Positions 1-64,000 of a DNA stretch of 64,000 nucleotides are shown piece after piece. The stretch spans positions 387-64,386 of the forward strand of contig JAPLYG010000013.1 of assembly GCA_026395685.1 (NCBI GenBank), given 5' to 3'. A program made the position numbers and the translations under genes. How positions within the stretch are numbered: the first letter of the stretch is position 1; the number at the start of each line of letters is the position of its first letter. This stretch comes from Candidatus Parcubacteria bacterium (GTDB lineage Bacteria; Patescibacteriota; Patescibacteriia; CAIXNZ01). The notes under the pieces are model-generated. The model searched no databases. It saw only the letters and a list, made by a program, of their open reading frames with translations, and was not told the DNA's origin.

Positions 1-3000
1 CATTGGCAATTTAAACATTCATTACCTGTGCTGCAGGCGCTATTATCGCAATTTTCTCCGGCTTCTACTATGCTATTGCCGCAAACCGATTGTTTCGGCG
101 TAACTGGTGGGATTACTGGAGGTATAACTTCTGAACTGACTAAATTGCTGGTTGAATTTGTTTTTAAACTGGTTATATTTGAACCGCTGACAATTGCCTG
201 ATTGGTAATGGTCTGGCCTTCGCTGCCTGTATTAACTTTGGCTTTAAAGGTAATATTTGCGCTTTCATTTATTCCTAATGCACCCACATTAAACGTTAAG
301 TTATTGCCTGTATTTGCTACTGCTACATTATTTACCTTAGAACTGCCGGATACGTATGTTAAATGGCTGTTTAATACATCTGTTACTATTATTCCTGCAG
401 CAGCGGCTGTGCCGTTATTTGTCAGATCTATGCGGTAGCTTAAAATATCATCCACATCTGCCGAACCGCTTTGCGCATAAGGTGCGCTTTGCGCTGAACT
501 AAAATGATTGAGGCCCAAAAGTCCGCCCATCATTACAAATAGAACTAAAGCTTTCAAAACTCCGGCAGCTAAAATTCCCTGCAAAGAAGCTTTGCTGATG
601 CTATGCATTTTCTTGTGTTTGGCATATGACACCTGGCTATATACTCCGTTATTATTTTGCACTGCAAGAGCTTCATAAACATGCTGCGGTTTTTGAAAAA
701 TCAAACTGTCAATTATGGCCAAAGCCATACTTAAGTTGTAATCTTTACGCAGATGCTTGACTGTGCTGACAATACCGATTATAAAAAATATTCCCAAGAT
801 CAATAACGCAATATTTAAAAGCCAGGATAAGCCGTTTAAGACATATCTTTGATTATTATTTAAATCTATACTGGCAAAGGCTGTATTAAACAAAGTAAAT
901 CCCCAATTCTTCGCCAGATTTACAGCCACGCCCTTAGTAGCTACAATATTTGGCTTAATAGCTGCTGGTGCTGGCTGACCATTTCCTGCTCCTAAATCCG
1001 TTTCTACTCCATCGCCGTTTCTGGCTTTGGCTGCCAGATTATATGGGTCACTGCTGGTTAAAGCTATTTGCACGGCCGGGACTGGCTTGCCAATGACTGC
1101 TATGCCGGCTGCTCCTCCCCAGGCTTCATAGGTTTGCCAGCTTTCCACATCGCTAAAATTACCATCTGACTGCAGATACTTGCCCGTGGTTATTTCCTTG
1201 ATTGCATATTCGGTATTCGCCGGATTTCCGTCATTGGGATCCAGTTTTAGATTTAATATTCCTGAGCTTAAAGGTGCTATTATTACCTGCTTTGGTATAT
1301 TGGCTAGAGTATAGCAGCTGACTAAACCGGTAAATGACTCTTCCGCAGCTATATAGGCGCTGACTTTACTGATATATTCAGTATTTGTAGTTAAGCCAGC
1401 TTCGTTAATCAGCCTGCAGCTAGCAGCTGCTCCGCCAGCATAATTGCATAAATGAGTAGCATCAGTTGCCACTTCTTTGATCAAATAAGCATTTGAAGCT
1501 AAAACGCCATAAAGGCGAAATCCTATTTCATTTGTGGAATTATCATTGAAAGTCCAGTCCAGGCTGGAATTACTTATTGGCTGACAGCTTAAATTTGTCG
1601 CTGGCATAACATTATAGCCAAGGCCGCCTTCCGAAGAAGTATCATCATTTGCAATAGTACCGACTCCCTGACCATGACCAGCTAGAATTGTGGCATTCTC
1701 AGGGCTAGAAAGATTTACATAAAATGTTTCAGTTAATTCAGGATCAGTATCGCCATTAACCTCAACTTTAATCGTTTTGGTGGTTTCTCCGGGATTAAAT
1801 ATCAGCATATCCTGCGGTAACGCAACATAATCATTATCAGCTACTGTTGCCGTTCCGTCGACAACATCATATAAAACCGTAGTTTGCATCCCGGATACAG
1901 GTGAAAGCGTGACAGTAAAATTAAAATTTCGCTTACCCGAATCTCTTTCCAGTAAAGAAACATCATTTATGGACAGCGAAGGCATGGCATCAGGCGGAGG
2001 AGATTCAGTAATATTGACATCTAAAGACCCTATCCCGTTGTAATTTGGATCTGAACTTGTCATTGTGCCCCAAACCTTGCCAATATGCGGTGATGCTTCA
2101 TACATTGCGTCATCTACAGCAGTAATAATAATTTCCTGATCAGTCATCCCGTTTATTGGAGTAAATGTAAGGCTGACAGGCAATACGCTAGTCTGTCCAT
2201 CAGGAGTACTAAAATCAATAATTACGTCAGATGACGGAAGAGAGGTCAATCTAATAAATATATTATCCGAAGACGCGGTTGTTTCATCCACATCTGTCGT
2301 TCCAAATGGAGGTGGTGTCTGAGTGACAATCACGCCCGCCGTATCATTATCAGTTATATTAACAACTACATTTGGAGTGGCAACGCCATTATTCATAAAT
2401 ACAGCGGCGGGACCATTGTAATTCGGATCAGCGCTTGCTGCCGTATGAGTTATTGTTCCTGTATGCGCGCCTTCCACATAAAAATCATCAACGGCAGACA
2501 CTATTATTTCCTGAGCTTCATAATAATCTAGCCGTGAAAATATTACCTGAGCTAAATCTGTTGTCACCTGCCCATCAGCAATAAGAGATACCGTAACGCC
2601 GACATCGACGGACGGCTGTTGTCTTAAATACAAATTATAAGTATCAGTTGCCCCGCCTTCAGTAACATTTGTAGAGCCTTCAGTTTCAGCTATGATTATC
2701 TCAAAATTACTGATTAAATTATTATTAAACTTTACAAAAGCCGTTAACCCGGTCGCATCCCCCCCGCCTGCAAACTCATCCTGGTTAATATCGGCGCCAT
2801 AATTAGTTTCTCTTTCACTTTTTGTCATATCAACCAGATAATTTACATCAACTGGATCCATAAACCTGTCATTATTCAAATCGCCCATTCTTCCCGCGTA
2901 AAGCGGATTACTCATCAAAGTGTTTACATCTACAATATTAACGATAATACTAGGGATAAATATACCGCCATCATATAAAGATAAAGGATCAGCGCAACTA

Positions 3001-4889
3001 GAACTAAAACTAATATTTTCCTGGACAGTACCTTCAATAATCGAGTCATCTGGTGCTGTCACAGTTACGGTTTGCGGGGTAGCCCAATTAGCGCTGGTAA
3101 ATGTCAATGAAGATGAACTCAAAGCAATCTGCGTACTATGGCTGATATTTATAGTTACATTACCCGTAGGCAATGTTTCCAAAACAACACTAAAAGAATC
3201 ATCAGCCGCAATTCCTTCTTTGACTTCAGTCCGTCCCGGCGTAGCGCCCCCAGATTCATCAACAGTCACACCAGCCTGATCATTATCTGCGACTATTACA
3301 TCCATATTAGGAGCTAGTGAACCGTCATAATCCCCATCTCCGACACTCGTTACAGTATGAGTGATAGTACTAGTCAATTGACCTTCTGCAGTTCCGTCAA
3401 TAGGAGCAGTTATTGTTATTATTTGCGGTGTATTCCAATTTAAAGTGGTAAAGGTAATAAAGCCTCCGCTTAAAATTGGATTTAGCAGGCTATCAGTTAA
3501 ATCAATTCCTGTAGCAGAATCATCATAAGTAAAAAAGACTTTCACATCAGCTGTCGGCGCCGAAGCTAATACCACGCTATAAGAATCTGCTAATCCACCT
3601 TCACGCACAAAGGTATTACCGTTTGTAGGCGTGATTATGACGCCGCTGCGATAAACAGAAACGCTATTTCCGCTGTAAGATTTGAAGTTGAGCAGGTAAA
3701 TATTCTCATACTTATTTATACTGACAAAATCTAATTTGTTATCATTATCAAAGTCAGCTGCCGCTAAATTAATCGGACCCGGAAGAGTATTTAAAGCAGG
3801 CGCTGCAGTAAATGTAAAATTATTATTGCCATGAAATATTTTTATGGCATTATCTGCATAGCTGCTGACTGCCAAATCAACGCCAGCTATATTATCAAAA
3901 TTTCCGGATATAACCCTGGTGCTTTTCTCACCTATCGGATACGATGTCAACCGCTCAGTAAAAGTAAAAGAATTCAAGCCATTATTTTCATAAATTCTAA
4001 GTCGGCTTGCGGTAGCAGTAAAACTCACATCAATCCCCGCCAAGTCAATATCAGTATCGCCATCAAAATCACCGGCCGCAATAAAATCAATATTGCCAGA
4101 TATACCAACACCCGGAGCAAAAGTTCCATCGCCATTATTTTCTAATACTGATAAAGCTGCGGTATCGGCCGGGGCACTGCTCGAGACAACCAAATCATTA
4201 TCTCCATCACCGTCAAAATCAGCGCTAACAATCTGAAGCGGACTCCTGTCAACAGCATAATCCACTGCGGCGGCAAAAGTTCCATCGCCATTATTTAATA
4301 AAACTGATATGGAATCTGAACCGTTATACGGCTTTGTATTATTATAACTATTGGCTACCACCAAATCAAAAGATGCATTTGCATCCAATCTTGTGGCTAT
4401 AATGCCGGTCAGTCCTCTAAGCCCTAACCCTGTCGTATAGCTATCTCCTGGTGTAAATGTAAATACTCCACTGCCATCATTTCGCAAGATGACTATAGTA
4501 TCCGTAGAATAATTAGAGACTGCCAAATCAATATCAGCATCGACATCAAAATCAGCAGCGGTAATTGAATTTGTTCCTTCGCCGACAGCATCATAATTTA
4601 CTGCAGGCAAGAAGGCACCATGACCGTCATTTAATAAAATAGAAACTTGAGCTACTCTGTAATTAACCACAGCCAGATCATTATAGCCGTCACCGTTAAA
4701 ATCAGCTGTTGCTGCCTGGCGCGGATCATCAAGCACCAAATAATTTTCCGGCGCTAAATAGGGATAGGCATTAGAAGTTTTCAAAAAACTCAAACATAAA
4801 AAAAGAATGGCCAAAATAGCCAAACGCCAAGCTGGCCTAAATGTCAGTAATTTTAAGCCGATAATTCTATTTTTAAAATTTGATTTCAT
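1..4889 (-). CDS. Giant cell-surface adhesin-like protein, 3' end runs off the window (at least 1629 codons present). It has FG-GAP/VCBS-like repeats, tandem beta-sandwich domains including Calx-beta-like ones, a DUF11-like region, one TM segment and a C-terminal Cys-rich CGNxxxExGExCD...C.NCQC module.
   Basis: Manual minus-strand translation from the ATG at 4889-4887 (MKSNFKNRIIGLKLLTF...) stays open to position 1. Frame re-checked at about 4200, 2940, 1000 and 1-60. Motifs seen: ADFNGDGYNDLAV, FDGDGDNDLVV, ...TVADNDYVALPQDMLIFNPGETTKTIKVEVNGDTDPELTETFYVNLS. Absent from the ORF track because there is no stop in the window. Confidence 0.7.
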   Translation of the reverse strand, partial: MKSNFKNRIIGLKLLTFRPAWRLAILAILFLCLSFLKTSNAYPYLAPENYLVLDDPRQAATADFNGDGYNDLAVVNYRVAQVSILLNDGHGAFLPAVNYDAVGEGTNSITAADFDVDADIDLAVSNYSTDTIVILRNDGSGVFTFTPGDSYTTGLGLRGLTGIIATRLDANASFDLVVANSYNNTKPYNGSDSISVLLNNGDGTFAAAVDYAVDRSPLQIVSADFDGDGDNDLVVSSSAPADTAALSVLENNGDGTFAPGVGISGNIDFIAAGDFDGDTDIDLAGIDVSFTATASRLRIYENNGLNSFTFTERLTSYPIGEKSTRVISGNFDNIAGVDLAVSSYADNAIKIFHGNNNFTFTAAPALNTLPGPINLAAADFDNDNKLDFVSINKYENIYLLNFKSYSGNSVSVYRSGVIITPTNGNTFVREGGLADSYSVVLASAPTADVKVFFTYDDSATGIDLTDSLLNPILSGGFITFTTLNWNTPQIITITAPIDGTAEGQLTSTITHTVTSVGDGDYDGSLAPNMDVIVADNDQAGVTVDESGGATPGRTEVKEGIAADDSFSVVLETLPTGNVTINISHSTQIALSSSSLTFTSANWATPQTVTVTAPDDSIIEGTVQENISFSSSCADPLSLYDGGIFIPSIIVNIVDVNTLMSNPLYAGRMGDLNNDRFMDPVDVNYLVDMTKSERETNYGADINQDEFAGGGDATGLTAFVKFNNNLISNFEIIIAETEGSTNVTEGGATDTYNLYLRQQPSVDVGVTVSLIADGQVTTDLAQVIFSRLDYYEAQEIIVSAVDDFYVEGAHTGTITHTAASADPNYNGPAAVFMNNGVATPNVVVNITDNDTAGVIVTQTPPPFGTTDVDETTASSDNIFIRLTSLPSSDVIIDFSTPDGQTSVLPVSLTFTPINGMTDQEIIITAVDDAMYEASPHIGKVWGTMTSSDPNYNGIGSLDVNITESPPPDAMPSLSINDVSLLERDSGKRNFNFTVTLSPVSGMQTTVLYDVVDGTATVADNDYVALPQDMLIFNPGETTKTIKVEVNGDTDPELTETFYVNLSSPENATILAGHGQGVGTIANDDTSSEGGLGYNVMPATNLSCQPISNSSLDWTFNDNSTNEIGFRLYGVLASNAYLIKEVATDATHLCNYAGGAAASCRLINEAGLTTNTEYISKVSAYIAAEESFTGLVSCYTLANIPKQVIIAPLSSGILNLKLDPNDGNPANTEYAIKEITTGKYLQSDGNFSDVESWQTYEAWGGAAGIAVIGKPVPAVQIALTSSDPYNLAAKARNGDGVETDLGAGNGQPAPAAIKPNIVATKGVAVNLAKNWGFTLFNTAFASIDLNNNQRYVLNGLSWLLNIALLILGIFFIIGIVSTVKHLRKDYNLSMALAIIDSLIFQKPQHVYEALAVQNNNGVYSQVSYAKHKKMHSISKASLQGILAAGVLKALVLFVMMGGLLGLNHFSSAQSAPYAQSGSADVDDILSYRIDLTNNGTAAAAGIIVTDVLNSHLTYVSGSSKVNNVAVANTGNNLTFNVGALGINESANITFKAKVNTGSEGQTITNQAIVSGSNITSLKTNSTSNLVSSEVIPPVIPPVTPKQSVCGNSIVEAGENCDNSACSTGNECLNCQ

Positions 4890-4999
4890 ATTACAACAAA
4901 TAAAATAGCAAATTTAAAAAAATGCCTCGAGTTTTGCTTTTATCTCCTGATTTAATTATATCAAATTTTATCTTACTTTAGCAGTCAAACTGGGGATAA

Positions 5000-5317
5000 C
5001 TAATAGCGGAAATTGCCCCTCATTTTTTCCTTATATTTTTTGATTTGGCGTTCCAGTTCCTCCCTGGCCTCATTTATAGCCACATACAAATCATCTCTGG
5101 TGGCTTCAGCCCGTAAAAGATGTTTCTGCGGCACTTCCAGATTTATTTCCGCCCGAAAAACATTGCCTTTTTGATGATGTTTAGTGGTTAAGCCGACGTC
5201 GACTCTGGCGATTAACGCCTGTTCAAAAAATTTTTCCAGACTGCCGACTTTTTCATTGACATAGTCTTTGAGAGCGTCGGTAAGCTCCAAATTTGTTCCT
5301 TTGATCTCGATTTGCAT
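5000..5317 (-). CDS. hpf: Ribosome hibernation promoting factor / RaiA family (short form)
   Basis: N-terminus MQIEIKGTNLELTDALKDYVNEKV is typical of HPF/YfiA. About 105 aa. Confidence 0.75.
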   Translation of the reverse strand: MQIEIKGTNLELTDALKDYVNEKVGSLEKFFEQALIARVDVGLTTKHHQKGNVFRAEINLEVPQKHLLRAEATRDDLYVAINEAREELERQIKKYKEKMRGNFRY

Positions 5318-5360
5318 AGTATAAGTAAATTAGTTATTAGCTTATTAGTAATCAGATGGT

Positions 5361-7433
<2,073 letters not shown>

Positions 7434-7523
7434 TTAAAAATTCAAAATGCAAAAATCAAAATTACAAAGCAAAAATCAAAATTTAGGTATTTTTAAAATA
7501 AACTTTCCAAAATTTAAAATTAT

Positions 7524-7560
7524 AAACTGTAACTTTAAACTTTGCACTTTAAACTTTAAG
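7524..7560 (+). repeat. Intergenic repeat family Y, copy 1 (AACTGTAACTTTAAACTTTGCACTTTAAACTTTAA)
   Basis: Near-identical 33-38 bp sequence recurs at 19028-19067 and, inverted, at 60566-60598. Confidence 0.6.
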
Positions 7561-7565
7561 CTTTC

Positions 7566-8312
7566 TTAAACGCCCAGCAGCCACTTCAGCAGCAAATTCC
7601 CGTATAGCAAAACAGCAATCCCCGCGCCAGCCAGAAAACTTCCCATAGGCAATAAATCGCCGAATTTTTTCTTTTTCGTTATTATTAATCCCAAAGCAAA
7701 TAATCCGCCCAGGATATAAGCCATTAAAAGCGTTATAATCAGATATTCCAAGCCCAGCATAATACCCAAAACAAAACCTAACTTCACGTCACCAAACCCG
7801 ATCCATTTGCCCCTTGACGCCAGATGCTGGATATAAAAAAATCCGCCGCCGACCAAAGAAGCAAAAACTAAGCCCTGCCACTGATAACCCAAATAAATAT
7901 TGACAATAAAACTGATAATCAAAGCCGGCCAGAGTATCGCATCTAAAATCGTTAAATATTTCAAATCAAAAATTAAAATAAATAAGAGCACAAAAACATA
8001 CAATAAATCGCTGAGCATCATTAAATTAATTGCATGATAATTTAAATAAATTAAGGCAAACAGCAAACCAGTCGCAATTTCAACAGCAAAATATTCCCAG
8101 CCGATAAATTTTTTACAGAATCTGCATTTACCGCGCAAGAAAATAAAGCTGAATAAAGGGATTAAATCACGCTTTAAAAGCTGCTGCTGGCAATGAGGGC
8201 AAAGAGAGCGCTTCCAGAGAGGCATTTTCTTTGACAAGCGATAAACCAATGAATTCATAAAACTGCCCATAACCAAGCCGATTATGAAGATAAAAATCAA
8301 TTCAATTAACAT
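7566..8312 (-). CDS. pilD: Prepilin peptidase (A24 family)
   Basis: N-terminal CPHC...CRFC zinc-binding pairs, multi-TM, GFGDVKL motif. Confidence 0.8.
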   Translation of the reverse strand: MLIELIFIFIIGLVMGSFMNSLVYRLSKKMPLWKRSLCPHCQQQLLKRDLIPLFSFIFLRGKCRFCKKFIGWEYFAVEIATGLLFALIYLNYHAINLMMLSDLLYVFVLLFILIFDLKYLTILDAILWPALIISFIVNIYLGYQWQGLVFASLVGGGFFYIQHLASRGKWIGFGDVKLGFVLGIMLGLEYLIITLLMAYILGGLFALGLIITKKKKFGDLLPMGSFLAGAGIAVLLYGNLLLKWLLGV

Positions 8313-8410
8313 AAGTTTTTATTAAATTATTATATGGTTAATTATACCAATTATTCAGCCAAAACAAAACAGCGCCTGAATTAAGACGCTGCCTATGATT
8401 TAAATTCCTT

Positions 8411-8890
8411 TTATTTATTACCTGCCTGTCGGTCAATCGCTTGCGAATGGGCGTGATAAGTCCCGGCTTCACCCAAACTGCTGGGCTTTTCAGTAGTAAA
8501 AACTATATCATAGCCTTCCGCAATCCCGGTATAGCTGTATTTTCCCGACGCCAAGGGATCTTTAGGGACAAGCGGCATATACGGATTAGCCTGATCACAG
8601 GGAGTTTCTGCTGGTAAAAAAGCTCCTGCTTTTTTAGAACAAAGTTTTTGAGCGCTAATATCGCCTAAAATAATCGGCGTAATGGTAACGGGATATTCAT
8701 TTTCATCGCTGTAATAAAATTCCAAAGCAGTGCGAACCTGACGGATATCGCTGATGCGCTTGGCATCTCTGGCTTTGCCGCGCTGATCATTAAGCGCTAC
8801 CACGGAAATTATACCCAACAAAATAATGATCGCAATAACAATTAAAAGCTCAATTAGAGAAAATCCCCTTTGACTTTTATTTTTTGTCAT
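8411..8890 (-). CDS. Type IV pilin-like protein with prepilin N-terminal methylation domain
   Basis: QRGFSLIELLIVIAIIILLGII N-terminus (G/F cleavage site followed by a hydrophobic helix). Confidence 0.75.
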   Translation of the reverse strand: MTKNKSQRGFSLIELLIVIAIIILLGIISVVALNDQRGKARDAKRISDIRQVRTALEFYYSDENEYPVTITPIILGDISAQKLCSKKAGAFLPAETPCDQANPYMPLVPKDPLASGKYSYTGIAEGYDIVFTTEKPSSLGEAGTYHAHSQAIDRQAGNK

Positions 8891-8905
8891 AAATTTATTT
8901 TTAAG

Positions 8906-9388
8906 TTATTGAAAAGCGCAAGGCTGACTTAATATTTGGATGCTGCTTGCGCAATTAATTCCTTTCTTTAGACCCAAATCTTTAAAATTTGTTTTTAATT
9001 CAAATTCTAACTGATAATCAAGGCCAATACTAATCGTCTGAAAATAATAAGGCTTTTCGTTTGCGTTCTGATACTGGCTAAAAGGCATATAATTAAATAT
9101 TATTTTGCTGCATTTATCATCATAACGTTTAAATCCGTCAGTGCATAATTTTTCCGTACCGAGATAATTATCATTAAGAGGCACCTTGCCGTTTGTTTCC
9201 GGATAGGTTGTATTATTTGCCAGATATAAATCCAAGCCGTTTTGAATTTGTTTAATGTCGCTTAAAACCTGGATATCCCTGCTTTTTTGATTTAAATACA
9301 AAACAAAAACAATGTCAAGGACAATCATAAAAAGAATCAGTATGATTACAACCAATAATTCAATTTTTGTGAATCCGTTTTGCTTCAT
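8906..9388 (-). CDS. Type IV pilin-like protein
   Basis: NGFTKIELLVVIILILFMIV N-terminus. Confidence 0.7.
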   Translation of the reverse strand: MKQNGFTKIELLVVIILILFMIVLDIVFVLYLNQKSRDIQVLSDIKQIQNGLDLYLANNTTYPETNGKVPLNDNYLGTEKLCTDGFKRYDDKCSKIIFNYMPFSQYQNANEKPYYFQTISIGLDYQLEFELKTNFKDLGLKKGINCASSIQILSQPCAFQ

Positions 9389-9423
9389 TGGCCTAAAAGC
9401 TAAATTCTTAAATGGAGAGTGAT

Positions 9424-9810
9424 TTATTTATGCTCTTTGAGAATCTTTTTTATTTTATCAACAACTTCGGACGGCATAAAATGAGCCTTGATCAGATAAC
9501 CGACTGCTCCTTTTTCAAAACCCTTTTTCACATCGTCTTTCTGGCCCAAATTGGTAAGTAAAACAACAGGAATGTTAGCCAGTTCCTTATCCTTTTTCAA
9601 AGCATCCAAGACTGCAAAACCATCCATTTTCGGCATTAAAATATCAAGCAATATGATATCCGGTTTCTCTTTTTTTGCCATGTCCAAACCTTTAAGCCCG
9701 TCTTCAGCCGCAACCACGCCAAAACCTTCCAGTTCAAATTTAGTGGTGTACATTTCCACTAGGAATGTATCGTCTTCGACTAATAGAATTTTTATTTTTT
9801 GATCTGCCAT
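9424..9810 (-). CDS. Stand-alone response regulator receiver (CheY-like) protein
   Basis: KILLVEDD ... DIILLDILMPKMDGF ... K layout of REC domains. 128 aa. Confidence 0.8.
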   Translation of the reverse strand: MADQKIKILLVEDDTFLVEMYTTKFELEGFGVVAAEDGLKGLDMAKKEKPDIILLDILMPKMDGFAVLDALKKDKELANIPVVLLTNLGQKDDVKKGFEKGAVGYLIKAHFMPSEVVDKIKKILKEHK

Positions 9811-9891
9811 AAAATAAAATTAAATGTTAAATCTCAGCCCAAGGCTGTCCCGTCTCTGGCGGGAAAAATTAAAAAATTAAATATATTTGAT

Positions 9892-10923
9892 TTATTTATA
9901 TGTTAAATATTCAGCTTCACTCAGGACTCTGGGATCCCAATCTACATAACCGCTGACTTCCTTTGCCTGCCGTATACTGCGGAAACGGTCATTTATTGTA
10001 TAAATTGAACCGGGATCAATTTTTGATATTGCCAAACCATTGCTGAAAACAACTGAATTTACGTCTATTTTTCTTAAAACTCCGCCCCAATCAATTAAGT
10101 ATAAAGTGGAATCAGCGGCAAATTTTACCACAGTGCCCCGCAATGGAGCTAAATCAGTATCCGGCAAAATAATATCTTCACAACGGCAATTTTCACAAGC
10201 TTGATTTTCCGAGCATCCCGCCAGATCACATTGTTCAGTTGCTTCAATTTTTCCATTGCCGCAAATTGGCGCAATAATTACCTGCCGGCATTGGCAATTA
10301 TTACAGACTTGATTTTCCGCACATCCCTGTAAATCGCACGCTTCGCCGGTTTCAATCACTCCATTACCGCAAATTGAAACTGCTTCAATTTGGCACAAGC
10401 CGGAACAGCCATCGCCATTTTCACGATTACCATCATCACAGCTTTCACTGCCCTCAATTTCTCCATTGCCGCAAATTGGCTCAATACTTACCTGCTGGCA
10501 TTGGCAATTATTACAGACCTGGTTTTCAGCACATCCTTGTACATCGCACTGTTCATTGAATTCAATCAAGCCATTGCCGCAAATCAACGCCTGTGGCGGC
10601 TTATTTTCGTTTATTACAATTTTTGGAGGACGAGTCAAAAGGTAATACGTTCCCAGAATTATCAGAGAAAAAACAAACAGTAAAATTATAATAATAACTA
10701 TTTTCTTTTTGAATAAATACGATTTTAATGAAGTAACCAGATTGACTTCGCCTAGCGGCTCCTCACTAAATTTCTCTGCCGGTTTTTGCGCTGGCTCAGG
10801 CTTTTTCTCACTGATTACTTTTTCAGAAGTAATATTTTCCAAAACCGGCTCATGCATTTGTACCGGCACTTTTGGGGGCGGCATTTTTTTATCCGGACCT
10901 TTGCCTAAAAAATCTATGGCCAT
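9892..10923 (-). CDS. Membrane-anchored protein with four tandem myxo-type Cys-rich repeats (ICGNGxIExxExCDxxGCxENQxCNNCQC)
   Basis: Four copies of the CGNG...CD...C..C.NC.C module. One copy reads CGNGEIEGSESCDDGNRENGDGCSGLC, matching the Myxococcus cysteine-rich repeat pattern. N-terminal TM helix. The DNA also shows about 120-bp tandem repeats across 10190-10570. Confidence 0.65.
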   Translation of the reverse strand: MAIDFLGKGPDKKMPPPKVPVQMHEPVLENITSEKVISEKKPEPAQKPAEKFSEEPLGEVNLVTSLKSYLFKKKIVIIIILLFVFSLIILGTYYLLTRPPKIVINENKPPQALICGNGLIEFNEQCDVQGCAENQVCNNCQCQQVSIEPICGNGEIEGSESCDDGNRENGDGCSGLCQIEAVSICGNGVIETGEACDLQGCAENQVCNNCQCRQVIIAPICGNGKIEATEQCDLAGCSENQACENCRCEDIILPDTDLAPLRGTVVKFAADSTLYLIDWGGVLRKIDVNSVVFSNGLAISKIDPGSIYTINDRFRSIRQAKEVSGYVDWDPRVLSEAEYLTYK

Positions 10924-10927
10924 AAAA

Positions 10928-12007
10928 TTAAATAATATCCCTCATCGCCAGACCCAAAGCTACTGCAAAACGGGGTCCGACTTCAGTCAAAACCGGACGC
11001 AATTCTTGTGGATAAATCACTCTTGCCCAAGGATCGCCGATATATGCGCGTAAATTCAGGACATTAGTTAAATATTTATCCAGATAATTACCGAGCAATG
11101 ATCCGCCTCCGGTTAAAATCACTTTGTCAAGTATTTTCTGCTGTCCCATCTGGTCATAATAAGTCTTCAGCAAATACTTGATTTCTGAAACTAAAGGCGC
11201 TAAAGCATCTTCCACCAGCTGAGGATAATTACTGAGATTCTCTTGCTGCATTAAAATTGCCATATCTAACTTATAATTTTCTGCTTCAGCAATTGTAATA
11301 TTTAAGGTATCGGCAATTTTCTTGGTAATTACGCCGCCGCCATAATTAATGGTTCTGTTTAAAAGCGGCATGGCATAATTGACAATTGATAAAGTCGTTA
11401 AATTCTCGCCGATATCTACTAATAAAATCAAAGATTTATCTGTACCGACCAAAGAACGCACTAAAGCAAAAGTTTCAATATCTAAATTTGTAAGCTGAAA
11501 ATTTGACTGCTTGAAAATATCCACATAAGTTTTAACAACTTCTAAAATAGAGGCGGTGACTAAATATCTGGCCACTGGAATTTTTGGGCCAGAATCAGGA
11601 TTTTCAATTTCTTCATCAACGATCAAATTGAAATCAAAAATTACTTCCTCTATCGGCCGGGGCATAATCTTTTTCAGCTCTTCTATTAATAAGGGCTTGA
11701 TCTTGGCCTTATTTTCCAAATCACGGCGCTGTAAGTTTGACAATTTAATCACTGTTGAAAAAACAGAAGAAATAGGCAGGGCAGCCGACGCAAAATTTGT
11801 CGTTACCTTTGCACGGTCAGCGACTTCTTTTAATAAAGTGCTTGTTAAATTTCTATTATTGATAAAGTCGCCTCTTAAAACATCACTGCGGGATTCCGTA
11901 TAACCATAAGTCACTAATTTTGGCTTGCCGGCTTCTACGGTCAACTCAACAATTTTGATGGAATCAGGCGACAAATCAACACCTAAATAACTATAGGGTT
12001 TTGCCAT
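10928..12007 (-). CDS. pilM: Type IV pilus assembly protein PilM (actin-like ATPase fold)
   Basis: N-terminus LGVDLSPDSIKIVEL and overall PilM-like length and motifs. Confidence 0.7.
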   Translation of the reverse strand: MAKPYSYLGVDLSPDSIKIVELTVEAGKPKLVTYGYTESRSDVLRGDFINNRNLTSTLLKEVADRAKVTTNFASAALPISSVFSTVIKLSNLQRRDLENKAKIKPLLIEELKKIMPRPIEEVIFDFNLIVDEEIENPDSGPKIPVARYLVTASILEVVKTYVDIFKQSNFQLTNLDIETFALVRSLVGTDKSLILLVDIGENLTTLSIVNYAMPLLNRTINYGGGVITKKIADTLNITIAEAENYKLDMAILMQQENLSNYPQLVEDALAPLVSEIKYLLKTYYDQMGQQKILDKVILTGGGSLLGNYLDKYLTNVLNLRAYIGDPWARVIYPQELRPVLTEVGPRFAVALGLAMRDII

Positions 12008-12084
12008 TTTTAAAATTTTTTAATTTTTAAATCATCCTTCTTAGTTGTGAATATATTATACCACAAAAAAAGCCAAAAATATAC

Positions 12085-12492
12085 CTATGTATGGTTATCC
12101 AATTCCTGATTTAATAATTCATCTGCTTCTTTGTTCAATTCCCTGGGAATATGCTTAAATTTTACCGTGCCTAAATTTACCGTTAAATTCCAAACTTTAA
12201 TAAATAATGGCTGGAGGTCTTTATCTTTTACCCGGTATTCCTGCTTCATTTGCTTAACTACAAGTTCAGAATCCAAAAAACAATTTACCTCAGAGGGCTT
12301 AAATTCTTCAGCCAATTGTAAAGCTTTGATTAATGCCCTGTATTCAGCTTGGTTGTTCGTAGTCTCCCCGATATATTCAGCATGGGTTTTCAAAACTTTA
12401 TCATTATCATCTTTAATAACAATACCAATTGCCGCCGGTCCGGGATTGCCGCGGGCTCCGCCGTCAGTAAATATTTTTAATATTTTAGCCAT
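12085..12492 (-). CDS. rnhA: Ribonuclease HI
   Basis: FTDGGARGNPGPAAIGIVI ... EYRALIKALQLA. RNase H type 1 catalytic motifs. Confidence 0.8.
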   Translation of the reverse strand: MAKILKIFTDGGARGNPGPAAIGIVIKDDNDKVLKTHAEYIGETTNNQAEYRALIKALQLAEEFKPSEVNCFLDSELVVKQMKQEYRVKDKDLQPLFIKVWNLTVNLGTVKFKHIPRELNKEADELLNQELDNHT

Positions 12493-12569
12493 AAAAATTT
12501 TTATTAATAGCCTTTAATCATTAGCTATGTTTTATTCCATATTCCAACCAATTATATCATTTATCCTGT

Positions 12570-12596
12570 TGATAGAAAAGCCCACTAGGAGTGGGC
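12570..12596 (-). terminator. Hairpin AAGCCCACT-agg-AGTGGGCTT at the 3' end of the PilZ gene
   Basis: Perfect 9-bp stem immediately after the stop at 12585. Confidence 0.5.
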
Positions 12597-13073
12597 TTGA
12601 GGGATTGAAGGCAGTTCTTTTAAAAACAATTTAAAAACTGCCCAATCAGTACAACTTTCGATATACATCCCGGTTAAATTCCACAAACCTCTTTCTGCGC
12701 CATCTTCATGATGATATTTAACCTCGCAAATCAAGGTAAGTCCTTGTAATTTTTCTCCACAAATTCCCGCGGGAATCTGGAAAAAAATTCCGACTTTCTG
12801 GCCTTTGACCAGGTTCAAACGGCTCATGATGCTAATACCGTGTTCTGAAATATCATGAATACGGCATTGAACCTCATGAGATGAAAGAACATGCGACGAA
12901 ACAGTGCTGGGAACACTCTTTACCAATTCCTCCTTCCGCTGATAAAGCACTCCAGTATGATCTACCAGAATCGGAAATTCTGACGGAACACTTTTCCGTA
13001 CTGACTTTCTATTGTCAACAGCAACGGGCAAATTTTTTTCTTTCTCACTATCCGTCATAACTCCTCCTTCCAC
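12585..13073 (-). CDS. PilZ domain protein
   Basis: RKSVRKSVP (RxxxR) and DISEHGISI (DxSxxG) motifs. Confidence 0.6.
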   Translation of the reverse strand: MEGGVMTDSEKEKNLPVAVDNRKSVRKSVPSEFPILVDHTGVLYQRKEELVKSVPSTVSSHVLSSHEVQCRIHDISEHGISIMSRLNLVKGQKVGIFFQIPAGICGEKLQGLTLICEVKYHHEDGAERGLWNLTGMYIESCTDWAVFKLFLKELPSIPQAHS

Positions 13074-13222
13074 AAAAATTTTCAGAATTCAATAATACTT
13101 CCCAAAGAAAAAATTGCCCTAATCAGGCAATCAACCTCCCTTTCTATGTATAATTTTAGCAAAAATTTTATATTTAACCAAATTTACCTTGTTGATAAAT
13201 AATCAAAGGATACCCCGCCACC

Positions 13223-13251
13223 TTGACAAAATGATATAAATATGCTATTAT
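13223..13251 (+). promoter_or_regulatory. Sigma70-type promoter TTGACA-N17-TATTAT
   Basis: TTGACA 13223-13228, 17-nt spacer, TATTAT 13246-13251. Sits 60 nt upstream of the 13313 ORF. Confidence 0.6.
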
Positions 13252-13312
13252 TATATATCCTGGAAAATGTTCCCATTTAACCAATAACAACCTTTTAACA
13301 AAGGAGCAAAAG

Positions 13313-13651
13313 ATGCACGGCTTTACTGATTCTATCGTCATTATCCAGGCAGCCGGAACCGGCAGCTACACTACCGGAATCGGATTCAACTTCCTGACCA
13401 TTTTCAGCCCCGGGCTGAAAGAACCGGCGCAGATACGGGTGCAGGATCTCAAGCTCTTCGTGAGCAACGAAATTGGCAGGGGCACTTCCTTGCCCTGCTA
13501 CAGCGCCGCACACCAGATGATCGGCTTTTCCTCGGAAGAGTCGCTCGTCTACTACCTGAAGCTCTGGAGAATCGGTCTGGATCTAATCCAACCCGAAACA
13601 AACCAGGCGCCGAAGGTAAACCGGGCCGCGACCGCGATGGTCACCGCCTAA
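13313..13651 (+). CDS. Hypothetical protein, GC-rich cassette gene (about 55% GC)
   Basis: AAAGGAG Shine-Dalgarno 8 nt before the ATG. Composition differs strongly from neighbours. No recognisable domain. Confidence 0.5.
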   Translation: MHGFTDSIVIIQAAGTGSYTTGIGFNFLTIFSPGLKEPAQIRVQDLKLFVSNEIGRGTSLPCYSAAHQMIGFSSEESLVYYLKLWRIGLDLIQPETNQAPKVNRAATAMVTA

Positions 13652-13706
13652 ACGACAACCAACGCCACAACCACAAAAGGGAGCATTAGTATGAACCATT
13701 GAATTT

Positions 13707-13750
13707 TGGGGGCAATCCGCATATAGCGAGAGGCCCCCCTTTTTAATTTG
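13707..13750 (+). terminator. GC hairpin GGGGGC...GCCCCC followed by a T-run
   Basis: ttttgggggcaatccgcatatagcgagaggccccccttttta. Confidence 0.4.
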
Positions 13751-13841
13751 GTAATTTGTTAACTGGTTTTGATATGCGCATATTTATTTGTTTAAAATTA
13801 GCCAAAAAATTATATATATTCGCTTAAATTAATCCAAGATA

Positions 13842-13870
13842 TTGACAAAAATGACGCAATATGCTATAAT
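13842..13870 (+). promoter_or_regulatory. Sigma70 consensus promoter TTGACA-N17-TATAAT
   Basis: Exact consensus hexamers with a 17-nt spacer. About 90 nt upstream of the 13963 ORF. Confidence 0.65.
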
Positions 13871-13962
13871 AATATATTGAAATTGATTATATTAGGAATT
13901 CAATCTTGTAGTTTGTCAACACAAAACAACCTGATTGATTACAGGAAAAAAGGAGATAAGCC

Positions 13963-14292
13963 ATGTGTTTCAACGATTGCTGGGTGGTTGTTTCCGTCCG
14001 CGACGAAGGCGACTACTATGCCTTCGAGTTCATGGGACGGCCGGGTCTGTCAGTCAGAAAAGAAGACTGTCAGATCGTGATCAACACCGAGCTCGGGGAC
14101 AAGATCCTGTTCTATCCCGAGCGCATCCCGGAGATCTGGGCCAACGACATCTGGGCGCTGATGGATGTGTTTGACGGGATCAAAATCCCGGACAAGACCC
14201 ATCCCTGCACCGGCTGCCACGGCACCAAGTGTTCCGTGGTCTGCCGTAACGACCAGCCCCCTCCCTCAGCCGCGGCCGCGTTCGCGTGCTGA
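13963..14292 (+). CDS. Hypothetical Cys-rich protein, GC-rich cassette gene
   Basis: AAAGGAGA Shine-Dalgarno. C-terminal PCTGCHGTKCSVVC cluster. Overlapping ORFs in other frames are likely artefacts of GC-rich DNA. Confidence 0.5.
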   Translation: MCFNDCWVVVSVRDEGDYYAFEFMGRPGLSVRKEDCQIVINTELGDKILFYPERIPEIWANDIWALMDVFDGIKIPDKTHPCTGCHGTKCSVVCRNDQPPPSAAAAFAC

Positions 14293-14302
14293 AAAAAAGA
14301 CC

Positions 14303-14335
14303 CCGCCAAAGGACATTGATCCGGCGGGGCTTTTT
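14303..14335 (+). terminator. Intrinsic terminator CCCCGCC-loop-GGCGGGG followed by CTTTTT
   Basis: gaccccgccaaaggacattgatccggcggggcttttt. Confidence 0.55.
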
Positions 14336-14385
14336 AAAACCACGGATTTTGCTCACTGATAACACTGATGTTTGGCGTCATCGGG

Positions 14386-14419
14386 ATATCAGTGTAATCT
14401 GTGAATAAAATCAGTGGTT
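14386..14419 (+). repeat. Repeat family X, copy A (ATATCAGTGTAATCTGTGAATAAAATCAGTGGTT), built from ATCWGTG heptamers
   Basis: Matches the reverse complement of 16415-16449 and 16868-16889. Preceded by two CACTGAT heptamers at 14355-14368. Confidence 0.6.
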
Positions 14420-14430
14420 CTGTTCTTCCT

Positions 14431-16197
14431 TTATAGAATCTTCTTAGCCAAATCAGACTTCAATTCCACATCCTCAACTTTAACCTTCCTCAAATCAACC
14501 AGCCTCAATTCAAGCTTTCTTGTCCCATTAAATTCATTCAAATTAATTTCGCAGACAATATCAACCAAATCCTCATACCTTATTTCACTGATCAAATTCC
14601 CCATACCAAAACCGATTGCTTCAAAACTTTTGACCATATTGTCATGCTTTAAAAATAATTTCAGATGCTTATTATCGCCGCCGACGGTACGAACATTTTC
14701 CACCCTTAAATTTTTGACTAAAAATAAAGGCTTGGGATTTGACGCGCCAAAAGGTTCAAATTTTTCCAGCTGTTCAAATAAGTCCCAATTCAAATCTTGC
14801 AAATTTAATTCCGCCTCAATCTCCATTCTTTCTGACAAATCTTTGCCCTGCAGCTCCTGAAGGGCAATTTCAGTTATACGTTTTTTAAAATCAGCCAGAT
14901 ACTTTCGGCTCTTTAAGGTAAAGCCGGCTGCTTGAGCATGACCGCCATAAATTTTAAAACAATCAGCCACCTTATCAAGAGCTTTAATCATATTAAATTC
15001 CGGAATCGAGCGCCCTGACCCGGCAACTTTGGCAAGTGACTTGGTTATTATTAAAATCGGTCGATTGAATTTATCTTTAATCTTGCCGGCAGCTAAGCCG
15101 ATAATTCCCAAAGGCCAATTACTTCCTTCGGCGATAATCAGTAGCTGTTTATCTATATCCGCAACTTCCTTTTTGACTTCTTCCATGATTTTATCAGTCA
15201 TGGTTTGTCTTTTGCGGTTGCTCTGCTCCAGATTATCAACTAAAGTTATTGCTTCCTGCTTATCTTCAGTCAATAAAAGCTCATATGCCGAATTAGCATG
15301 ATCCATGCGACCAGCCGCATTAATGCGCGGTCCCAGAACATAACCGATATTTTCCGAATTCATTAATTCTTTTTCCGTCACCGGCCAGACTCCGGCTTTT
15401 TCCGCCAGCAGTTTCAAGCCGATTCTTTTTGTTTTATTTAATACAACTAAGCCATATTTAACCAGGGCTCTATTTTCACCGAATAATGGCATAACGTCAG
15501 TAACTGTACCAATAGCCACCAGATCAAGCAGCCATTTTTCATAACCGGCCGAAAAAATACCCTTTTTATCCCTGGCAACAATCGCTTGCGCTAATTTATA
15601 GGCGACACCGACTCCGGCTAAATCATAAAAAGGATAATTGCAGACCTTAATTTTAGGATTAATTATGGCAAAAGCTTTAGGTAATTCTAAAGGCTCTGCG
15701 TGATGGTCAGTTATAATCACATCAATCCCCTTTTCATTGGCCAGGTCAATTTCCAAAACATTGCTGATACCGCAATCAACTGTAATAATCAGTTTTACTT
15801 TTTGTTTAGCTAAATATTTGATTGTTTTTTTATTAAGCCCATAGCCTTCCTTTTCCCGATGAGGAATATACACAATAAAATCAGCGCCCAATGTTTTTAA
15901 TACATTTGCTACCACCACGCTGCTAGTCACGCCGTCAGCATCATAATCGCCATGAATGGCGATTTTTTCTTTATCGGCAACGGCCTGATAAATTCTGACC
16001 ACGGCTTTTTCCATATCAGGAAACAAAAAAGGGTCAAGAACATCTTGGCCATAATCCGGGGTCAAAAACGCGTCAATTTGCTTTTGAGTTGTTAAACCGC
16101 GGTTAAAAAGTAACTGCAAAATCACACCCGCTATTTCCGGAAAACTCTTTTTTAATTCCAAACCTACCGGCTCTTTCAGAACCCACTTTTTTGACAT
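14431..16197 (-). CDS. recJ: Single-stranded-DNA-specific exonuclease RecJ
   Basis: DHH family motifs IAIHGDYDADGVTS and VIITDHH plus a DHHA1-like C-terminus. 588 aa. Confidence 0.85.
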   Translation of the reverse strand: MSKKWVLKEPVGLELKKSFPEIAGVILQLLFNRGLTTQKQIDAFLTPDYGQDVLDPFLFPDMEKAVVRIYQAVADKEKIAIHGDYDADGVTSSVVVANVLKTLGADFIVYIPHREKEGYGLNKKTIKYLAKQKVKLIITVDCGISNVLEIDLANEKGIDVIITDHHAEPLELPKAFAIINPKIKVCNYPFYDLAGVGVAYKLAQAIVARDKKGIFSAGYEKWLLDLVAIGTVTDVMPLFGENRALVKYGLVVLNKTKRIGLKLLAEKAGVWPVTEKELMNSENIGYVLGPRINAAGRMDHANSAYELLLTEDKQEAITLVDNLEQSNRKRQTMTDKIMEEVKKEVADIDKQLLIIAEGSNWPLGIIGLAAGKIKDKFNRPILIITKSLAKVAGSGRSIPEFNMIKALDKVADCFKIYGGHAQAAGFTLKSRKYLADFKKRITEIALQELQGKDLSERMEIEAELNLQDLNWDLFEQLEKFEPFGASNPKPLFLVKNLRVENVRTVGGDNKHLKLFLKHDNMVKSFEAIGFGMGNLISEIRYEDLVDIVCEINLNEFNGTRKLELRLVDLRKVKVEDVELKSDLAKKIL

Positions 16198-16414
16198 GAA
16201 ATATGTAAGTAAATAGTAAATAAGGCAGAGACAAAGGATGAAGTAGGAATAGTTCCTAGCTTCAGTCTTCAGACTTCATACTTCGGACTTCTAATAAAGA
16301 GCTGGACCGAGTGTCCAGATCAGCATTGATAAGACAACCATGGCGGAAAGCAGAATCCAGATTGTTCTGATGATATTTTGTTTCTTCATAGTATTATAAA
16401 ATTTGAACTATATT

Positions 16415-16449
16415 AACCACAGATTTAAACTCACAGATTACACTGATAT
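16415..16449 (-). repeat. Repeat family X, copy B (inverted)
   Basis: Reverse complement CATATCAGTGTAATCTGTGAGTTTAAATCTGTGGTT aligns almost base-for-base with copy A. Confidence 0.6.
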
Positions 16450-16455
16450 GCTGAA

Positions 16456-16827
16456 TTAATTTATAATTCTTTTAATTTTAACACCATCCTTATTAAATAT
16501 TATCAATAAACCCAGCCTATATTTATTTGCCTTCAGATAACTCAGCAGCTGCTTAATATCCTTTGTATAAAAATCATTGGCAATCTTTAATTCCACTACA
16601 ACCTTATCATCAATAATAAAATCCAAATAATACTTGCCTATTAATCTATCTTTATAATATATCCTTACAGGAAATTCCGCTATAAAGTTAATGCCCTGAT
16701 CATTAAATTCTTCGATATATCCTCTCTTATAAATAATCTCCCGATATCCAAAACCGATTTCATTATACACCTTATACGAAATTCCGATAATTTTCTCTGT
16801 TAAGTCCTCATATAAATATTCCCCCAT
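16456..16827 (-). CDS. GxxExxY family small protein (PD-(D/E)xK-like fold)
   Basis: 123-aa protein with GEYLYEDL ... YREIIYKRGY. Its length and G..E..Y motif match what I recall of the GxxExxY family. Bracketed by family X repeat copies B and C. Confidence 0.6.
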   Translation of the reverse strand: MGEYLYEDLTEKIIGISYKVYNEIGFGYREIIYKRGYIEEFNDQGINFIAEFPVRIYYKDRLIGKYYLDFIIDDKVVVELKIANDFYTKDIKQLLSYLKANKYRLGLLIIFNKDGVKIKRIIN

Positions 16828-16867
16828 AAATTATATATATCTATGGTTCATCCCCGAATCTGTGTCA

Positions 16868-16889
16868 TCTGTGAATAAAATCAGTGTTT
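16868..16889 (+). repeat. Repeat family X, copy C (ATCTGTGAATAAAATCAGTGTT)
   Basis: Shares the 20-mer ATCTGTGAATAAAATCAGTG with copy A. Preceded by further ATCTGTG heptamers. Confidence 0.55.
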
Positions 16890-16932
16890 CCGTATTTCCA
16901 TTTTATCAAATTAACCAGGAAGAATCCACTTA

Positions 16933-17058
16933 ACGTTTAAGTATCTTCAAAAACGTCTCAGTCGGTATATCCACTGACCCGGCACCGATTTCCGCCATCT
17001 TCTTCTTGCCCTTTTTCTGCTTGTCCAAAAGCTTGTTCTTACGGGTAACATAATGATT
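16933..17058 (-). pseudogene. lepA: Out-of-frame remnant encoding the conserved LepA C-terminal tail ([39 protein letters not shown])
   Basis: This frame is open only from 17058. The peptide matches the LepA C-terminal signature recalled from E. coli (..[28 protein letters not shown].PQEAF..), yet the main lepA ORF stops at 17039 in another frame. Confidence 0.5.
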
Positions 17059-18607
17059 CTACAATTTCTTCAGCCACATAAATATCCAGGCGTTCCACGT
17101 CAGCTTTTTGATAACCACAAAATTCATAATTTAAAGAAGCATAACCGGATGTCAGGCTTTTTAATTTATCGTAAAAATCAGTCAGGATTGAAGACAGTGG
17201 CATTTTATAATGCAAAATTACGCGTTGGTCCATTTCTGAAACTGAGTTTAAATATTCAGTATTTATATATTCCCCTCTTTTTTCAGCAACTAATTGCATA
17301 ATTCCGCCCAAAAAATCCTTGGGTGAAACAATATCAACTTTAATCATTGGCTCTTCGATTTTTTCAATATAGTTTGGATCAGGCAGATCAATGGGACTTT
17401 TAATCACAATCTGATTAGCTTCCAAATTTTCCGCCAAAAAATCTCGGCTTTTTAAGCGGGCAGCCAATTCCTTTTTCAAACCGGCGGATTTTAAAGTCAC
17501 TTTATAACCTACGCTGGGTACGGTTACGATTAAATCCAGATTAAACTCCCTTTTTAACCTTTCCTGAAAAATTTCCAAATGTAATAGGCCCAAAAAGCCG
17601 CAACGGAAGCCAAAGCCTAAAGCCGAAGAATGTTCCGGCTCAAAAAACAAGGCTGCGTCATTTAATTTCAATTTATTGACTGCTTCGCGCAGACGGTTAA
17701 ATTCACTGCCTTCTTTGCAAAAAATTCCGGCAAAAACCATGGGGCGAACTTCTTTATAACCGGGCAAAGGTTCAACTTCTAAACCTTTCAAAGTAATAGT
17801 ATCGCCGACACGAGATTTTTCCACGTCTTTCAACCCTGTAACAATATAGCCGATCTGCCCAGCCCTTAATACATCCTCGGGCACCAGTTGAATTTTCATT
17901 TTGCCGACTTCCAAAGTTTCTGTTGTCGTCTGGTTGGCAATAAAAGTCACAGGCTGGCCTCTTTTTAATTCGCCATCAAAAACACGCACGTAACAAATCA
18001 CGCCCTTATACTCGTCATAAAAAGAATCAAAAATTAAAGCCCGGAAAGGTTCATTGATATTGAGTATCGGTTCCGGAACTTTTCTAATGACTTCATCCAA
18101 AATTTCTTTGACACCCTCGCCTGTTTTGGCAGAGCAGGTTAAAATTTCTTCTTCTTTACAGCCTAAAAGATTCATAATTTCAATTTTGGTTTTAGTCACC
18201 TGCGCGTTAGGCAAATCTATTTTATTAATTACCGGAATAATAGTTAAATTTTGTTCAATCGCCAGATATAAATTGGCAATGGTCTGCGCCTGAATACCTT
18301 GCGTCGCATCAACCAAAAGAATCGCACCTTCAACACAGGCTAGGGAGCGCGAAACCTCATAGGAAAAATCCACATGGCCGGGAGTATCAATCAAATTCAA
18401 AATATAGTCCTGATACTTCATCTGAACCGGAGTTAATTTGATAGTAATGCCCCTTTCCCGCTCCAAATCCATGGAGTCCAAAATCTGCGCCTTCATATTC
18501 CTTTTTTCAACTGTTCCAGTCAATTCCAAAAGCCGGTCAGCCAAGGTGGACTTACCATGATCAATATGGGCGATGATGCAAAAATTACGGATATTACTTG
18601 AATTCAT
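17039..18607 (-). CDS. lepA: Translation elongation factor 4 (LepA), apparently truncated and frameshifted at the 3' end
   Basis: [12 protein letters not shown]1 motif, [13 protein letters not shown], LepA-specific C-terminal domain start. The called ORF ends ...[15 protein letters not shown]. Confidence 0.8.
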
Positions 18608-18716
18608 ATGAAGTTATTTTAGCAAAATACTTAAGTTTAATCAATGCCTAAATTAGTAGATTAGTAGCCAATTCGTAGATTAGTATCAATAATAAAACCG
18701 AGCCTTGTGAGCCCGG

Positions 18717-18917
18717 TTATTTCCCTTCATGTTTACATGACGGACAAATTCTAAGAAGAATAATTGCCGGCTGTCCAGGATCATTAACTGTCCCAGTAAG
18801 CCAAACGCCACAGCCACGGCAGAATATTATTACATTTGAATTCTTTTTAAAAACTACTCTCAAAATGTCTTTTACAAAATCTAGCATTTTGACCTCCTTC
18901 ATTTCAGTTGCCGTCAT
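18717..18917 (-). CDS. Small Cys4 zinc-ribbon protein
   Basis: CRGCG ... CPSCKHEG pairs. 66 aa. Confidence 0.4.
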   Translation of the reverse strand: MTATEMKEVKMLDFVKDILRVVFKKNSNVIIFCRGCGVWLTGTVNDPGQPAIILLRICPSCKHEGK

Positions 18918-19027
18918 TTCCCCGTCTAATTATCAATTTGTCTTCAACTTATACTATATTCTCAATATTGTCAAAAAAACGAGCCTTCTGAGCTCGAATT
19001 CAAAAAATCTTCATAAATTTTAAACTA

Positions 19028-19067
19028 AAAACTGCAACTTTGAACTTTGCACTTTTAACTTTAAACT
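19028..19067 (+). repeat. Intergenic repeat family Y, copy 2
   Basis: AAACTGCAACTTTGAACTTTGCACTTTTAACTTTAAAC. Confidence 0.6.
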
Positions 19068-19070
19068 ATT

Positions 19071-20720
19071 TTAGACTTCCACATTCTCATCCATGCTTTC
19101 TTTGGGATAATTTTCCTTTTCTCTAAACATTCGCTTTTTCAAGGAATTTACAAAAGTAATCATTTCCTGAGACTTCAAGGCTAAACCAACTACAATAAAT
19201 ACCGCTATACCAACTAGACCGGAGATCAATCCCTGCAGGAAAATACCGACAAAGGTAGTTGTTCCAAAATATGGTTCAATGCCGAATTTCATAAACTGAG
19301 TCACAATAGCCATGGCCAAAGTTGCCAGGGAAATTTTAAAAACAGACCAGATCACATTTTTTTCGTCCAAACTGCCGGCTTTAATTCTTAGTCCTATCCA
19401 CAGCAACGCAAAATTCAGAATGCTGGCGAGGGAAAAGGCCAAAGCCAAACCGCTGACTCCCAAATCAAAATTATAACCTAAAAATTCAAATGGCTTGATT
19501 AAAATCAGGCTTAAAACAATATTCATCACGGCTGACACTAAACCAAGGATAAACGGCGTCAACGAATTATGAAAAGCATAATAACCGCGGATCAAAAGCG
19601 GAATCAAGGCCTGGGCAAATAAACTCAGAGTGAACATGGCCAAAGTATCAATCGTCAAAACTGTATCTTCCCAGGTAAACTGGCCAGAACCCAAAACTAC
19701 ACGGACAATCTGAGCACGTAAAACTAAAAGTAAAACTGAAGCCGGTATAATAAAAAATAAAATCTGCCGAGTGGTATTGGAAAAACTGTGAATAAATTCT
19801 TTTTTATCCTCTTTTAAAGCTAAAGCAGCCAAAGTCGGAAACGCTGCGATAGCAAAGGAAATACCAAAAATGCCAACTGGAAAAATCTGCAGATTATTGG
19901 CCAGATTAAAAACTGATAATGAACCGGCAACCAAAGTTGAAGCAATGATGGTAATTATCACTAAATTAAGCTGGTTAATCGCTAAAGTTAATGTTCTCGG
20001 CACCATAATTCTGCCAATTTTTCTAATAGCCTCATCCTTAAAATTAAAGATTAATTGATAGCGATAACCCAGCCAAGTACAAGAAGGAATTTGCACTAGT
20101 AAATGTAAAGAAGCCCCCAAAACCACGCCCCAAGCCAAACCAGTAATTCCCCACCAGGGTACAAAAACTAAGGCGCCAAAAATAATGCCCAGGTTATAAA
20201 ATATTGGCGCAAAAGAATAAACTAAAAATCTTCTAAAGGACTGCAAAACCCCGCCAAAGACGCTGCTAATACCGAGAAGCAACGGACTTAAAAACATAAT
20301 CCGCGTCAAAACAACTGTTTGAGCCATTTTGTCAGGGCTAAAACCGGGCGTTATCAATTTCATTAATTGCGGAGCAAAAATAAAAAGAAGACCGCATAAA
20401 ACCAACAAACCTATAATTAAAATATTTAAAATCTCATTAGTTAATCTCCAGGCGTTATCCTTTTCCTGTTTTTGCAGATATTGAGTAAATAAGGGAATAA
20501 ATCCTGCTGATAAAGCTCCCAGTACCAAAAGATTAAATATCAAATCAGGGATGCGAAAAGCCGCATAATAAGTGTCCAGAGAATCACCTGCTCCAAATTG
20601 ACCGGCCAAAATCCTGTCTCTGATAATGCCTAAAAAACGGCTTGCTAATGAAGCCGCGCCGACAATAATGGCTGCTGAAGTGATTGTTTTTGACTCGCCG
20701 TTAATTAAACTCTTGATCAT
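19071..20720 (-). CDS. murJ: Lipid II flippase MurJ (MviN)
   Basis: N-terminal SRFLGIIRDRILAGQFGAGDSLDTYYAAFRIPDLIFNLLV signature region and about 14 TM helices. 549 aa. Confidence 0.8.
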   Translation of the reverse strand: MIKSLINGESKTITSAAIIVGAASLASRFLGIIRDRILAGQFGAGDSLDTYYAAFRIPDLIFNLLVLGALSAGFIPLFTQYLQKQEKDNAWRLTNEILNILIIGLLVLCGLLFIFAPQLMKLITPGFSPDKMAQTVVLTRIMFLSPLLLGISSVFGGVLQSFRRFLVYSFAPIFYNLGIIFGALVFVPWWGITGLAWGVVLGASLHLLVQIPSCTWLGYRYQLIFNFKDEAIRKIGRIMVPRTLTLAINQLNLVIITIIASTLVAGSLSVFNLANNLQIFPVGIFGISFAIAAFPTLAALALKEDKKEFIHSFSNTTRQILFFIIPASVLLLVLRAQIVRVVLGSGQFTWEDTVLTIDTLAMFTLSLFAQALIPLLIRGYYAFHNSLTPFILGLVSAVMNIVLSLILIKPFEFLGYNFDLGVSGLALAFSLASILNFALLWIGLRIKAGSLDEKNVIWSVFKISLATLAMAIVTQFMKFGIEPYFGTTTFVGIFLQGLISGLVGIAVFIVVGLALKSQEMITFVNSLKKRMFREKENYPKESMDENVEV

Positions 20721-20722
20721 AT

Positions 20723-20810
20723 CGTTATTCGTTAATCGGTTTCGTTTTCCGTTACGTTAAACGTTTAACGACAAACGTAACGAATTTCGATACCGAACAA
20801 CGATAAACTT
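20723..20810. promoter_or_regulatory. Cluster of nested palindromes upstream of murJ (CGTTACGTTAAACGTTTAACG ... CGTAACG)
   Basis: Includes a perfect 14-bp palindrome GTTAAACGTTTAAC and flanking CGTTACG/CGTAACG inverted repeats. Could be an operator. Confidence 0.35.
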
Positions 20811-20819
20811 TTACAAAAA

Positions 20820-21683
20820 TTATTTCAATAATAATAAACCGATCCCAATCAATATCTGCGCAATCCCCATGGACAACTTCATCCATTTATTAAACCTCTC
20901 CTGCGCATCTTTAGCTTCAAAAATGTGATGGGTTTTAACCAAAATGGCAAAAACAATAAATAGCGGGGTAACAAACATCAAATTATAAACTAAAAGGAAT
21001 AATATTGTTTTAAAATAATGAAAAGTCTGAGTCATGATGGCAATCGAACCGATATACAAAGGCAAAGAGCAAGGCAATTCAAAAAGTGTGACAACAACGC
21101 CTAAAAGAATAGTCGCATGCCAGTCTACTTTTTTAATTAATTTTAAAAGAAAGGGAACCTCGCCCTTAGAAACTCCCAGGGAAAACCATTTGCCGTAGGC
21201 GAAAAAATCTTTAATATTTATCAGAGCTGCGACCCAGATTAAAGCAATAATTACATATTTTATAATATGGCTAACTTCCTGATACCAGGTTTGCGCCAAA
21301 AGTTGATAAATAAACTGCGAAAAAATAATACCTACTAAAAAATAAGTTGCAAAAACAGAAGCAATATATAGCAAACCCATTCTGGTCATGCGATGCGGAT
21401 CATGGGCAAAAACAAGCAGATAGCCCAAAAGCAAAATCAGCATGCCGATAGCGCAGGGATTAACGCCGTCTAAAAGACCGGCCACAACTACTAAAGCAAA
21501 GCTTAAACCCTGATTTTCCAGCATAGTCGCCAGTTGCAAGCCCTGCTCGCTACAGCCATTATTGCCAACAATGCAAACCTCGCTGTTTGGCTGTTGCGCC
21601 AAAACATGACCGATTCCCAAAAACAAGACGGGCATCATAAACAATAACAGCAGCACTAAAATGAATTTATAATAATTTTTCAT
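20820..21683 (-). CDS. CcdA/DsbD-family thiol-disulfide transmembrane protein
   Basis: Two membrane-embedded Cys motifs (VNPCAIGML and ELPCSLPLY) in a polytopic membrane protein. Confidence 0.5.
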   Translation of the reverse strand: MKNYYKFILVLLLLFMMPVLFLGIGHVLAQQPNSEVCIVGNNGCSEQGLQLATMLENQGLSFALVVVAGLLDGVNPCAIGMLILLLGYLLVFAHDPHRMTRMGLLYIASVFATYFLVGIIFSQFIYQLLAQTWYQEVSHIIKYVIIALIWVAALINIKDFFAYGKWFSLGVSKGEVPFLLKLIKKVDWHATILLGVVVTLFELPCSLPLYIGSIAIMTQTFHYFKTILFLLVYNLMFVTPLFIVFAILVKTHHIFEAKDAQERFNKWMKLSMGIAQILIGIGLLLLK

Positions 21684-21712
21684 ATTGCTACTTAATTCTT
21701 ATATTCACAAAA

Positions 21713-22843
21713 TTAGTGTGAAACTTTTTTTGCCATTGCGGCGATTAATTTTTCTTCATTTGTTGGCACGACTACAACTTTGAATTTTGGCAAATCTTTT
21801 AAAATCAGACTGCGCACAATTTCACTTCTTTCTCCTATACCGGCGGTAAAAGCAAGGGCATCAACCTTTCCTAAAATCACGCTGTAAGCTCCGATATACT
21901 TTTTAATATTATAGATAAAAATGTCTAAAGTCAACCTGGCAATTTCTTTCTCTTTTTTACTGACTTTTTTTGCTATTTTAAAATCTTTAACCGCGTAACC
22001 GGCTTTAACCAGAATTTCCCGCATATCCAGACTGCCGGACAAGCCAAACAAGCCGGAACGCTTATTTAACAAGTCATTGACTTCATCTTCAGACATTTTT
22101 AAGCGACGCATTAAATATAAAGGAATTGCAGGATCAATACTGCCGCAGCGGGTGGACATAACTAAACCTTCCAACGGCGTAAAACCCATGGAAGTATCAA
22201 TGGCCTTGCCATTTTTAATCGCCGTAATACTACAACCCGAACCTAAATGGCAGGTTATCAAATTCAACTTACTCAACGGCTTTTTTAATTTCAAAGCTGT
22301 CTGTTCAGCCACATACTGATGCGAAATCCCATGAAAGCCATAGCGGCGAATTTTATAACGCTGATAATAGCTTAAAGGAATAGCGTAAATATATGCATGC
22401 TTAGGCAAAGTCTGATAAAAAGCAGTATCAAAAACCGCGACATCAGCAGCCCGCGCTAGATATTTTTGGCTGGCTTTAATACAGCTAATTCCGACCGGAT
22501 TATGAAGCGGCGCCAGTTTATTATTAGCTTCCAGCTTAGTTAAAAGCTTTTGGGAAATTAAAGCAGGTTTGGTAAATTCCTCACCGCCGTGAACCACACG
22601 ATGTCCTACCAAAACAATTTTTGGCTTCAAATCTTCAATTTTGGAAACCATCAGCCGAAAAGCCTGTTCATGAGTTTCTACCTCATTTATATCCTTCTTA
22701 TCTCCAATTTTAATAAACGAATTCATCAGGCCAATGCGCTCCACAATCCCCTCCCTGACCAATTTTAAATCAGAAAAGTTAAAAATCTTAAACTTCAAAG
22801 TCGCGCTGCCGGCGTTGATGACTAGAATGTATTGTTGATTCAT
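21713..22843 (-). CDS. ackA: Acetate/propionate/butyrate kinase family protein
   Basis: ILVINAGSATLKFKIF N-terminal phosphate-binding motif and HLGSGCSITAI. 376 aa. Confidence 0.7.
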   Translation of the reverse strand: MNQQYILVINAGSATLKFKIFNFSDLKLVREGIVERIGLMNSFIKIGDKKDINEVETHEQAFRLMVSKIEDLKPKIVLVGHRVVHGGEEFTKPALISQKLLTKLEANNKLAPLHNPVGISCIKASQKYLARAADVAVFDTAFYQTLPKHAYIYAIPLSYYQRYKIRRYGFHGISHQYVAEQTALKLKKPLSKLNLITCHLGSGCSITAIKNGKAIDTSMGFTPLEGLVMSTRCGSIDPAIPLYLMRRLKMSEDEVNDLLNKRSGLFGLSGSLDMREILVKAGYAVKDFKIAKKVSKKEKEIARLTLDIFIYNIKKYIGAYSVILGKVDALAFTAGIGERSEIVRSLILKDLPKFKVVVVPTNEEKLIAAMAKKVSH

Positions 22844-22963
22844 AATTTTACTATTAGTGTTATGTGGACAGGTAAAGATGCTGGCAAGTGCTTAGTGCTA
22901 TATTTTATAATTACCTAACCCACTCCGATTCACATACTAGTTTCCTAACCTTTACACCCAACA

Positions 22964-23557
22964 CTATTTAACAACCTTAAACATCCCCCCATGCCCCGGT
23001 ATAATATAATCCGCTAACTTCACCACCTTCTCCTGACTTTTAATCAATTCCTTTTTGTCCTTAACAACAATATTTTTCTCTTTTTGTTTAGAAACAAATA
23101 AGTCGCCGGCAATAGCAATAATCCCCTTCTCTGTTTTGGCAATTACCGTACATTCGTCCATTTCATGTCCCGGCGTGCTGATAATATAGACATTCGGGGT
23201 AATGATATTCTTCCCCTTATACAATAAATCCAAATCAACTTTAAACAGGTCGCCTTTATAGCTGGTCAAAACATCGGTAATAATCGCCTTTTTAAATAAA
23301 TGATTATTAGCCACATGATCGGGATGATGGTGGGTCACAATGACATAATGAATATCACTTGGTTTTAAGCCTTGTTTTTTCAAAGCTGCAAGCAATTCTT
23401 TCTCAACTTCATGATTGCCCGTATCAACAATAATGTTAACTTTATTATCCCGGATTAAAGTAACAGTTGAGCTGGCTTTGAATTTATTGCGTTCCTCATT
23501 TAACCAGATAAAATATCCTGACAGAAGAACTTTTATATTAGCGAATTGTTGTTTCAT
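22964..23557 (-). CDS. MBL-fold metallo-hydrolase
   Basis: HHHPDHVANN (HxHxDH) motif. Confidence 0.7.
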   Translation of the reverse strand: MKQQFANIKVLLSGYFIWLNEERNKFKASSTVTLIRDNKVNIIVDTGNHEVEKELLAALKKQGLKPSDIHYVIVTHHHPDHVANNHLFKKAIITDVLTSYKGDLFKVDLDLLYKGKNIITPNVYIISTPGHEMDECTVIAKTEKGIIAIAGDLFVSKQKEKNIVVKDKKELIKSQEKVVKLADYIIPGHGGMFKVVK

Positions 23558-23673
23558 ATTTTATAATCATCAATAATCAAACATCAATATTCAAACAATA
23601 CCAAATAAACAAATCCAAAACTCTAAACTTTAGGAGATTGGAATTTTGAATTTAGAATTTGCTTGATGATTGA

Positions 23674-24249
23674 TTATTGGTCATTGATTATTAATTCAGC
23701 CGTCATCCCCGGCTTCCACCCGCAGGCATTGCCTTCATCAGTATCAAGCTGAAATGATTTTTTAAAGTTTTTTTCCAGACGCACAGCCACTTTGTTAAAA
23801 ACTAATCCCCGCGGTCCGGTTATTTTCATGCTGACAAACTGGCCATTTTTTACTTTTAAAACCTTGGCTTCAGCAGAAGAAACATGCAGATGCCTCTGCG
23901 CCACAATCAAGCCCTGTTTCAACGTTACTTTGCCCTTAGGACCGATTAAAACAGCACCTGGTGTACCCTTAATATTGCCGGATACTTTAAGCACCGGCTT
24001 TACTCCCAGACGATAGCAATCCGTAACCGCTAATTCCACTTGGGAATCTTTGCGCAAAGGTCCGACAATACGGACTTTAAATTCGCCTTTTGGCCCTTTC
24101 ATGGCCACCTCTTCCGCAGCAGCATACTGGCCCGGCTGGGAGATCATTTTCAGGACCTTAAATTTATGATTTTTACCAAATAAAATATCAGCGTCTTTTT
24201 GATTCAAATGGCAATGGCGAGCCGATACTTCAACTCGTATTTTAGGCAT
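23674..24249 (-). CDS. pduL: Phosphate propanoyltransferase PduL-type phosphotransacylase
   Basis: Duplicated PduL-like halves (RHCHLN ... RHLHVS His motifs). 191 aa. Confidence 0.65.
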   Translation of the reverse strand: MPKIRVEVSARHCHLNQKDADILFGKNHKFKVLKMISQPGQYAAAEEVAMKGPKGEFKVRIVGPLRKDSQVELAVTDCYRLGVKPVLKVSGNIKGTPGAVLIGPKGKVTLKQGLIVAQRHLHVSSAEAKVLKVKNGQFVSMKITGPRGLVFNKVAVRLEKNFKKSFQLDTDEGNACGWKPGMTAELIINDQ

Positions 24250-24282
24250 AATTAGAAATTACTTCTAATATTAAATTTAAAA

Positions 24283-24543
24283 CTATTTTCCTGTACGGCA
24301 ATAATACATGCGGTTTAAATCATTCTCGGCATAAACCGGACAAGTGGGGCAAACACATCCGTCAGACTTTACCTCGCAAGATGTTTTCTCCTTAGCGCAA
24401 TAAAGTAACTCTGTCTTTTGGCTCATACATTCATTGTATGAGGGACAGTTGGGGCAGGTGCATTTGACACTATTTTCTTTGTTGTCTAAAACCATAATTT
24501 TATCAAATAATTCGTTAACTTTATGTTTACAATTATACCACAA
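24283..24543 (-). CDS. Small Cys-rich protein (repeated C-x-C-P-x-C-P)
   Basis: CTCPNCPSYNEC ... CVCPTCPVY. Confidence 0.35.
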   Translation of the reverse strand: MWYNCKHKVNELFDKIMVLDNKENSVKCTCPNCPSYNECMSQKTELLYCAKEKTSCEVKSDGCVCPTCPVYAENDLNRMYYCRTGK

Positions 24544-24703
24544 AAGCCGGGTAAGAAAAAGTTTTTAAAGATAAATCATTATCTTGACAAACCCTGATTA
24601 AGTTGATACTTTTAAAAGTCAGATGGGGCTGAGATACCATAGCCGCATAATTGTTCATTTTACACAACCTAAACCTTGGTTAAACAAAAACGGAGGCCTG
24701 CTC

Positions 24704-25138
24704 ATGGACGCGAAAAAGATGGAAGAATTATTGCATCAATATCCCTTTCTTTGGGGAGTATCAAATCATTGGGATCCGGAAAGTACTGAAATCTTAGTCA
24801 CGACAATTGATGAAGAATTTCTTAAACTTCAGTGCTACGACATCCGTAATCATGTGTTTTTTAAAACTTTGAATCCTCACTGGCTACTTGGAGTTGATCT
24901 GGCAAGGTATGAGCGTGCAACTCTGGCTACCGGCATAAAAGGCACTTTAAAATGGTTCAAAGAAAAAGTGAAGTTAATGCACTTTGATTGTATTATTCTA
25001 CAAACTACCGGCAGAATCTTCAAATATACTATTTTTCTTCCTGACAAGGAAAAAACATTAGCCCAGATGATTGAAGATTCATTAGATATGTCATTTATGG
25101 CATCGCATGATGACCAAGATTCGCCAGAAAATACTTAA
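24704..25138 (+). CDS. Hypothetical protein (plus-strand cassette gene with GGAGG Shine-Dalgarno)
   Basis: Start refined to MDAKKMEELL, preceded by cggaggcctgctc. Own promoter candidate at 24584-24616 and terminator at 25151-25180. Confidence 0.45.
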   Translation: MDAKKMEELLHQYPFLWGVSNHWDPESTEILVTTIDEEFLKLQCYDIRNHVFFKTLNPHWLLGVDLARYERATLATGIKGTLKWFKEKVKLMHFDCIILQTTGRIFKYTIFLPDKEKTLAQMIEDSLDMSFMASHDDQDSPENT

Positions 25139-25150
25139 AAAAACGCAAAC

Positions 25151-25180
25151 AAAAGACCACCGCAACTGCGGTGGTCTTTT
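25151..25180 (+). terminator. Intrinsic terminator AAAGACCACCGC-aact-GCGGTGGTCTTTTT
   Basis: Perfect 12-bp stem followed by a T-run. Confidence 0.7.
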
Positions 25181-25205
25181 TCTATCTAATCAATTTTCTA
25201 ATAAT

Positions 25206-28205
25206 TTATCTTTGCACGCCAGAATAAGCAATCGTTCTAAGAATATCCCAGTTCACTGCAGTTTTAGGATAATAACCAAAGATTCCCTTGAAAATTTTAA
25301 TAGCTGCTGATTCTGAAGCCACGTTCCTGGGTTGCGGTCTCATGCCATAAGCCATAATCATAATCGCTGCTGATTCTTTAGCATTATTTAAATCTGCTGT
25401 TCGCAAGTAAACTTTTTTGAAATTTGCCTGGGCTCTAGTTTCAGCAACGGTACTTGTTTGGTTTGGCCAGCGTCCATTAGCAATCTTGATTGCATCGCGC
25501 CATTGTTCTTCTGTTTTGGGCAAACTGCCAAAAGCTGTTTTATATGAGTTCAAAACGCCAGCTCTTTCCCCGGCTCCTAATTTTAGAGTTGTTTTAGTGC
25601 CATAAGCCAAGAAATTAGTAACTGCTCTGACGCTGGATTCATTACCAGCGCTAGCCAACTTTACTTCAGGCGCCAGTAAAGCCAAATATTTTGTATTCAT
25701 GCTTTGTTCCAAGGCTAGATTGCGAGTCATGTTCATATAACCTAAAAGCAGATCAAGATCACCCGGCCAGATATAATGAGCATCATCATAGATTTCAGCC
25801 AGCTGCAATTCGCGATCTTCTACATATTTTTCTCCCAAAACTTCGCCTTCTACTGTGCCTGGATTTTCTGTGATTGCTGTTTGGCCGACAGTAATAGAAT
25901 CAGAAACAACAGCAGTTGTATTACCATAACTGTCTTTGAATTTAGCATATACATTTTTCAAGCCTTCACCGGCAGTTAAGGTCCAGGACTTGGTTGTATT
26001 ATATGCTTCCCAAGTTAAGGCGCTGAAATCTTCGGTATTACTAATCATCATTTGCAGCGGAACATTATAATCTTCAGCAAATAATGATAAAGTAACTTCT
26101 GAAGTTTGGGTAGTAGCATCGCCATTATTAATTTTAACAGAAGCATTTACCGGAGCAGTAGTATCAGAAGATCCGCCGACGCCACTAATGACCGGGCTAT
26201 AGACACTTACAGTTCTTGTTACCTGTACTGCGGCATTAGCGCTCGAATCAGAAACATTATAGGTAACAGTATAATTGCCGACAGTGCCGGTATTTACGGC
26301 AACAGCATTAATTGAAATTTTTACAGTGATATCGCCGTCATAATTATCAGCAGCAGTAGCGCCTAATTCAATATAAGGAGTGCCTAATTTTATCAATTGA
26401 GGATTTGCGCCTGTTAAAGTAATCACGGGTTTAATTGTATCAACAACATTAACAGTACGGCTTAATTGCACAGCTGCATTGCCATTGGAATCAGTTACAT
26501 CATAAGTAACATTATAACTGCCCACAATTGCGGTATTAACTGCAGCTGAATTTATAGTAATAGGAGTGATAACACCGTCAAAATTGTCAGTCGCAGTCGC
26601 GCCTAATTCTGCATAAGCATCACCAACATTTATAATCTGAGGATTTACCCCAGTTAAAGTAATAACCGGTTTAGTGGTATCAACTACATTGACAGTGCGG
26701 ATTGCCTGCACCGCTGCATTGCCATTGGAATCGGTTACATCGTATGTAACAGTATAGGTGCCTAGAACACTGGTATTTATAGCAGCTACGCCGCCAATAA
26801 CAATTTTAGCGCTTAAATCACCGTCAACATTATCAATTGCTGTTGCGCCAAGCTCCGCATACGGAGATCCATATTCAATATTTTGAATAATAGTACCTAA
26901 TAAAGTAATAATCGGACTAGTTTTATCAACAACTTTAACAGTTCGAGTAACTTGGACTGCGACATTACCATTGGCATCAGTCACATTATAAGTAACAATA
27001 TAGTTGCCTACTGTGGTAATATCAACAGCAGAAGCATCAATTACTAAAGACCCTGAAATATCGCCGTAAAAATTATCAGAAGCAGTTGCGCCTAATTCCA
27101 CATAAGAAGTATTGATTAAAATCTCTTGAGGATCACTGCCTAATAAAGCAATTACCGGAAGAGTTTTATCCTCAACTTTAACAGTTCTGGTTACTTGTAC
27201 TGCTACATTGCCATTGCTATCTGTAGCATCATAAGTGACTGTATAACTGCCAACAGCACCGATATTTACAGCAGAAGCATCAATAACAGGAGAAATTGCC
27301 ACGTCATAATTATCAGTAACAGTTACTCCCAATTCAGAATAGGCATTGCCGATTTCAATAATTTGAGGGTCAGCGCCGTTTAAAGCAATAACGGGCTTTG
27401 TTGTATCAACCACATTTACCTGTCTCAAAGCTTCAATCGCCTCATTAGTATCAGAATCCGTAACATTGTAGCGAATATTGTAAGAGCTGACTACTGCCAT
27501 ATTTAAAGCAGATGAATCAGTTTTAATTGAACCTGTTAAATCACCGTCTTTGTTATCGGTTGCAGTTGCGCCTAAGTCAGTATAAACGCTATTAACTTCC
27601 AAAGTAATAATATTTGCGCCGGTTATGGTAATTACGGGCTTAATGTAATCTACAAATGCCGGGTAACCCTTACTAACAGAAGTGACCATGGAAATATCTC
27701 CAGGTCCAATATAACCGTCTCTGTCAGAATCACCACAGATATTTGCCGGTATTCTTCCAGTCGCCATCTCCACGAGTATTCCCACGTCTTGATAATCAGC
27801 CACCAAATCGCCGTTTACATCACCATATATTGTCTGGCACCTTGGCAAACGATAGGGATTATAAAAGCTATGCTCATAAAGATGGGCGCTGGGTACAGCT
27901 AATCCGTTTTTAACATAGTTGATCAATTGCTGTAGAGCAGCTATATCCCCAGGGCCGATAAACCCATCAGCCGAAATATCTGCGCAGGCATTAAATGGGG
28001 CGAGCCCTTTTGTCATTTGCGTCATAACAGCAATATCATTAGCATTAACAAAGGAGTCATGATTTAAATCACCCATAACGCCATTCGTGGCATCACAATC
28101 TGCAGATTCAGGGAAAACAGTAACAGCTCTGGTATCTACGGCATAAAAAGAAGTTGTGAATAAAACTAAGATAAAGATAAATAAAACAATTGTTTTATTT
28201 TTCAT
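25206..28205 (-). CDS. Secreted protein with N-terminal dockerin-like Ca-binding repeats, seven or eight tandem Ig-like domains of about 80 aa (DUF5011/HYR-like) and a C-terminal domain
   Basis: Signal peptide. [32 protein letters not shown] and [16 protein letters not shown] dockerin-type motifs. Repeats of PVI(A/T)L.GA.PQ.I..G..Y.ELGATA.DN.DG ... VTY.VTDS.GN.A. Confidence 0.7.
26100..27650 (-). repeat. In-frame tandem coding repeats of about 240 bp encoding the Ig-like domains
   Basis: Visible periodicity of the GGCGCAACTGC.. / ..GTAACAGTATA.. blocks. Confidence 0.6.
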
Positions 28206-28315
28206 AAGCTAAATTTTTAATTAAATTTAAATTAATTTATTTAAAGACTTAATAGTTTAGATATAATCTTACACTTTTTTAGCAAATTTGTCAATAGCCG
28301 AGTTTTGGCTAATTT

Positions 28316-29524
28316 CTAGACAATTATTAGTAATACCAACATTACGATCAGTCCCAAGGCGGAAAAAATAAGGTGAGGATGCTGCTTTTTGATTTCAATA
28401 AAGACATTCAGCGCTAAAGAAATTACGGCAATCAGCAATAATATCATAAAATATATCTTACTGGCGCCGACTAATGATTTTACCCCCTGGGCATTGCTTT
28501 GGCTGATATATAAATACTGGCGGATTAAAGAAGGCCTGATCTGCTCAATATTTTTCCAATTAATATCAGCTGTGGAAACATTGCCGGCCTGATCATAGGC
28601 GCTTAAACTGGCCAGGACCACCGGATTAAAAAGATTTTCCTTTTCCGCAGCAGGAATAATCAGGCTACCACTCCATTTATTAACATCATTTTCAACCGGA
28701 TATAATTCAATAATATTATTCTTGTAATAAACCTCGGCCTTAACAGTATCAGCGCTTAAAAAGGCCATTACTTCAAGCACTTTATCCTTGCTGGCCACAG
28801 GCTGATGCACAAAGATTTTGGTCATTTCCAAATCAATATGAGGAGGCACATTATCAGCTTCTGTTTCAATAAATTTTTCTCCCTGGACAAGCGCAATACT
28901 TACAGCAGACCTTGTTTTTTCCGTTTTGCTGTTATTTATAGAAATATTCTGAACCTCTATTATTTTAGGCGCAGCTAAATATTGAGTAACCATTGTGGTA
29001 TCATGTCCTTTAAAGACACCGCTGACCATTGAAACGCCGATTTCTTTAAAATCTGAGTCGATTAAATTGGCATTATGAGTTTTACTCAAAGTCCAGGCCG
29101 TAAAAACTTCCTTAGCGCCGGAAAAGCCCATAGCTAAATTTTCACCGACTGCCGCATAAGAATAACCAACACCCCTGATCCAATTCAGAGCGTTTTTATT
29201 TTCCGGGCTAAGATGGGCAAAATACTGGTTAACCATCATATCCTGTGCCTTGTTATAAGCAGCCTGATTCAGCAAAGCATTTTCCTGAAGCATCGGGAGA
29301 TTTAATTTTTGACGCAGTTCATTGGTTAAAGCAATTATTTCCTTGCTTTCTGCAGTCATAACATCAGGAGTCAGCCAGGCTCTGGACGGTAAAACCAAAA
29401 GAGCCATTAAGACAAAAATCTTAATTATAACAGCAGCCGCACCGTGAAAAAACAACCTTTTGGGATGCAGAATTTTCGGCTGATAATCATTAGCCTCGTG
29501 AGGAATAAATAAGTCTTTTAACAT
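28316..29524 (-). CDS. CAP (SCP/PR-1/YkwD-like) domain protein with a C-terminal TM anchor
   Basis: Central region ...QYFAHLSPEN ... GENLAMGF ... FTAWTLSKTHNANL is typical of CAP domains. Confidence 0.6.
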   Translation of the reverse strand: MLKDLFIPHEANDYQPKILHPKRLFFHGAAAVIIKIFVLMALLVLPSRAWLTPDVMTAESKEIIALTNELRQKLNLPMLQENALLNQAAYNKAQDMMVNQYFAHLSPENKNALNWIRGVGYSYAAVGENLAMGFSGAKEVFTAWTLSKTHNANLIDSDFKEIGVSMVSGVFKGHDTTMVTQYLAAPKIIEVQNISINNSKTEKTRSAVSIALVQGEKFIETEADNVPPHIDLEMTKIFVHQPVASKDKVLEVMAFLSADTVKAEVYYKNNIIELYPVENDVNKWSGSLIIPAAEKENLFNPVVLASLSAYDQAGNVSTADINWKNIEQIRPSLIRQYLYISQSNAQGVKSLVGASKIYFMILLLIAVISLALNVFIEIKKQHPHLIFSALGLIVMLVLLIIV

Positions 29525-29586
29525 ATCAAGAAATTATAACACCAATTGACGTAAATGTCAATCTTGAAATAAAATTATTAAATAAT

Positions 29587-32205
29587 TTATTTGCTAAAAC
29601 TAGAGGTCCATTGAGGCTGACTGGGATAATTTCCAGTCTTTAACATTTCCTTCCACTTTTCATCGGTCAAACGCTCAGCCATAGGCATTTTGAATTCGTA
29701 ATAAGAGAAAACCGGTCCGGCGCCGAGCAAGATGCGGTTATCCGGCAGTTTATAGGCAACAATTAGAGTTTTAATCCAGCCGGTTGCCTCTTCCAGAACT
29801 TTTTCCGTATTGCCGTCAGTATGGACATCGACAACCAAAGTGGATTTCAGAATTTCAGGATCAACATCGCCTCCGGCCACAATGTCAATCAATCCTTTTG
29901 ATGTTTTGCCGAAACTTTCAATAAAGCTGTATTCATCATCAGTTAATTTTTCATTTGCCAGTTCTTTTTGAGAAAGTTCCAATAACTTGCTTAAAATGCC
30001 ATCAAAACGCTCCAAAGCAACAGTGATGCTCATTTTATCCAATTGCTCCTCAGGCACTAATTTTTCCATGCCTGTTTTGGTCAAACGGGTCAGATTCAAT
30101 AAACGGTTATAAAATTCAGGGTTGGGTTCAACATAGCCCACTGCCGGTAATTCCATAGCACCGCCCATTTCAGCTATTGTATAGCTTTGTTTCACATACA
30201 AAATCGTATCGTGGCGCAATTCAGTCCAGGAAGATAAAGCAGTGTTTAAATTTTTATCCTGCCAGGCAGGCTGCTGCATAAAGGTCTGATTGCCGGCTGT
30301 CGGCTTATCCAAAAGCGATTGCAGAACATAAAGCCAATTGTAATAAAGATTCTGGTACCAGGCATCATCGGGCAAAGCTTTTATTTCCTGACTTAATTTA
30401 TTAAATTTACTTTGATAATCTGAATAACTCGCATCGCCGTTTTCTTTCATTATTTCCAGTGCGCGCTCAGAACCAAAGATCGCCATAATATCCAAGCCAG
30501 TCGGAAAACCGCGGACTTCCCTGCCCTCATCACAGCCTTCAACATTAGTTTTTACCCAAGTAAAGGGGCGGCTATCCTGAGCATATTCATCATTCCAGGC
30601 AAAGGTAAACGGCTTTTTATCAGTAGGCAATTTTGTATCAGGACCTGTATACTTGCCGGTATAAGGCGAAACAATTTCCGAAAATAAATAAGAATCTACG
30701 GTAAAACGCTGCCCCATTAAACGAAAGCCTTTGGTACTTGCCAGTAATTCCTGAGCCTGTTTTTTCAAAGCCTGCAACTCCTGATCATCCAAAGGCGGAC
30801 AAGGCATTATCATTTTGCAGGCGCCTAAACCGCCGTAAATTTTCGGCCCATAAGTCATCTCATTCAGCGCTGTTTTAAATTCCTCATACTTTTCCAGCAA
30901 TTTAGCACTGGAAATTTCCTGGCCAAAAACTTTTTTCAAAGCTTGCCCATATTCATATGGCCCCAGATCATCGGCAAACCCGACCATATATGAAGTAATG
31001 GCATACATGCGCTGCCACTTATCCTGTATTTCCTGACTGGTTAAAAATTTCTTGGCAATTAAGCCTGCCTGCAAAGTCTGAAGCTTGGCATCTTCAACCG
31101 AGATGATTCCCTCAGTTGTGCATTTTGCTGTTTTCGGTGCTAAATTTGGCGAACCCTGAATTAAGGCTGTCATGCGGCCGTACCAAATCATAGCTTTAAA
31201 ATAATTCTTCAGTTTTTCAGTTTTGGTATAATGGCCGCGCGGTACATACTGGGAATAATCTTCTTTATAAACAAAAATCGGAGATTCTTTCCAGCCGGCA
31301 TGAGCTGTAATTAATTTAACTTCACTTGCCACCTGTTCTTTAACAAAATCAGGCACTGTAAATTCATATTTTTTTAAATCATCATTAGAAAAATATTTAT
31401 AACTGGCCTTGTCTCCGAATTGCTCTTTTACCCCTAAAAGCATCATGTTGCAATATTCCTCATCAGCCCCTTCATAGCAATATTCACTTCTCAAAGTATC
31501 ATCAGTAAAAACCTGATCAACTTTGGGCTTCAAAAGTTCCAGAGCCACTGCCAAATAAGCAACATTTTGCTTAGCTGCTTCTTTGATCTCGCCCTCTGAT
31601 CCGTTATAAATTTCCAGATTATCATTATATAAGTCTAGGCTCATCTGCCAGATATCATCATAGAATAAATCCCGTTCCAGTTTCATTAAAGTCGTATCAA
31701 AGAAAATATGGTAATAATGCAGCAAACTGTCCGTGGTCACAAAAAGCGGAATTTCTTTAGTTTTCAGCGTGCTGTAAAAATCAGCGAAATCATCAGCATT
31801 GCCTGTAATTTCTTTTGGGGTGTCAATTGCCACAAAGCCATTTTGCAGCAGAGTATTTTTCGCATTGCTGTCCAAGGAAATCTTTTTGGCAAAATTCACG
31901 GCATTATTAATGTCTTTTTCTGCCAATGGCAGCTTATATTGCGGGATTTGGGCATTTACCTCAATCCTCTCAGTTTTAATATCAGCGGGATCAATTAATC
32001 TTTTGGCTGCCACAGTGGCTACTATCGGAGCTGGCTTGTCCCAATCCTCATTAACTATGGGCTGGTTATTTTTATTTTCTAACACCTCAGGCGGATTGGT
32101 AACATAATTATAAACAAGATACCCTACTGCGGCTGCTAAAATTACCGCGCAAAAAATTAAAACAATTAATGTTGAATTAGAAACGCCTGCTGATTTTTTA
32201 AACAT
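29587..32205 (-). CDS. Large N-terminally anchored extracytoplasmic hypothetical protein (872 aa)
   Basis: One N-terminal TM helix. No motif I can name with confidence. Confidence 0.5.
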   Translation of the reverse strand: MFKKSAGVSNSTLIVLIFCAVILAAAVGYLVYNYVTNPPEVLENKNNQPIVNEDWDKPAPIVATVAAKRLIDPADIKTERIEVNAQIPQYKLPLAEKDINNAVNFAKKISLDSNAKNTLLQNGFVAIDTPKEITGNADDFADFYSTLKTKEIPLFVTTDSLLHYYHIFFDTTLMKLERDLFYDDIWQMSLDLYNDNLEIYNGSEGEIKEAAKQNVAYLAVALELLKPKVDQVFTDDTLRSEYCYEGADEEYCNMMLLGVKEQFGDKASYKYFSNDDLKKYEFTVPDFVKEQVASEVKLITAHAGWKESPIFVYKEDYSQYVPRGHYTKTEKLKNYFKAMIWYGRMTALIQGSPNLAPKTAKCTTEGIISVEDAKLQTLQAGLIAKKFLTSQEIQDKWQRMYAITSYMVGFADDLGPYEYGQALKKVFGQEISSAKLLEKYEEFKTALNEMTYGPKIYGGLGACKMIMPCPPLDDQELQALKKQAQELLASTKGFRLMGQRFTVDSYLFSEIVSPYTGKYTGPDTKLPTDKKPFTFAWNDEYAQDSRPFTWVKTNVEGCDEGREVRGFPTGLDIMAIFGSERALEIMKENGDASYSDYQSKFNKLSQEIKALPDDAWYQNLYYNWLYVLQSLLDKPTAGNQTFMQQPAWQDKNLNTALSSWTELRHDTILYVKQSYTIAEMGGAMELPAVGYVEPNPEFYNRLLNLTRLTKTGMEKLVPEEQLDKMSITVALERFDGILSKLLELSQKELANEKLTDDEYSFIESFGKTSKGLIDIVAGGDVDPEILKSTLVVDVHTDGNTEKVLEEATGWIKTLIVAYKLPDNRILLGAGPVFSYYEFKMPMAERLTDEKWKEMLKTGNYPSQPQWTSSFSK

Positions 32206-32226
32206 ACTTTTATTTATTGAATTAGT

Positions 32227-34005
32227 TTATTCTCGTTCTAACTTGATTATACCATTTTTCATCTCTGCGCTGATACTGGCAGATGAAATTTTGGCTAAAC
32301 TTGTTAAAAAGTAGGCTTTATTATCCCCGCTCATCAATTTCGGCTGGCTAAGTTTACTCTCAACCGGAAAAAGGCGATAAATTAATTTATCCTGATAATA
32401 TTCCAAACCAACAACCAAACCTTCCTGAGTTGCTTGAGAAAAATACTGGTCAAATATAAAATTCCCCAGAGAATAAAAAATCAATTTGCCGTGATATTCT
32501 TCAATATTCTGAATCACATGAGGATGATGTCCGATTATCAGATCGGCGCCGCTATCAATTAATAAATGCGCGGAAACAGACTGGGCTTTAGAATTAACTG
32601 CCTGATATTCATTTCCCCAGTGAATATTAACAATCAAAAATGAGGAGGGATTTTTTTGCTTTAACTTTTTTACTGCCTCGCTAATCTGAGAGTCGCTACA
32701 GCTCGTCGGATAAGTTTTATTTATACCGAAGAAAATAAATTTCCCCTTGGTCAAAGCTGAATCAACGCCGCATTTGAACGGGTCGCCAAAATATGAAAGG
32801 TTATTGTCTGCCAATAATTTCTTTGTTTCAGCCATTCCAGCCTGGCCTTTATTAAGAATATGATTATTAGCCAGGCAAAATATATTCAGACCGTTTTCCT
32901 TTAAAACTGGGATAATTTCATCATCAAAATTAAAACTCAAACTATTGGGGCCAAAGTCCTGCGGCTCTTTCACAATCGGGCCTTCTAAATTTGCCGCAGC
33001 CCAATCACTGCCTTTAAATAAAGTGCTGACCTGAGCAAAAGGATAGCGCAGGCTGTTTTTCTGCATAAGTTTTTCCACATTTCTATCAAACATCATATCT
33101 CCGCTAAAAAACAAAGTCTGACCTGAAAATTCCGGCTGTTTGCCAAAATCACCCTGTCCGAAAATTACGGAAAAATACGAAGTCGTTTCACTATCTTTAT
33201 CTGATCTGGAAAAATCAACAGAATTATTAGCGGCAATAAACTCATAATCCTCACTATTTTTCAAGCTAGCTGCCAAACGACTGGCATAAAGGCATTGCCA
33301 ACAGTCAACTTCTAAATTGGGAAAATTATCCTGCTCAAAATTTATTAACACGCGCTGGCTCATCACATCATGGAAGTCAGCAACGCTTTCCGGCAAATAA
33401 TGGGAAAAATCAGTACTGGAGACAATAAACAGATCTTCTTCATCAGCTAATATTTTTACTAAATTTTCAATTTCAACGCGGGGCATTTTGGCCGGAACAA
33501 TAATTGGCAGGATTTCAGCCTCAGGCAAATATTTTTTTATGGCCGGCAATAAATTATTAATGCCGTGCTCTAAGTTGACATAAGAATCATTGTAGACAAA
33601 ATTCAAACCAACGAGTTTAGGAGATAAATTTTCAGCAACCGACAAACCACGATAACTGACAGTACTTTTTTCCAGAGTAATAAAATCAACACCACTCTGC
33701 AAAAACGAGGCATTATAATGGTCAGGTGAAATAATCACAATAGTTTTGGGTTTATCTTGCTCTGCAACCTTTTGAAAAAAGTCCTCAATAATCTGGTTGG
33801 CCAGATCATGATGCGGCACGACTCCGCTGACCAGATGGAATTTACTTTCATTTTTAATTATCGGGGCGGACAACACATAGACAGGCTCTATTTTCTGACG
33901 GCAAGAGGCGTCAGCACTGAAAAAAACAATCAGACCTAAAAGTATGGCCTCAAAGATAACAAAGCCACAAATAACAATTACCACCTTGGTAAAACGGTAT
34001 AACAT
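32227..34005 (-). CDS. CapA-family metallophosphatase with an N-terminal MEMO1/AmmeMemoRadiSam-B-like domain
   Basis: C-terminal half has FFSGDMMFDRNVE, ANNHILN, NIHWGNEY and IIGHHPHVIQ (PGA_cap). N-terminal half has VVPHHD and VIISPDHY, reminiscent of the MEMO family. Confidence 0.6.
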   Translation of the reverse strand: MLYRFTKVVIVICGFVIFEAILLGLIVFFSADASCRQKIEPVYVLSAPIIKNESKFHLVSGVVPHHDLANQIIEDFFQKVAEQDKPKTIVIISPDHYNASFLQSGVDFITLEKSTVSYRGLSVAENLSPKLVGLNFVYNDSYVNLEHGINNLLPAIKKYLPEAEILPIIVPAKMPRVEIENLVKILADEEDLFIVSSTDFSHYLPESVADFHDVMSQRVLINFEQDNFPNLEVDCWQCLYASRLAASLKNSEDYEFIAANNSVDFSRSDKDSETTSYFSVIFGQGDFGKQPEFSGQTLFFSGDMMFDRNVEKLMQKNSLRYPFAQVSTLFKGSDWAAANLEGPIVKEPQDFGPNSLSFNFDDEIIPVLKENGLNIFCLANNHILNKGQAGMAETKKLLADNNLSYFGDPFKCGVDSALTKGKFIFFGINKTYPTSCSDSQISEAVKKLKQKNPSSFLIVNIHWGNEYQAVNSKAQSVSAHLLIDSGADLIIGHHPHVIQNIEEYHGKLIFYSLGNFIFDQYFSQATQEGLVVGLEYYQDKLIYRLFPVESKLSQPKLMSGDNKAYFLTSLAKISSASISAEMKNGIIKLERE

Positions 34006-34034
34006 GGAATTACTGCTTCTATCTAATTAAAAGA

Positions 34035-35555
34035 TTATTTTAAATTAATTATATAAGCATCTCCATCGGTAAAAAAGTAATCACCGGCAAAATTTTTATT
34101 CAATTGCGGCTCAACAAACTGTACTTTTTGCCAATTAACAATGGCTCCGGTAGCTGTCAAGTCATTAAAGATATATTCCCGTTCCTTATCCAGGTCGGGA
34201 TTAATTGTATGCGTAAGCAACCATTTCAAACCCTCGTCTAAACTGGCCGTACCCACATAAATATTTTGCCCGTCTAATAGCTGCTGATTAGTCTGCCAAA
34301 ACCTGGCATGATGGCGACTGCGCACAGTTTGGGATTCTGTCGGCTTTTCAAAACCAAAATTGTTTACATAGCCACCCCAAAATACGGGCGTAACCGGTGC
34401 ATTAACATATTCTTTATTTAATATGGCTGCTTCTCCCAATTTAAAAATCGCGCCCAAATTCGGCGAATCAGCCAAAGACCAACCAGCTGCCTTAAAAACA
34501 TTAATTAAATCACCGTCATTTTTAGCCATAATTATAAAACTAATCGGTTCTTGCTGCTTAGACGTTGGCGTCTCACTGTATTTAGACAAGCTCAAACTGC
34601 CGCTAAATAGGTCTAAGACGTCATTGGTTTTTAATACTGCCACCTTTTTCTCTTTTGATAATTGAAAAGGTGGATTATATAAAATACCATAACCCGAATA
34701 AAGGGCAATAAATGTAAAAATTAAAATGGGAGTTAGGATTCTAAACTTTTTGCCTGCTTTTATTTTATCTTTATCTACAGGCTTAATCGCCAAAAGCAGC
34801 CATTCGATTAAACTGATACCTATTAATAACCACAAAATCCCCAGTAAATATCCGCCGATAATGTCGCTTAGAAAATGAAAACCCAAGTACATGCGGGAAA
34901 AACCGATTAATAAAATTAAAACTAAATCCGCGGCCAAAATTAAAATTTTATATTTCCAGCTTTTAATTTGTTTAAAAAGAAAATAAGCAATGAATCCGTA
35001 AAAAGCCAAAGCTAATGTGGCATGGCCACTGGGAAAAGAAAAAGAACTTAAATCAAAGACCGCCACATTTTGCGGCCGCGGACGGTGAATAATCAATTTG
35101 CCTAGATAACTAAACAGAGCGCTCCCCGCCATCACCAGCCATAAAGAAAAAATATAGACTTTTTTTTGCCACAGCCAAAGAATTGCGGAAAAAATAATTA
35201 TCCCGGCCAGAATTAATTGCCAATTGCCGAGCAGAGTAATCTTTAAAAAAATAAGCGTTAAAAGCGGATTGCGGAAAGTATAAAGCAGGCTGGTTAAATT
35301 TACATCGACAAAAACAATCGGATCAGAAGATAAAATATCAGCTATTATCCCTATAAATAAAAAAAAGATGTAAATAAAGATAATAATTATAAAAGTTAAT
35401 GGCAATCCTAAAAAATCCCGCCAATGCAGCCTTTTCTTCAAAAAACCAAAAAGTTTCGGATGATTGGCCGCCTGACTTTGCACATCCGGGTTTGATTTTA
35501 TTGCCTTATAAACTGAGCCCCATACTGATTTTACGAAAGTAAAGATTTTTTTCAT
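34035..35555 (-). CDS. PAP2-family phosphatase fused to an LssY-C-like extracytoplasmic domain
   Basis: SFPSGHATLA and SRMYLGFHFLSD (PAP2 motifs 2 and 3). About 200-aa soluble C-terminal domain. Confidence 0.65.
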   Translation of the reverse strand: MKKIFTFVKSVWGSVYKAIKSNPDVQSQAANHPKLFGFLKKRLHWRDFLGLPLTFIIIIFIYIFFLFIGIIADILSSDPIVFVDVNLTSLLYTFRNPLLTLIFLKITLLGNWQLILAGIIIFSAILWLWQKKVYIFSLWLVMAGSALFSYLGKLIIHRPRPQNVAVFDLSSFSFPSGHATLALAFYGFIAYFLFKQIKSWKYKILILAADLVLILLIGFSRMYLGFHFLSDIIGGYLLGILWLLIGISLIEWLLLAIKPVDKDKIKAGKKFRILTPILIFTFIALYSGYGILYNPPFQLSKEKKVAVLKTNDVLDLFSGSLSLSKYSETPTSKQQEPISFIIMAKNDGDLINVFKAAGWSLADSPNLGAIFKLGEAAILNKEYVNAPVTPVFWGGYVNNFGFEKPTESQTVRSRHHARFWQTNQQLLDGQNIYVGTASLDEGLKWLLTHTINPDLDKEREYIFNDLTATGAIVNWQKVQFVEPQLNKNFAGDYFFTDGDAYIINLK

Positions 35556-35644
35556 TGTTATTATATTATAACAAAAATCATCCTCGATGGCGAGGACGAT
35601 TTTTCACGCTTTTAAACTCCACTGAGCAGGCGAGACTTTAGACT

Positions 35645-37399
35645 TCATATGAATCCTCCAGCCTGCAATTCCCACAATTTCTTATATATTCCCAATTGTT
35701 TAGTAATCAAGCTTTGATGTGTTCCCTCTTCAATTATTTTCCCCTGGTCAACCACAACAATCCTGTCCATTTTCCTGATCGTTGATAAACGATGGGCAAT
35801 CACAATCACGGTTTTATTTTTCATTAATTTATCTAAAGCATCCTGAATTAATTTTTCTGATTCTGAATCCAGACTGGAAGTCGCCTCGTCCAGAATCAAA
35901 ATAGGCGCATTGTGCAAAATCGCCCTGGCAATAGCCACGCGCTGACGTTCACCACCGGACAATTTAATGCCTCGTTCACCGACATAAGTATCATAACCTT
36001 CGGCCAGATTTTCAATAAACTCATGGCAATTGGCAGCGATAGCGGCGTTAATAACATCCTTTTTCGTTGCTTTAGGATTACCATAACGGATATTTTCCAG
36101 TAACGGGCGATGAAATAAAATCGGATCCTGAGGCACCAGGCTGATATTTTTCCAGATGCTTTCCTGAGTTACCTGGCTGATATTTTGCCCGTCAATTATA
36201 ATCTTACCGGCTGACAAATCGTGCATGCGTAAAAGAATCTTGGCAATGGTAGTTTTACCGGCGCCTGAGGGCCCGATTATGGCAATTCTTTCGCCGGGCT
36301 TAATAGTCAGGTTAAAATTCTTAAGCACTTCCCTAGTCTGATGATAATTAAAGCCGACTTCCTTAAATTCAATTTCACCCTTATCTACTGCCAAATTTTT
36401 TGCTTTGGGAATGTCCAGAATCTCAGGTTCAGCATTAATTATTTCAGTCATTTCTTCAGCATCTGACAAACCTTCGTAAAGCCTGACTATGGTTCTGCCA
36501 AAACTCCAAATATGATTAAAAATATTTATTAAATATGCTTGTATGAGTACAAAATCACCTAAAGTTAAAATATTTTTCTGCCACAGCCGTATTGCCATAT
36601 AAAACATGCCCAATTCCAAACTAATCATAAAAAATCCCTGAACAGCATGAAAGACTTCGCTTAAGCTCCAGGAAAACCACATTAAACTCCTGACTTTTTC
36701 CTGTTTGCCTGCGAAACCCTGCTTCTCACGTTCATAAGCATTAAATAATTTCAGGTTGGCGTTATTGGTCACTGTATCAGCCAAATAACCGGTTGATTCT
36801 GACTGGGCATCATTTCTGGCTAAATCATATTTATATTTATATTTGCTAAAAACAGTTACAATCAACAAAAAAACTATCAGCCAGATAAAAATAACTAAAC
36901 CCAAATAAAAATTTCGCCAGAAAAGTATAGCGACAATAAATACTACATTTATTAATAAAGTGCCTAAATCATAGACAATGCGATCGGAAACATTTTCATA
37001 AGCTTTGACAAACCACTGTACTCTTTTGACCAGAGTGCCGACAAAATTATTATTAAAGTAGGAAAAAGAATGCAAATGCAATTTGGCAAAACAAAAGTTG
37101 GAAAGTTCTGACATTACCTTTGAAGATAAATAAACATAAGCAAAGCCCATGGTGCGCCAGCAAAACCAGGACGAAAACGAGAGGCATCCAATGATAATCA
37201 AAATATGGATTAATTGACTTACAACTTCAGGGCTATTACCCAGCATCAGCAGGTCAAAAAATTTCTTATATAAAAGAGGCTCAATCAGCTGCAAAATAGT
37301 GGCGCAAAAAACCCCGCCCAATGTCAAAAACAGGGTCGGTTTATGGCGCCAGTTAAACTGCCAGAAAATTTTAAGCGTTTTTAGAGTATTATTCTTCAT
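35645..37399 (-). CDS. ABC transporter, fused permease/ATP-binding (MsbA-like exporter)
   Basis: Six TM helices N-terminal. GPSGAGKTT Walker A, LSGGERQR signature, ILILDEATS Walker B. Confidence 0.85.
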   Translation of the reverse strand: MKNNTLKTLKIFWQFNWRHKPTLFLTLGGVFCATILQLIEPLLYKKFFDLLMLGNSPEVVSQLIHILIIIGCLSFSSWFCWRTMGFAYVYLSSKVMSELSNFCFAKLHLHSFSYFNNNFVGTLVKRVQWFVKAYENVSDRIVYDLGTLLINVVFIVAILFWRNFYLGLVIFIWLIVFLLIVTVFSKYKYKYDLARNDAQSESTGYLADTVTNNANLKLFNAYEREKQGFAGKQEKVRSLMWFSWSLSEVFHAVQGFFMISLELGMFYMAIRLWQKNILTLGDFVLIQAYLINIFNHIWSFGRTIVRLYEGLSDAEEMTEIINAEPEILDIPKAKNLAVDKGEIEFKEVGFNYHQTREVLKNFNLTIKPGERIAIIGPSGAGKTTIAKILLRMHDLSAGKIIIDGQNISQVTQESIWKNISLVPQDPILFHRPLLENIRYGNPKATKKDVINAAIAANCHEFIENLAEGYDTYVGERGIKLSGGERQRVAIARAILHNAPILILDEATSSLDSESEKLIQDALDKLMKNKTVIVIAHRLSTIRKMDRIVVVDQGKIIEEGTHQSLITKQLGIYKKLWELQAGGFI

Positions 37400-37527
37400 A
37401 AAATAATTTTACGCCCCGCATAAACATGCCGGGCATACACTATAAAAGACGTAAAATCAGGATAATTGTTACAAATATCAGTTTTTAGCAGGCAAACGTA
37501 AATGGCGTGAAATAAATAGCCAACCCC

Positions 37528-37556
37528 TTGACAAATTATATATTTTTTGCTAAATT
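37528..37556 (+). promoter_or_regulatory. Promoter TTGACA-N17-TAAATT with a TGC extended -10
   Basis: Upstream of the J-domain gene. Confidence 0.45.
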
Positions 37557-37595
37557 AAGATAACTCTGAATGTACCTTGAAAGGAGAATATAATA

Positions 37596-37886
37596 ATGAA
37601 TGCACCTGCTGACTTGTATGAAATCATGGGTATTACCCCTAACGCATCGCTGGCTGAGATAAAAAAAGCCTACCGTGCATTAGCTTTACAGAACCATCCC
37701 GACCATAATCCGTCAGATGATGCCAAAACAAAGTGGGCTCAGATCCAAAAGGCTTATGAAATACTGGCCGATCCAGTCAAAAAACTGGAATATGATCAGG
37801 GCAAAAAAAGCGCAATTACAACCAAACCAAGGGACTTTTTACGAGACCTTTGGGATATAATGGTTAACCGAGGACTTAAAAGTTAA
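37596..37886 (+). CDS. J-domain (DnaJ N-terminal domain) protein, stand-alone
   Basis: [34 protein letters not shown] ... [16 protein letters not shown] with HPD tripeptide. Shine-Dalgarno GAAAGGAGA. Confidence 0.8.
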
Positions 37887-37911
37887 GCCTCAAAACACAA
37901 GGGAGGACCAC

Positions 37912-38406
37912 ATGATTATCAATTTCCCGAAAGATATGGGTGAAACCGTTCAACTCTGCGCCGACGCGATCGATAGCTACACTGACCCTGAAGATCCCAA
38001 AGCCCTTTCCCGTACTTGCGAAAAATTTTTCCTGGAGCTGAAAGACCAGGCTGATCTTCTACTCGAAGAACAGTCTTACGGTGTCATGACGCTTTTGGGC
38101 AAAATCAGGCTCATTAACAAAACTCAGGCAATCTTACTTTTCGAAAAGGGCTATTTGCCTTCCTGGGAGGACATCACGGTTGCGGCTTCGCGCCAGCAGC
38201 TGGTTAATGACCTCCGGACCAAAAACGACACTGTCGCCAGACAGATCATAATGATTGCCTTTTGTCTGTCCTGCGGTAGCGATATCCGCTGCGCCGGCAA
38301 AACAATCTTACGGACCTCTGGCGTTCCCAGCAACACCGAAACCCCGGTCAAAGAAGTCGGGGAAGAAAACGAAGGAGAAGAAGATGGATCAGAAGAAACC
38401 GACTGA
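37912..38406 (+). CDS. Hypothetical protein with an acidic C-terminus
   Basis: Shine-Dalgarno AAGGGAGGA. GC-rich. C-terminal EVGEENEGEEDGSEETD. Confidence 0.5.
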   Translation: MIINFPKDMGETVQLCADAIDSYTDPEDPKALSRTCEKFFLELKDQADLLLEEQSYGVMTLLGKIRLINKTQAILLFEKGYLPSWEDITVAASRQQLVNDLRTKNDTVARQIIMIAFCLSCGSDIRCAGKTILRTSGVPSNTETPVKEVGEENEGEEDGSEETD

Positions 38407-39301
38407 TCTCGTTACTTTACCTGCCGAAGAAAGAGCGAATGCGCTCAAAGTTATCACTGCCCAGTCAGGCAAACACGGCGAAAACGAGATTGAAAAACTG
38501 GCTGACACCGAAGGCGATCACTCTGCCATTGCGGTTTTGTTACGGCTCAATCCCCTGGAAATCGGCCGCCTGATCAAAACAGGCGATGTCACGGTTCCCA
38601 CCATGACCGCCATTCTGGCCAATCCTCAACAGATTGTCGAGATGCTGGCCATGGATCCGATGGCCTGGGAAAAAGAGCTCAATACGGAAAATCTTTTCGA
38701 ACTGCAGAATGAAGCGCTGGGCGTGATTTCCCAAATTCTGGCCAATACCCTTGATCGGGCCAAACAGCTTGAGATTCTAGAGGCAATCTGCGCCAACAAA
38801 AACGCTTTTTTCTATCTGTGCTTTCCCTTCATCGGGATTAACACGGACCTGGATGAAAACGAAGGCGTCAAAGGAGTCTTCCGAGAATCCAAGATTGCCA
38901 CCGAAGATCGAATTCGGGAAAAAATCCATGCTGAAACCGAACGAGTCAAGGCTGAGCTTGAAGAAAATAAAGATGAGGAGGATGAGGAGGACGACTTTGA
39001 GCCCCCTCCCAGTATCGAGACCATCGTAAGTGACGTCATCGCCAATGAACGCCAGCGAGAGCCAGTAATCGACCTCGCGGAATTCGAAGCGCGTCAAGAT
39101 CTGCTGGAGCTGATCCATGAAATCGCTCCGGAAGTTCTTACCGAAATGATGGAATTAATCTGCGAGACCGAGGATCAGGCCGGTTCCTGGGAAGGCGTCA
39201 TCAGCCAAATCAAGGAATTGCGCACCAGTGCGGAAAAACTTTTGGGACAGGAACAGGATGACGAAGAATATGTCTCCATGTTCGATCCCGAAAAGAAATA
39301 A
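38384..39301 (+). CDS. Hypothetical acidic protein
   Basis: Start refined to MDQKKPTDL after GAAGGAGAAG, overlapping the upstream stop. The EEDEEDDFEPPPS segment is acidic. Confidence 0.5.
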   Translation: MDQKKPTDLVTLPAEERANALKVITAQSGKHGENEIEKLADTEGDHSAIAVLLRLNPLEIGRLIKTGDVTVPTMTAILANPQQIVEMLAMDPMAWEKELNTENLFELQNEALGVISQILANTLDRAKQLEILEAICANKNAFFYLCFPFIGINTDLDENEGVKGVFRESKIATEDRIREKIHAETERVKAELEENKDEEDEEDDFEPPPSIETIVSDVIANERQREPVIDLAEFEARQDLLELIHEIAPEVLTEMMELICETEDQAGSWEGVISQIKELRTSAEKLLGQEQDDEEYVSMFDPEKK

Positions 39302-39320
39302 CAACCACAAGGAGGTTCCA

Positions 39321-41006
39321 ATGGCGGGTACAGCGATTGTTCGCCACGACTCCCGCCTGCTCCTCTTTCAAGCCCTCGGACATACACAGTTTGGGGGCTT
39401 ATTTTTTGACCAGGTCAAAAAAGAGGGCGCAGGCATGTCCTACGAATTTGCTAAAAAGTACTACACTGTCACTTCTGAACCATATCTGACTCGGGCTACT
39501 TACTGCGTTTTGGGCATTTGCAATCTGGGTCTGGTGCTGGCCAGCAAAAATCAGCTGGACATAGCTCTGAGCCTGATACAGAACAAAAAGCTGTTTGACC
39601 TTTTCCAGCTCGGCTGGGAAAAAATCAGCCAGCTGGTTAAGATGAAAAATTACTGCGACCAAAAAGAACTTGGCGACCAGACCTGGAACATTGAAAAAGA
39701 ATTGGCTGAAAGATTCAGCGCCGAACCAGGCAAAAACTGGATTGGTCTGGATGAATATACTAAAGCCAAGGATGAATATGAGAAAAATTATTTTACTGCT
39801 TTACTGCGGCAACACTTCAGACAGCACTTCATTGCCAAAGCCCGTGATCAGTATTCCTATGAACTGGGCGACTCTTACGTGAATAACAGCTTGTTTACCT
39901 CACTTCTGTTCAACGATAGAATGCATGCACCACTCAAACCTGAGGAATTTGCAGACCTGTACAACTGGTTTAAAAATCCTCGGGTATTGAAAATCATGCG
40001 CCTTAAGCTGAAAGACTTCAGTAAAACACTTACACAAAAACAGCGTCCCTTCTTTTGGGCAGAAGTTGAAGACAGCTTAAATTCCGCGGCTTTTGCCAAA
40101 CTGGCACTTTATGCACAGCAAGGCGACGAAGAAAGAAGCCTGAAAATTTTCTACTCCCAGTTCTATGTGGAGGCAAATCCTGATAAGATTTCTCAGGCCC
40201 GCTATGAAAAAGCCAAAGCTGAGTATAAAAGCCCTCTAAAAAACTTTGAGGATCTGCAGCTCGAGCTGGACAGGCTGAAAGAAAACATGCCTGATATTTC
40301 TGACAAACTGGCGATCATTGATGTGGTCTTAGAGCCCAGATTTGTTCCCTTGCTAACCGCTGACGACCTGACAAACATCATGGCTGCGGATAAAATGCTG
40401 TGGCAGACAAAAATCTGCTGGCCCCTTGTCAATGATCGGGTTTTTCACATTCTGCTGAAGGATAAATCCACCCAAAAGTATACCGGCCTCATGTTGGAAG
40501 ACTTTTTGGGCAATCTGCAGACGTTCACGAACAAACACATTAAAAAGCTGATTGCCAAGCTGCAGATGATGAGCAACACTCAGCTTTATAATCTGTGCAA
40601 AGAATCTGCTGATATGCGCGACTTTTTACTCAAGCACATCCGCAGAGAGCCGAACATATATGCTGATTCAATTTCAGCTGCCGACACCAACATCCTTTTT
40701 ATCCCGCCTAATGAATGGCCGCACCTGTGGCAAGTTTTTTCCTTGGAAAGCGCTGAGTTCATGTTCAAAGAATTGCGGCGTTACTACCGGGAACTAAATA
40801 TCCCCGCAGACCAGGCAGAACAAATGTTCTTCGAACGGGTAAAAATTGTTTGCCGCTTTTACCAGCGCGACAAAAAAAACCCGAAGAAAGATTATCCGAC
40901 CTGTGAAGCTCCGTATTACAATGCGGACCTGAAAAAGGCAGTGGCTCATACCCTGTCTCCCAAAAAATTTAAAGCCTTCAGCCAGAAACTGGCTGATCTA
41001 GCCTAA
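39321..41006 (+). CDS. Hypothetical large, mainly alpha-helical protein (562 aa)
   Basis: Start refined to MAGTAIVRHD after CAAGGAGG. No recognisable domain. Confidence 0.5.
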   Translation: MAGTAIVRHDSRLLLFQALGHTQFGGLFFDQVKKEGAGMSYEFAKKYYTVTSEPYLTRATYCVLGICNLGLVLASKNQLDIALSLIQNKKLFDLFQLGWEKISQLVKMKNYCDQKELGDQTWNIEKELAERFSAEPGKNWIGLDEYTKAKDEYEKNYFTALLRQHFRQHFIAKARDQYSYELGDSYVNNSLFTSLLFNDRMHAPLKPEEFADLYNWFKNPRVLKIMRLKLKDFSKTLTQKQRPFFWAEVEDSLNSAAFAKLALYAQQGDEERSLKIFYSQFYVEANPDKISQARYEKAKAEYKSPLKNFEDLQLELDRLKENMPDISDKLAIIDVVLEPRFVPLLTADDLTNIMAADKMLWQTKICWPLVNDRVFHILLKDKSTQKYTGLMLEDFLGNLQTFTNKHIKKLIAKLQMMSNTQLYNLCKESADMRDFLLKHIRREPNIYADSISAADTNILFIPPNEWPHLWQVFSLESAEFMFKELRRYYRELNIPADQAEQMFFERVKIVCRFYQRDKKNPKKDYPTCEAPYYNADLKKAVAHTLSPKKFKAFSQKLADLA

Positions 41007-41011
41007 ACACC

Positions 41012-41042
41012 AACCCTGAACCATCCGGTTCAGGGTTTTTTT
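41012..41042 (+). terminator. Intrinsic terminator AACCCTGAACC-atcc-GGTTCAGGGTTTTTTT
   Basis: Perfect 11-bp stem followed by T7. Ends the GC-rich operon. Confidence 0.8.
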
Positions 41043-41051
41043 ATTAAATCA

Positions 41052-41080
41052 AAAAAGCGCTTTGTACCAGAGCGCCTTTT
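41052..41080 (-). terminator. Hairpin GCGCT-ttgtaccag-AGCGC flanked by A/T runs
   Basis: Lies between convergent genes, likely the terminator for mscL. Confidence 0.45.
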
Positions 41081-41101
41081 ATATGTAAATTATTTGACTG
41101 C

Positions 41102-41485
41102 TTATTTTTTCAGACTGTCCCTGATTTCCCGCAATAAGACGATTTCCTCAGCCGGTTCCACGGACTTTGCCGCCTCTTTTTTCTTAAAGCGGCCAAGCTG
41201 TTTAATAACCATAAAAATACAAAAAGCAATGATAATAAAATCAATCACGGTATTTATAAACAAACCATAATTAATAGTCACAGCCGGTGCTGTTTCGCTG
41301 GCTTTTTTCAGGATAATTACCAGACTGGTAAAATCAACACCGCCCAAAAGCACCCCAATGGGAGGCATAATGATATCGGTAACAAGTGAGCTGACAATCT
41401 TGCCAAAAGCCCCGCCAATGATTATGCCGATTGCCATATCAATAACATCGCCCTTCATGACAAATTGTTTGAATTCCTTGAACAT
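41102..41485 (-). CDS. mscL: Large-conductance mechanosensitive channel
   Basis: [44 protein letters not shown] is highly characteristic of MscL. Confidence 0.9.
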
Positions 41486-41543
41486 AAATTTTGGGTTATT
41501 TTATTAATTTAAATTATTAGGACTATTTTACTAATGATGCCAG

Positions 41544-41587
41544 CCCAGCACTGTCATCCTGAGGCTCTCGAAGGATAAAGTGCTGGG
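41544..41587. repeat. Hairpin element family Z, copy 1. The stem CCCAGCACT/AGTGCTGGG displays the conserved core GTCATCCTGAGGCTCTCGAAGGA.
   Basis: The same 23-nt core recurs at 41940-41962 inside a different stem. Confidence 0.6.
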
Positions 41588-41609
41588 CAAGTCTATAATG
41601 TTTTTAAGA

Positions 41610-41909
41610 TTATCTATTCGGATGCTTACGCCTTGAATAAATTACTAATTTATCCACATTTTCTTCAATTAGAGCTTTCTTCTTGCGCCGCGACCAACCC
41701 TTAATCTGTTTTTCACGCTCAATGGTGGAATTTATATCAGTCGAATATTCGCAAAAAACCAATCTTACCGGGCGCCTTTTATAAGTATAACTTTTTTCAT
41801 TTACTTGATTATTATGTTCCCAAATCCGTCTTTCAAGATTATTTGTAACTCCCGTATAATAAGTTTTATCTTTACATTCAACAATATATACCCAATATGT
41901 TTTATACAT
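41610..41909 (-). CDS. GIY-YIG nuclease domain small protein
   Basis: YWVYIVECKDKTYYTGVTNNLERRIWEHN (GIY-YIG core with a conserved R and E). 99 aa. Confidence 0.8.
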   Translation of the reverse strand: MYKTYWVYIVECKDKTYYTGVTNNLERRIWEHNNQVNEKSYTYKRRPVRLVFCEYSTDINSTIEREKQIKGWSRRKKKALIEENVDKLVIYSRRKHPNR

Positions 41910-41924
41910 AAATAATAGTTAAGG

Positions 41925-41981
41925 ATTAAAATCCTAATGTCATCCTGAGGCTCTCGAAGGAGATCATTAGGATTTTAATCT
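41925..41981. repeat. Hairpin element family Z, copy 2. Stem GATTAAAATCCTAAT/ATTAGGATTTTAATC around the same core.
   Basis: Conserved loop with a compensatory, different stem. Confidence 0.6.
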
Positions 41982-42031
41982 CATCGTAATCAACAAAGAC
42001 AATATTTTTTTATATAACATTCCTTTTATCA

Positions 42032-42682
42032 TTATTTCAATCCCAGCACTTCCGCAAATAGGCTAAAATCCAATTCCGTGTCATAATCAATAATTTTATC
42101 CGCTTGGGAAAAATCCTGGTCTTTGGTCGCCTCATTGGGAATGACAAAACAGGTGGCGCCGCTGGCTTTGGCTGCGATCAGACCCGGATAAGAATCTTCC
42201 ACGGCCAGACATTCCTGCGGCTCAAAACCTAATTTTTCTGCCGCTCTTAAATAACAATCCGGCGCAGGTTTGCGCTGTTCACAATCCTCAAAACAAATCA
42301 GAGCCTTGAACACGCCTGCCAAGCCTGCTTTGGCCATCATTTTTTCCGTGGTGGAACGCTTTGAAGACGTTACCAGCCCCAGAGGAATATTTTCTTCCTG
42401 TAATTTCCTGATAATCGCCACTGTCTTGGAAAAAAATTCCACCTTGTCCAATTCCTGATAATAATATTCACGTTTAATTTTATTATACTCGTCAAAATCA
42501 ATATTGTATTTGGCCAGCAGGGTGTTTTTATAATCCGTGGGATGAATGCCGATAATCATTTTCTTGTCAGCCTCGTCAATTTGCACGCCCAATTTGGCAA
42601 AGGCATAAAGCGCCGAAGCCACATTAATCTTTTCCGAATCTACAATTACGCCGTCTTGGTCAAAAATTACTGCTTTAATCAT
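42032..42682 (-). CDS. HAD-superfamily hydrolase (beta-phosphoglucomutase-like)
   Basis: IKAVIFDQDGVIVDSE motif I, conserved Ser/Thr, and K...DS..G motifs. Confidence 0.7.
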   Translation of the reverse strand: MIKAVIFDQDGVIVDSEKINVASALYAFAKLGVQIDEADKKMIIGIHPTDYKNTLLAKYNIDFDEYNKIKREYYYQELDKVEFFSKTVAIIRKLQEENIPLGLVTSSKRSTTEKMMAKAGLAGVFKALICFEDCEQRKPAPDCYLRAAEKLGFEPQECLAVEDSYPGLIAAKASGATCFVIPNEATKDQDFSQADKIIDYDTELDFSLFAEVLGLK

Positions 42683-42700
42683 AAATTTAAATCAACTACA

Positions 42701-43093
42701 TTATTTTTTATGTTTATCTGTCTGCGCTAATGATTTTTCATAAGCTATGTCCTGCGCTTTAAGCTGTTCAGCCTGTGCGATAAATTTAATAACCCCGGCG
42801 CGCAGATAATCATCCCCTTTATGCATAGCGATTTGCAGCTGCTTGGATATGAATTCTGCATGTTCATCTGCGATATAACCTTCCTGAAGAAGATAATTTA
42901 AGCGTTGGCCCAATGAATCGCCTGATCCTGCCTCAGCATTTGGAATTTGTTTTTCCAGAAACTTTCTGAGTTGTTCGGGTTTAGGATACTTTTTCTTAAA
43001 ATCATCTACCCAGGCAATAAATGTATCGGGCCTAAATTCATAATGCCCCACCTGATATTTTTTTTCATCAAACGGGATAGAGGGAAATTTCAT
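42701..43093 (-). CDS. Hypothetical protein
   Basis: ORF only. Confidence 0.4.
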   Translation of the reverse strand: MKFPSIPFDEKKYQVGHYEFRPDTFIAWVDDFKKKYPKPEQLRKFLEKQIPNAEAGSGDSLGQRLNYLLQEGYIADEHAEFISKQLQIAMHKGDDYLRAGVIKFIAQAEQLKAQDIAYEKSLAQTDKHKK

Positions 43094-43122
43094 AATTCTT
43101 AGAATTATTAATTAAAATATAC

Positions 43123-43791
43123 TTATTTTTTATTTTTTAGGGCAAGAATTGCATACGATACAATTATCGTGATCATTAATCCGGCCGCAATAAATCCCGA
43201 TGCCATGGTGAGAAAAATCAACAAGATTCCCCACCCGGGATTTTCTTCTAAGTTAATGATAAATATAAGCGAACCGCTGATAAACGGCAAAATGAAAAAA
43301 AACAAAAAGGCAATCAGCACAGCCCTGAATACTTTATATTGACCCGGGGTAAAATTTGCCTTGGCAAATCCGTCCAAAGATTTGTCAGGGACGGCCTTAG
43401 CAGTCGGGTCTTTAGCCTGTTCTTTTTGGATTAAAGATGACTTGTAAAAATTGCCGATGAGCGCAATGATAAAAGTAGTAACAATAATTAAACCTATATA
43501 ACCTATCAAAACAGTAGAGTTTTTCTCCAAAGAAAATATCATCATCGCTATATTATTTAAACTTACAGGTAAAATTCCAAAAGATCCGATAAGGGACGCC
43601 AAAGCAGGAACAAACATAATTGCAAATAAGGCAAAAATAATAAAGATAAGAATCCGGGTCAAAATTCGAAAAATCATTAGTTTGCCGTTATCGGCGCCGC
43701 AAGACAAGCAGATTCCTTCAAAAAAATTCAGTTTTTTATTACATTTGTAGCAAGTATTAAAACTCGCATCAATACCTACGCCTGTGGACAT
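43123..43791 (-). CDS. Membrane protein with an N-terminal zinc ribbon
   Basis: Start refined to MSTGVGIDASFNTCYKCNKK...CLSCG. The longer ORF-track start overlaps the next gene by 280 nt. Confidence 0.45.
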   Translation of the reverse strand: MSTGVGIDASFNTCYKCNKKLNFFEGICLSCGADNGKLMIFRILTRILIFIIFALFAIMFVPALASLIGSFGILPVSLNNIAMMIFSLEKNSTVLIGYIGLIIVTTFIIALIGNFYKSSLIQKEQAKDPTAKAVPDKSLDGFAKANFTPGQYKVFRAVLIAFLFFFILPFISGSLIFIINLEENPGWGILLIFLTMASGFIAAGLMITIIVSYAILALKNKK

Positions 43792-43816
43792 AGTAAAAAT
43801 AATTAATATTAATATT

Positions 43817-44677
43817 TTAAAATTTACACACGGAAACGCACTGCAAAGTGCACATTTGCGCCTGTGGATCATGGCGGCAGGCTGATTCACATTCAGAAAA
43901 AACTCCGCCGAGCTGTTCGCACACTTGCCTGCTGATATATTCACATTCTTTATATTCAGCCAGCCAGGTGCCGTTATTTTTCTGGCAATCATTGGACTGA
44001 TCACTAACTCCCGGACACGGTGCAAATTCGCAATTCTGACCGCTGCGGCTGACAGCTGAACCATCAGGGCAAATTTTTGCTTCCTGGGTGCAGGCAATTG
44101 GCTCAGGTTCGGTATCAGAAACTACATCTGCCACAATAGAAGCGCATTGGCCGTCAACGCAGGCGCAAGTATAATTTTTCTGTTCATTCCAGGTAGCGCA
44201 ATTGCAATCTTTATCAGCCTGGCATTTTACCTCCCAGGTATTAGTTTTTTCCTCCCACGAAGGACAGCCTACTACGCATTTCTGATTATAACAAAAAGCC
44301 CGGTACGGACAATTAGAACGGGCAGCATAGTCCATAGGCAACTGGCAATCCGCGCTTTGATTACAACTTGAACCTACTGGAACTAAAACCTCAGTAAAAG
44401 TCTGGCCATTAGCTCGGCATTGCCTGGGATATGATTCCATAACCGGATTACCTGCTGCGGCACAGGATTTAAAATCAGTAATTACAGCAGCATTGCTGTT
44501 ACTCTGAGGACCTTCGGGCGCTCTGAATCGGGCAATAACAACAAAGGCAATAAGAATAGCGACAATTACGCCAAAAACAATGAATAATGTGCGCCAAGAT
44601 CCCCCTTTTGATTTAGCATATACTGTCTCTGGCTTATACGCGGACGGGTCATAATCTTTTTTTTGTTCTTCTTCCAT
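43817..44677 (-). CDS. Cys-rich membrane-anchored extracytoplasmic protein. Paralog of 52296..52910.
   Basis: Start refined to MEEEQKKDYD. Shares DFKSCAAAGNPVMESYPRQCRANGQTF and C..EAKICPDGSAVSRSGQNCEFAPCP with the paralog. Confidence 0.55.
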   Translation of the reverse strand: MEEEQKKDYDPSAYKPETVYAKSKGGSWRTLFIVFGVIVAILIAFVVIARFRAPEGPQSNSNAAVITDFKSCAAAGNPVMESYPRQCRANGQTFTEVLVPVGSSCNQSADCQLPMDYAARSNCPYRAFCYNQKCVVGCPSWEEKTNTWEVKCQADKDCNCATWNEQKNYTCACVDGQCASIVADVVSDTEPEPIACTQEAKICPDGSAVSRSGQNCEFAPCPGVSDQSNDCQKNNGTWLAEYKECEYISRQVCEQLGGVFSECESACRHDPQAQMCTLQCVSVCKF

Positions 44678-44711
44678 AAACTTAGTTGTTATTATTAAAT
44701 AAGCTTTATAA

Positions 44712-45956
44712 CTAAAATGATTTATCTTTTTGCGCTGACTGCCCTGCCACAAACCCGGTGGTCCAGCAAATCTGCAGATTAAAACCGCCGGTCGGTCCGT
44801 CCAAATCCAGAATTTCACCGCAGATAAATAAATTATTGATTTTTTTGGAACGCATGGTTTGAGGTTCAACTTCATTCAGGGCAACGCCTCCTTTGGTAAT
44901 CATGGCGCGCTCAAATCCGGCCAAACTTTTAATTTTCAGCCGCAGACCCTTTATTAATTTAACCAAGGATAATCTTTCCTGCCGGCTAATCAGATTGGAT
45001 TTTTTCTCCGGATTTATCCGGCTTAATTTCAATATTACTGACTTTAATTTTGGCAAGACAAAATTATCCAGGCTATTTTTTACCTGTTTGGAGCTGGCTG
45101 CTAAAACCTGCTGTAACTTTTTATCTAAAGACTCCAGATCAGAAAGCGGCATAAAATCAACTTCTATAAATAAATCGTTAAGTTTCCCAGCGTCAATCTG
45201 ACGGCTCAAATCTAAAGTAAGCGGTCCGCTTAAACCATTGGCTGTAAAAATTATATCGCCCTGGGCGCTAGTAATTTTTTTTGCGCCCTGATAAAGGCTG
45301 AGCTTGGCAGCTTCCACGCTCAAACCTTCCAAATCTTTAATAAAGCTTTCCGCCACGATCAGCGGAGTCAGGCTGGGTGCGGGTGAAATCACTGTATGCC
45401 CTAATTGTTTGAGCCAGCCATAGCCGTCACCGCTTGAGCCTGTCTGAGGATATGATTTTCCGCCGGTTGCCAGAATATACTTATCAGCCTCAATTTCCCG
45501 GCCGTCAGTTAAAATAATTTTTTCAATATGTTGATCCTTTTTTACCAACTTTTTTACTTCGCTTTGAGTTTCAACTTTTACCTGGTATTTTTTTAGTTCT
45601 GCTAAAAATACGGCCAGCACATCCTCTGCCTTATTACTCAAAGGAAAAACGCGCTGATCATTTTCCACTTTGGTTTTTAAACCAAGGGCATGAAAAAATT
45701 CCAGAGTATCAGCAACTCCAAAGCGGGTCAAAGCGGAAAATAAAAATTTCGCCTTTGAGCCCAGGCGAGAAATAAAAGCGCGCGAATCTGAAAGATTATT
45801 GGTCAGATTACAGCGACCGCCGCCGGTTAAAAGCAGTTTAACCCCCGGCCGCGGATTTTTTTCCAGCAAAACAACTTTAGCACCCAGTTGACTGCTGGCC
45901 ACGGCTGCCATTAATCCGGCCGGTCCCCCGCCGATAATTGCAATGTCGTATTTCAT
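44712..45956 (-). CDS. FAD-dependent flavoprotein, HI0933/BaiN-like family
   Basis: YDIAIIGGGPAGLMAA dinucleotide-binding motif. Confidence 0.65.
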   Translation of the reverse strand: MKYDIAIIGGGPAGLMAAVASSQLGAKVVLLEKNPRPGVKLLLTGGGRCNLTNNLSDSRAFISRLGSKAKFLFSALTRFGVADTLEFFHALGLKTKVENDQRVFPLSNKAEDVLAVFLAELKKYQVKVETQSEVKKLVKKDQHIEKIILTDGREIEADKYILATGGKSYPQTGSSGDGYGWLKQLGHTVISPAPSLTPLIVAESFIKDLEGLSVEAAKLSLYQGAKKITSAQGDIIFTANGLSGPLTLDLSRQIDAGKLNDLFIEVDFMPLSDLESLDKKLQQVLAASSKQVKNSLDNFVLPKLKSVILKLSRINPEKKSNLISRQERLSLVKLIKGLRLKIKSLAGFERAMITKGGVALNEVEPQTMRSKKINNLFICGEILDLDGPTGGFNLQICWTTGFVAGQSAQKDKSF

Positions 45957-45958
45957 AA

Positions 45959-46495
45959 TTAAATTTTTGTATTAATAGGATTATTTTGATCCTCTGCCCA
46001 TTTGGCTGGATTGGCGAAAATATAATCTCGAATTTTGGATAATTCATCGTCATTGCGGATAACACGGTCGTGGAATGATTTCTGCCAGGCGAAATTTATT
46101 TTGAATTGATTATTAATCCTCCTGGTTACGGATGATTTATATTGGAGGATTATTTTTGGTAAAACCATTTTGGTGTTCCGTAGGGAACGCAGATCTGCGT
46201 TCCCTACATTTTTACGGTATTCATCTTCATTATTATAAAATATATACAATATTCCATGAATATGGTTCGGCATCACAATAAATTCATCCAATTCACAATT
46301 TTTAAAATGTTTTGGAATTTCCTGCCAATAATCATGGGCGATCTTGCCTAAATCGTTCAATGCCTTTTCAAAATCTTTAATTTCACCAAAAAATGGCCCC
46401 CTGCCTTTTGTACATATCGTCACAAAATAATATCCAGGAAATGAATAATCATACCCCTGCCAACGATTTAATTTACGATCCTTTTTCAAAACCAT
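45959..46495 (-). CDS. REP-associated tyrosine transposase-like protein (IS200-like HuH Y1 family), copy 1
   Basis: RKLNRWQGYDYS..YYFVTICT, HuH motif MPNHIHGIL, C-terminal AWQKSFHDRVIRNDDELSKIRDYIFANPAKW with catalytic Tyr. Confidence 0.75.
   Translation of the reverse strand: MVLKKDRKLNRWQGYDYSFPGYYFVTICTKGRGPFFGEIKDFEKALNDLGKIAHDYWQEIPKHFKNCELDEFIVMPNHIHGILYIFYNNEDEYRKNVGNADLRSLRNTKMVLPKIILQYKSSVTRRINNQFKINFAWQKSFHDRVIRNDDELSKIRDYIFANPAKWAEDQNNPINTKI
46180..46207. repeat. REP-like perfect palindrome GTAGGGAACGCAGATCTGCGTTCCCTAC inside RAYT copy 1
   Basis: 28-nt perfect inverted repeat. Encodes ..VGNADLRSLRNT.. . Confidence 0.7.
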
Positions 46496-47106
46496 TTTTT
46501 ATTCATCTTCTTGTTAAAATCTTTTTCCGTATTAACCACCATAAATTTATATTTTCTGGCTTCTTTTTCAATACACCTGCTTTCATACTGAATCATGGCG
46601 CTGGCTTTATCCAATCTGCCAGGCAAATCTATCCCCCCGGCCAAAAGCCAGTCCAGCTTGTCTTTTTTATTTTTGGGAATGCCCTCTTTAATTTTGGCCA
46701 AATCGGTTTTAACCAGATAAACAACCCCGATATCTTTCCAGCAAGCTGTCTTTTTCAGCTGATTGACTAATTTGGGCAATAAATGAACGCCCTCAATTAT
46801 AAAATCCTGATTATATGCCACCAATGCCTTGATCAGTCCCCGCACACCCGGCCAGATAGATTCGGATTCAATCAGCTCATTTTGCCAAAGGGTCTTGGGG
46901 CTATGAATTTCAAAAGCATAGCTACCGGCCTTTTTGAACAAAAAGAAACCTGGAAATTTTTTCTTTAATTGTGATTTTGGGGTGCTATTGAAAACAACTG
47001 TCCAAAGCCTGTCCGTAGAAAGCCAACCAATCTTTTTTCTGCTGGATATTTTCTTGGCCAATATAGATTTTCCGCACCTGGGCGCACCGCCGATTAAATA
47101 AATCAT
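46486..47106 (-). CDS. P-loop NTPase / kinase-like protein, overlaps the RAYT start by 10 nt
   Basis: LIGGAPRCGKS Walker A. Confidence 0.55.
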   Translation of the reverse strand: MIYLIGGAPRCGKSILAKKISSRKKIGWLSTDRLWTVVFNSTPKSQLKKKFPGFFLFKKAGSYAFEIHSPKTLWQNELIESESIWPGVRGLIKALVAYNQDFIIEGVHLLPKLVNQLKKTACWKDIGVVYLVKTDLAKIKEGIPKNKKDKLDWLLAGGIDLPGRLDKASAMIQYESRCIEKEARKYKFMVVNTEKDFNKKMNKKWF

Positions 47107-47119
47107 AATATAATTTAAA

Positions 47120-48067
47120 TTATTCCGCTCTGATTAATTTAAAATCTGCCCATTCGGTAATTGCGCCTGACCCGGCATTATTATAGGAAGTAATCCTGAT
47201 TTTAACAGTTTTGATTTTTGTCTTATCAATCCCGCTTAAATCCGTATCTAATAATTCTTTGAGATTTACGGTTTTTGTCTGCCATTCAAACATGGTGCCG
47301 GGTTCATCATGGCAAATAAACTGTTTGGGGCCAAGTACAGATTCTTTATACATGCGCGGACAATTATATAGTTCGAAATCACCGGTATGGCGCATATAAT
47401 GATAATGCCCCAATAAATTATTGGCATCTGTCTGTCTGGTGGTATGTTCGTCTGAACTATAGAATGAAATACTGAAATATACCGCGCCATATGGCCTGGC
47501 AATCTCTGTTTGCTGCCAGGACCAGATCAAATTATAATTAAAATCCGCTTTCAGATCAGCCGCACTGATATAATAGCTTTTTTCCATATAATAATTTCCG
47601 CCGTCCATGGAATTCATCAGCAAAATATCCTTCTTATTAAAAACTGACTGTTCTTCCTTGCCTGACAAAAGCCCGGGACCGCTGCTTTCATCCTGCCATT
47701 TTCCGAATTTTAAATAATGAATCTCTTCAGGCTGAACCTTTGGTTCTTCAGCAATAACATCATTAGTATTTTGATTTTCTTGCGCGACAGCAACACATTT
47801 TAATGTTGCAGCCGGACAATCACTCATACCCGCCTCAGGACACGCTCCCCACCCCATGGAAACAATCTTAAACTCATAACCGCTGGGACATTTGCAGGGA
47901 ACGGGATTAACAGCATCACGCTCATATTCCTTGCCGATTTCACAGTCATTTTTTGCTACCACATTTTTATTATCATTTTTTATATTATTAACAATTTGAG
48001 GGCCGCTACAACCGCCGATTGCGATGGCTAATAAAATAAGCCCGACGAATAATGTGATTTTTTTCAT
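47120..48067 (-). CDS. Lipoprotein, hypothetical
   Basis: Start refined to MKKITLFVGLILLAIAIGGCSG (lipobox). The ORF-track N-terminal extension overlaps RAYT copy 2. Confidence 0.55.
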   Translation of the reverse strand: MKKITLFVGLILLAIAIGGCSGPQIVNNIKNDNKNVVAKNDCEIGKEYERDAVNPVPCKCPSGYEFKIVSMGWGACPEAGMSDCPAATLKCVAVAQENQNTNDVIAEEPKVQPEEIHYLKFGKWQDESSGPGLLSGKEEQSVFNKKDILLMNSMDGGNYYMEKSYYISAADLKADFNYNLIWSWQQTEIARPYGAVYFSISFYSSDEHTTRQTDANNLLGHYHYMRHTGDFELYNCPRMYKESVLGPKQFICHDEPGTMFEWQTKTVNLKELLDTDLSGIDKTKIKTVKIRITSYNNAGSGAITEWADFKLIRAE

Positions 48068-48077
48068 ACGATAAATA

Positions 48078-48635
48078 TTATTGATTAAAATTTTTAGGAT
48101 TATTCCGATCCTCCGTCCATTTGGCGGGGTTGCCGAAAATATAATCGCGAATTTTGGATAATTCATCGTCATTGCGGATAACACGGTCGTGGAATGATCG
48201 TTGCCATGCAAATTCCGTATGACCAATCTGGTGAATAAATTTTGATGATGTGGTTTTGAATGCGCCGATGATGTCGTAAATTGGTTTCCCTTGTAGGGAC
48301 AGGTCGCGACCTGTCCCTACAGATTTACCGTCATTGCCATCATCGGCGTAACCTGTTTTATCATTATTAAAATTATAATTAATTTCCAAAATCATATGAA
48401 CATGATTGGGCATCACCACCCATTCGTCTAATCGTATGTGCGGAAAATGTTTGTGCAACCATAATAATTGCTGTTTCACAATTTCGCCAATAGGGTTCAA
48501 TTTCATTTCGCCCCCGACAATTTCACCGAATCGGGGCTGACGGTGGTGGGTGCAAATGGTGATAAAATATAATCCGAGATATTTATAATCATATCCTTGC
48601 CACCTGTTTAATTTTCTGTCACGTTTTAAGAACAT
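48078..48635 (-). CDS. REP-associated tyrosine transposase-like protein, copy 2
   Basis: HuH MPNHVHMIL. C-terminus AWQRSFHDRVIRNDDELSKIRDYIFGNPAKW. 3' about 110 nt nearly identical to copy 1. Confidence 0.75.
   Translation of the reverse strand: MFLKRDRKLNRWQGYDYKYLGLYFITICTHHRQPRFGEIVGGEMKLNPIGEIVKQQLLWLHKHFPHIRLDEWVVMPNHVHMILEINYNFNNDKTGYADDGNDGKSVGTGRDLSLQGKPIYDIIGAFKTTSSKFIHQIGHTEFAWQRSFHDRVIRNDDELSKIRDYIFGNPAKWTEDRNNPKNFNQ
48293..48320. repeat. REP-like perfect palindrome GTAGGGACAGGTCGCGACCTGTCCCTAC inside RAYT copy 2
   Basis: 28-nt perfect inverted repeat. Same stem as the intergenic copy at 50753-50781. Confidence 0.7.
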
Positions 48636-48788
48636 TTTGTTTTTATTTTTTCGCTTAAAATCGTTTATGTAAATGTTTTAAATCCGCGGACAATTTGGGA
48701 TTTAAAATCTATTTATGGCTTGAAATTTGTTATTTGGAATTTACCTTTATACTCTAATTTTACCTCTAATCTCAACCCAAGTCAAAGC

Positions 48789-48816
48789 TTGACAAAAAGG
48801 TAAAAAGTGCTAAAAT
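48789..48816 (+). promoter_or_regulatory. Promoter TTGACA-N16-TAAAAT with a TGC extended -10
   Basis: About 60 nt upstream of the 48878 ORF. Confidence 0.5.
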
Positions 48817-48877
48817 ATGCTATTAGCTGTTCTTTCCCAAAATGCTAGATTTCATTCCAAACAATGAGGAGGATACT

Positions 48878-50233
48878 ATGACGCAGATAAGCTGGCCGAT
48901 TCGTTTACCGAAATTGATCGCTGATTTGCACCTCAAATCCGAGGTGGCGCGCCTGGTGCGTAAGGCTAATTTGGACACTGTCCAGGCAGACAATTTTGCG
49001 GAAAAAATTTTCCAAAAATATCTGCGGGATAAAAATTTCAAGGAAGCCCTGCAAATATTTCTGGATCTGGCCATTTCTATCGATATTGCCAAGAAGCTGA
49101 CTATCGGCCCAAACGGTTCGACCAGAAACAGCAATTTCATCATTCAGATTATTGCCGCTTATTTTGCCAGGCGAATATCATATACTGAGCAGGACCTGAC
49201 ATATTTAAAAGCTTTTTCTGCCCAATTAGAATCCCTGGAAACTGAGGAAAATTGGTTTTTTGCCAAAACCTTAGTTCTCCAGGAATATATGGAAAGAATA
49301 ATCGGGGCCAGACTGTATATTAAGGGTCTCAAGATCCTTAACCCTCAACTGTTTATGGAACTGAGTGCCAAAGCATTGCCTGACTTAGCCCAAGACCTGG
49401 AAGCAACTATGAAAGAGCTGACCATTTTGAAACGATATGGCATTAAAACCAGTTTTTTCCAGGACGGAGTTCTTCACGGAATAAATGAGGTTTGGGTTTT
49501 TACTGATTATCGCGACATTATAGCGGCAACCTCTTTTAAAATTTTGGAGGGAAAACCCCTGGCTCTAGTAAGCCTGGCTACCATAGCAGCGATGAAAAAT
49601 CCCTTGTCCTTGAAGGTCAGGGAGGTTGTTACCAGCGATTCTAAGGTTACCCTGGCCGGCTATGAATTAGAAGGGTTTTTATCCTGGTCAATGGATGAAA
49701 AAGCTGAATTTGACGCTTCCAGCGGACTCGGTTTATTGCCGGTCCGTGAAATATTCAGCCAGGCACAAAAATCCGACATCTACGAGATCTTCCGGCTGAC
49801 CCAGGTAATGCGGCTTTATGACCTGATTGTGCCGCTGACAGTCGTGGAACAAATGCCCAAATTGCCCAGGGTAGAAAGTTCCACCCTTAAGAACATCGTC
49901 AACCGTTTCCGGACAGCAGCCAGGCCGTTAAATCCGGACTTGCTGGTACCGCGCATCAGGACAATGGAAAATCCCAGGCATCTGATTGAGGAGCTGGAAA
50001 AAGAGGTGGAAATTGCGGAGCAGGAAACCAAAAAACGCACGCATTGCCATCATGAAGTAATTGATTTCATCCGCCGTCTGCCTCAAGGGTACAAACCTTC
50101 AGCCCGAGCCAGAGCTTTAGCAAAAGAACATCTGGGAATTGAACTGGCTGACAACGAGACTTATGTCAAAAAGCACGAAAGAGGCAAGGGATCTTCCAAT
50201 GCCGGAGTCCATCAGGCCAAACACCGGGAATAA
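48878..50233 (+). CDS. Hypothetical protein (452 aa), GC-rich cassette gene
   Basis: Start refined to MTQISWPIRL after AATGAGGAGG. No recognisable domain. Confidence 0.5.
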   Translation: MTQISWPIRLPKLIADLHLKSEVARLVRKANLDTVQADNFAEKIFQKYLRDKNFKEALQIFLDLAISIDIAKKLTIGPNGSTRNSNFIIQIIAAYFARRISYTEQDLTYLKAFSAQLESLETEENWFFAKTLVLQEYMERIIGARLYIKGLKILNPQLFMELSAKALPDLAQDLEATMKELTILKRYGIKTSFFQDGVLHGINEVWVFTDYRDIIAATSFKILEGKPLALVSLATIAAMKNPLSLKVREVVTSDSKVTLAGYELEGFLSWSMDEKAEFDASSGLGLLPVREIFSQAQKSDIYEIFRLTQVMRLYDLIVPLTVVEQMPKLPRVESSTLKNIVNRFRTAARPLNPDLLVPRIRTMENPRHLIEELEKEVEIAEQETKKRTHCHHEVIDFIRRLPQGYKPSARARALAKEHLGIELADNETYVKKHERGKGSSNAGVHQAKHRE

Positions 50234-50242
50234 CCCAAAACA

Positions 50243-50280
50243 CAAAGGCGCTCCCCGCTCAGCGGAGAACGCCTTTTTTA
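50243..50280 (+). terminator. Hairpin followed by a T-run after the 48878..50233 gene
   Basis: aaaggcgctccccgctcagcggagaacgccttttttat. Confidence 0.55.
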
Positions 50281-50284
50281 TTTG

Positions 50285-50310
50285 AAATTTTTAGGGTTAT
50301 TCGGATCCTC
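50285..50310 (-). mobile_element. Remnant of a RAYT 3' end (AAATTTTTAGGGTTATTCGGATCCTC)
   Basis: Aligns with the last about 26 nt of both RAYT genes (48088-48113, 45962-45990), but no ORF is attached. Confidence 0.55.
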
Positions 50311-50342
50311 TACCCACTTAATTGATTCTTCTTTAAATGGTT

Positions 50343-50660
50343 TTATTGATTATACATCCTGTCAAAATTTTCATCTGTCATTGTTAATAAAATAATAGCG
50401 TCAACAAGGGCGACTATTGCAGGGATAAAAGTCCAGAAAAAAATCAGGTAAAGAACGCCTATTGATTTGCCGAGATAAAATTTATGGATGCCGAGACCTC
50501 CCAAGAATAAAGCCAAAAGGCCTGCTGTAATTTTGCTTTTACCCTGACCAGAAGAGCTGCTTCTTCTAGGAGGCTCCTGGGCATAAAGATTACTACCGCA
50601 ATGTTTGCATTTGATCGCCGAATCCTGGATTTCTTCGGCGCAAAACGGACATTTTTTCAT
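50343..50660 (-). CDS. Zinc-ribbon plus TM2-domain small membrane protein
   Basis: CPFC...CKHCG ribbon. GLLALFLGGLGIHKFYLG is the TM2 signature. Confidence 0.6.
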   Translation of the reverse strand: MKKCPFCAEEIQDSAIKCKHCGSNLYAQEPPRRSSSSGQGKSKITAGLLALFLGGLGIHKFYLGKSIGVLYLIFFWTFIPAIVALVDAIILLTMTDENFDRMYNQ

Positions 50661-50715
50661 AGATTATAAATTTAATTTTAAAAATATTTTGATTATAATT
50701 GTTTATGTAAATGAT

Positions 50716-50799
50716 TTAAATCCGCGAACAATTACTGATAACCCACGTAATGTAGGGACAGGTTTCAAACCTGTCCCTACGGTCCCCGCGGATTTAAAA
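50716..50799. repeat. Composite REP element. The 12-bp inverted repeat TTTAAATCCGCG/CGCGGATTTAAA flanks the REP hairpin GTAGGGACAGGTTTCAAACCTGTCCCTAC.
   Basis: Nested perfect palindromes. The outer-arm sequence tttatgtaaatgNtttaaatccgcgNacaatt also occurs at 48658-48700. Confidence 0.7.
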
Positions 50800-50970
50800 C
50801 TCTCCTTGCGATTAGTTTCAACAATCAAACCTATTTTAAAGAATATTTTTTGCCTGCCCCTTTTGGGATAAAATTATTATTAGTTTTGATTTTTTTCGCG
50901 ATTCAAACAATTCTGTATCATAATGTTGGCGCTATAAATGTTTTGGCAAGGTGTCCCAGCTGCGCCTAAA

Positions 50971-51375
50971 TTACCTGTTTAAATAAGTGATAGTCAGTTG
51001 CAGACATGTAGCAAATGTCCCCCACAAAAGATATGGTAGATTGGCATAGACAACCCAACGAAGCTCAGGTGCGGCCTGCCAGATAGCCAGGAGAGCCCAG
51101 ATCAACGTACCAACAACGAGCAGGATATCAAGCGAAGCCAGGAGATTATTTTTAAGCCCAAACTGGATTGGAGTGAAAGCCAGATTAAAAACAAGGTTAA
51201 GAGCAAACGGTAAGGCGACTAACCAGGCCAGCTTGCCGGTAAAAACTTTATAAAACACTGTGCCAAAAGACACGATAATAATCGCATAAAGAACTGTCCA
51301 GACCGGGCCAAAGAGCCAGGCTGGTGGTGACCAAAATGGTTTAATTAATTGTGAATACTGTGTTGGTTCATTCAT
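50971..51375 (-). CDS. tspO: TspO/MBR family tryptophan-rich sensory protein
   Basis: PPAWLFGPVWTVLY signature. Five TM helices. Confidence 0.7.
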   Translation of the reverse strand: MNEPTQYSQLIKPFWSPPAWLFGPVWTVLYAIIIVSFGTVFYKVFTGKLAWLVALPFALNLVFNLAFTPIQFGLKNNLLASLDILLVVGTLIWALLAIWQAAPELRWVVYANLPYLLWGTFATCLQLTITYLNR

Positions 51376-51385
51376 AAAATTTAAA

Positions 51386-51889
51386 TTATTTTATATAACT
51401 ATCAAAATAAATAGCATGACAAGTATAGCCGCCAGGGTTTTTTTGCAAATAGTCCTGATGATACTCTTCAGCCGGCCAGAACTTGGTAAACGGCTCCAGG
51501 GTGGTAACCACCGGCTTTGGCCACCTTTGGGAATCATTAACTATTTTTATAAAATCCTGGGCCTGTTTTAACTCCTGCTTATTTTGGTAAAATATAGCGC
51601 TTCTGTATGATGGGCCTTTATCATTGCCCTGTTGATTGAGTGTAGTCGGATTATGAATCCTAAAAAATAAATCCAAAAGCTGCCTAAAGCTGATTATCTT
51701 GGGATCATATTCGATTTCCAGGGCTTCAGCATGGCCGGGATGATTTTCATAAGTCGGCTTGGCGTTTTGACCGCCGGTATAGCCGGCTGTAATATTCAAA
51801 ACACCGGGCTGTTTTCTCATCAATTCTTCCAAGCCCCAGAAACACCCGCCTGCTAAATAAGCTTTACTGATCATATTATTTTTTGGCAA
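51386..51889 (-). CDS. msrA: Peptide methionine sulfoxide reductase A
   Basis: [13 protein letters not shown] catalytic motif. Confidence 0.85.
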
Positions 51890-52238
51890 TAAATTTTAAG
51901 GAGATGGAATTGACGCAATGGCGGATATTTTTCGGAGTCAGCTGCTCGCCTGCAAATACATGCCCCAAATGCGCGCCGCAACGAGCGCAGGTAATTTCTG
52001 TCCGAATGCCGTCAGCATCGGGTGTGCGTTTGACTGCCCCGGGTATTTCATCATCAAAGCTCGGCCAGCCGCAAGCGCTGGCAAATTTAGCCTGGGAATT
52101 ATATAACGCTGCATTGCATTGCCGGCAGACATAGACACCAGGGGCTGTGTTGTTTACATACTCGCCGATAAAAGGCGCTTCAGTGCCTTTGTCAATTATT
52201 ACCCGCTTTTCAGCTTTGGATAGTTTATTTAATTGCAT
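51876..52238 (-). CDS. msrB: Peptide methionine sulfoxide reductase B
   Basis: CRQCNAALY ... [12 protein letters not shown] zinc CxxC pairs and RHCVNSISL active site. Confidence 0.85.
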
Positions 52239-52295
52239 AAAATGTTTTAGACTGCACCTTTTGGGGATGAGATTTTATTTTTGGATTTTTAGATT

Positions 52296-52910
52296 TTATC
52301 TAATCCCTGAATCGCAGGAAAAATCAATTTTTAAATTTGCTGCTGAAGTCACTGTCACATCCTGAGCTTCACAACGAGGCAAAACTCTGCCGCCACTGGG
52401 CTGAAAATTATATTCGCCCACCGGTAAAACAACCTGATATCTGCCCTGTTCATCTGTTTGAATAACTTTATAAGGCGCGCCAGCCGGGCTATTACGATCA
52501 ATGATTTGAATGCCGGTTTGATATGGTTTATCAGCGCAAGCCGGATCAGGCGGATTTTTCATGACCGGACAAGTCGGTTCCAATATAACCTGACCGCTGA
52601 CAGTGCCTGTCTTGGATTCTGTGGGACAAGCGCTAAACTCGCAATTGGGACCTGTACGACCGACTGCCGAACCATCAGGACACAGTTTGGCTTCCATGCT
52701 ACAGGCTATTTGGTTTGTATTGTTTAAATTACCATCAATAAGCTCCACAAAATTCTGGCCATTGGCTCGGCATTGTCTGGGATATGATTCCATAACAGGA
52801 TTACCTGCTGCAACGCAGGATTCAAAGTCAGTGACTTTAGCTGGCGTTTTAAAAAGGCTGCAAGCGGAAAGTAAAAACGCTAACGATAAAACGAAAAAAA
52901 CTTTTTTCAT
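52296..52910 (-). CDS. Cys-rich lipoprotein. Paralog of 43817..44677.
   Basis: Lipobox LLSACS. DFESCVAAGNPVMESYPRQCRANGQNF. About 55 nt of near-identical DNA with the paralog (52756-52811 versus 44402-44458). Confidence 0.55.
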   Translation of the reverse strand: MKKVFFVLSLAFLLSACSLFKTPAKVTDFESCVAAGNPVMESYPRQCRANGQNFVELIDGNLNNTNQIACSMEAKLCPDGSAVGRTGPNCEFSACPTESKTGTVSGQVILEPTCPVMKNPPDPACADKPYQTGIQIIDRNSPAGAPYKVIQTDEQGRYQVVLPVGEYNFQPSGGRVLPRCEAQDVTVTSAANLKIDFSCDSGIR

Positions 52911-52920
52911 ATTGATTAAA

Positions 52921-53268
52921 TTAATTAGTATAGACTTTAAAAACCTTCTGCATTTCTTTTATCCAGCATTTTAATCTTTCATCTTCGTTCGCGTCAGCAT
53001 CTAATTTTCCCAATTCAACCGCGTATTCAAAAAATCCTTCAGCCGGCTGATTAGCTTCTCGCAGGGTAACTAAAGAGGAAAGCATGACATCATCTTTATC
53101 TAAAGTTAAGATGTTAATTTCCCCCAGCATGTGGGAGCCCGTATTCCTATCCTTGGGATTTTCGCAATTCAGCCCTATTTTGTCATATAAATCCTTATAA
53201 TAAATTGCCTGTTTATTTCTGGCGCAATTTTCTAAAATTTGCAAAGCTTTTAATGCTTTAGCGTTCAT
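52921..53268 (-). CDS. Small hypothetical protein, last gene of the lexA restriction-modification operon
   Basis: 115 aa. Same strand, 43 nt after the hsdS-like gene. Confidence 0.4.
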   Translation of the reverse strand: MNAKALKALQILENCARNKQAIYYKDLYDKIGLNCENPKDRNTGSHMLGEINILTLDKDDVMLSSLVTLREANQPAEGFFEYAVELGKLDADANEDERLKCWIKEMQKVFKVYTN

Positions 53269-53311
53269 AAATTTAATAATATTTAATTTAAAAATATTTT
53301 AGATGAGATTT

Positions 53312-54640
53312 TCATTTTTTCTTCTCAATCTCCTCCTCCACCCTCTTTTTCGCCTCCTCCAATAATTCTTTAGCTTCTTTTCTTAATTTAAAAGATTCAT
53401 TGACCAAATCAGCGATTTTTTGCTGGGTTTTAAGGGGTAAAATTGGGATAATTGTATTTTCAACCTGATCAGGCCGCCAATGGATAATAATTGAACCGCC
53501 AGCGTCTCGTTCAATTTGCATTTGGCAAATCAAAGAATTTAATACTAACGATAAATATTGAGGGACTAAATTTTTATCCTTAATTTTGAGTCGTAAGATT
53601 CCACCCGAAATTATGCCTTCAACATCTCGCCCTAATAAAACCGTGATGCCCGGAGTCGCATCCTTGCTTAATAAAATCTCGCCTTTTTGCGGCTGATATT
53701 TATCTTTCAATTCATTATACAATTTTTCGCTCAAAAACTGCTGATTATTGTCATTCAAGCCGAATTTAGACATATTAGAAACGCGAATAAAGGGTTTCCC
53801 TTCCTCCACATATTCTTCACTACCAGGCTCAATCCCCTTTTGCCAGGAAACCAAATCGCTTAATTTTTCCTTCTTAACTTTTATTTTACTTAAAATATTT
53901 TCGTACTTCGGCTGAAAAAATTCCGCATCAATGCGCTCAGATCGCAAGCAATCCTTTAAAGTAGTTGTAAATGACAAATCTTCTTCCGATTTTAAATCCT
54001 TAATGCCTAATTCTTCAAGCAGCAAATCTTCGGCTTGAGCGTACTGTGAGTTTGACTTTTCAAATATTTTATCTGCTTTAACATATAATTTTTCAAAAAT
54101 ATCAAGATTTTTCAATAACGGCATTACAATATTTTCGACATTACCAGTGTTTAAATGTAATTGACCTGTCGCGCCGGTAATTTCACGATTAATTTGAAAT
54201 TGTCCATACTTACTCTTTAAAAAAGCCCAAATGTAAAAGGAATTAATTTTTGATTCTCTTATTACTGTAACTTCTGACACAGTGCCCTTTGAATCATTAG
54301 CACCTGTAAAAATATTAACCTTACCTATTGAACCAAAACCTATCGATGAAATTAAAATATCATTCTTCCTCAGGTAAAAAATATTATCGTCTTTTGCGTT
54401 CAACAAATCCCCACTAAGAAAGAAATTAGAGTCTAAATCCCCTGATCTGACAATTGGCACCTCAAAATCGCCGTATTCCTTAGGCGTATTTCCCCGCAAA
54501 ATAGAGGCGGCATCGCCTAGTGAAATAACTTTAAATTTTTTTATTTTATTTAGATATTCCAAATACTCCGGTTGATAGTATTCCGGGTCTAGGCGCAGGG
54601 CGCCTTCGAGGTGGGATTTGGGGATTATTGAGTAGGTCAT
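53312..54640 (-). CDS. Restriction-modification specificity subunit (HsdS-like, two target-recognition domains). Likely the S/B subunit of a BcgI-like Type IIB system.
   Basis: Internal duplication RLDPEYYQPEY / RIDAEFFQPKY at the TRD starts. Conserved ILPLKTQQKIADLV (PLxEQxxI) regions. Confidence 0.7.
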   Translation of the reverse strand: MTYSIIPKSHLEGALRLDPEYYQPEYLEYLNKIKKFKVISLGDAASILRGNTPKEYGDFEVPIVRSGDLDSNFFLSGDLLNAKDDNIFYLRKNDILISSIGFGSIGKVNIFTGANDSKGTVSEVTVIRESKINSFYIWAFLKSKYGQFQINREITGATGQLHLNTGNVENIVMPLLKNLDIFEKLYVKADKIFEKSNSQYAQAEDLLLEELGIKDLKSEEDLSFTTTLKDCLRSERIDAEFFQPKYENILSKIKVKKEKLSDLVSWQKGIEPGSEEYVEEGKPFIRVSNMSKFGLNDNNQQFLSEKLYNELKDKYQPQKGEILLSKDATPGITVLLGRDVEGIISGGILRLKIKDKNLVPQYLSLVLNSLICQMQIERDAGGSIIIHWRPDQVENTIIPILPLKTQQKIADLVNESFKLRKEAKELLEEAKKRVEEEIEKKK

Positions 54641-54649
54641 ATTACTATT

Positions 54650-55558
54650 TTATTTTATTACATCTTCTGATTCTAATTTAACGCCATTGGAGTATATCGT
54701 TCCAACATTCTTAAGAAATTCCACAAAAGACTTATCATTTACAATAAAAGTAGTTCTGTTTTCAGAAGATATTGTTATTGAATCTCTAATAACCCCATAA
54801 TTAATAAAATCTGGTAAGGGGAACTCATATGATAACCATTTCTTTTCTTCCATATCTATATCTTTAAAATTAACATCCCCATTTTGTATTTTCTTGTAAT
54901 CCAATTTTGTTAAATAGAGATTGGCGGTTGTTACCACTACTGGTAAATAAATAAAATGTTTAAACTGTAAAAAATTCACTTTATTACTAATTCCTTCAAT
55001 ATATTTTGGGATTTTATTTTCCAGCGCATATGAACCATGAGCTGCTTGTCTAATAGCTTTATAAATCTTATCGTCCTGATTTCTATTAATAGTAGTGAGC
55101 TTATCATTAGTTTCAATAGATTGATTGCAATAATTGAAATCACCAATCAAGCGATACCCTAAATCGGGAAACGTGAGTTGCCTCGTTAAATACTTCCTTT
55201 CATACATTAAATTATTATCGATTATATCTGAAAAAATAAAAAGCGGCTTTTTGTCTAAACTTTCGTTTAAAAATATCCAATTTTTGATATTACTATTTGC
55301 CTTTTTACATTCTATTATTAGAAATAATAAAGTTTTTTCTTCAATTCCTTTTACACCCCTGACGGCCACAATATCAATACTACCATGAGCGCCTAAAATG
55401 GGACCATTTGAACTCGGATGTGTATAGGGAAACTCGGATACTGCTTTAAATATCCATGATCCATGATCTTGATCACAATTTCTAATAGTATCTAGACACC
55501 ATTTTTGAAATGGATATCCCGTTTCATTTAATAATTTTACTGCTTTCTCTTTTTCCAT
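54650..55558 (-). CDS. PD-(D/E)xK nuclease-like hypothetical protein
   Basis: Start refined to MEKEKAVKLL, 1 nt after the upstream stop. GSIDIVAV ... LFLIIECKK matches the hD...ExK core. Confidence 0.45.
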   Translation of the reverse strand: MEKEKAVKLLNETGYPFQKWCLDTIRNCDQDHGSWIFKAVSEFPYTHPSSNGPILGAHGSIDIVAVRGVKGIEEKTLLFLIIECKKANSNIKNWIFLNESLDKKPLFIFSDIIDNNLMYERKYLTRQLTFPDLGYRLIGDFNYCNQSIETNDKLTTINRNQDDKIYKAIRQAAHGSYALENKIPKYIEGISNKVNFLQFKHFIYLPVVVTTANLYLTKLDYKKIQNGDVNFKDIDMEEKKWLSYEFPLPDFINYGVIRDSITISSENRTTFIVNDKSFVEFLKNVGTIYSNGVKLESEDVIK

Positions 55559-55559
55559 A

Positions 55560-56126
55560 TTATTTATTTTCTCTAATTTTCTTCCTTTCGTCTGCAATTG
55601 AGGGTGCCACATAAAGAACCTGACAAAATTGTTTAAGTAATTCTAATATATCCTCTGCATCAGATTTATTTATATCAGTATCCGTACCTGGTTTTCTAGG
55701 ATGCGCCGCATCATTCCCTACCAACCGCACTTCATGAGCCCAATCTTTTAAATCTTTAGTTATAATACCTTGAGAAAATAGCCATTCGATTTGTTTTTCC
55801 AGTTTATCCTTTTCATCTGCTCCTTTATCTAGACAAATATTCTGTATAGCTCTTCTTGCCATCACAGAGGCAGCCCTGAATGCACTAGCAGAAAAGCAAA
55901 TATTCGCCTCCTCAAAATCTTTTCTTATTGGTTCTAATATCCTAGAATCTATGGGCTCAGGTAATGGCATAGGATATTTTTCACTACTGTGATTATTTAC
56001 TAAAATTACTTTCTGACAAGAATTGCACTGCCCCATCCAATATTCACCGTGTATAGAATTAAAGCCGCCCCGATTTGATAGTTCTACATATTTATGACAA
56101 TAAGGACAATAAATGGATGTATTCAT
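55560..56126 (-). CDS. DUF4145-like protein with an N-terminal zinc ribbon
   Basis: CPYCHKYV...CNSCQ ribbon plus a C-terminal ...RLVGNDAAHP... helical domain, as seen in R-M/abortive-infection neighbourhoods. Confidence 0.55.
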   Translation of the reverse strand: MNTSIYCPYCHKYVELSNRGGFNSIHGEYWMGQCNSCQKVILVNNHSSEKYPMPLPEPIDSRILEPIRKDFEEANICFSASAFRAASVMARRAIQNICLDKGADEKDKLEKQIEWLFSQGIITKDLKDWAHEVRLVGNDAAHPRKPGTDTDINKSDAEDILELLKQFCQVLYVAPSIADERKKIRENK

Positions 56127-56139
56127 AATTTTAAATAAA

Positions 56140-58083
56140 TTAAAAATTTAAATTTTCCTTTTTCGCAAACTTCAAAAATTCTTCGGCAATTTCATCCAAA
56201 TCATGATCTAAAACCTTCTTGCCCTTCATATCAACCGCCAATTTTCCTTCGGCATCTTTTTTATAAACATAATCCCCTGAATTGTCTTTGCCTGACTTTT
56301 GAGATACGGCCATGAAAATATTATAATCCTTAGGCGCTTTTTCCTTCTCTTTGAATTTCTGCAAAAATAAAACCGAAGTTTTGGTGCCGGTATGCGGTTT
56401 AAAAGTGTTTACATTCAACCCGACTACGGCTAAAATTCTCGCCTTGTCCATTAAAAATTGCCGCACGTGTTGCATGTTAGTATTATTAAAAACGCCTTGG
56501 GGTAAAACAATAGCTAGTCTGCCACCCGGCTTAACCAATTGTACTGAACGCTCAATAAATAAAATATGGCGTTCCATTTTATTTTTTAATTTACCAGCTT
56601 CATTTTTTGACAATTCATACTGATTTAAAAGCGTCTTCTCGATTATTTCTCCCGCAAACGGAGGATTTGATAGCAATATATCATAATCAAAGAACCTGAA
56701 GTTCTCCTGATTATCTTTATTTTTATCATAGTCATCAAATTTATGCAGCAAATTTCTTAATTCGCCTCTGGCCCTTTCCTTTTCAGCCTCATTCCCCATC
56801 CAATCCCTAGGATTTAAAGAATTTAATTTAAAAATATGGGTTTTACCATCACCGGCAATCAGCATTAATGCTCGTGAAATTTTAACTGATTTATCGTCAA
56901 AATCAATGCCAAACAGATATTTTTTCGCATAATCGCTCATAGCCTCTCGATCCATATGCAAGTAATTATCATAAACATAACGCATGGCGTGGATTAAAAA
57001 TCCGCCGGAACCGCAGGCAGGGTCAATAACATATTCATTCGGCTGAGGGCTTAGCATTTTTACCGCCATATTAATTACATGGCGAGGCGTAAAATACTGC
57101 CCCTTTTTACCTTTAGCAACATCGGGCAATAAATACTCGAAAGCCGAATCAATGACTTCAAGATTAGCATCATATAATTTAATTTTTTCCAATTGCCCCA
57201 CGCAGACGTCCAGATGATTGGGTGACAGTTCTATTTTCTCATAATCATTAAAAATCCCCGGCCATTCTTTCCTGGCTGAATCAAATAATTTGCTGACTTG
57301 CGCCATGGTCAATTCAGGATCCTTATACTGTCTGAAATATAAAATCTTTTTTTCACGCTTTTTAGCTTCTTTTTCATCAAAAAGTTTGGCGTATATCAAT
57401 TTAAAAATTTCATTAAAACTATCCACGCCGGAATTTGCCAGAACTAATTCTTCTAAGATTTTAATAATATCCACCAAATCGAATTCGCTTTCAAGGTCGG
57501 ACAAAGTCACATCCTCAGTCAAAACATCCTCAATTGACTGATCGGCTCTGGGAATATCCCTTAAGGTATTTTCAAATTCATGCGGGTGAGATCGGTATAA
57601 AATGACTCTTTCATTGCCATTTGACCAGACTCCGATTGGCGCTCCCTCAGAATTTACATAGCTTTTTAATTGTTCCAAGCCTTTCTTCTCATCCGGGCTT
57701 TTTAACTCAATAATCACCCAAGGAGTCTCCTTATCTTTTTGATAAATTACAATATCAGCGGCTTTACCATGTATTTCTCGGCCAAAATGGATATCCTTTT
57801 CAATTCCAATGCGGTCTATCGGGTAACCATAATCCTTAATAATCTTATGAAGCCACAGCTGGCGGATAATTTCCTCCGGTTTACTTAAATTTTTTTCCTC
57901 ATTATAAACTAAAATATCCTTAGCGCGCACAGGATCCTTGATATAATACTTCCCCTCTTCAACTTCAAAAATATCCAAAACATCGCCAAGCTTAATGCCC
58001 TTAAATTCTTTTAACCCATACTGAACATCGGGATCTTTAAAAATTTTACTTATGATTTGATTGGATAACTCTTTCTTAAGCAT
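56140..58083 (-). CDS. Fused restriction endonuclease / N6-adenine DNA methyltransferase (BcgI A-subunit-like, Type IIB/IIG). N-terminal HsdR-N-like PD-(D/E)xK domain plus a gamma-class MTase.
   Basis: GKAADIVIYQKDKETPWVIIELKSP (D...ExK), motif I VIDPACGSGGFL, motif IV LLSNPPFAG. 647 aa. Confidence 0.75.
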   Translation of the reverse strand: MLKKELSNQIISKIFKDPDVQYGLKEFKGIKLGDVLDIFEVEEGKYYIKDPVRAKDILVYNEEKNLSKPEEIIRQLWLHKIIKDYGYPIDRIGIEKDIHFGREIHGKAADIVIYQKDKETPWVIIELKSPDEKKGLEQLKSYVNSEGAPIGVWSNGNERVILYRSHPHEFENTLRDIPRADQSIEDVLTEDVTLSDLESEFDLVDIIKILEELVLANSGVDSFNEIFKLIYAKLFDEKEAKKREKKILYFRQYKDPELTMAQVSKLFDSARKEWPGIFNDYEKIELSPNHLDVCVGQLEKIKLYDANLEVIDSAFEYLLPDVAKGKKGQYFTPRHVINMAVKMLSPQPNEYVIDPACGSGGFLIHAMRYVYDNYLHMDREAMSDYAKKYLFGIDFDDKSVKISRALMLIAGDGKTHIFKLNSLNPRDWMGNEAEKERARGELRNLLHKFDDYDKNKDNQENFRFFDYDILLSNPPFAGEIIEKTLLNQYELSKNEAGKLKNKMERHILFIERSVQLVKPGGRLAIVLPQGVFNNTNMQHVRQFLMDKARILAVVGLNVNTFKPHTGTKTSVLFLQKFKEKEKAPKDYNIFMAVSQKSGKDNSGDYVYKKDAEGKLAVDMKGKKVLDHDLDEIAEEFLKFAKKENLNF

Positions 58084-58699
58084 AATTTCTTGATAAATTT
58101 TTAATTAATTTACCTAAAATATAAGTTTCCTCAGTCACCGGTATTCTTTCATATTTAGGATTTTCAGGCTGAAAATATGTTTTTTTATCACGATTTATTA
58201 ATCTTTTAACGGTGGTTCCATCCATGGTTCTGGCAAGAACGATTTCATTATCTTTAAATTCCTTGGCTTTAGTAAAAAGCAGCAAATCGCCGTCCAAAAT
58301 ATTGGCGCCTATCATGGAATCCCCATAAGCCTTTATAATTATTAAGTCACAAGAAAACTGATGAACTTCCGGTGATAGTTCCATCCAAACATCTCTTTGC
58401 TCAAATAATTCTACCAAAGGCCCGCACGAGCCCAGACCAGCCACATTAACTAAGGGCATAACATCTAGTGATTCAAACCCCCGTTGTAAAATATTAATAG
58501 ATCTGGCCAGGCCTTCATTGCGCTTAATCATTTTTTTGTCTTCTAATTTCTCCAACAAATCCAAAACCGCCTGGTTTGAGCTGACACCAAGTTCTTTTTT
58601 CATTTCTTCAAATGACGGGATATTGCCTTCAGCTTTAAGCCAATCGTAGATAATTTGAAGTAATTGCTTTTGTCTGTGGGAGATAATTGAGGTTTTCAT
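58076..58699 (-). CDS. lexA: LexA repressor (winged-helix N-terminus plus S24 autopeptidase)
   Basis: N-terminal RQKQLLQIIYDWLKAEGNIPSFEEMKKELGVSSNQAVLDLLEKLEDKKMIKR. C-terminal VAGLGSCGP cleavage region, GDSM Ser motif and TVKRL Lys. Confidence 0.8.
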   Translation of the reverse strand: MKTSIISHRQKQLLQIIYDWLKAEGNIPSFEEMKKELGVSSNQAVLDLLEKLEDKKMIKRNEGLARSINILQRGFESLDVMPLVNVAGLGSCGPLVELFEQRDVWMELSPEVHQFSCDLIIIKAYGDSMIGANILDGDLLLFTKAKEFKDNEIVLARTMDGTTVKRLINRDKKTYFQPENPKYERIPVTEETYILGKLIKNLSRNYA

Positions 58700-58707
58700 A
58701 TACTTAT

Positions 58708-58736
58708 ATTCTACTGACCATTTAGTCAGCCGTCAA
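58708..58736 (-). promoter_or_regulatory. lexA promoter TTGACG-N17-TAGAAT (minus strand)
   Basis: -35 at 58736-58731, -10 at 58713-58708. ATG at 58699. Confidence 0.55.
58714..58729. promoter_or_regulatory. Candidate LexA operator CTGAC-N6-GTCAG occupying the promoter spacer
   Basis: Perfect 5-bp inverted arms, located exactly between -35 and -10. Confidence 0.45.
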
Positions 58737-58791
58737 CTAATGTTATCCACAAAAAAATACCGGCTAACCAGTATTTAATTATAATCTCAAA

Positions 58792-59010
58792 TTATTTGAT
58801 TTTCGCCTTAACTTTCGCCTCCACCTTAGCCTTTTTCACTTTCTCCGCATGACAGTGATACTTCCCATTTTTTAGTCCCCAACTTTTACAATTCGTCTTA
58901 CAAACATGACAACCTGAAGCATTGGTCCTGCCCGGATGCGCGTAGGCGCCGAAAGGCAGAATCAAAGCCAATACTAATATTATTAATAAAAATTGTATTT
59001 TTCTGGTCAT
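58792..59010 (-). CDS. Small secreted YHYH-motif protein
   Basis: Start refined to MTRKIQFLLIILV (signal peptide). HPGRTNASGCHVC ... GKYHCH. Confidence 0.45.
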   Translation of the reverse strand: MTRKIQFLLIILVLALILPFGAYAHPGRTNASGCHVCKTNCKSWGLKNGKYHCHAEKVKKAKVEAKVKAKIK

Positions 59011-59014
59011 ATTT

Positions 59015-59287
59015 TTAATAATTTTCTTCAACATATGCCTGGCATCCTTCAATAAAAGACTGAGACTTTCCGCTACAATCATCAACGTCATCAATCCCCT
59101 TTTCTTCAGCCCAATCATAACCAGCTTCATGTCCGCTACAGTCGTCTGTACATTCATAACCGTAAAAAGTATTTTCATCTGAAGAATAATCCACTGAATC
59201 GTAACTATCACCAGTAGAAGAACAGCCACTTAAAATCAAAAGTAAAGATACTACAAATAGCAAATTTTGGATGCTGGATTTATACAT
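59015..59287 (-). CDS. Small acidic lipoprotein
   Basis: LLLILSGCSS lipobox. Four Cys residues. Confidence 0.45.
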   Translation of the reverse strand: MYKSSIQNLLFVVSLLLILSGCSSTGDSYDSVDYSSDENTFYGYECTDDCSGHEAGYDWAEEKGIDDVDDCSGKSQSFIEGCQAYVEENY

Positions 59288-59288
59288 A

Positions 59289-59510
59289 TTATGGCATGAT
59301 TGTTACTATAATTACAGCCGCAGAAGCAATTATCACAACGGACAAAAGTACCACCACTCCCCAATTCTTGTTTTTAATCTCTTCCCACTCGTTAATCGGA
59401 GTCAGCCAGGCAAAAATTTTCAGCATAATGCCCAAAGAAATGGCCATGGAAATCGCGCCGGTCAAAGCCCAGCCAAATGTAATTAAATACTGTTTTAAGA
59501 TGAATAGCAT
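59289..59510 (-). CDS. Small two-TM membrane protein
   Basis: Hydrophobic 73-aa ORF. Confidence 0.4.
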   Translation of the reverse strand: MLFILKQYLITFGWALTGAISMAISLGIMLKIFAWLTPINEWEEIKNKNWGVVVLLSVVIIASAAVIIVTIMP

Positions 59511-59550
59511 AAAATTTATCTCAATATTATTTATAGGTTGGTTAACATTG

Positions 59551-59620
59551 ATATTGAGGTTTTATGAGGTTCTATGAGGTTATATTAAGTTGGATGAGGT
59601 TGCTGGAGAAGGATGAAGGG
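59551..59620. repeat. Seven 10-bp phased repeats wwwTGAGGTTn (helical periodicity)
   Basis: TGAGGT at 59555, 59565, 59575, 59595, with degenerate units at 59585, 59604 and 59613. Confidence 0.6.
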
Positions 59621-59728
59621 TGGAGTTGAAAGTTCAAAATTAAAAATTTCCGCTATGGTCTTTAGTTTAAACTTAATAATTTTATTTTACGCTATATTTA
59701 CACTAAATTCAATATCTTGAAAATGGGC

Positions 59729-59817
59729 GAAAATGGCTGTGTAATTAGGGATCCAATTCCCTCGGGGATTGGATTCCGTTGCTCGCGGTCCCTGACATCA
59801 TCAATACAGCCATTTTC
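59729..59817 (-). other. Long hairpin (12-bp perfect outer stem GAAAATGGCTGT/ACAGCCATTTTC enclosing an imperfect 14-bp inner inverted repeat). Possible leader RNA structure.
   Basis: Seen directly in sequence. Lies between a terminator and the upstream region of the small membrane gene. Confidence 0.35.
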
Positions 59818-59825
59818 TCTCAAAA

Positions 59826-59866
59826 AAAAAGCGCCCCGAGTCCCGCAATGCGGGACGAGGGGCGCA
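59826..59866 (-). terminator. Intrinsic terminator GCGCCCC-g-AGTCCCGC-aat-GCGGGAC-g-AGGGGCGC followed by T9 on the minus strand
   Basis: Strong GC stem followed by the A9/T9 run at 59818-59826. Confidence 0.75.
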
Positions 59867-59884
59867 GGAATGGTGCGCTGGATT

Positions 59885-60292
59885 TCAGCACTTAACTTGT
59901 AAGTCAGCTGGCTGGCGACGATTGCCCATCCAAAAGCCGATGGCCATGAAAAAGACCTGGGGCGCAGCCATGACGATCATCAGATCATACCATTGGTACG
60001 GCATCTGCTGGCAGAACCTGGCCGTCAATACTGCTGTCGACGCGGCGATGATAACCATCACACACCCGAATCCCAAATCCCAAGCCGCGGGCAGGCTAAG
60101 GCCGAGCAGGAAAGCGGCGACCGTGAACATGCCCAAAGCCGTTCCCACATCCAGCCAGGGATGCTGAGCCAATAGTCCTCCTTTGGTGAAGGCAATGACC
60201 TGAAACGAAAAGAGCCACAAACAAATACCAAGTAACCGCGAATTTTTCAACATTCTCCCTCCTCCTTGCCCAGAACCTATGCGCAAACGCAT
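59885..60292 (-). CDS. GC-rich small membrane protein
   Basis: Four predicted TM helices. About 55% GC. Confidence 0.5.
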   Translation of the reverse strand: MRLRIGSGQGGGRMLKNSRLLGICLWLFSFQVIAFTKGGLLAQHPWLDVGTALGMFTVAAFLLGLSLPAAWDLGFGCVMVIIAASTAVLTARFCQQMPYQWYDLMIVMAAPQVFFMAIGFWMGNRRQPADLQVKC

Positions 60293-60435
60293 GGCTCTGG
60301 ACTGGTTAAGTTGTTGTTTCCTGGTCTGTGTAGCCCAGACAATTTAAAACCGCGCTTGCAATACGATGCATATTAAACACATTGCCACTGAGACTCTTTA
60401 CATCTCATTCTAGACTTTTGGCAAGAAAAAATCAA

Positions 60436-60525
60436 GGGGGCGAAAAGGGCATTGTTCCCGGACGGTAGAGACATGGCATGCCATGTCTCTACCAATGGGT
60501 GTAACCCATACAGCCCTTTTCGCCC
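60436..60525 (-). other. Nested palindrome element. The 13-bp outer stem GGGCGAAAAGGGC/GCCCTTTTCGCCC encloses a perfect 30-nt palindrome GGTAGAGACATGGCATGCCATGTCTCTACC and a third small hairpin.
   Basis: Seen directly in sequence. Candidate structured RNA or recombination site. Confidence 0.35.
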
Positions 60526-60532
60526 TACAAAA

Positions 60533-60556
60533 AAATCTTTCCGCGGGGAAAGATTT
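60533..60556 (-). terminator. Terminator AAATCTTTCC-gcgg-GGAAAGATTT followed by a T-run on the minus strand
   Basis: Perfect 10-bp stem. Downstream of the M23 peptidase gene. Confidence 0.65.
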
Positions 60557-60565
60557 CTTGAATTA

Positions 60566-60598
60566 AAAGTTCAAAGTGCAAAATTTAAAGTTACAGTT
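60566..60598 (-). repeat. Intergenic repeat family Y, copy 3 (inverted)
   Basis: Reverse complement AACTGTAACTTTAAATTTTGCACTTTGAACTTT. Confidence 0.6.
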
Positions 60599-60656
60599 AA
60601 TAATTTAAATTTTTGGAACATTTAATTTTAAATAAAAAATACCTAAATTTTTAAAT

Positions 60657-61679
60657 TTATCTCGCAGACAAAACCGGCTCCCCCATTTTATAATTGATGA
60701 AAAAAGCATCAGATACATCATCAATTTTATTTTTCCAATATGTTCCATAAAGCGCAGTCGCAGTATCAGCAGATTCAATCCAGCGCAAGACTCCTCCATG
60801 CTCAACAGCATAAACTTTGGTATCGGATTGAATCTTGACCATTTTAATGCCCGGACGATAAGTCACATTGCCGCCCAGAGGTATATTAGCCAGCTGCTCG
60901 GCAGTGACAACAGTTACTCCGCTGAAACTGCTAAACCAGGTGTAATAAACCTTGTCAGTGGGAAAAACATAACGCTTAGCGTCTGCCCCGCAAAAATAAA
61001 CCGTGGTAGACCCGCTAAGCTTGATTCTGGAACCGGAAACACAAGTCGCGGGCGTGGCACCAACAACCAAGCTCTTGTCAGTATTGATATCAGGACTGGC
61101 ATTTAATGAATCAGTAATGCTATAACTGCCGGGATAACGCGCGTTAACTAGACTTAAATAAGGATTAATGGCAGTGTTGTCAGGCAAGCGAATCTCAAAA
61201 TGCAAATGCGGGCCGACATTTTCAGCATTGCCGCTATCACCCATCCAGCCGATTAGCTGTCCTTTGGTAACTGTTGCTCCATGGACAATGCCCGGCGCAT
61301 AAGCATTGGCTATGCCGCCCAGACCGTCATCAGTGCCGGGCGTATCATTGTTAACATGCAAATAATGATAAGTATAATGATCGCTGTCTTCCAAAGAAAT
61401 GGCATAGCCGTAGTCAGCTTCGGGATCAACAACATAGCGCACTCGCCCGTCAATGCAAGAATATAAGGGCATCATTTTCGTGCCCATCAGATCAATACCT
61501 TCATGCAGATGACCACTCCGGGCATCGCCGAAACTGTCAGTAAAAGTCACTGACTGTTCAGTCGGAAAAAAGATTGATCGCGTTTCCTGAGCCGAAGCAT
61601 TGGTGCCGATAAAAATTAAAACTAAAACAATGACGGGAATTATGGTAAACAGCATTTTTTTAGTTAGCTTTTTTTTCAT
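60657..61679 (-). CDS. M23-family (LytM-like) metallopeptidase with a C-terminal extension
   Basis: HLHEGIDL ... D ... HLHFEI motifs. Signal peptide. Confidence 0.7.
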   Translation of the reverse strand: MKKKLTKKMLFTIIPVIVLVLIFIGTNASAQETRSIFFPTEQSVTFTDSFGDARSGHLHEGIDLMGTKMMPLYSCIDGRVRYVVDPEADYGYAISLEDSDHYTYHYLHVNNDTPGTDDGLGGIANAYAPGIVHGATVTKGQLIGWMGDSGNAENVGPHLHFEIRLPDNTAINPYLSLVNARYPGSYSITDSLNASPDINTDKSLVVGATPATCVSGSRIKLSGSTTVYFCGADAKRYVFPTDKVYYTWFSSFSGVTVVTAEQLANIPLGGNVTYRPGIKMVKIQSDTKVYAVEHGGVLRWIESADTATALYGTYWKNKIDDVSDAFFINYKMGEPVLSAR

Positions 61680-61690
61680 ATAGTAAAAAA

Positions 61691-62083
61691 TTACATATCT
61701 TTTTTAAGACGGGAGATGTAAAGACCAAGAAAAAGGATGATGCCGGCACTAACCGGTAAAAATACCTGCCAGACAAATAATTTGTAACAGACAAAAATCA
61801 CCATTACACTGACCATAATAAGCCAGGCCTGGATTTTTACCTGAGGCTTTGCCCCGGATAAATCATAGACTTTGCCGTCATTCATGACTAAGGTCAAAGT
61901 AGTTTGCTGACATTTGGGGCAAGTATTGCTGCCAGAATATTTCTTCATATATTCAGTTGAAAGTTCCTCAAACCCGCAGCTTTTACAGCGGATTTTCACA
62001 ATGGCTTTATCCCAATTGCCAAGATTGTTTAAAATATTCATATACTCTAATTTTATGCTTTTCAAAGCTTTTAAGCAAGGCAA
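61691..62083 (-). CDS. Zinc-ribbon membrane protein
   Basis: CKSCGF ... CPKCQQ ribbon plus a C-terminal TM. Confidence 0.4.
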   Translation of the reverse strand: MPCLKALKSIKLEYMNILNNLGNWDKAIVKIRCKSCGFEELSTEYMKKYSGSNTCPKCQQTTLTLVMNDGKVYDLSGAKPQVKIQAWLIMVSVMVIFVCYKLFVWQVFLPVSAGIILFLGLYISRLKKDM

Positions 62084-62216
62084 AAAAGGCTGTAAATTAC
62101 CGACAATAGAAACTCTGCAAAGCAGGGTGTCTGCGTATTGATGTCACCTCTGCCAGCTTTTTGTTCCAACAAAAAAAGCCCTGCGCAGGCAGGGCTGTAG
62201 ACTTTTAAATTCACAA

Positions 62217-62684
62217 TTAATACGGCTTCCCTATCCGCCGGCTGAAAATACCGCCGATGACAGCCGGATAAGCGAATATAAAACCGATTACGGCTCCGGA
62301 TAAAATGCGAGCATCTTCCGGCTTGAATATTAAGTTTCCCGGAGAGTTCATAAAATCAGCTCCAATATACTTGCCCTGCAGCCCGCCAATTATTGCTCCG
62401 GCAATACCAGGCAGTAAAAGAACACCCAGCTGAGACTCAAAAATTGAGCCGACAAATTTTGCGCACTCAGCCGAGAATCCAAGTGCTAATCCAGTCAAAA
62501 TTATGAGGACAACCTGCTGACCTGTAATAACAATCGTTGAAGGTCCCATTGCCACCCAATCCAGGCACAGCAGATAAGCATGCACCGGCCCGGCGCTGAT
62601 ACACCACAAGACCCCGCCAATAATTGCTGAATTGACAAAAGGTCTAAATCCTTCATCTTTCATGGCAAATCCTCCTTTTCTCAA
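62217..62684 (-). CDS. Integral membrane protein
   Basis: Four or five TM helices, Gly-rich. Confidence 0.4.
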   Translation of the reverse strand: MRKGGFAMKDEGFRPFVNSAIIGGVLWCISAGPVHAYLLCLDWVAMGPSTIVITGQQVVLIILTGLALGFSAECAKFVGSIFESQLGVLLLPGIAGAIIGGLQGKYIGADFMNSPGNLIFKPEDARILSGAVIGFIFAYPAVIGGIFSRRIGKPY

Positions 62685-62913
62685 AATTGAACTCTAAACT
62701 CTATTGCTCAAATAATAAACATTTTGTAAGTAAATGTCAACCCTCTGCGCTCTCATGTGCTTTGCGGCTCGCTAACGGCGCGAACACATTAGTGTTCGCG
62801 CACATTCATCCCCGCCTTCGGTCGCGACTTACTTCTCGCCGCTCCTTCAAGCAGGGGTTTCCTGTTAGGATAAAAAAAACCGTTTAAAGTATTACTTTAA
62901 ACGGTCGTGCTGA

Positions 62914-63438
62914 CTATTTTTTAATCTCGGCAATAAGGTCTATCACATAGTCGAAATCCGCGCCAATAAGCACATAACGCAGGTACGCACCGACATCAAT
63001 CATAAGTGCCGGATCAACTCCGTCAACATCGTTGAAAATTCCAAATACACATCCCAGTTTTCTCAAAGTAGAATCCGGGGGGAAACCTTTACTTGGCAAA
63101 TCAGCCTCAATCGCCTGCTTCATCTGCAAAGGTGTTTTGTCTCCGACCTTTAAAAAAACAGCCACCCCTAATTCCGATGACATAAACTGCATTAGCTGAT
63201 TAAGAGATTCTTCCGTGTAGTCCATCAGCATAAAATTAAGTTTGCCTATGACACGGAACAAAATACAGGAGATCATAGTTTCCTTATCAACCAGGTGATA
63301 CGCGTCCCATTGACCGATACTGACATAGTTATTAGTGTGAAATCCCGCCGAATGAAGCTTTTCACACATTTCATCAATAACCTGCTGGTATGTTTTACCT
63401 TTGGTCATAATGATAACGGGCGGTACTTGTTGACTCAT
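62914..63438 (-). CDS. Hypothetical protein
   Basis: ORF only. Confidence 0.4.
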   Translation of the reverse strand: MSQQVPPVIIMTKGKTYQQVIDEMCEKLHSAGFHTNNYVSIGQWDAYHLVDKETMISCILFRVIGKLNFMLMDYTEESLNQLMQFMSSELGVAVFLKVGDKTPLQMKQAIEADLPSKGFPPDSTLRKLGCVFGIFNDVDGVDPALMIDVGAYLRYVLIGADFDYVIDLIAEIKK

Positions 63439-63564
63439 CTTTTCCTCCTATAAAGGACTGATGGTTAAACTAACTTAACAACTATTATTTAATTTGTCAA
63501 TAAGCCCGACAAAGCCTCGCACAATAAAAAAACGCTCCGCAGACGGAACGCTTTTTTATAATTC

Positions 63565-63850
63565 ACGATGGCTATGAACCAGAGCAAAGCTCGATTTATG
63601 GCTCCGGGACAGGGATTCGCCCAGCACCACGCAGGGTGCTGGGCGGCCCGAACCCTATGTGGTTCGGGCCGAACTAAAGATTGCTGAACAGTCAGGTCTA
63701 GAACCTTCGTTATAGGGATATTGTAAGGGATTTTGAGCTTCTTTACAAGAGCTGGTTTAAGGCACTCGGGTCGTGCTTGTCAGCACAAAATGAGACAAAT
63801 GAGACAGTCCTTAAGGCCATTTAAAGTGTCTCATTTGGGGCGTTTTGGGA
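63565..63850. other. GC-rich structured intergenic region with multiple hairpins (CGCCCAGCACC-acgcagg-GTGCTGGGCG, GCCCGAACC-ctatgt-GGTTCGGGC, GAGACA...TGTCTC)
   Basis: Seen directly in sequence. No match to any RNA family I can recognise. Confidence 0.25.
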
Positions 63851-64000
63851 CACGGTGTTGCCTAGCATACTCCTCTAGGAGTTCGGGGTGATTCTGGAAC
63901 AAATTAGAGAAGAATTCGGCGAGCTTATCGGCTACTATAGATTGGTTGAAAGATTGGTCGGATGACATAGTTGCATTTAGATTAATACTTTTAAAATAAC

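Follow-up and report, generated by a model that had tools for sequence, protein, structure and literature searches.

In the 64,000-nt stretch of Candidatus Parcubacteria DNA analyzed here (the window), a gene for a LexA-type repressor directly precedes that of a restriction-modification enzyme, and two further genes are inserted between this enzyme and its specificity subunit. The arrangement raises the question of why a restriction enzyme would be placed behind lexA, and what the inserted genes contribute. In the original prediction, such control was considered unusual, and the inserted genes were proposed to belong to a possible new multi-component defence module.

Organization of the Gene Cluster

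Examination of the ORFs of the window confirmed a cluster of six closely packed genes, all on the minus strand and all where predicted, which spans positions 52921–58699. It comprises lexA (58076–58699), the gene of a 647-aa restriction-modification fusion protein (RM; 56140–58083), genes for proteins of 188 aa (55560–56126) and 302 aa (54650–55558), the gene of the 442-aa specificity subunit (S; 53312–54640), and a gene for a 115-aa protein (52921–53268). The stop of lexA overlaps the start of the RM gene by 8 nt (ATGCTTAA), the stop of the 188-aa gene and the start of the 302-aa gene are 1 nt apart, and the remaining intergenic gaps measure 13, 9, and 43 nt. The mechanically called ORF of the 302-aa gene reaches 55612 (320 aa); translation from the ATG at 55558 yields the 302-aa product, which corresponds to the database protein P0001. 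The motifs on which the initial gene assignments were based (GKAADIVIY..VIIELK, DPACGSGGFL, NPPF, and IDIVAV..IIECKK) were all found in the window proteins.

Based on the gene spacing and the absence of convincing internal terminators, the six genes probably form one operon. The terminator matches within the cluster were four, all weak and intragenic, against 6.6 expected, and no convincing internal terminator or promoter that would point to separate transcription of lexA was found. Genes on the same strand run on beyond the 115-aa gene (lipoprotein, msrB, msrA, and TspO), and the first strong terminator is located at 50276–50244. As predicted, HsdR is absent, and no helicase-like ORF is present anywhere in the 64-kb window either.

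Restriction-Modification Enzyme and Specificity Subunit

The 647-aa protein consists of an N-terminal PD-(D/E)xK endonuclease domain (Pfam HSDR_N_2, residues 69–178), a helical connector, and a gamma-type N6-adenine methyltransferase domain (N6_Mtase, residues 310–600). The best solved-structure match to the family profile (A2) is the RM protein of BsaXI (8w0p; E-value, 3.7e-42), with the nuclease motif covered. In an alignment of 18 sequences, residues E95/D110/E126/K128 and the motifs DPACGSGGF and NPPF are invariant, and the tetrad aligns with the four catalytic residues of BsaXI (E73/D90/E105/K107), which are essential according to mutagenesis (PMC11997821). Both the architecture and the homology to BsaXI, nuclease domain included, bear out the proposed BcgI/BsaXI-type nuclease-methyltransferase fusion (PMC11997821), and the nuclease has kept its catalytic residues.

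As in BsaXI and BcgI, nuclease, connector, and methyltransferase follow one another in a single chain, the separate Type I-like S subunit carries two recognition domains, and a translocase is missing. With 647 aa, RM is near BcgI-A in size, whereas BsaXI RM has 916 aa; the alignment stops at about BsaXI residue 626, and the knob and paddle of BsaXI have no counterpart in RM. In contrast to both of these systems, the RM and S genes are separated by cargo, the operon is headed by lexA, and cleavage is predicted.

The S subunit contains two Methylase_S stretches (PADLOC Specificity_I, 1.4e-39), which agrees with the expected pairing of RM with a two-domain S protein in place of HsdR. Its identity among loci does not track that of RM (rho = 0.11), and in comparison with the closest relative (locus L017, RM 96% identical), the first recognition domain has been replaced and both ends are conserved, as would be expected for an enzyme with diversifying specificity. 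RM itself shows 65–79% identity in the best 120 matches across phyla of the candidate phyla radiation (CPR), the query's own 100% record aside. Judged from these sequence features, RM and S constitute a Type IIB-like restriction-modification enzyme, probably with restriction activity. Since R and M reside in one polypeptide, induction cannot alter the restriction-to-modification ratio, which speaks against the reading preferred below.

LexA, Its Operator, and Its Linkage to RM

The 207-aa LexA protein has a winged-helix DNA-binding domain (LexA_DNA_bind, 39.2 bits) and an S24 self-cleaving peptidase domain (Peptidase_S24, 65.5 bits), and scores 110.8 against TIGR00498 (cut-off, 110.95). Ser128, Lys165, and Gly93 are invariant among 57 homologues, 48 of which have an Ala-Gly cleavage site where the window protein has Cys92-Gly93. 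Only one LexA homologue is encoded in the 64-kb window, and a second lexA would be unexpected in CPR genomes, which are small.

A sigma-70-like promoter with 10 of 12 consensus matches precedes lexA on the minus strand (58708–58736), with TTGACG (58736–58731) and TAGAAT (58713–58708) separated by a 17-nt spacer. Inside the spacer lies a predicted palindromic operator, CTGAC-TAAATG-GTCAG (58714–58729), of the form CTGAC-N6-GTCAG with the core GAC-N6-GTC. It is the single exact match in the window; allowing one mismatch, three matches are found against 0.40 expected by chance. The layout of −35 hexamer, palindrome, and −10 hexamer recurs in nine related loci, and the operator core GACYAWWYRGTC occupies the same position in 9/9 of the first loci. 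The core is exact in 31 of 49 metagenome loci and replaced by GAAC/AGTC-type variants in the remaining ones; in locus L012, both arms are altered (CGAC..GTCG). Away from lexA promoters, the operator was not found in 702 kb of related loci, and even in locus L022, where recA adjoins lexA, it does not precede recA; a wider SOS regulon of this LexA is thus hypothetical. Just upstream of the −35 hexamer, an exact DnaA-box 9-mer (TGTGGATAA, minus-strand reading) is located at 58743–58751, and a terminator scan placed a terminator-like hairpin belonging to the upstream gene at 58776–58755. In 31 of 57 related loci, this exact 9-mer lies no more than about 160 nt upstream of lexA, whereas 0.87% of background 220-nt windows contain it.

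The gene for LexA is directly upstream of the RM family in nine of the ten first loci, immediately 5' of RM in six of seven GTDB genome loci as well as in both independent p302-linked loci, and upstream of RM in 49 of the 67 metagenome loci with sufficient upstream sequence. The other 18 carry XRE HTH_3 with UPF0758_N (RadC-N-like), or another gene, instead; about a quarter of loci have the XRE HTH and RadC-N-like proteins in place of LexA, so the head regulator is exchangeable. The divergence of LexA parallels that of RM (Mantel r = 0.71, p = 0.001). From the initial view of the lexA–RM pair, the co-orientation, the overlap, and a predicted operator in the promoter of lexA itself stand, but the supposed unusualness does not: with the linkage shared so widely, the predicted LexA control is the common arrangement for this RM family in CPR bacteria.

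Cargo Genes

The 188-aa protein combines a Cys4 zinc ribbon (CPYC at residue 7, CNSC at residue 34) with a DUF4145 (HEPN) domain (DUF4145, 5.3e-21; PADLOC PD-T7-4, 2e-13), and R134-x7-H142 has the same spacing as the active site residues R146/H154 of RAZR (PMC13017515). Although initially left without a role, this protein proved to be homologous to RAZR/PD-T7-4. RAZR, an abortive-infection RNase encoded by a single gene, functions in E. coli, is triggered by phage ring-forming proteins, such as the portal, and senses them by its own zinc-finger domain (PMC13017515). Unlike RAZR, this distant CPR homologue is found within an RM operon and not under its own promoter. The 302-aa protein is a nuclease of a rare PD-(D/E)xK family, members of which are solitary in several genomes, lie next to a SMODS-SLATT pair, or are found within a canonical Type I hsdM-hsdS-hsdR locus; in two kinds of system, the M–S interval harbours a member of this family. 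The 115-aa product, encoded downstream of S, is a winged-helix protein similar to the O6-methylguanine methyltransferase (MGMT) DNA-binding domain but without the PCHR active site. None of the middle genes is a housekeeping gene.

In 57 of 63 loci with both RM and S, the two genes are separated by 257 nt or more with same-strand ORFs; the other six lack a gap gene and include L039, L066, and L077, all of which retain LexA; in the genome set, L021 likewise keeps RM, S, and LexA without one. The 78 gap ORFs fall into 55 unrelated BLAST clusters, mostly of anti-phage or toxin types (DUF3800/PDC-M04A, NYN, Schlafen, trypsin-like, DUF4145/PD-T7-4, RnlA, MazF, OLD/AriA/GajA-like ATPases, KAP NTPase, PD-T7-1, PD-T7-5, and AbiLi). 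Even L017 has gap genes different from those of the window; DNA similarity between the two ends 20 nt past the RM stop and returns at the S start codon. No conserved site flanking the cargo was found across related loci. The middle genes do not behave as members of one multi-component module, as the slot content varies by genome and can be empty, nor is the 302-aa nuclease a fixed part of the system, given its other settings. The RM-to-S interval and the post-S position are variable cargo slots for defence or toxin genes that are probably stand-alone and act autonomously.

Comparison with Known Systems

In E. coli lexA-dinF, lexA is the first gene and the downstream gene is co-transcribed. The operon described here resembles such SOS operons in its leading lexA with downstream genes predicted to be co-transcribed, the winged-helix and S24 domains, the Ser/Lys dyad, the (A/C)-Gly site, and the promoter-overlapping palindromic operator. 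It differs in that the downstream genes, in place of repair functions, encode abortive-infection toxins and a restriction enzyme, and in the core GAC-N6-GTC, which is neither CTGT-N8-ACAG nor GAAC-N4-GTTC. An operon-head repressor that is inactivated after DNA damage, with defence genes raised, is also known from CapH/CapP, CapW/BrxR, and CapK/CapS. CapH/CapP (10.1101/2022.04.27.489752) and CapK/CapS (PMC13373217) increase immune-operon expression after DNA damage, and such regulators were proposed to link restriction, as the front line, with abortive infection at a later stage (10.1101/2022.04.27.489752; PMC13373217); neither paper mentions LexA. In contrast to all three, the sensor here would be the canonical RecA-LexA route with a single polypeptide, and the regulated operon includes the restriction enzyme itself.

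Toxins embedded inside restriction operons are the classic pattern of PrrC/RloC. Accessory defence genes between R-M subunit genes are likewise found in PrrC-EcoprrI, with the rlo genes, and with DUF4145, which was already noted in R-M operons (PMC3710099); here, however, one conserved scaffold holds at least 55 unrelated families in one slot, and the cargo is coupled to lexA. In MADS, the counterparts of RM (with its N-terminal nuclease-like domain) and S would be MAD2 and MAD5, with genes between them, but the NCBIfam scores are far under the cut-offs (328 vs. 720 and 147 vs. 400), and MAD6-8, mandatory for MADS, are absent by profile search. The MADS genes between methyltransferase and S (mad3/mad4) are needed for defence (10.1101/2023.03.30.534895), which calls for caution in assuming that the cargo is independent. 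No earlier description of a lexA-headed RM operon with a cargo slot was found in the paper library searched, the coverage of which was incomplete.

Alternative Explanations and Proposed Model

The LexA-like protein may instead be a cassette-dedicated controller, similar to C proteins, that is neither damage-signalled nor a global SOS regulator. Its autoregulation would hold the fused RM low and time establishment in a new host, and the whole lexA-to-S block would move between genomes. The exchangeable head module, the LexA–RM co-divergence, the confinement of the operator to its own promoter, even next to recA in L022, and the TIGR00498 score just under the cut-off are in line with this. In addition, lexA shares the low G–C content of the island (0.357 vs. 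0.41–0.47 in the flanks), and the outside neighbours of the unit are unrelated between loci (35 upstream ORFs form 33 clusters, 38 downstream ORFs form 37), which fits a regulator travelling with the cassette. A simple controller, however, needs no peptidase, whereas the 57 sequences show an invariant or almost invariant Ser-Lys dyad and (A/C)-Gly site. Neither an integrase nor a transposase was found with the unit in the loci examined, the units of the window and L017 adjoin the same M23 peptidase gene, and the presence of a single LexA homologue, with a second one unexpected, also argues against a private regulator; we consider this explanation unlikely, if a serious one.

The remaining alternatives concern RM-S and its cargo. 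It is rather doubtful that RM-S only senses unmethylated sites and the gap genes are interchangeable effectors, as in the effector swapping of CBASS/Thoeris or in MADS, which comes closest to the original prediction. RM and S enclose one or more tightly coupled gap genes in 90% of loci, the families are effector-like (nuclease, RNase, protease, ATPase), RM and S are distant relatives of MAD2/MAD5 by score, one gap ORF matches mad3, and mad3 and mad4 are needed for MADS defence, not methylation (10.1101/2023.03.30.534895). Against this, loci without a gap gene keep RM and S, the nuclease tetrad, invariant in the 18 sequences, equals that of Type IIB enzymes with biochemical activity, autonomous action is known for RAZR in E. 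coli (PMC13017515), members of the 302-aa family can be solitary, and MAD6-8 are missing. A guard of the PrrC-EcoprrI type, in which contact with RM-S silences the toxins until a phage anti-restriction protein disables RM-S, is improbable: the embedding of toxins, DUF4145 in R-M operons (PMC3710099), and the recurrence of the 302-aa family in the M–S interval of two kinds of system would suit it, but the RAZR triggers are phage ring-forming proteins and not a restriction complex (PMC13017515), and 55 unrelated families docking on one conserved RM-S surface are hard to envisage. Least credible is a role of RM-S as an epigenetic methyltransferase for housekeeping, with ties to DNA repair and a nuclease domain that leaves foreign DNA unrestricted; the unusual conservation of RM across CPR phyla and the linkage to lexA (in a single genome, also to recA) contrast with S subunits that diversify and swap recognition domains, invariant nuclease residues, and a locus that is a hotspot of anti-phage genes.

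In the preferred reading, that of a LexA-controlled restriction operon, LexA bound to GAC-N6-GTC within the spacer of the promoter would keep expression of the operon low, with lexA, as the first gene, translationally coupled to the Type IIB-like RM enzyme. At this level, the (RM)2S complex would chiefly maintain methylation of its bipartite target site. DNA damage or single-stranded DNA, plausibly derived from degraded restricted phage DNA, would probably induce the operon, as RecA would stimulate self-cleavage of LexA at Cys92-Gly93. The resulting operon-wide pulse of de-repression would supply more restriction enzyme together with the abortive-infection cargo. The cargo itself may be exchanged by recombination in the conserved RM 3' end and S 5' end, with no dedicated recombination site. 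With a probability of roughly 0.6, the locus represents a lexA operon common in CPR/Patescibacteria, in which LexA controls a Type IIB-like restriction-modification enzyme and exchangeable defence cargo.

Organization of the lexA-RM-S Locus

The original prediction described six closely spaced ORFs on the minus strand, and this observation was confirmed. In the order of transcription, they encode LexA (58076–58699, 207 aa), a nuclease-methyltransferase fusion (RM; 56140–58083, 647 aa), a DUF4145 protein (55560–56126, 188 aa), the protein p302 (54650–55558, 302 aa), a specificity subunit (S; 53312–54640, 442 aa) and the protein p115 (52921–53268, 115 aa). The mechanically defined ORF of p302 reaches 55612, and the start yielding 302 aa, that of the database protein P0001, was chosen. 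The lexA and RM genes overlap by 8 nt in ATGCTTAA, while the remaining junctions measure, in operon order, 13, 1, 9 and 43 nt. Upstream of lexA, a promoter (TTGACG-17-TAGAAT, 58736–58708, minus strand) carries the palindrome CTGAC-TAAATG-GTCAG (58714–58729) in its spacer, and a terminator-like hairpin of the preceding gene is found at 58776–58755. Within the operon, four terminator-like matches were detected (6.6 expected), all of them weak and intragenic.

Genes of the same strand continue past p115. The region 50971–52910 (minus strand) contains a lipoprotein gene, msrB, msrA and a TspO/MBR gene, separated by gaps of −14 to 57 nt, and the first strong terminator downstream of the island is located at 50276–50244. 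As no strong terminator precedes 50276, the transcription unit may extend beyond p115, and read-through from the lexA promoter could include these four genes.

The G+C content of the island (0.345) is the lowest among the 5.8-kb stretches of the window (median 0.388). With a G+C content of 0.357, lexA groups with the island and not with the flanks (0.41–0.47). Among GTDB genomes, a Falkowbacteria MAG is the closest. Elsewhere in the window, two paralogues of about 180 aa with weak Y1_Tnp matches, of the IS200-like, REP-associated tyrosine transposase type, are encoded on the minus strand at 45959–46495 and 48078–48635, and their C-terminal stretches are nearly identical. In addition, three plus-strand ORFs without a Pfam match, two of them very acidic, occupy 37912–41006; the G+C content of this block (0.45–0.49, compared with a window mean of 0.39) suggests that it may be foreign DNA.

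RM Enzyme and Specificity Subunit

Pfam analysis revealed that RM combines HSDR_N_2, a PD-(D/E)xK nuclease domain (residues 69–178), with N6_Mtase (residues 310–600), and the full-length PADLOC MTase_I model PDLC03034 matches the protein with 624 bits. Among solved structures, the RM subunit of BsaXI, a Type IIB enzyme, is the best match. The match improves to E = 3.7e-42 with a profile built from 18 family members, which aligns over both domains and now includes the N-terminal nuclease motif (...D-i-v-v...i-i-E-v-K in the family, ...D-v-l-v...F-I-E-V-K in BsaXI). In BsaXI, E73, D90, E105 and K107 are essential by mutagenesis, and their conservation among Type IIB enzymes was reported to be absolute (PMC11997821). 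Nuclease catalytic residues, on whose presence the original prediction had been made to depend, are indeed found: E95, D110, E126 and K128 of RM line up with the BsaXI tetrad and are invariant in the 18-sequence alignment, as are the methyltransferase motifs DPACGSGGF and NPPF. The S subunit contains two Methylase_S stretches and matches full-length Specificity_I models.

The RM family comprises more than 4113 proteins at E < 1e-30. The best 120 of these, bar the query's own record (100%), are all 65–79% identical to RM and originate from Parcubacteria, Magasanikbacteria, Moranbacteria, Falkowbacteria, Microgenomates and Woesebacteria.

By architecture, RM and S correspond to an (RM)2S enzyme of the BcgI/BsaXI type. 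Type IIB enzymes cleave both strands on either side of a bipartite target and methylate this target as well. A canonical Type I system was ruled out, as the N-terminus of RM is HSDR_N_2 rather than HsdM_N and no HsdR, Res or helicase gene was found in the 64-kb window or in the related RM-S loci. Membership in MADS was likewise rejected: RM and S match the MAD2 and MAD5 models, but far below the cut-off, no other mad model is matched by any of the six proteins, and MAD6, MAD7 and MAD8, which are mandatory in the published MADS model, are absent among them. The genes between M and S of MADS are required for defense (10.1101/2023.03.30.534895), and this precedent keeps alive a reading of the ORFs between RM and S as modular effectors.

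LexA and Its Linkage to RM

The LexA protein of the window contains the domains PF01726 (39.2 bits) and PF00717 (65.5 bits), both over the cut-off, and scores 110.8 bits against the equivalog model TIGR00498 (cut-off, 110.95). In an alignment of 57 LexA sequences, S128, K165 and G93 are invariant, whereas position 92 is occupied by Ala in 48 sequences and by Cys in eight, including that of the window. Based on this alignment, Cys92–Gly93 is most likely the cleavage site, as in UmuD, rather than Ala87–Gly88, a candidate at first look.

For comparison, a first set of related loci, linked to p302 or found in GTDB genomes, and a second set from metagenomes were considered. A lexA gene lies directly upstream of RM in both independent p302-linked loci (L001 and L011/L012, the latter being two copies of one locus) and in six of the seven close GTDB genome loci retrieved by a scan with one protein as query (the exception is Vampirococcus). 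Upstream sequence of 700 nt or more is available for 67 metagenome loci, and 49 of these have lexA in this position. The usual distance between the two genes is −32 to +41 nt. Over 1128 pairs, the identity of LexA follows that of RM (Spearman 0.75; Mantel r = 0.71, p = 0.001), while the identity of S does not track it (rho = 0.11). The surroundings of the lexA-to-S unit are mostly housekeeping genes and differ from locus to locus, with 35 upstream ORFs falling into 33 clusters and 38 downstream ORFs into 37.

About a quarter of the loci are without LexA, and most of these carry an XRE HTH_3 protein and a 110-aa UPF0758_N (RadC N-terminal) protein instead, which form an alternative head module of the same RM enzyme. 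In L040, L041, L043, L045, L048, L075, L099 and others, a 70-aa XRE HTH_3 protein is followed by the 110-aa UPF0758_N (helix-hairpin-helix) protein right before RM. The locus of Candidatus Vampirococcus lugosii (L023, 7992–12794) encodes a family member 51% identical to RM, has no LexA and, when read with genetic code 25, contains a gene for a 485-aa ATPase-like protein between RM and S. In a Saccharibacteria MAG (L022, 6186–7999), recA is situated immediately upstream of lexA-RM.

Operator and DnaA Box at the lexA Promoter

The exact palindrome CTGAC-N6-GTCAG occurs once in the window, and three matches are found when one mismatch is allowed (0.40 expected), the others being located at 4832 and, inside an M23 peptidase gene, at 61550. 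The promoter layout is common to all nine loci of the first set, the core GACYAWWYRGTC lying between the −35 and −10 elements; in one of them, both arms are changed (CGAC..GTCG). An exact GAC-N6-GTC core was also found in 31 of the 49 metagenome loci with lexA, the rest having related GAAC/AGTC forms.

Beyond lexA promoters, no operator was found in 702 kb of related loci. A weaker score-matrix match lies inside recJ at 14630 of the window, and a strong match lies inside a gene at 5796 of L018; neither these two nor the match at 61550 has a promoter-like setting. No operator-like palindrome or LexA box was detected upstream of the lexA-adjacent recA of L022. Outside lexA promoters, GACY-N4-RGTC occurs eight times in the 702 kb of L024–L103, compared with about 23 occurrences expected from base composition, a shortage that could mean that the operator sequence is avoided.

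An exact DnaA-box 9-mer (TTATCCACA/TGTGGATAA) is present upstream of lexA at 58743–58751. Within about 160 nt upstream of lexA, the exact 9-mer is found in 31 of 57 loci, and in 40 of 57 when one mismatch is allowed, while it occurs in 0.87% of background 220-nt windows; L017–L022 and many of L024–L096 are among the loci that carry it. This distribution suggests a second regulatory input at the lexA-RM promoter, perhaps replication status. In L024 and L036, GGGTGTGGATAA, which contains a DnaA box, was observed at the end of the RM-S gap, just before the start of S.

Cargo Slot between RM and S

RM and S are both present in 63 metagenome loci. In 57 of these, the two genes are separated by 257 nt or more containing same-strand ORFs, whereas six have no gap ORF; a gap gene is also missing from L021. 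In total, 78 gap ORFs of the metagenome and earlier loci fall into 55 BLAST clusters. The families recognized among the 64 gap ORFs scanned are DUF3800/PDC-M04A, NYN, Schlafen AlbA_2, trypsin-like peptidase, DUF4145/PD-T7-4, RnlA, PemK/MazF, AAA_15 with OLD-type TOPRIM (AriA/GajA/Old models), KAP NTPase, PD-T7-1, PD-T7-5, AbiLi and mad3. The fixed multi-component defense module that the original prediction had considered possible is not supported by this diversity and by the six loci without a gap gene; judged by comparison of the loci, the middle genes represent exchangeable cargo.

The closest relative of the window, L017, has RM and LexA proteins 96% and 91% identical to those of the window. 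DNA similarity between the two loci begins at the promoter and ends 20 nt beyond the RM stop codon (58756–56120, 88%), is absent over the cargo, resumes exactly at the start codon of S, skips 54545–54063 and then continues to the end of S. In L017, the gap contains genes for a trypsin-like PDC-S45 protein and a 278-aa protein, and a GmrSD Type IV enzyme is encoded after S, in the position that serves as a second cargo slot. Comparison of the S genes (53312–54640 in the window, 11701–13026 in L017) revealed that the first target-recognition domain alone is replaced (window 54545–54063), while identity remains at 84–90% over the 96 nt at the 5' end and over the 3' half. This difference looks like a recent swap of specificity.

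A mobile or phage origin was rejected, as the relatives on viral contigs are at most 45% identical and are without LexA. For the cargo itself, an integron-like cassette array was considered and rejected as well: no shared motif follows the RM stop codon or precedes the S start codon in 58 loci, and no integrase gene was found next to the lexA-to-S unit in the loci examined. Since a flanking motif is missing and the cargo ORFs start 3–20 nt past the RM stop codon, the comparison suggests that cargo is exchanged through recombination within the conserved ends of the RM and S genes.

Cargo of This Genome

The 188-aa protein has CPYC and CNSC motifs (a Cys4 zinc ribbon), a DUF4145 match (5.3e-21), an R134-x7-H142 motif and a match to the PD-T7-4 model over residues 5–163 (2e-13). 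PD-T7-4 is RAZR, a single-gene abortive-infection HEPN RNase with the active site R146/H154, which is activated by assembly around phage ring proteins, e.g., the portal, and cleaves RNA (PMC13017515). With an N-terminal Cys4 ribbon and a predicted C-terminal HEPN domain with R...H, the 188-aa protein has the domain composition of RAZR/PD-T7-4. The presence of DUF4145 in restriction-modification operons was noted in 2013 (PMC3710099).

No library match was obtained for p302 in searches of domain and defense profiles, and a Foldseek comparison of its model with the PDB returned nothing significant over the whole chain. Only 34 homologues were found among 5.8 billion proteins; invariant residues are E42, D62 and K85, and E83 is almost invariant. 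The relatives occur in LexA-RM-S loci and as solitary genes. On an Omnitrophica contig (L009, 235–8908, and L010), a homologue 55% identical to p302 is embedded in a canonical Type I system with HsdR, where its gene separates hsdM from hsdS; a Bro-N protein and a 116-aa ORF are encoded beside it. In L013 (6337–8651), a 292-aa homologue follows right after a SMODS-SLATT_4 pair, 4 nt from the SLATT stop codon to its start, and might be a CBASS-like effector there; this defense island also contains a PvuII-type restriction-modification system.

The protein p115 appeared to be an orphan by word search, while a full HMMER search detected 249 distant relatives. A PCHR motif is not visible in its sequence. 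In one relative, the domain is fused to MrcB_N and HNH, and, speculatively, p115 may bind modified or damaged bases.

Discussion

Sequence comparison shows that LexA is self-cleavable and that its own promoter contains a conserved operator. It also shows that lexA is tightly coupled to an RM gene in which the nuclease and methyltransferase motifs are intact, that the S subunit is diversifying and that defense-type genes occupy a hypervariable slot. At this level, the view of the original prediction that the island encodes an SOS-gated Type IIB-like enzyme is supported. In the model proposed here, LexA would hold expression of the operon low until RecA on single-stranded DNA triggers LexA cleavage, and the operon would then be induced in a pulse. 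Possible sources of the single-stranded DNA are damage, the induction of prophages in neighboring cells and the breakdown of restricted phage DNA, and the pulse would raise restriction and abortive-infection cargo together. Since the nuclease and methyltransferase are fused in one chain, induction cannot alter their ratio. The same logic was proposed for CapH/CapP and CapK/CapS, in papers that make no mention of LexA (10.1101/2022.04.27.489752; PMC13373217). The model is weakened by the facts that the operator was found only at lexA promoters across 702 kb and not at the adjacent recA of L022, that the head regulator is exchangeable and that lexA has an island-like composition.

A bolder reading, to which we assign a probability of about 0.4, is that in much of the CPR the cell's own lexA heads a conserved Type IIB enzyme whose RM-S gap receives, through recombination, any of dozens of abortive-infection effectors that can replace one another, with innate immunity wired directly into the SOS switch.

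Taken singly, the ingredients are already known: Type IIB enzymes, autoregulation by LexA, toxins embedded in restriction operons, and immune operons whose control responds to damage. No relevant description of LexA together with restriction in CPR was found in the literature searched, although a prior description is possible. Specifically, no description was found of a direct link, widespread among CPR bacteria, between lexA and a restriction enzyme, of a regular, highly diverse RM-S cargo slot or of the 302-aa nuclease family. The SOS network of Patescibacteria was reportedly treated by Sanchez-Osuna et al. in 2017.

CPR bacteria constitute a large share of bacterial diversity and have tiny genomes. 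To our knowledge, they mostly lack CRISPR, and, with these two features combined, their phage resistance is poorly understood. If this bolder reading is correct, the slot would be a catalogue of uncharacterized defense genes, including the 302-aa nuclease family. Bracketed by the conserved RM and S genes, it holds 78 ORFs of 55 families, many of them unannotated, and could thus serve for an anchor-based search for defense genes in uncultivated bacteria. In the usual picture, SOS relieves restriction; control of a restriction enzyme and of suicide effectors by the canonical DNA-damage repressor would reverse it. LexA would then be added to the few regulators of immune operons that sense damage, and DNA damage would raise restriction and suicide defenses at once.

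Follow-up and report, generated by a model that had tools for sequence, protein, structure and literature searches.

The lexA locus and its promoter

The window, by which we mean the whole 64-kb stretch of DNA that was analysed, carries on its minus strand a lexA gene that is preceded by a compact promoter region. Its features are listed below in the order in which the minus strand is read, each with its basis in brackets.

58755–58776, minus strand: terminator-like hairpin with a T-run at the end of the upstream small gene (sequence read)
58743–58751, plus strand: consensus DnaA box TTATCCACA, an exact 9-mer, 6 nt upstream of the −35 hexamer (sequence)
58731–58736, minus strand: −35 hexamer TTGACG (promoter match; TTGAC is kept in related loci)
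58714–58729, minus strand: proposed LexA operator, the 16-bp palindrome CTGAC-TAAATG-GTCAG (sequence and conservation in 16 distinct lexA promoters)
58708–58713, minus strand: −10 hexamer TAGAAT (promoter match; 8 nt between the end of the hexamer and the ATG)
58076–58699, minus strand: lexA, 207 aa, a winged-HTH domain followed by an S24 autopeptidase (Pfam, TIGR00498, alignment and PDB matches)

Read on the minus strand from 58760 to 58690, the region runs TGTGGATAA-cattag-TTGACG-g-CTGAC-TAAATG-GTCAG-TAGAAT-ataagtat-ATG, with the lexA start codon at 58699–58697. The two hexamers form the top sigma-70-type match in positions 57900–59100 (10 of 12 positions), and the palindrome occupies 16 of the 17 nt of their spacer, ending 14 nt before the ATG. 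The preliminary description had placed a palindrome inside the spacer of a minus-strand TTGACG-17-TAGAAT promoter, and its coordinates, arms and spacer length all agree with our re-reading. The hairpin isolates this promoter from the small gene upstream. An in-frame TGA within the −35 hexamer excludes any lexA start codon further upstream. Between the −10 hexamer and the ATG lie 8 nt that contain no Shine-Dalgarno sequence, and with this TGA upstream the lexA mRNA is probably leaderless. The distance between the −10 hexamer and the ATG is 6–9 nt in every related locus that was read.

Only one operator is found at the lexA promoter of the window, and the exact motif CTGAC-N6-GTCAG has a single occurrence in the 64 kb. 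When up to one mismatch was allowed, three matches were obtained versus 0.40 expected, a number that no shuffled sequence reached; the other two are intra-coding and lie in a giant open reading frame (4832) and in an M23 peptidase gene (61550).

The predicted LexA protein

The domain architecture of the 207-aa product is that of a LexA repressor, with matches to the Pfam families LexA_DNA_bind (PF01726; residues 6–66, E = 5.8e-10) and Peptidase_S24 (PF00717; E = 4.5e-18). The score against TIGR00498 was 110.8 bits, which is 0.15 bit short of the curated equivalog cut-off of 110.95. Matches among solved structures in the PDB were to LexA and UmuD only, the best ones all being LexA; with E. coli LexA the alignment starts at residue 4, and residues 6–188 are aligned. 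In an alignment of 19 sequences, Ser128 of the GDSM motif, Lys165 and the cleavage-site residue Gly93 are invariant, and the catalytic residues of the window protein are intact. The residue preceding Gly93 is a cysteine (Cys92) in the clade of the window and an alanine in most other sequences of this alignment; UmuD is cleaved at a Cys-Gly bond. The named homologues belong to Parcubacteria, Nomura-, Kuenen- and Moranbacteria and the 'Patescibacteria group', which assigns the window to a Patescibacteria (CPR) bacterium. The protein is not an Xre-type HTH protein of about 80–100 aa, and no PADLOC model matched it.

Conservation of the palindrome and co-variation with the recognition helix

Sixteen distinct Patescibacteria lexA promoters carry the site at this position, and the consensus aCTGACYAWWTRGTCAGt was derived from them. 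GAC and GTC are present in 16/16 sites, as is R12, while Y7 and A8 are each found in 15/16 and T11 in 13/16. The six central positions, written as N6 in the preliminary description, are not arbitrary: they are both constrained and symmetric (Y7/R12, A8/T11 and W9/W10), so that the element comprises the full 16-bp palindrome; the arms stand as described, and the homologous promoters read Y-A-W-W-T-R between them.

Four close relatives (L081, L082, L083 and L085) show the arrangement TGTGGATAA...TTGAC-nn-CTGAC-N6-GTCAG, followed by the −10 hexamer and the ATG, and in three of them (L081, L082 and L083) LexA is 67–87% identical to that of the window. Their central letters vary (CAAACA, CAAATA, TAAATA and TAAACA), as do the flanks and the upstream genes. 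The same design recurs in distant loci (L001, L002, L003, L006, L007, L009, L086, L088 and L092–L096), whose LexA proteins share 42–51% identity with that of the window and whose sources are labelled as Staskawicz-, Beckwith-, Nomura-, Kuenen- and Moranbacteria and Paceibacterota. In these lineages (C)YGAC-YAWWTR-GTCR(G) lies between TTGAC and the −10 hexamer.

The type of operator co-varies with the predicted recognition helix of the adjacent LexA. Loci with the aCTGACYAWWTRGTCAGt operator encode the helix SNQ(A/S/T)(V/I/L)(L/I)(D/N), and Saccharibacteria-like loci with a Gram-positive-type box (GTGAACG...) encode SKNAVAK; the latter box was found upstream of lexA in L008, L010, L013 and L014. 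Two loci (L005 and L090) carry a variant site, GTsTAC-N4-GkTCA, and in L004 the helix is similar to that of the TGAC-type loci, yet no recognisable operator was found there. Taken together, the position of the site, its conservation and this co-variation make LexA autoregulation the best reading, and the palindrome is most likely, as judged in silico, a LexA autoregulatory operator. The earlier suggestion that it serves as the repressor operator of the lexA promoter is thereby strengthened, and we regard it as likely that the repressor concerned is the LexA-family protein encoded immediately downstream.

Restriction-modification genes follow lexA

The lexA gene of the window is the first gene of a low-GC cluster that continues on the minus strand as follows.

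56140–58083, minus strand: DNA methyltransferase of 647 aa with HSDR_N_2 and N6_Mtase domains, type I-like (Pfam; PADLOC MTase_I, E = 6e-188)
55560–56126, minus strand: DUF4145 protein, PD-T7-4-like (family match)
54650–55612, minus strand: 320-aa protein with no family match (in the cluster)
53312–54640, minus strand: type I specificity (S) subunit, which closes the cluster (family match)

The first 8 nt of the methyltransferase gene are shared with the end of lexA. The region 53312–58760 has a GC content of 0.346, compared with a window mean of 0.390, and no other 5.4-kb stretch of the window is as low. A search of the cluster did not reveal a restriction (R) subunit.

The linkage was followed through the window and L001–L009, L083 and L086–L096. 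Restriction-modification (R-M) genes are located directly 3' of lexA in all 16 lineages sampled (14 with the operator, and L005 and L090 with the variant), lexA and the R-M gene either overlapping or standing no more than 55 nt apart. A lexA-methyltransferase pairing like that of the window is present in L001, L002, L006, L081–L085, L090 and L093. The types of R-M system differ and include type II (HinfI, Tsp45I, MvaI/BcnI, EcoRII with Dcm and Vsr, and HNH) as well as type I-like systems (N6_Mtase with an S subunit). The following gene contents were recorded 3' of lexA in the individual loci.

L086: N6_N4 methyltransferase and HinfI nuclease
L007: Eco57I-type methyltransferase and Tsp45I
L096: N6_N4 methyltransferase and MvaI/BcnI
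L095: EcoRII, Dcm and Vsr
L088: N6_Mtase, S subunit and a UvrD/PDDEXK protein
L003, L005, L092 and L094: methyltransferase with or without an unknown gene
L009, 2989–4425: LexA and N6_N4 DNA methyltransferase domains in one 478-aa open reading frame, followed by an HNH nuclease gene

The long reading frame of L009 is either a true fusion or the product of a sequencing frameshift. Further genes are found on the same strand behind the R-M genes in two loci: a Y-family polymerase gene (IMS/dinB) follows lexA-MTase-S after a 64-nt gap in L093 (9012–10268), and the UvrD/PDDEXK gene of L088 lies at 13823–16726. Neither has an operator of its own, and both are possible extensions of the lexA operon.

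Detectable homologues of these methyltransferases were present within 3 kb of 0/71 other lexA loci, a control set (L010–L080) drawn, among the matches listed, from a genome scan by LexA alignment and consisting mostly of non-Patescibacteria. None of the six loci with a Gram-positive-type box directly abuts R-M genes, and only L008 has a methyltransferase nearby, about 550 nt downstream. In L095 the lexA-EcoRII-Dcm-Vsr module (4673–9986) lies between rpoC and ftsK, an interval that is short and devoid of the module in L177 and L178; its absence from two relatives suggests that it is mobile. From this gene order, the operator appears to control lexA together with an R-M unit that behaves as a module. 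As R-M genes come directly after every lexA of this type, the operator would resemble the site of an R-M controller placed under a damage-cleavable repressor.

A DnaA box accompanies the lexA promoter

The preliminary description had also mentioned a lone DnaA-box-like sequence 14 bp further upstream. Its place (58743–58751) is correct, the distance to the palindrome being 14 nt in the window. It is by no means incidental, being among the most conserved features of the promoter. In 18 of 25 loci an exact TTATCCACA lies no more than 160 nt ahead of the lexA start, compared with 0.11 expected from the eight other exact copies counted in 285 kb (Poisson P about 1e-33, a value that ignores the kinship of the loci). 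The boxes are found in both orientations, with starts at −43 to −159 relative to the lexA start codon and 11/19 of them at −52 to −62. The consensus upstream of lexA in the window and 17 other loci reads (a)GTTATCCACA.

The box accompanies TGAC-type and GAAC-type lexA promoters alike, including those of Saccharibacteria-like loci. Its presence at both promoter types implies that it predates the split between the two operators and is independent of the linkage with R-M genes. The adjacent box probably adds an input of replication status to the lexA promoter. A literature search returned no paper connecting DnaA boxes with Patescibacteria.

Search for operators outside lexA promoters

According to the preliminary description, the motif might define the SOS box of the lineage and so allow the regulon to be predicted. 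A matrix was built from the 16 lexA-promoter sites and scanned over 245.7 kb, comprising the window and 17 related loci. Scores were 17.6–26.5 at 15 of the 16 lexA promoters used to build the matrix and 12.7 at that of L001. Outside lexA promoters no site in the 245.7 kb scored 19 or higher, and a score of 17.6 was reached once, within the M23 peptidase gene of the window (61549). Regulon prediction has thus found no support so far, in that no other strong site is present in about 246 kb.

Neither recA nor further SOS genes occur in the window, and its ligA and recJ have no operator site in the matrix scan. recA is present in related Patescibacteria, and three recA loci (L095, L177 and L178) were used, all of them Moranbacteria-like and not of the window's own lineage; L095 carries lexA and recA 4 kb apart on one locus, and L177 and L090 probably stem from one organism. 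In the sequences that precede recA, rodZ and ftsK there, the matrix scored −1 to −4 at best, equal to the background median, so in this small sample the search in front of repair genes that the preliminary description had proposed was negative at recA of these three genomes, none from the lineage of the window. Short direct repeats were observed upstream of recA, namely TTCGGAATTTATTCGG in L095 (about 1225–1260) and ATTCGTAT...ATTCGTAT in L177 (about 5930–5990), which are possibly sites of another regulator.

Weaker matches were rejected as regulon members. Those at 4832, 14631 and 61550 of the window are all intra-coding, and that at 29547 overlaps the −35 hexamer of the promoter of a CAP-domain gene, whose TTGAC supplies one of the arms. 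The sequence in question, TTGAC-ATTTAC-GTCAA (29545–29560), resembles the operator and overlaps the −35 hexamer of a good TTGACA-17-TATAAT promoter, and the gene (28316–29524) encodes a CAP-domain secreted protein. A scan of viral contigs with TTGACNNCTGACNNNNNNGTCAG was likewise discarded: its 79 matches are close to chance by a rough estimate, most are intra-coding in unrelated phages that are frequently of high GC, and none of them adjoins a LexA homologue. As a separate observation, several high-GC phage contigs (L112, L117, L118, L149/L150, L152 and L158) have promoters that read TTGAC-nn-CTGAC-N6-GTCAG-TAnnnT, with two of them on one contig. These operator-in-spacer promoters have GC-rich spacers and no nearby LexA gene.

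The most serious alternative to an operator confined to the lexA-R-M unit is a genome-wide SOS box. In that case recA, uvr, dinB/imu and further repair genes would each have the motif in front of them, LexA would be a global SOS regulator, and the R-M genes would be one member of its regulon. LexA proteins normally control several operons (PMC8565304). The presence of dinB in L093 and of the UvrD/PDDEXK gene in L088 behind lexA and its R-M genes agrees with such a role, and small regulons located elsewhere in the genomes would escape a scan of about 250 kb. However, the scan of 245.7 kb gave no site scoring 19 or more away from lexA promoters, the sequences upstream of recA, rodZ and ftsK in L095, L177 and L178 are at background, ligA and recJ of the window lack a site, and dinB and uvrD, having no operators of their own, look like extensions of the lexA operon. 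We therefore consider a genome-wide SOS box unlikely.

Much less probable is a different binding protein for the palindrome, such as the methyltransferase or an unrecognised controller, or a role for it as recognition sequence of the linked R-M system. Bipartite recognition sites of R-M systems do resemble GAC-N6-GTC, some methyltransferases regulate their own genes through N-terminal HTH domains, and in L009 LexA and the methyltransferase form one 478-aa reading frame. Nevertheless, the type of operator stays constant while the linked R-M type changes (HinfI, Tsp45I, MvaI/BcnI, EcoRII and type I-like), so the site is neither an R-M recognition sequence nor the binding site of a single methyltransferase family, and the palindrome was rejected as an R-M recognition or methyltransferase site on this ground. 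Moreover, LexA is the sole protein that is constant across the loci, and it is the LexA helix that co-varies with the operator class. A chance palindrome, or a hairpin without a protein partner, is highly improbable: five-bp arms alone are weak evidence and TTGAC-N6-GTCAA is found at another promoter of the window (29545–29560), but its place in the promoter is shared by 16 lineages, GAC and GTC are invariant among them, its exact form is unique in the window, and, lying upstream of the probable transcription start, it would not be part of the RNA.

A model for a putative LexA-controlled unit

Under LexA autoregulation, a LexA dimer would occupy the 16-bp palindrome in the promoter spacer, obstruct RNA polymerase and thereby repress its own leaderless transcript. 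This transcript would run through the 8-nt overlap into the type I-like methyltransferase gene and, beyond that first overlap, probably also span the rest of the methyltransferase/specificity-subunit cluster. Upon DNA damage, RecA filaments would trigger self-cleavage of LexA, with Ser128 and Lys165 as the predicted catalytic pair and Cys92-Gly93 as the predicted cleavage site. The operator would be vacated, lexA and the modification genes would be induced jointly, and newly made LexA would close the promoter again. The site would thus function more like the operator of an R-M controller, acting through a damage-sensitive repressor, than like a genome-wide SOS box, and the DnaA box next to the promoter probably contributes a signal of replication status.

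What we find most interesting is the apparently steady wiring of a DnaA box, a LexA operator, a leaderless lexA and R-M genes across Patescibacteria. A broader proposal, which we put forward tentatively and which may well not hold, is that LexA in Patescibacteria is not mainly a regulator of repair and instead serves as a conserved, damage-cleavable controller of R-M operons, with lexA, its DnaA box, its TGAC-type operator and its leaderless start heading interchangeable R-M cassettes. If this is true, the levels of modification and restriction would follow both DNA damage (through RecA and LexA) and replication status (through DnaA). R-M is considered a main defence of these reduced-genome bacteria, and the wiring, if functional, would couple genome defence and self-protection to signals of DNA damage and of replication. 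The unit is also a simple system for testing, consisting of one promoter, two sites and one repressor.

Comparison with known LexA boxes and R-M controllers

That a lexA promoter should hold a LexA box is commonplace in itself, and the site described here adds a lineage-specific motif with which Patescibacteria genomes can be scanned. The LexA box of E. coli and Gammaproteobacteria is CTGT-N8-ACAG (PMC8565304). The window site resembles it in its length of 16 bp, its palindromic form, its terminal CTG...CAG and its AT-rich centre, as well as in lying within the lexA promoter and being targeted, putatively in the window, by a winged-HTH repressor with an S24 domain. The two differ at positions ±5 and ±4, which are T-A in the E. 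coli box and A-C in the window site, and in the recognition helix, in which S39, N41 and E45 of E. coli LexA correspond to S41, Q43 and D47 of the window protein. The E. coli lexA promoter contains two LexA boxes, whereas that of the window contains one. Unlike in E. coli, no matching site was found at recA in the three Patescibacteria loci.

The Gram-positive (Cheo) box, CGAAC-N4-GTTCG, shares with the window site a G-A at −6/−5 from the centre and a location between or over the hexamers of the lexA promoter. It is 14 bp long with GAAC, compared with 16 bp and GACY in the window type, and it is accompanied by the helix SKNAVAK, compared with SNQAVLD. The window motif is therefore intermediate between the E. 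coli and Gram-positive forms. Its earlier labelling as non-canonical is overstated given the length, ends and AT-rich centre of the E. coli box and the G-A of the Gram-positive one.

The SOS network of Patescibacteria was the subject of a study (Sanchez-Osuna, Barbe, Erill, Environ Microbiol 2017;19:3465) that is cited in PMC8565304 and PMC7739468, the latter listing it among cases of direct-repeat LexA motifs. That study very probably covered lexA promoters of this sort, and the GTsTAC-N4-GkTCA variant of L005 and L090 may be its direct-repeat motif. The novelty of the aCTGACYAWWTRGTCAGt motif itself is accordingly uncertain.

The arrangement shares several features with the controller (C) proteins of R-M systems, such as C.PvuII, C.AhdI and C.Esp1396I (PMC2632904, PMC2175313, PMC2275141). 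In both cases a small regulator gene comes first in an R-M operon and overlaps the next gene, a palindromic operator lies in the regulator's own promoter, and the mRNA is leaderless (PMC2632904), probably so in the window. The distance from the site to the ATG is 17–18 nt for C proteins (PMC2632904) and 12–15 nt in the lexA loci. In contrast, C proteins belong to the Xre-type HTH proteins and lack a protease domain, while the regulator of the window is homologous to LexA and carries an S24 domain. C proteins act at paired sites through activation followed by repression, while the window has a single site in a good sigma-70 promoter. Furthermore, C protein genes usually precede the nuclease gene, and lexA here usually precedes the methyltransferase gene.

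HdiR and UmuDAb are LexA-like repressors whose regulons are minimal (PMC8565304). As is predicted for the window protein, they are self-cleaving repressors of the S24 family that control only their own operon and one or few others; their targets are error-prone polymerase or recA operons, not R-M genes. A precedent for joint control by DnaA and LexA is E. coli uvrB (PMC6015884), in which a DnaA box and a LexA box are likewise present in one promoter region. However, uvrB is a repair gene of a large regulon with several promoters, whereas here a lone consensus box stands beside the −35 hexamer of lexA across the superphylum.

Other features of the window

Scans of the window for Rfam families and tRNAs gave no matches. 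Just upstream of the lexA region, positions 59600–60300 have a higher G+C content, and an open reading frame at 59885–60292 has no family match and a composition that is odd for this genome. At the left end, an open reading frame of at least 1637 aa (3–4913, minus strand) with a signal-peptide-like start runs off the window. Between a HAD hydrolase gene and mscL (41540–41990), a small open reading frame, whose translation is apparently of the GIY-YIG nuclease type, has a copy of CCTTCGAGAGCCTCAGGATGACA on either side, and both copies are situated within hairpin-like inverted repeats.
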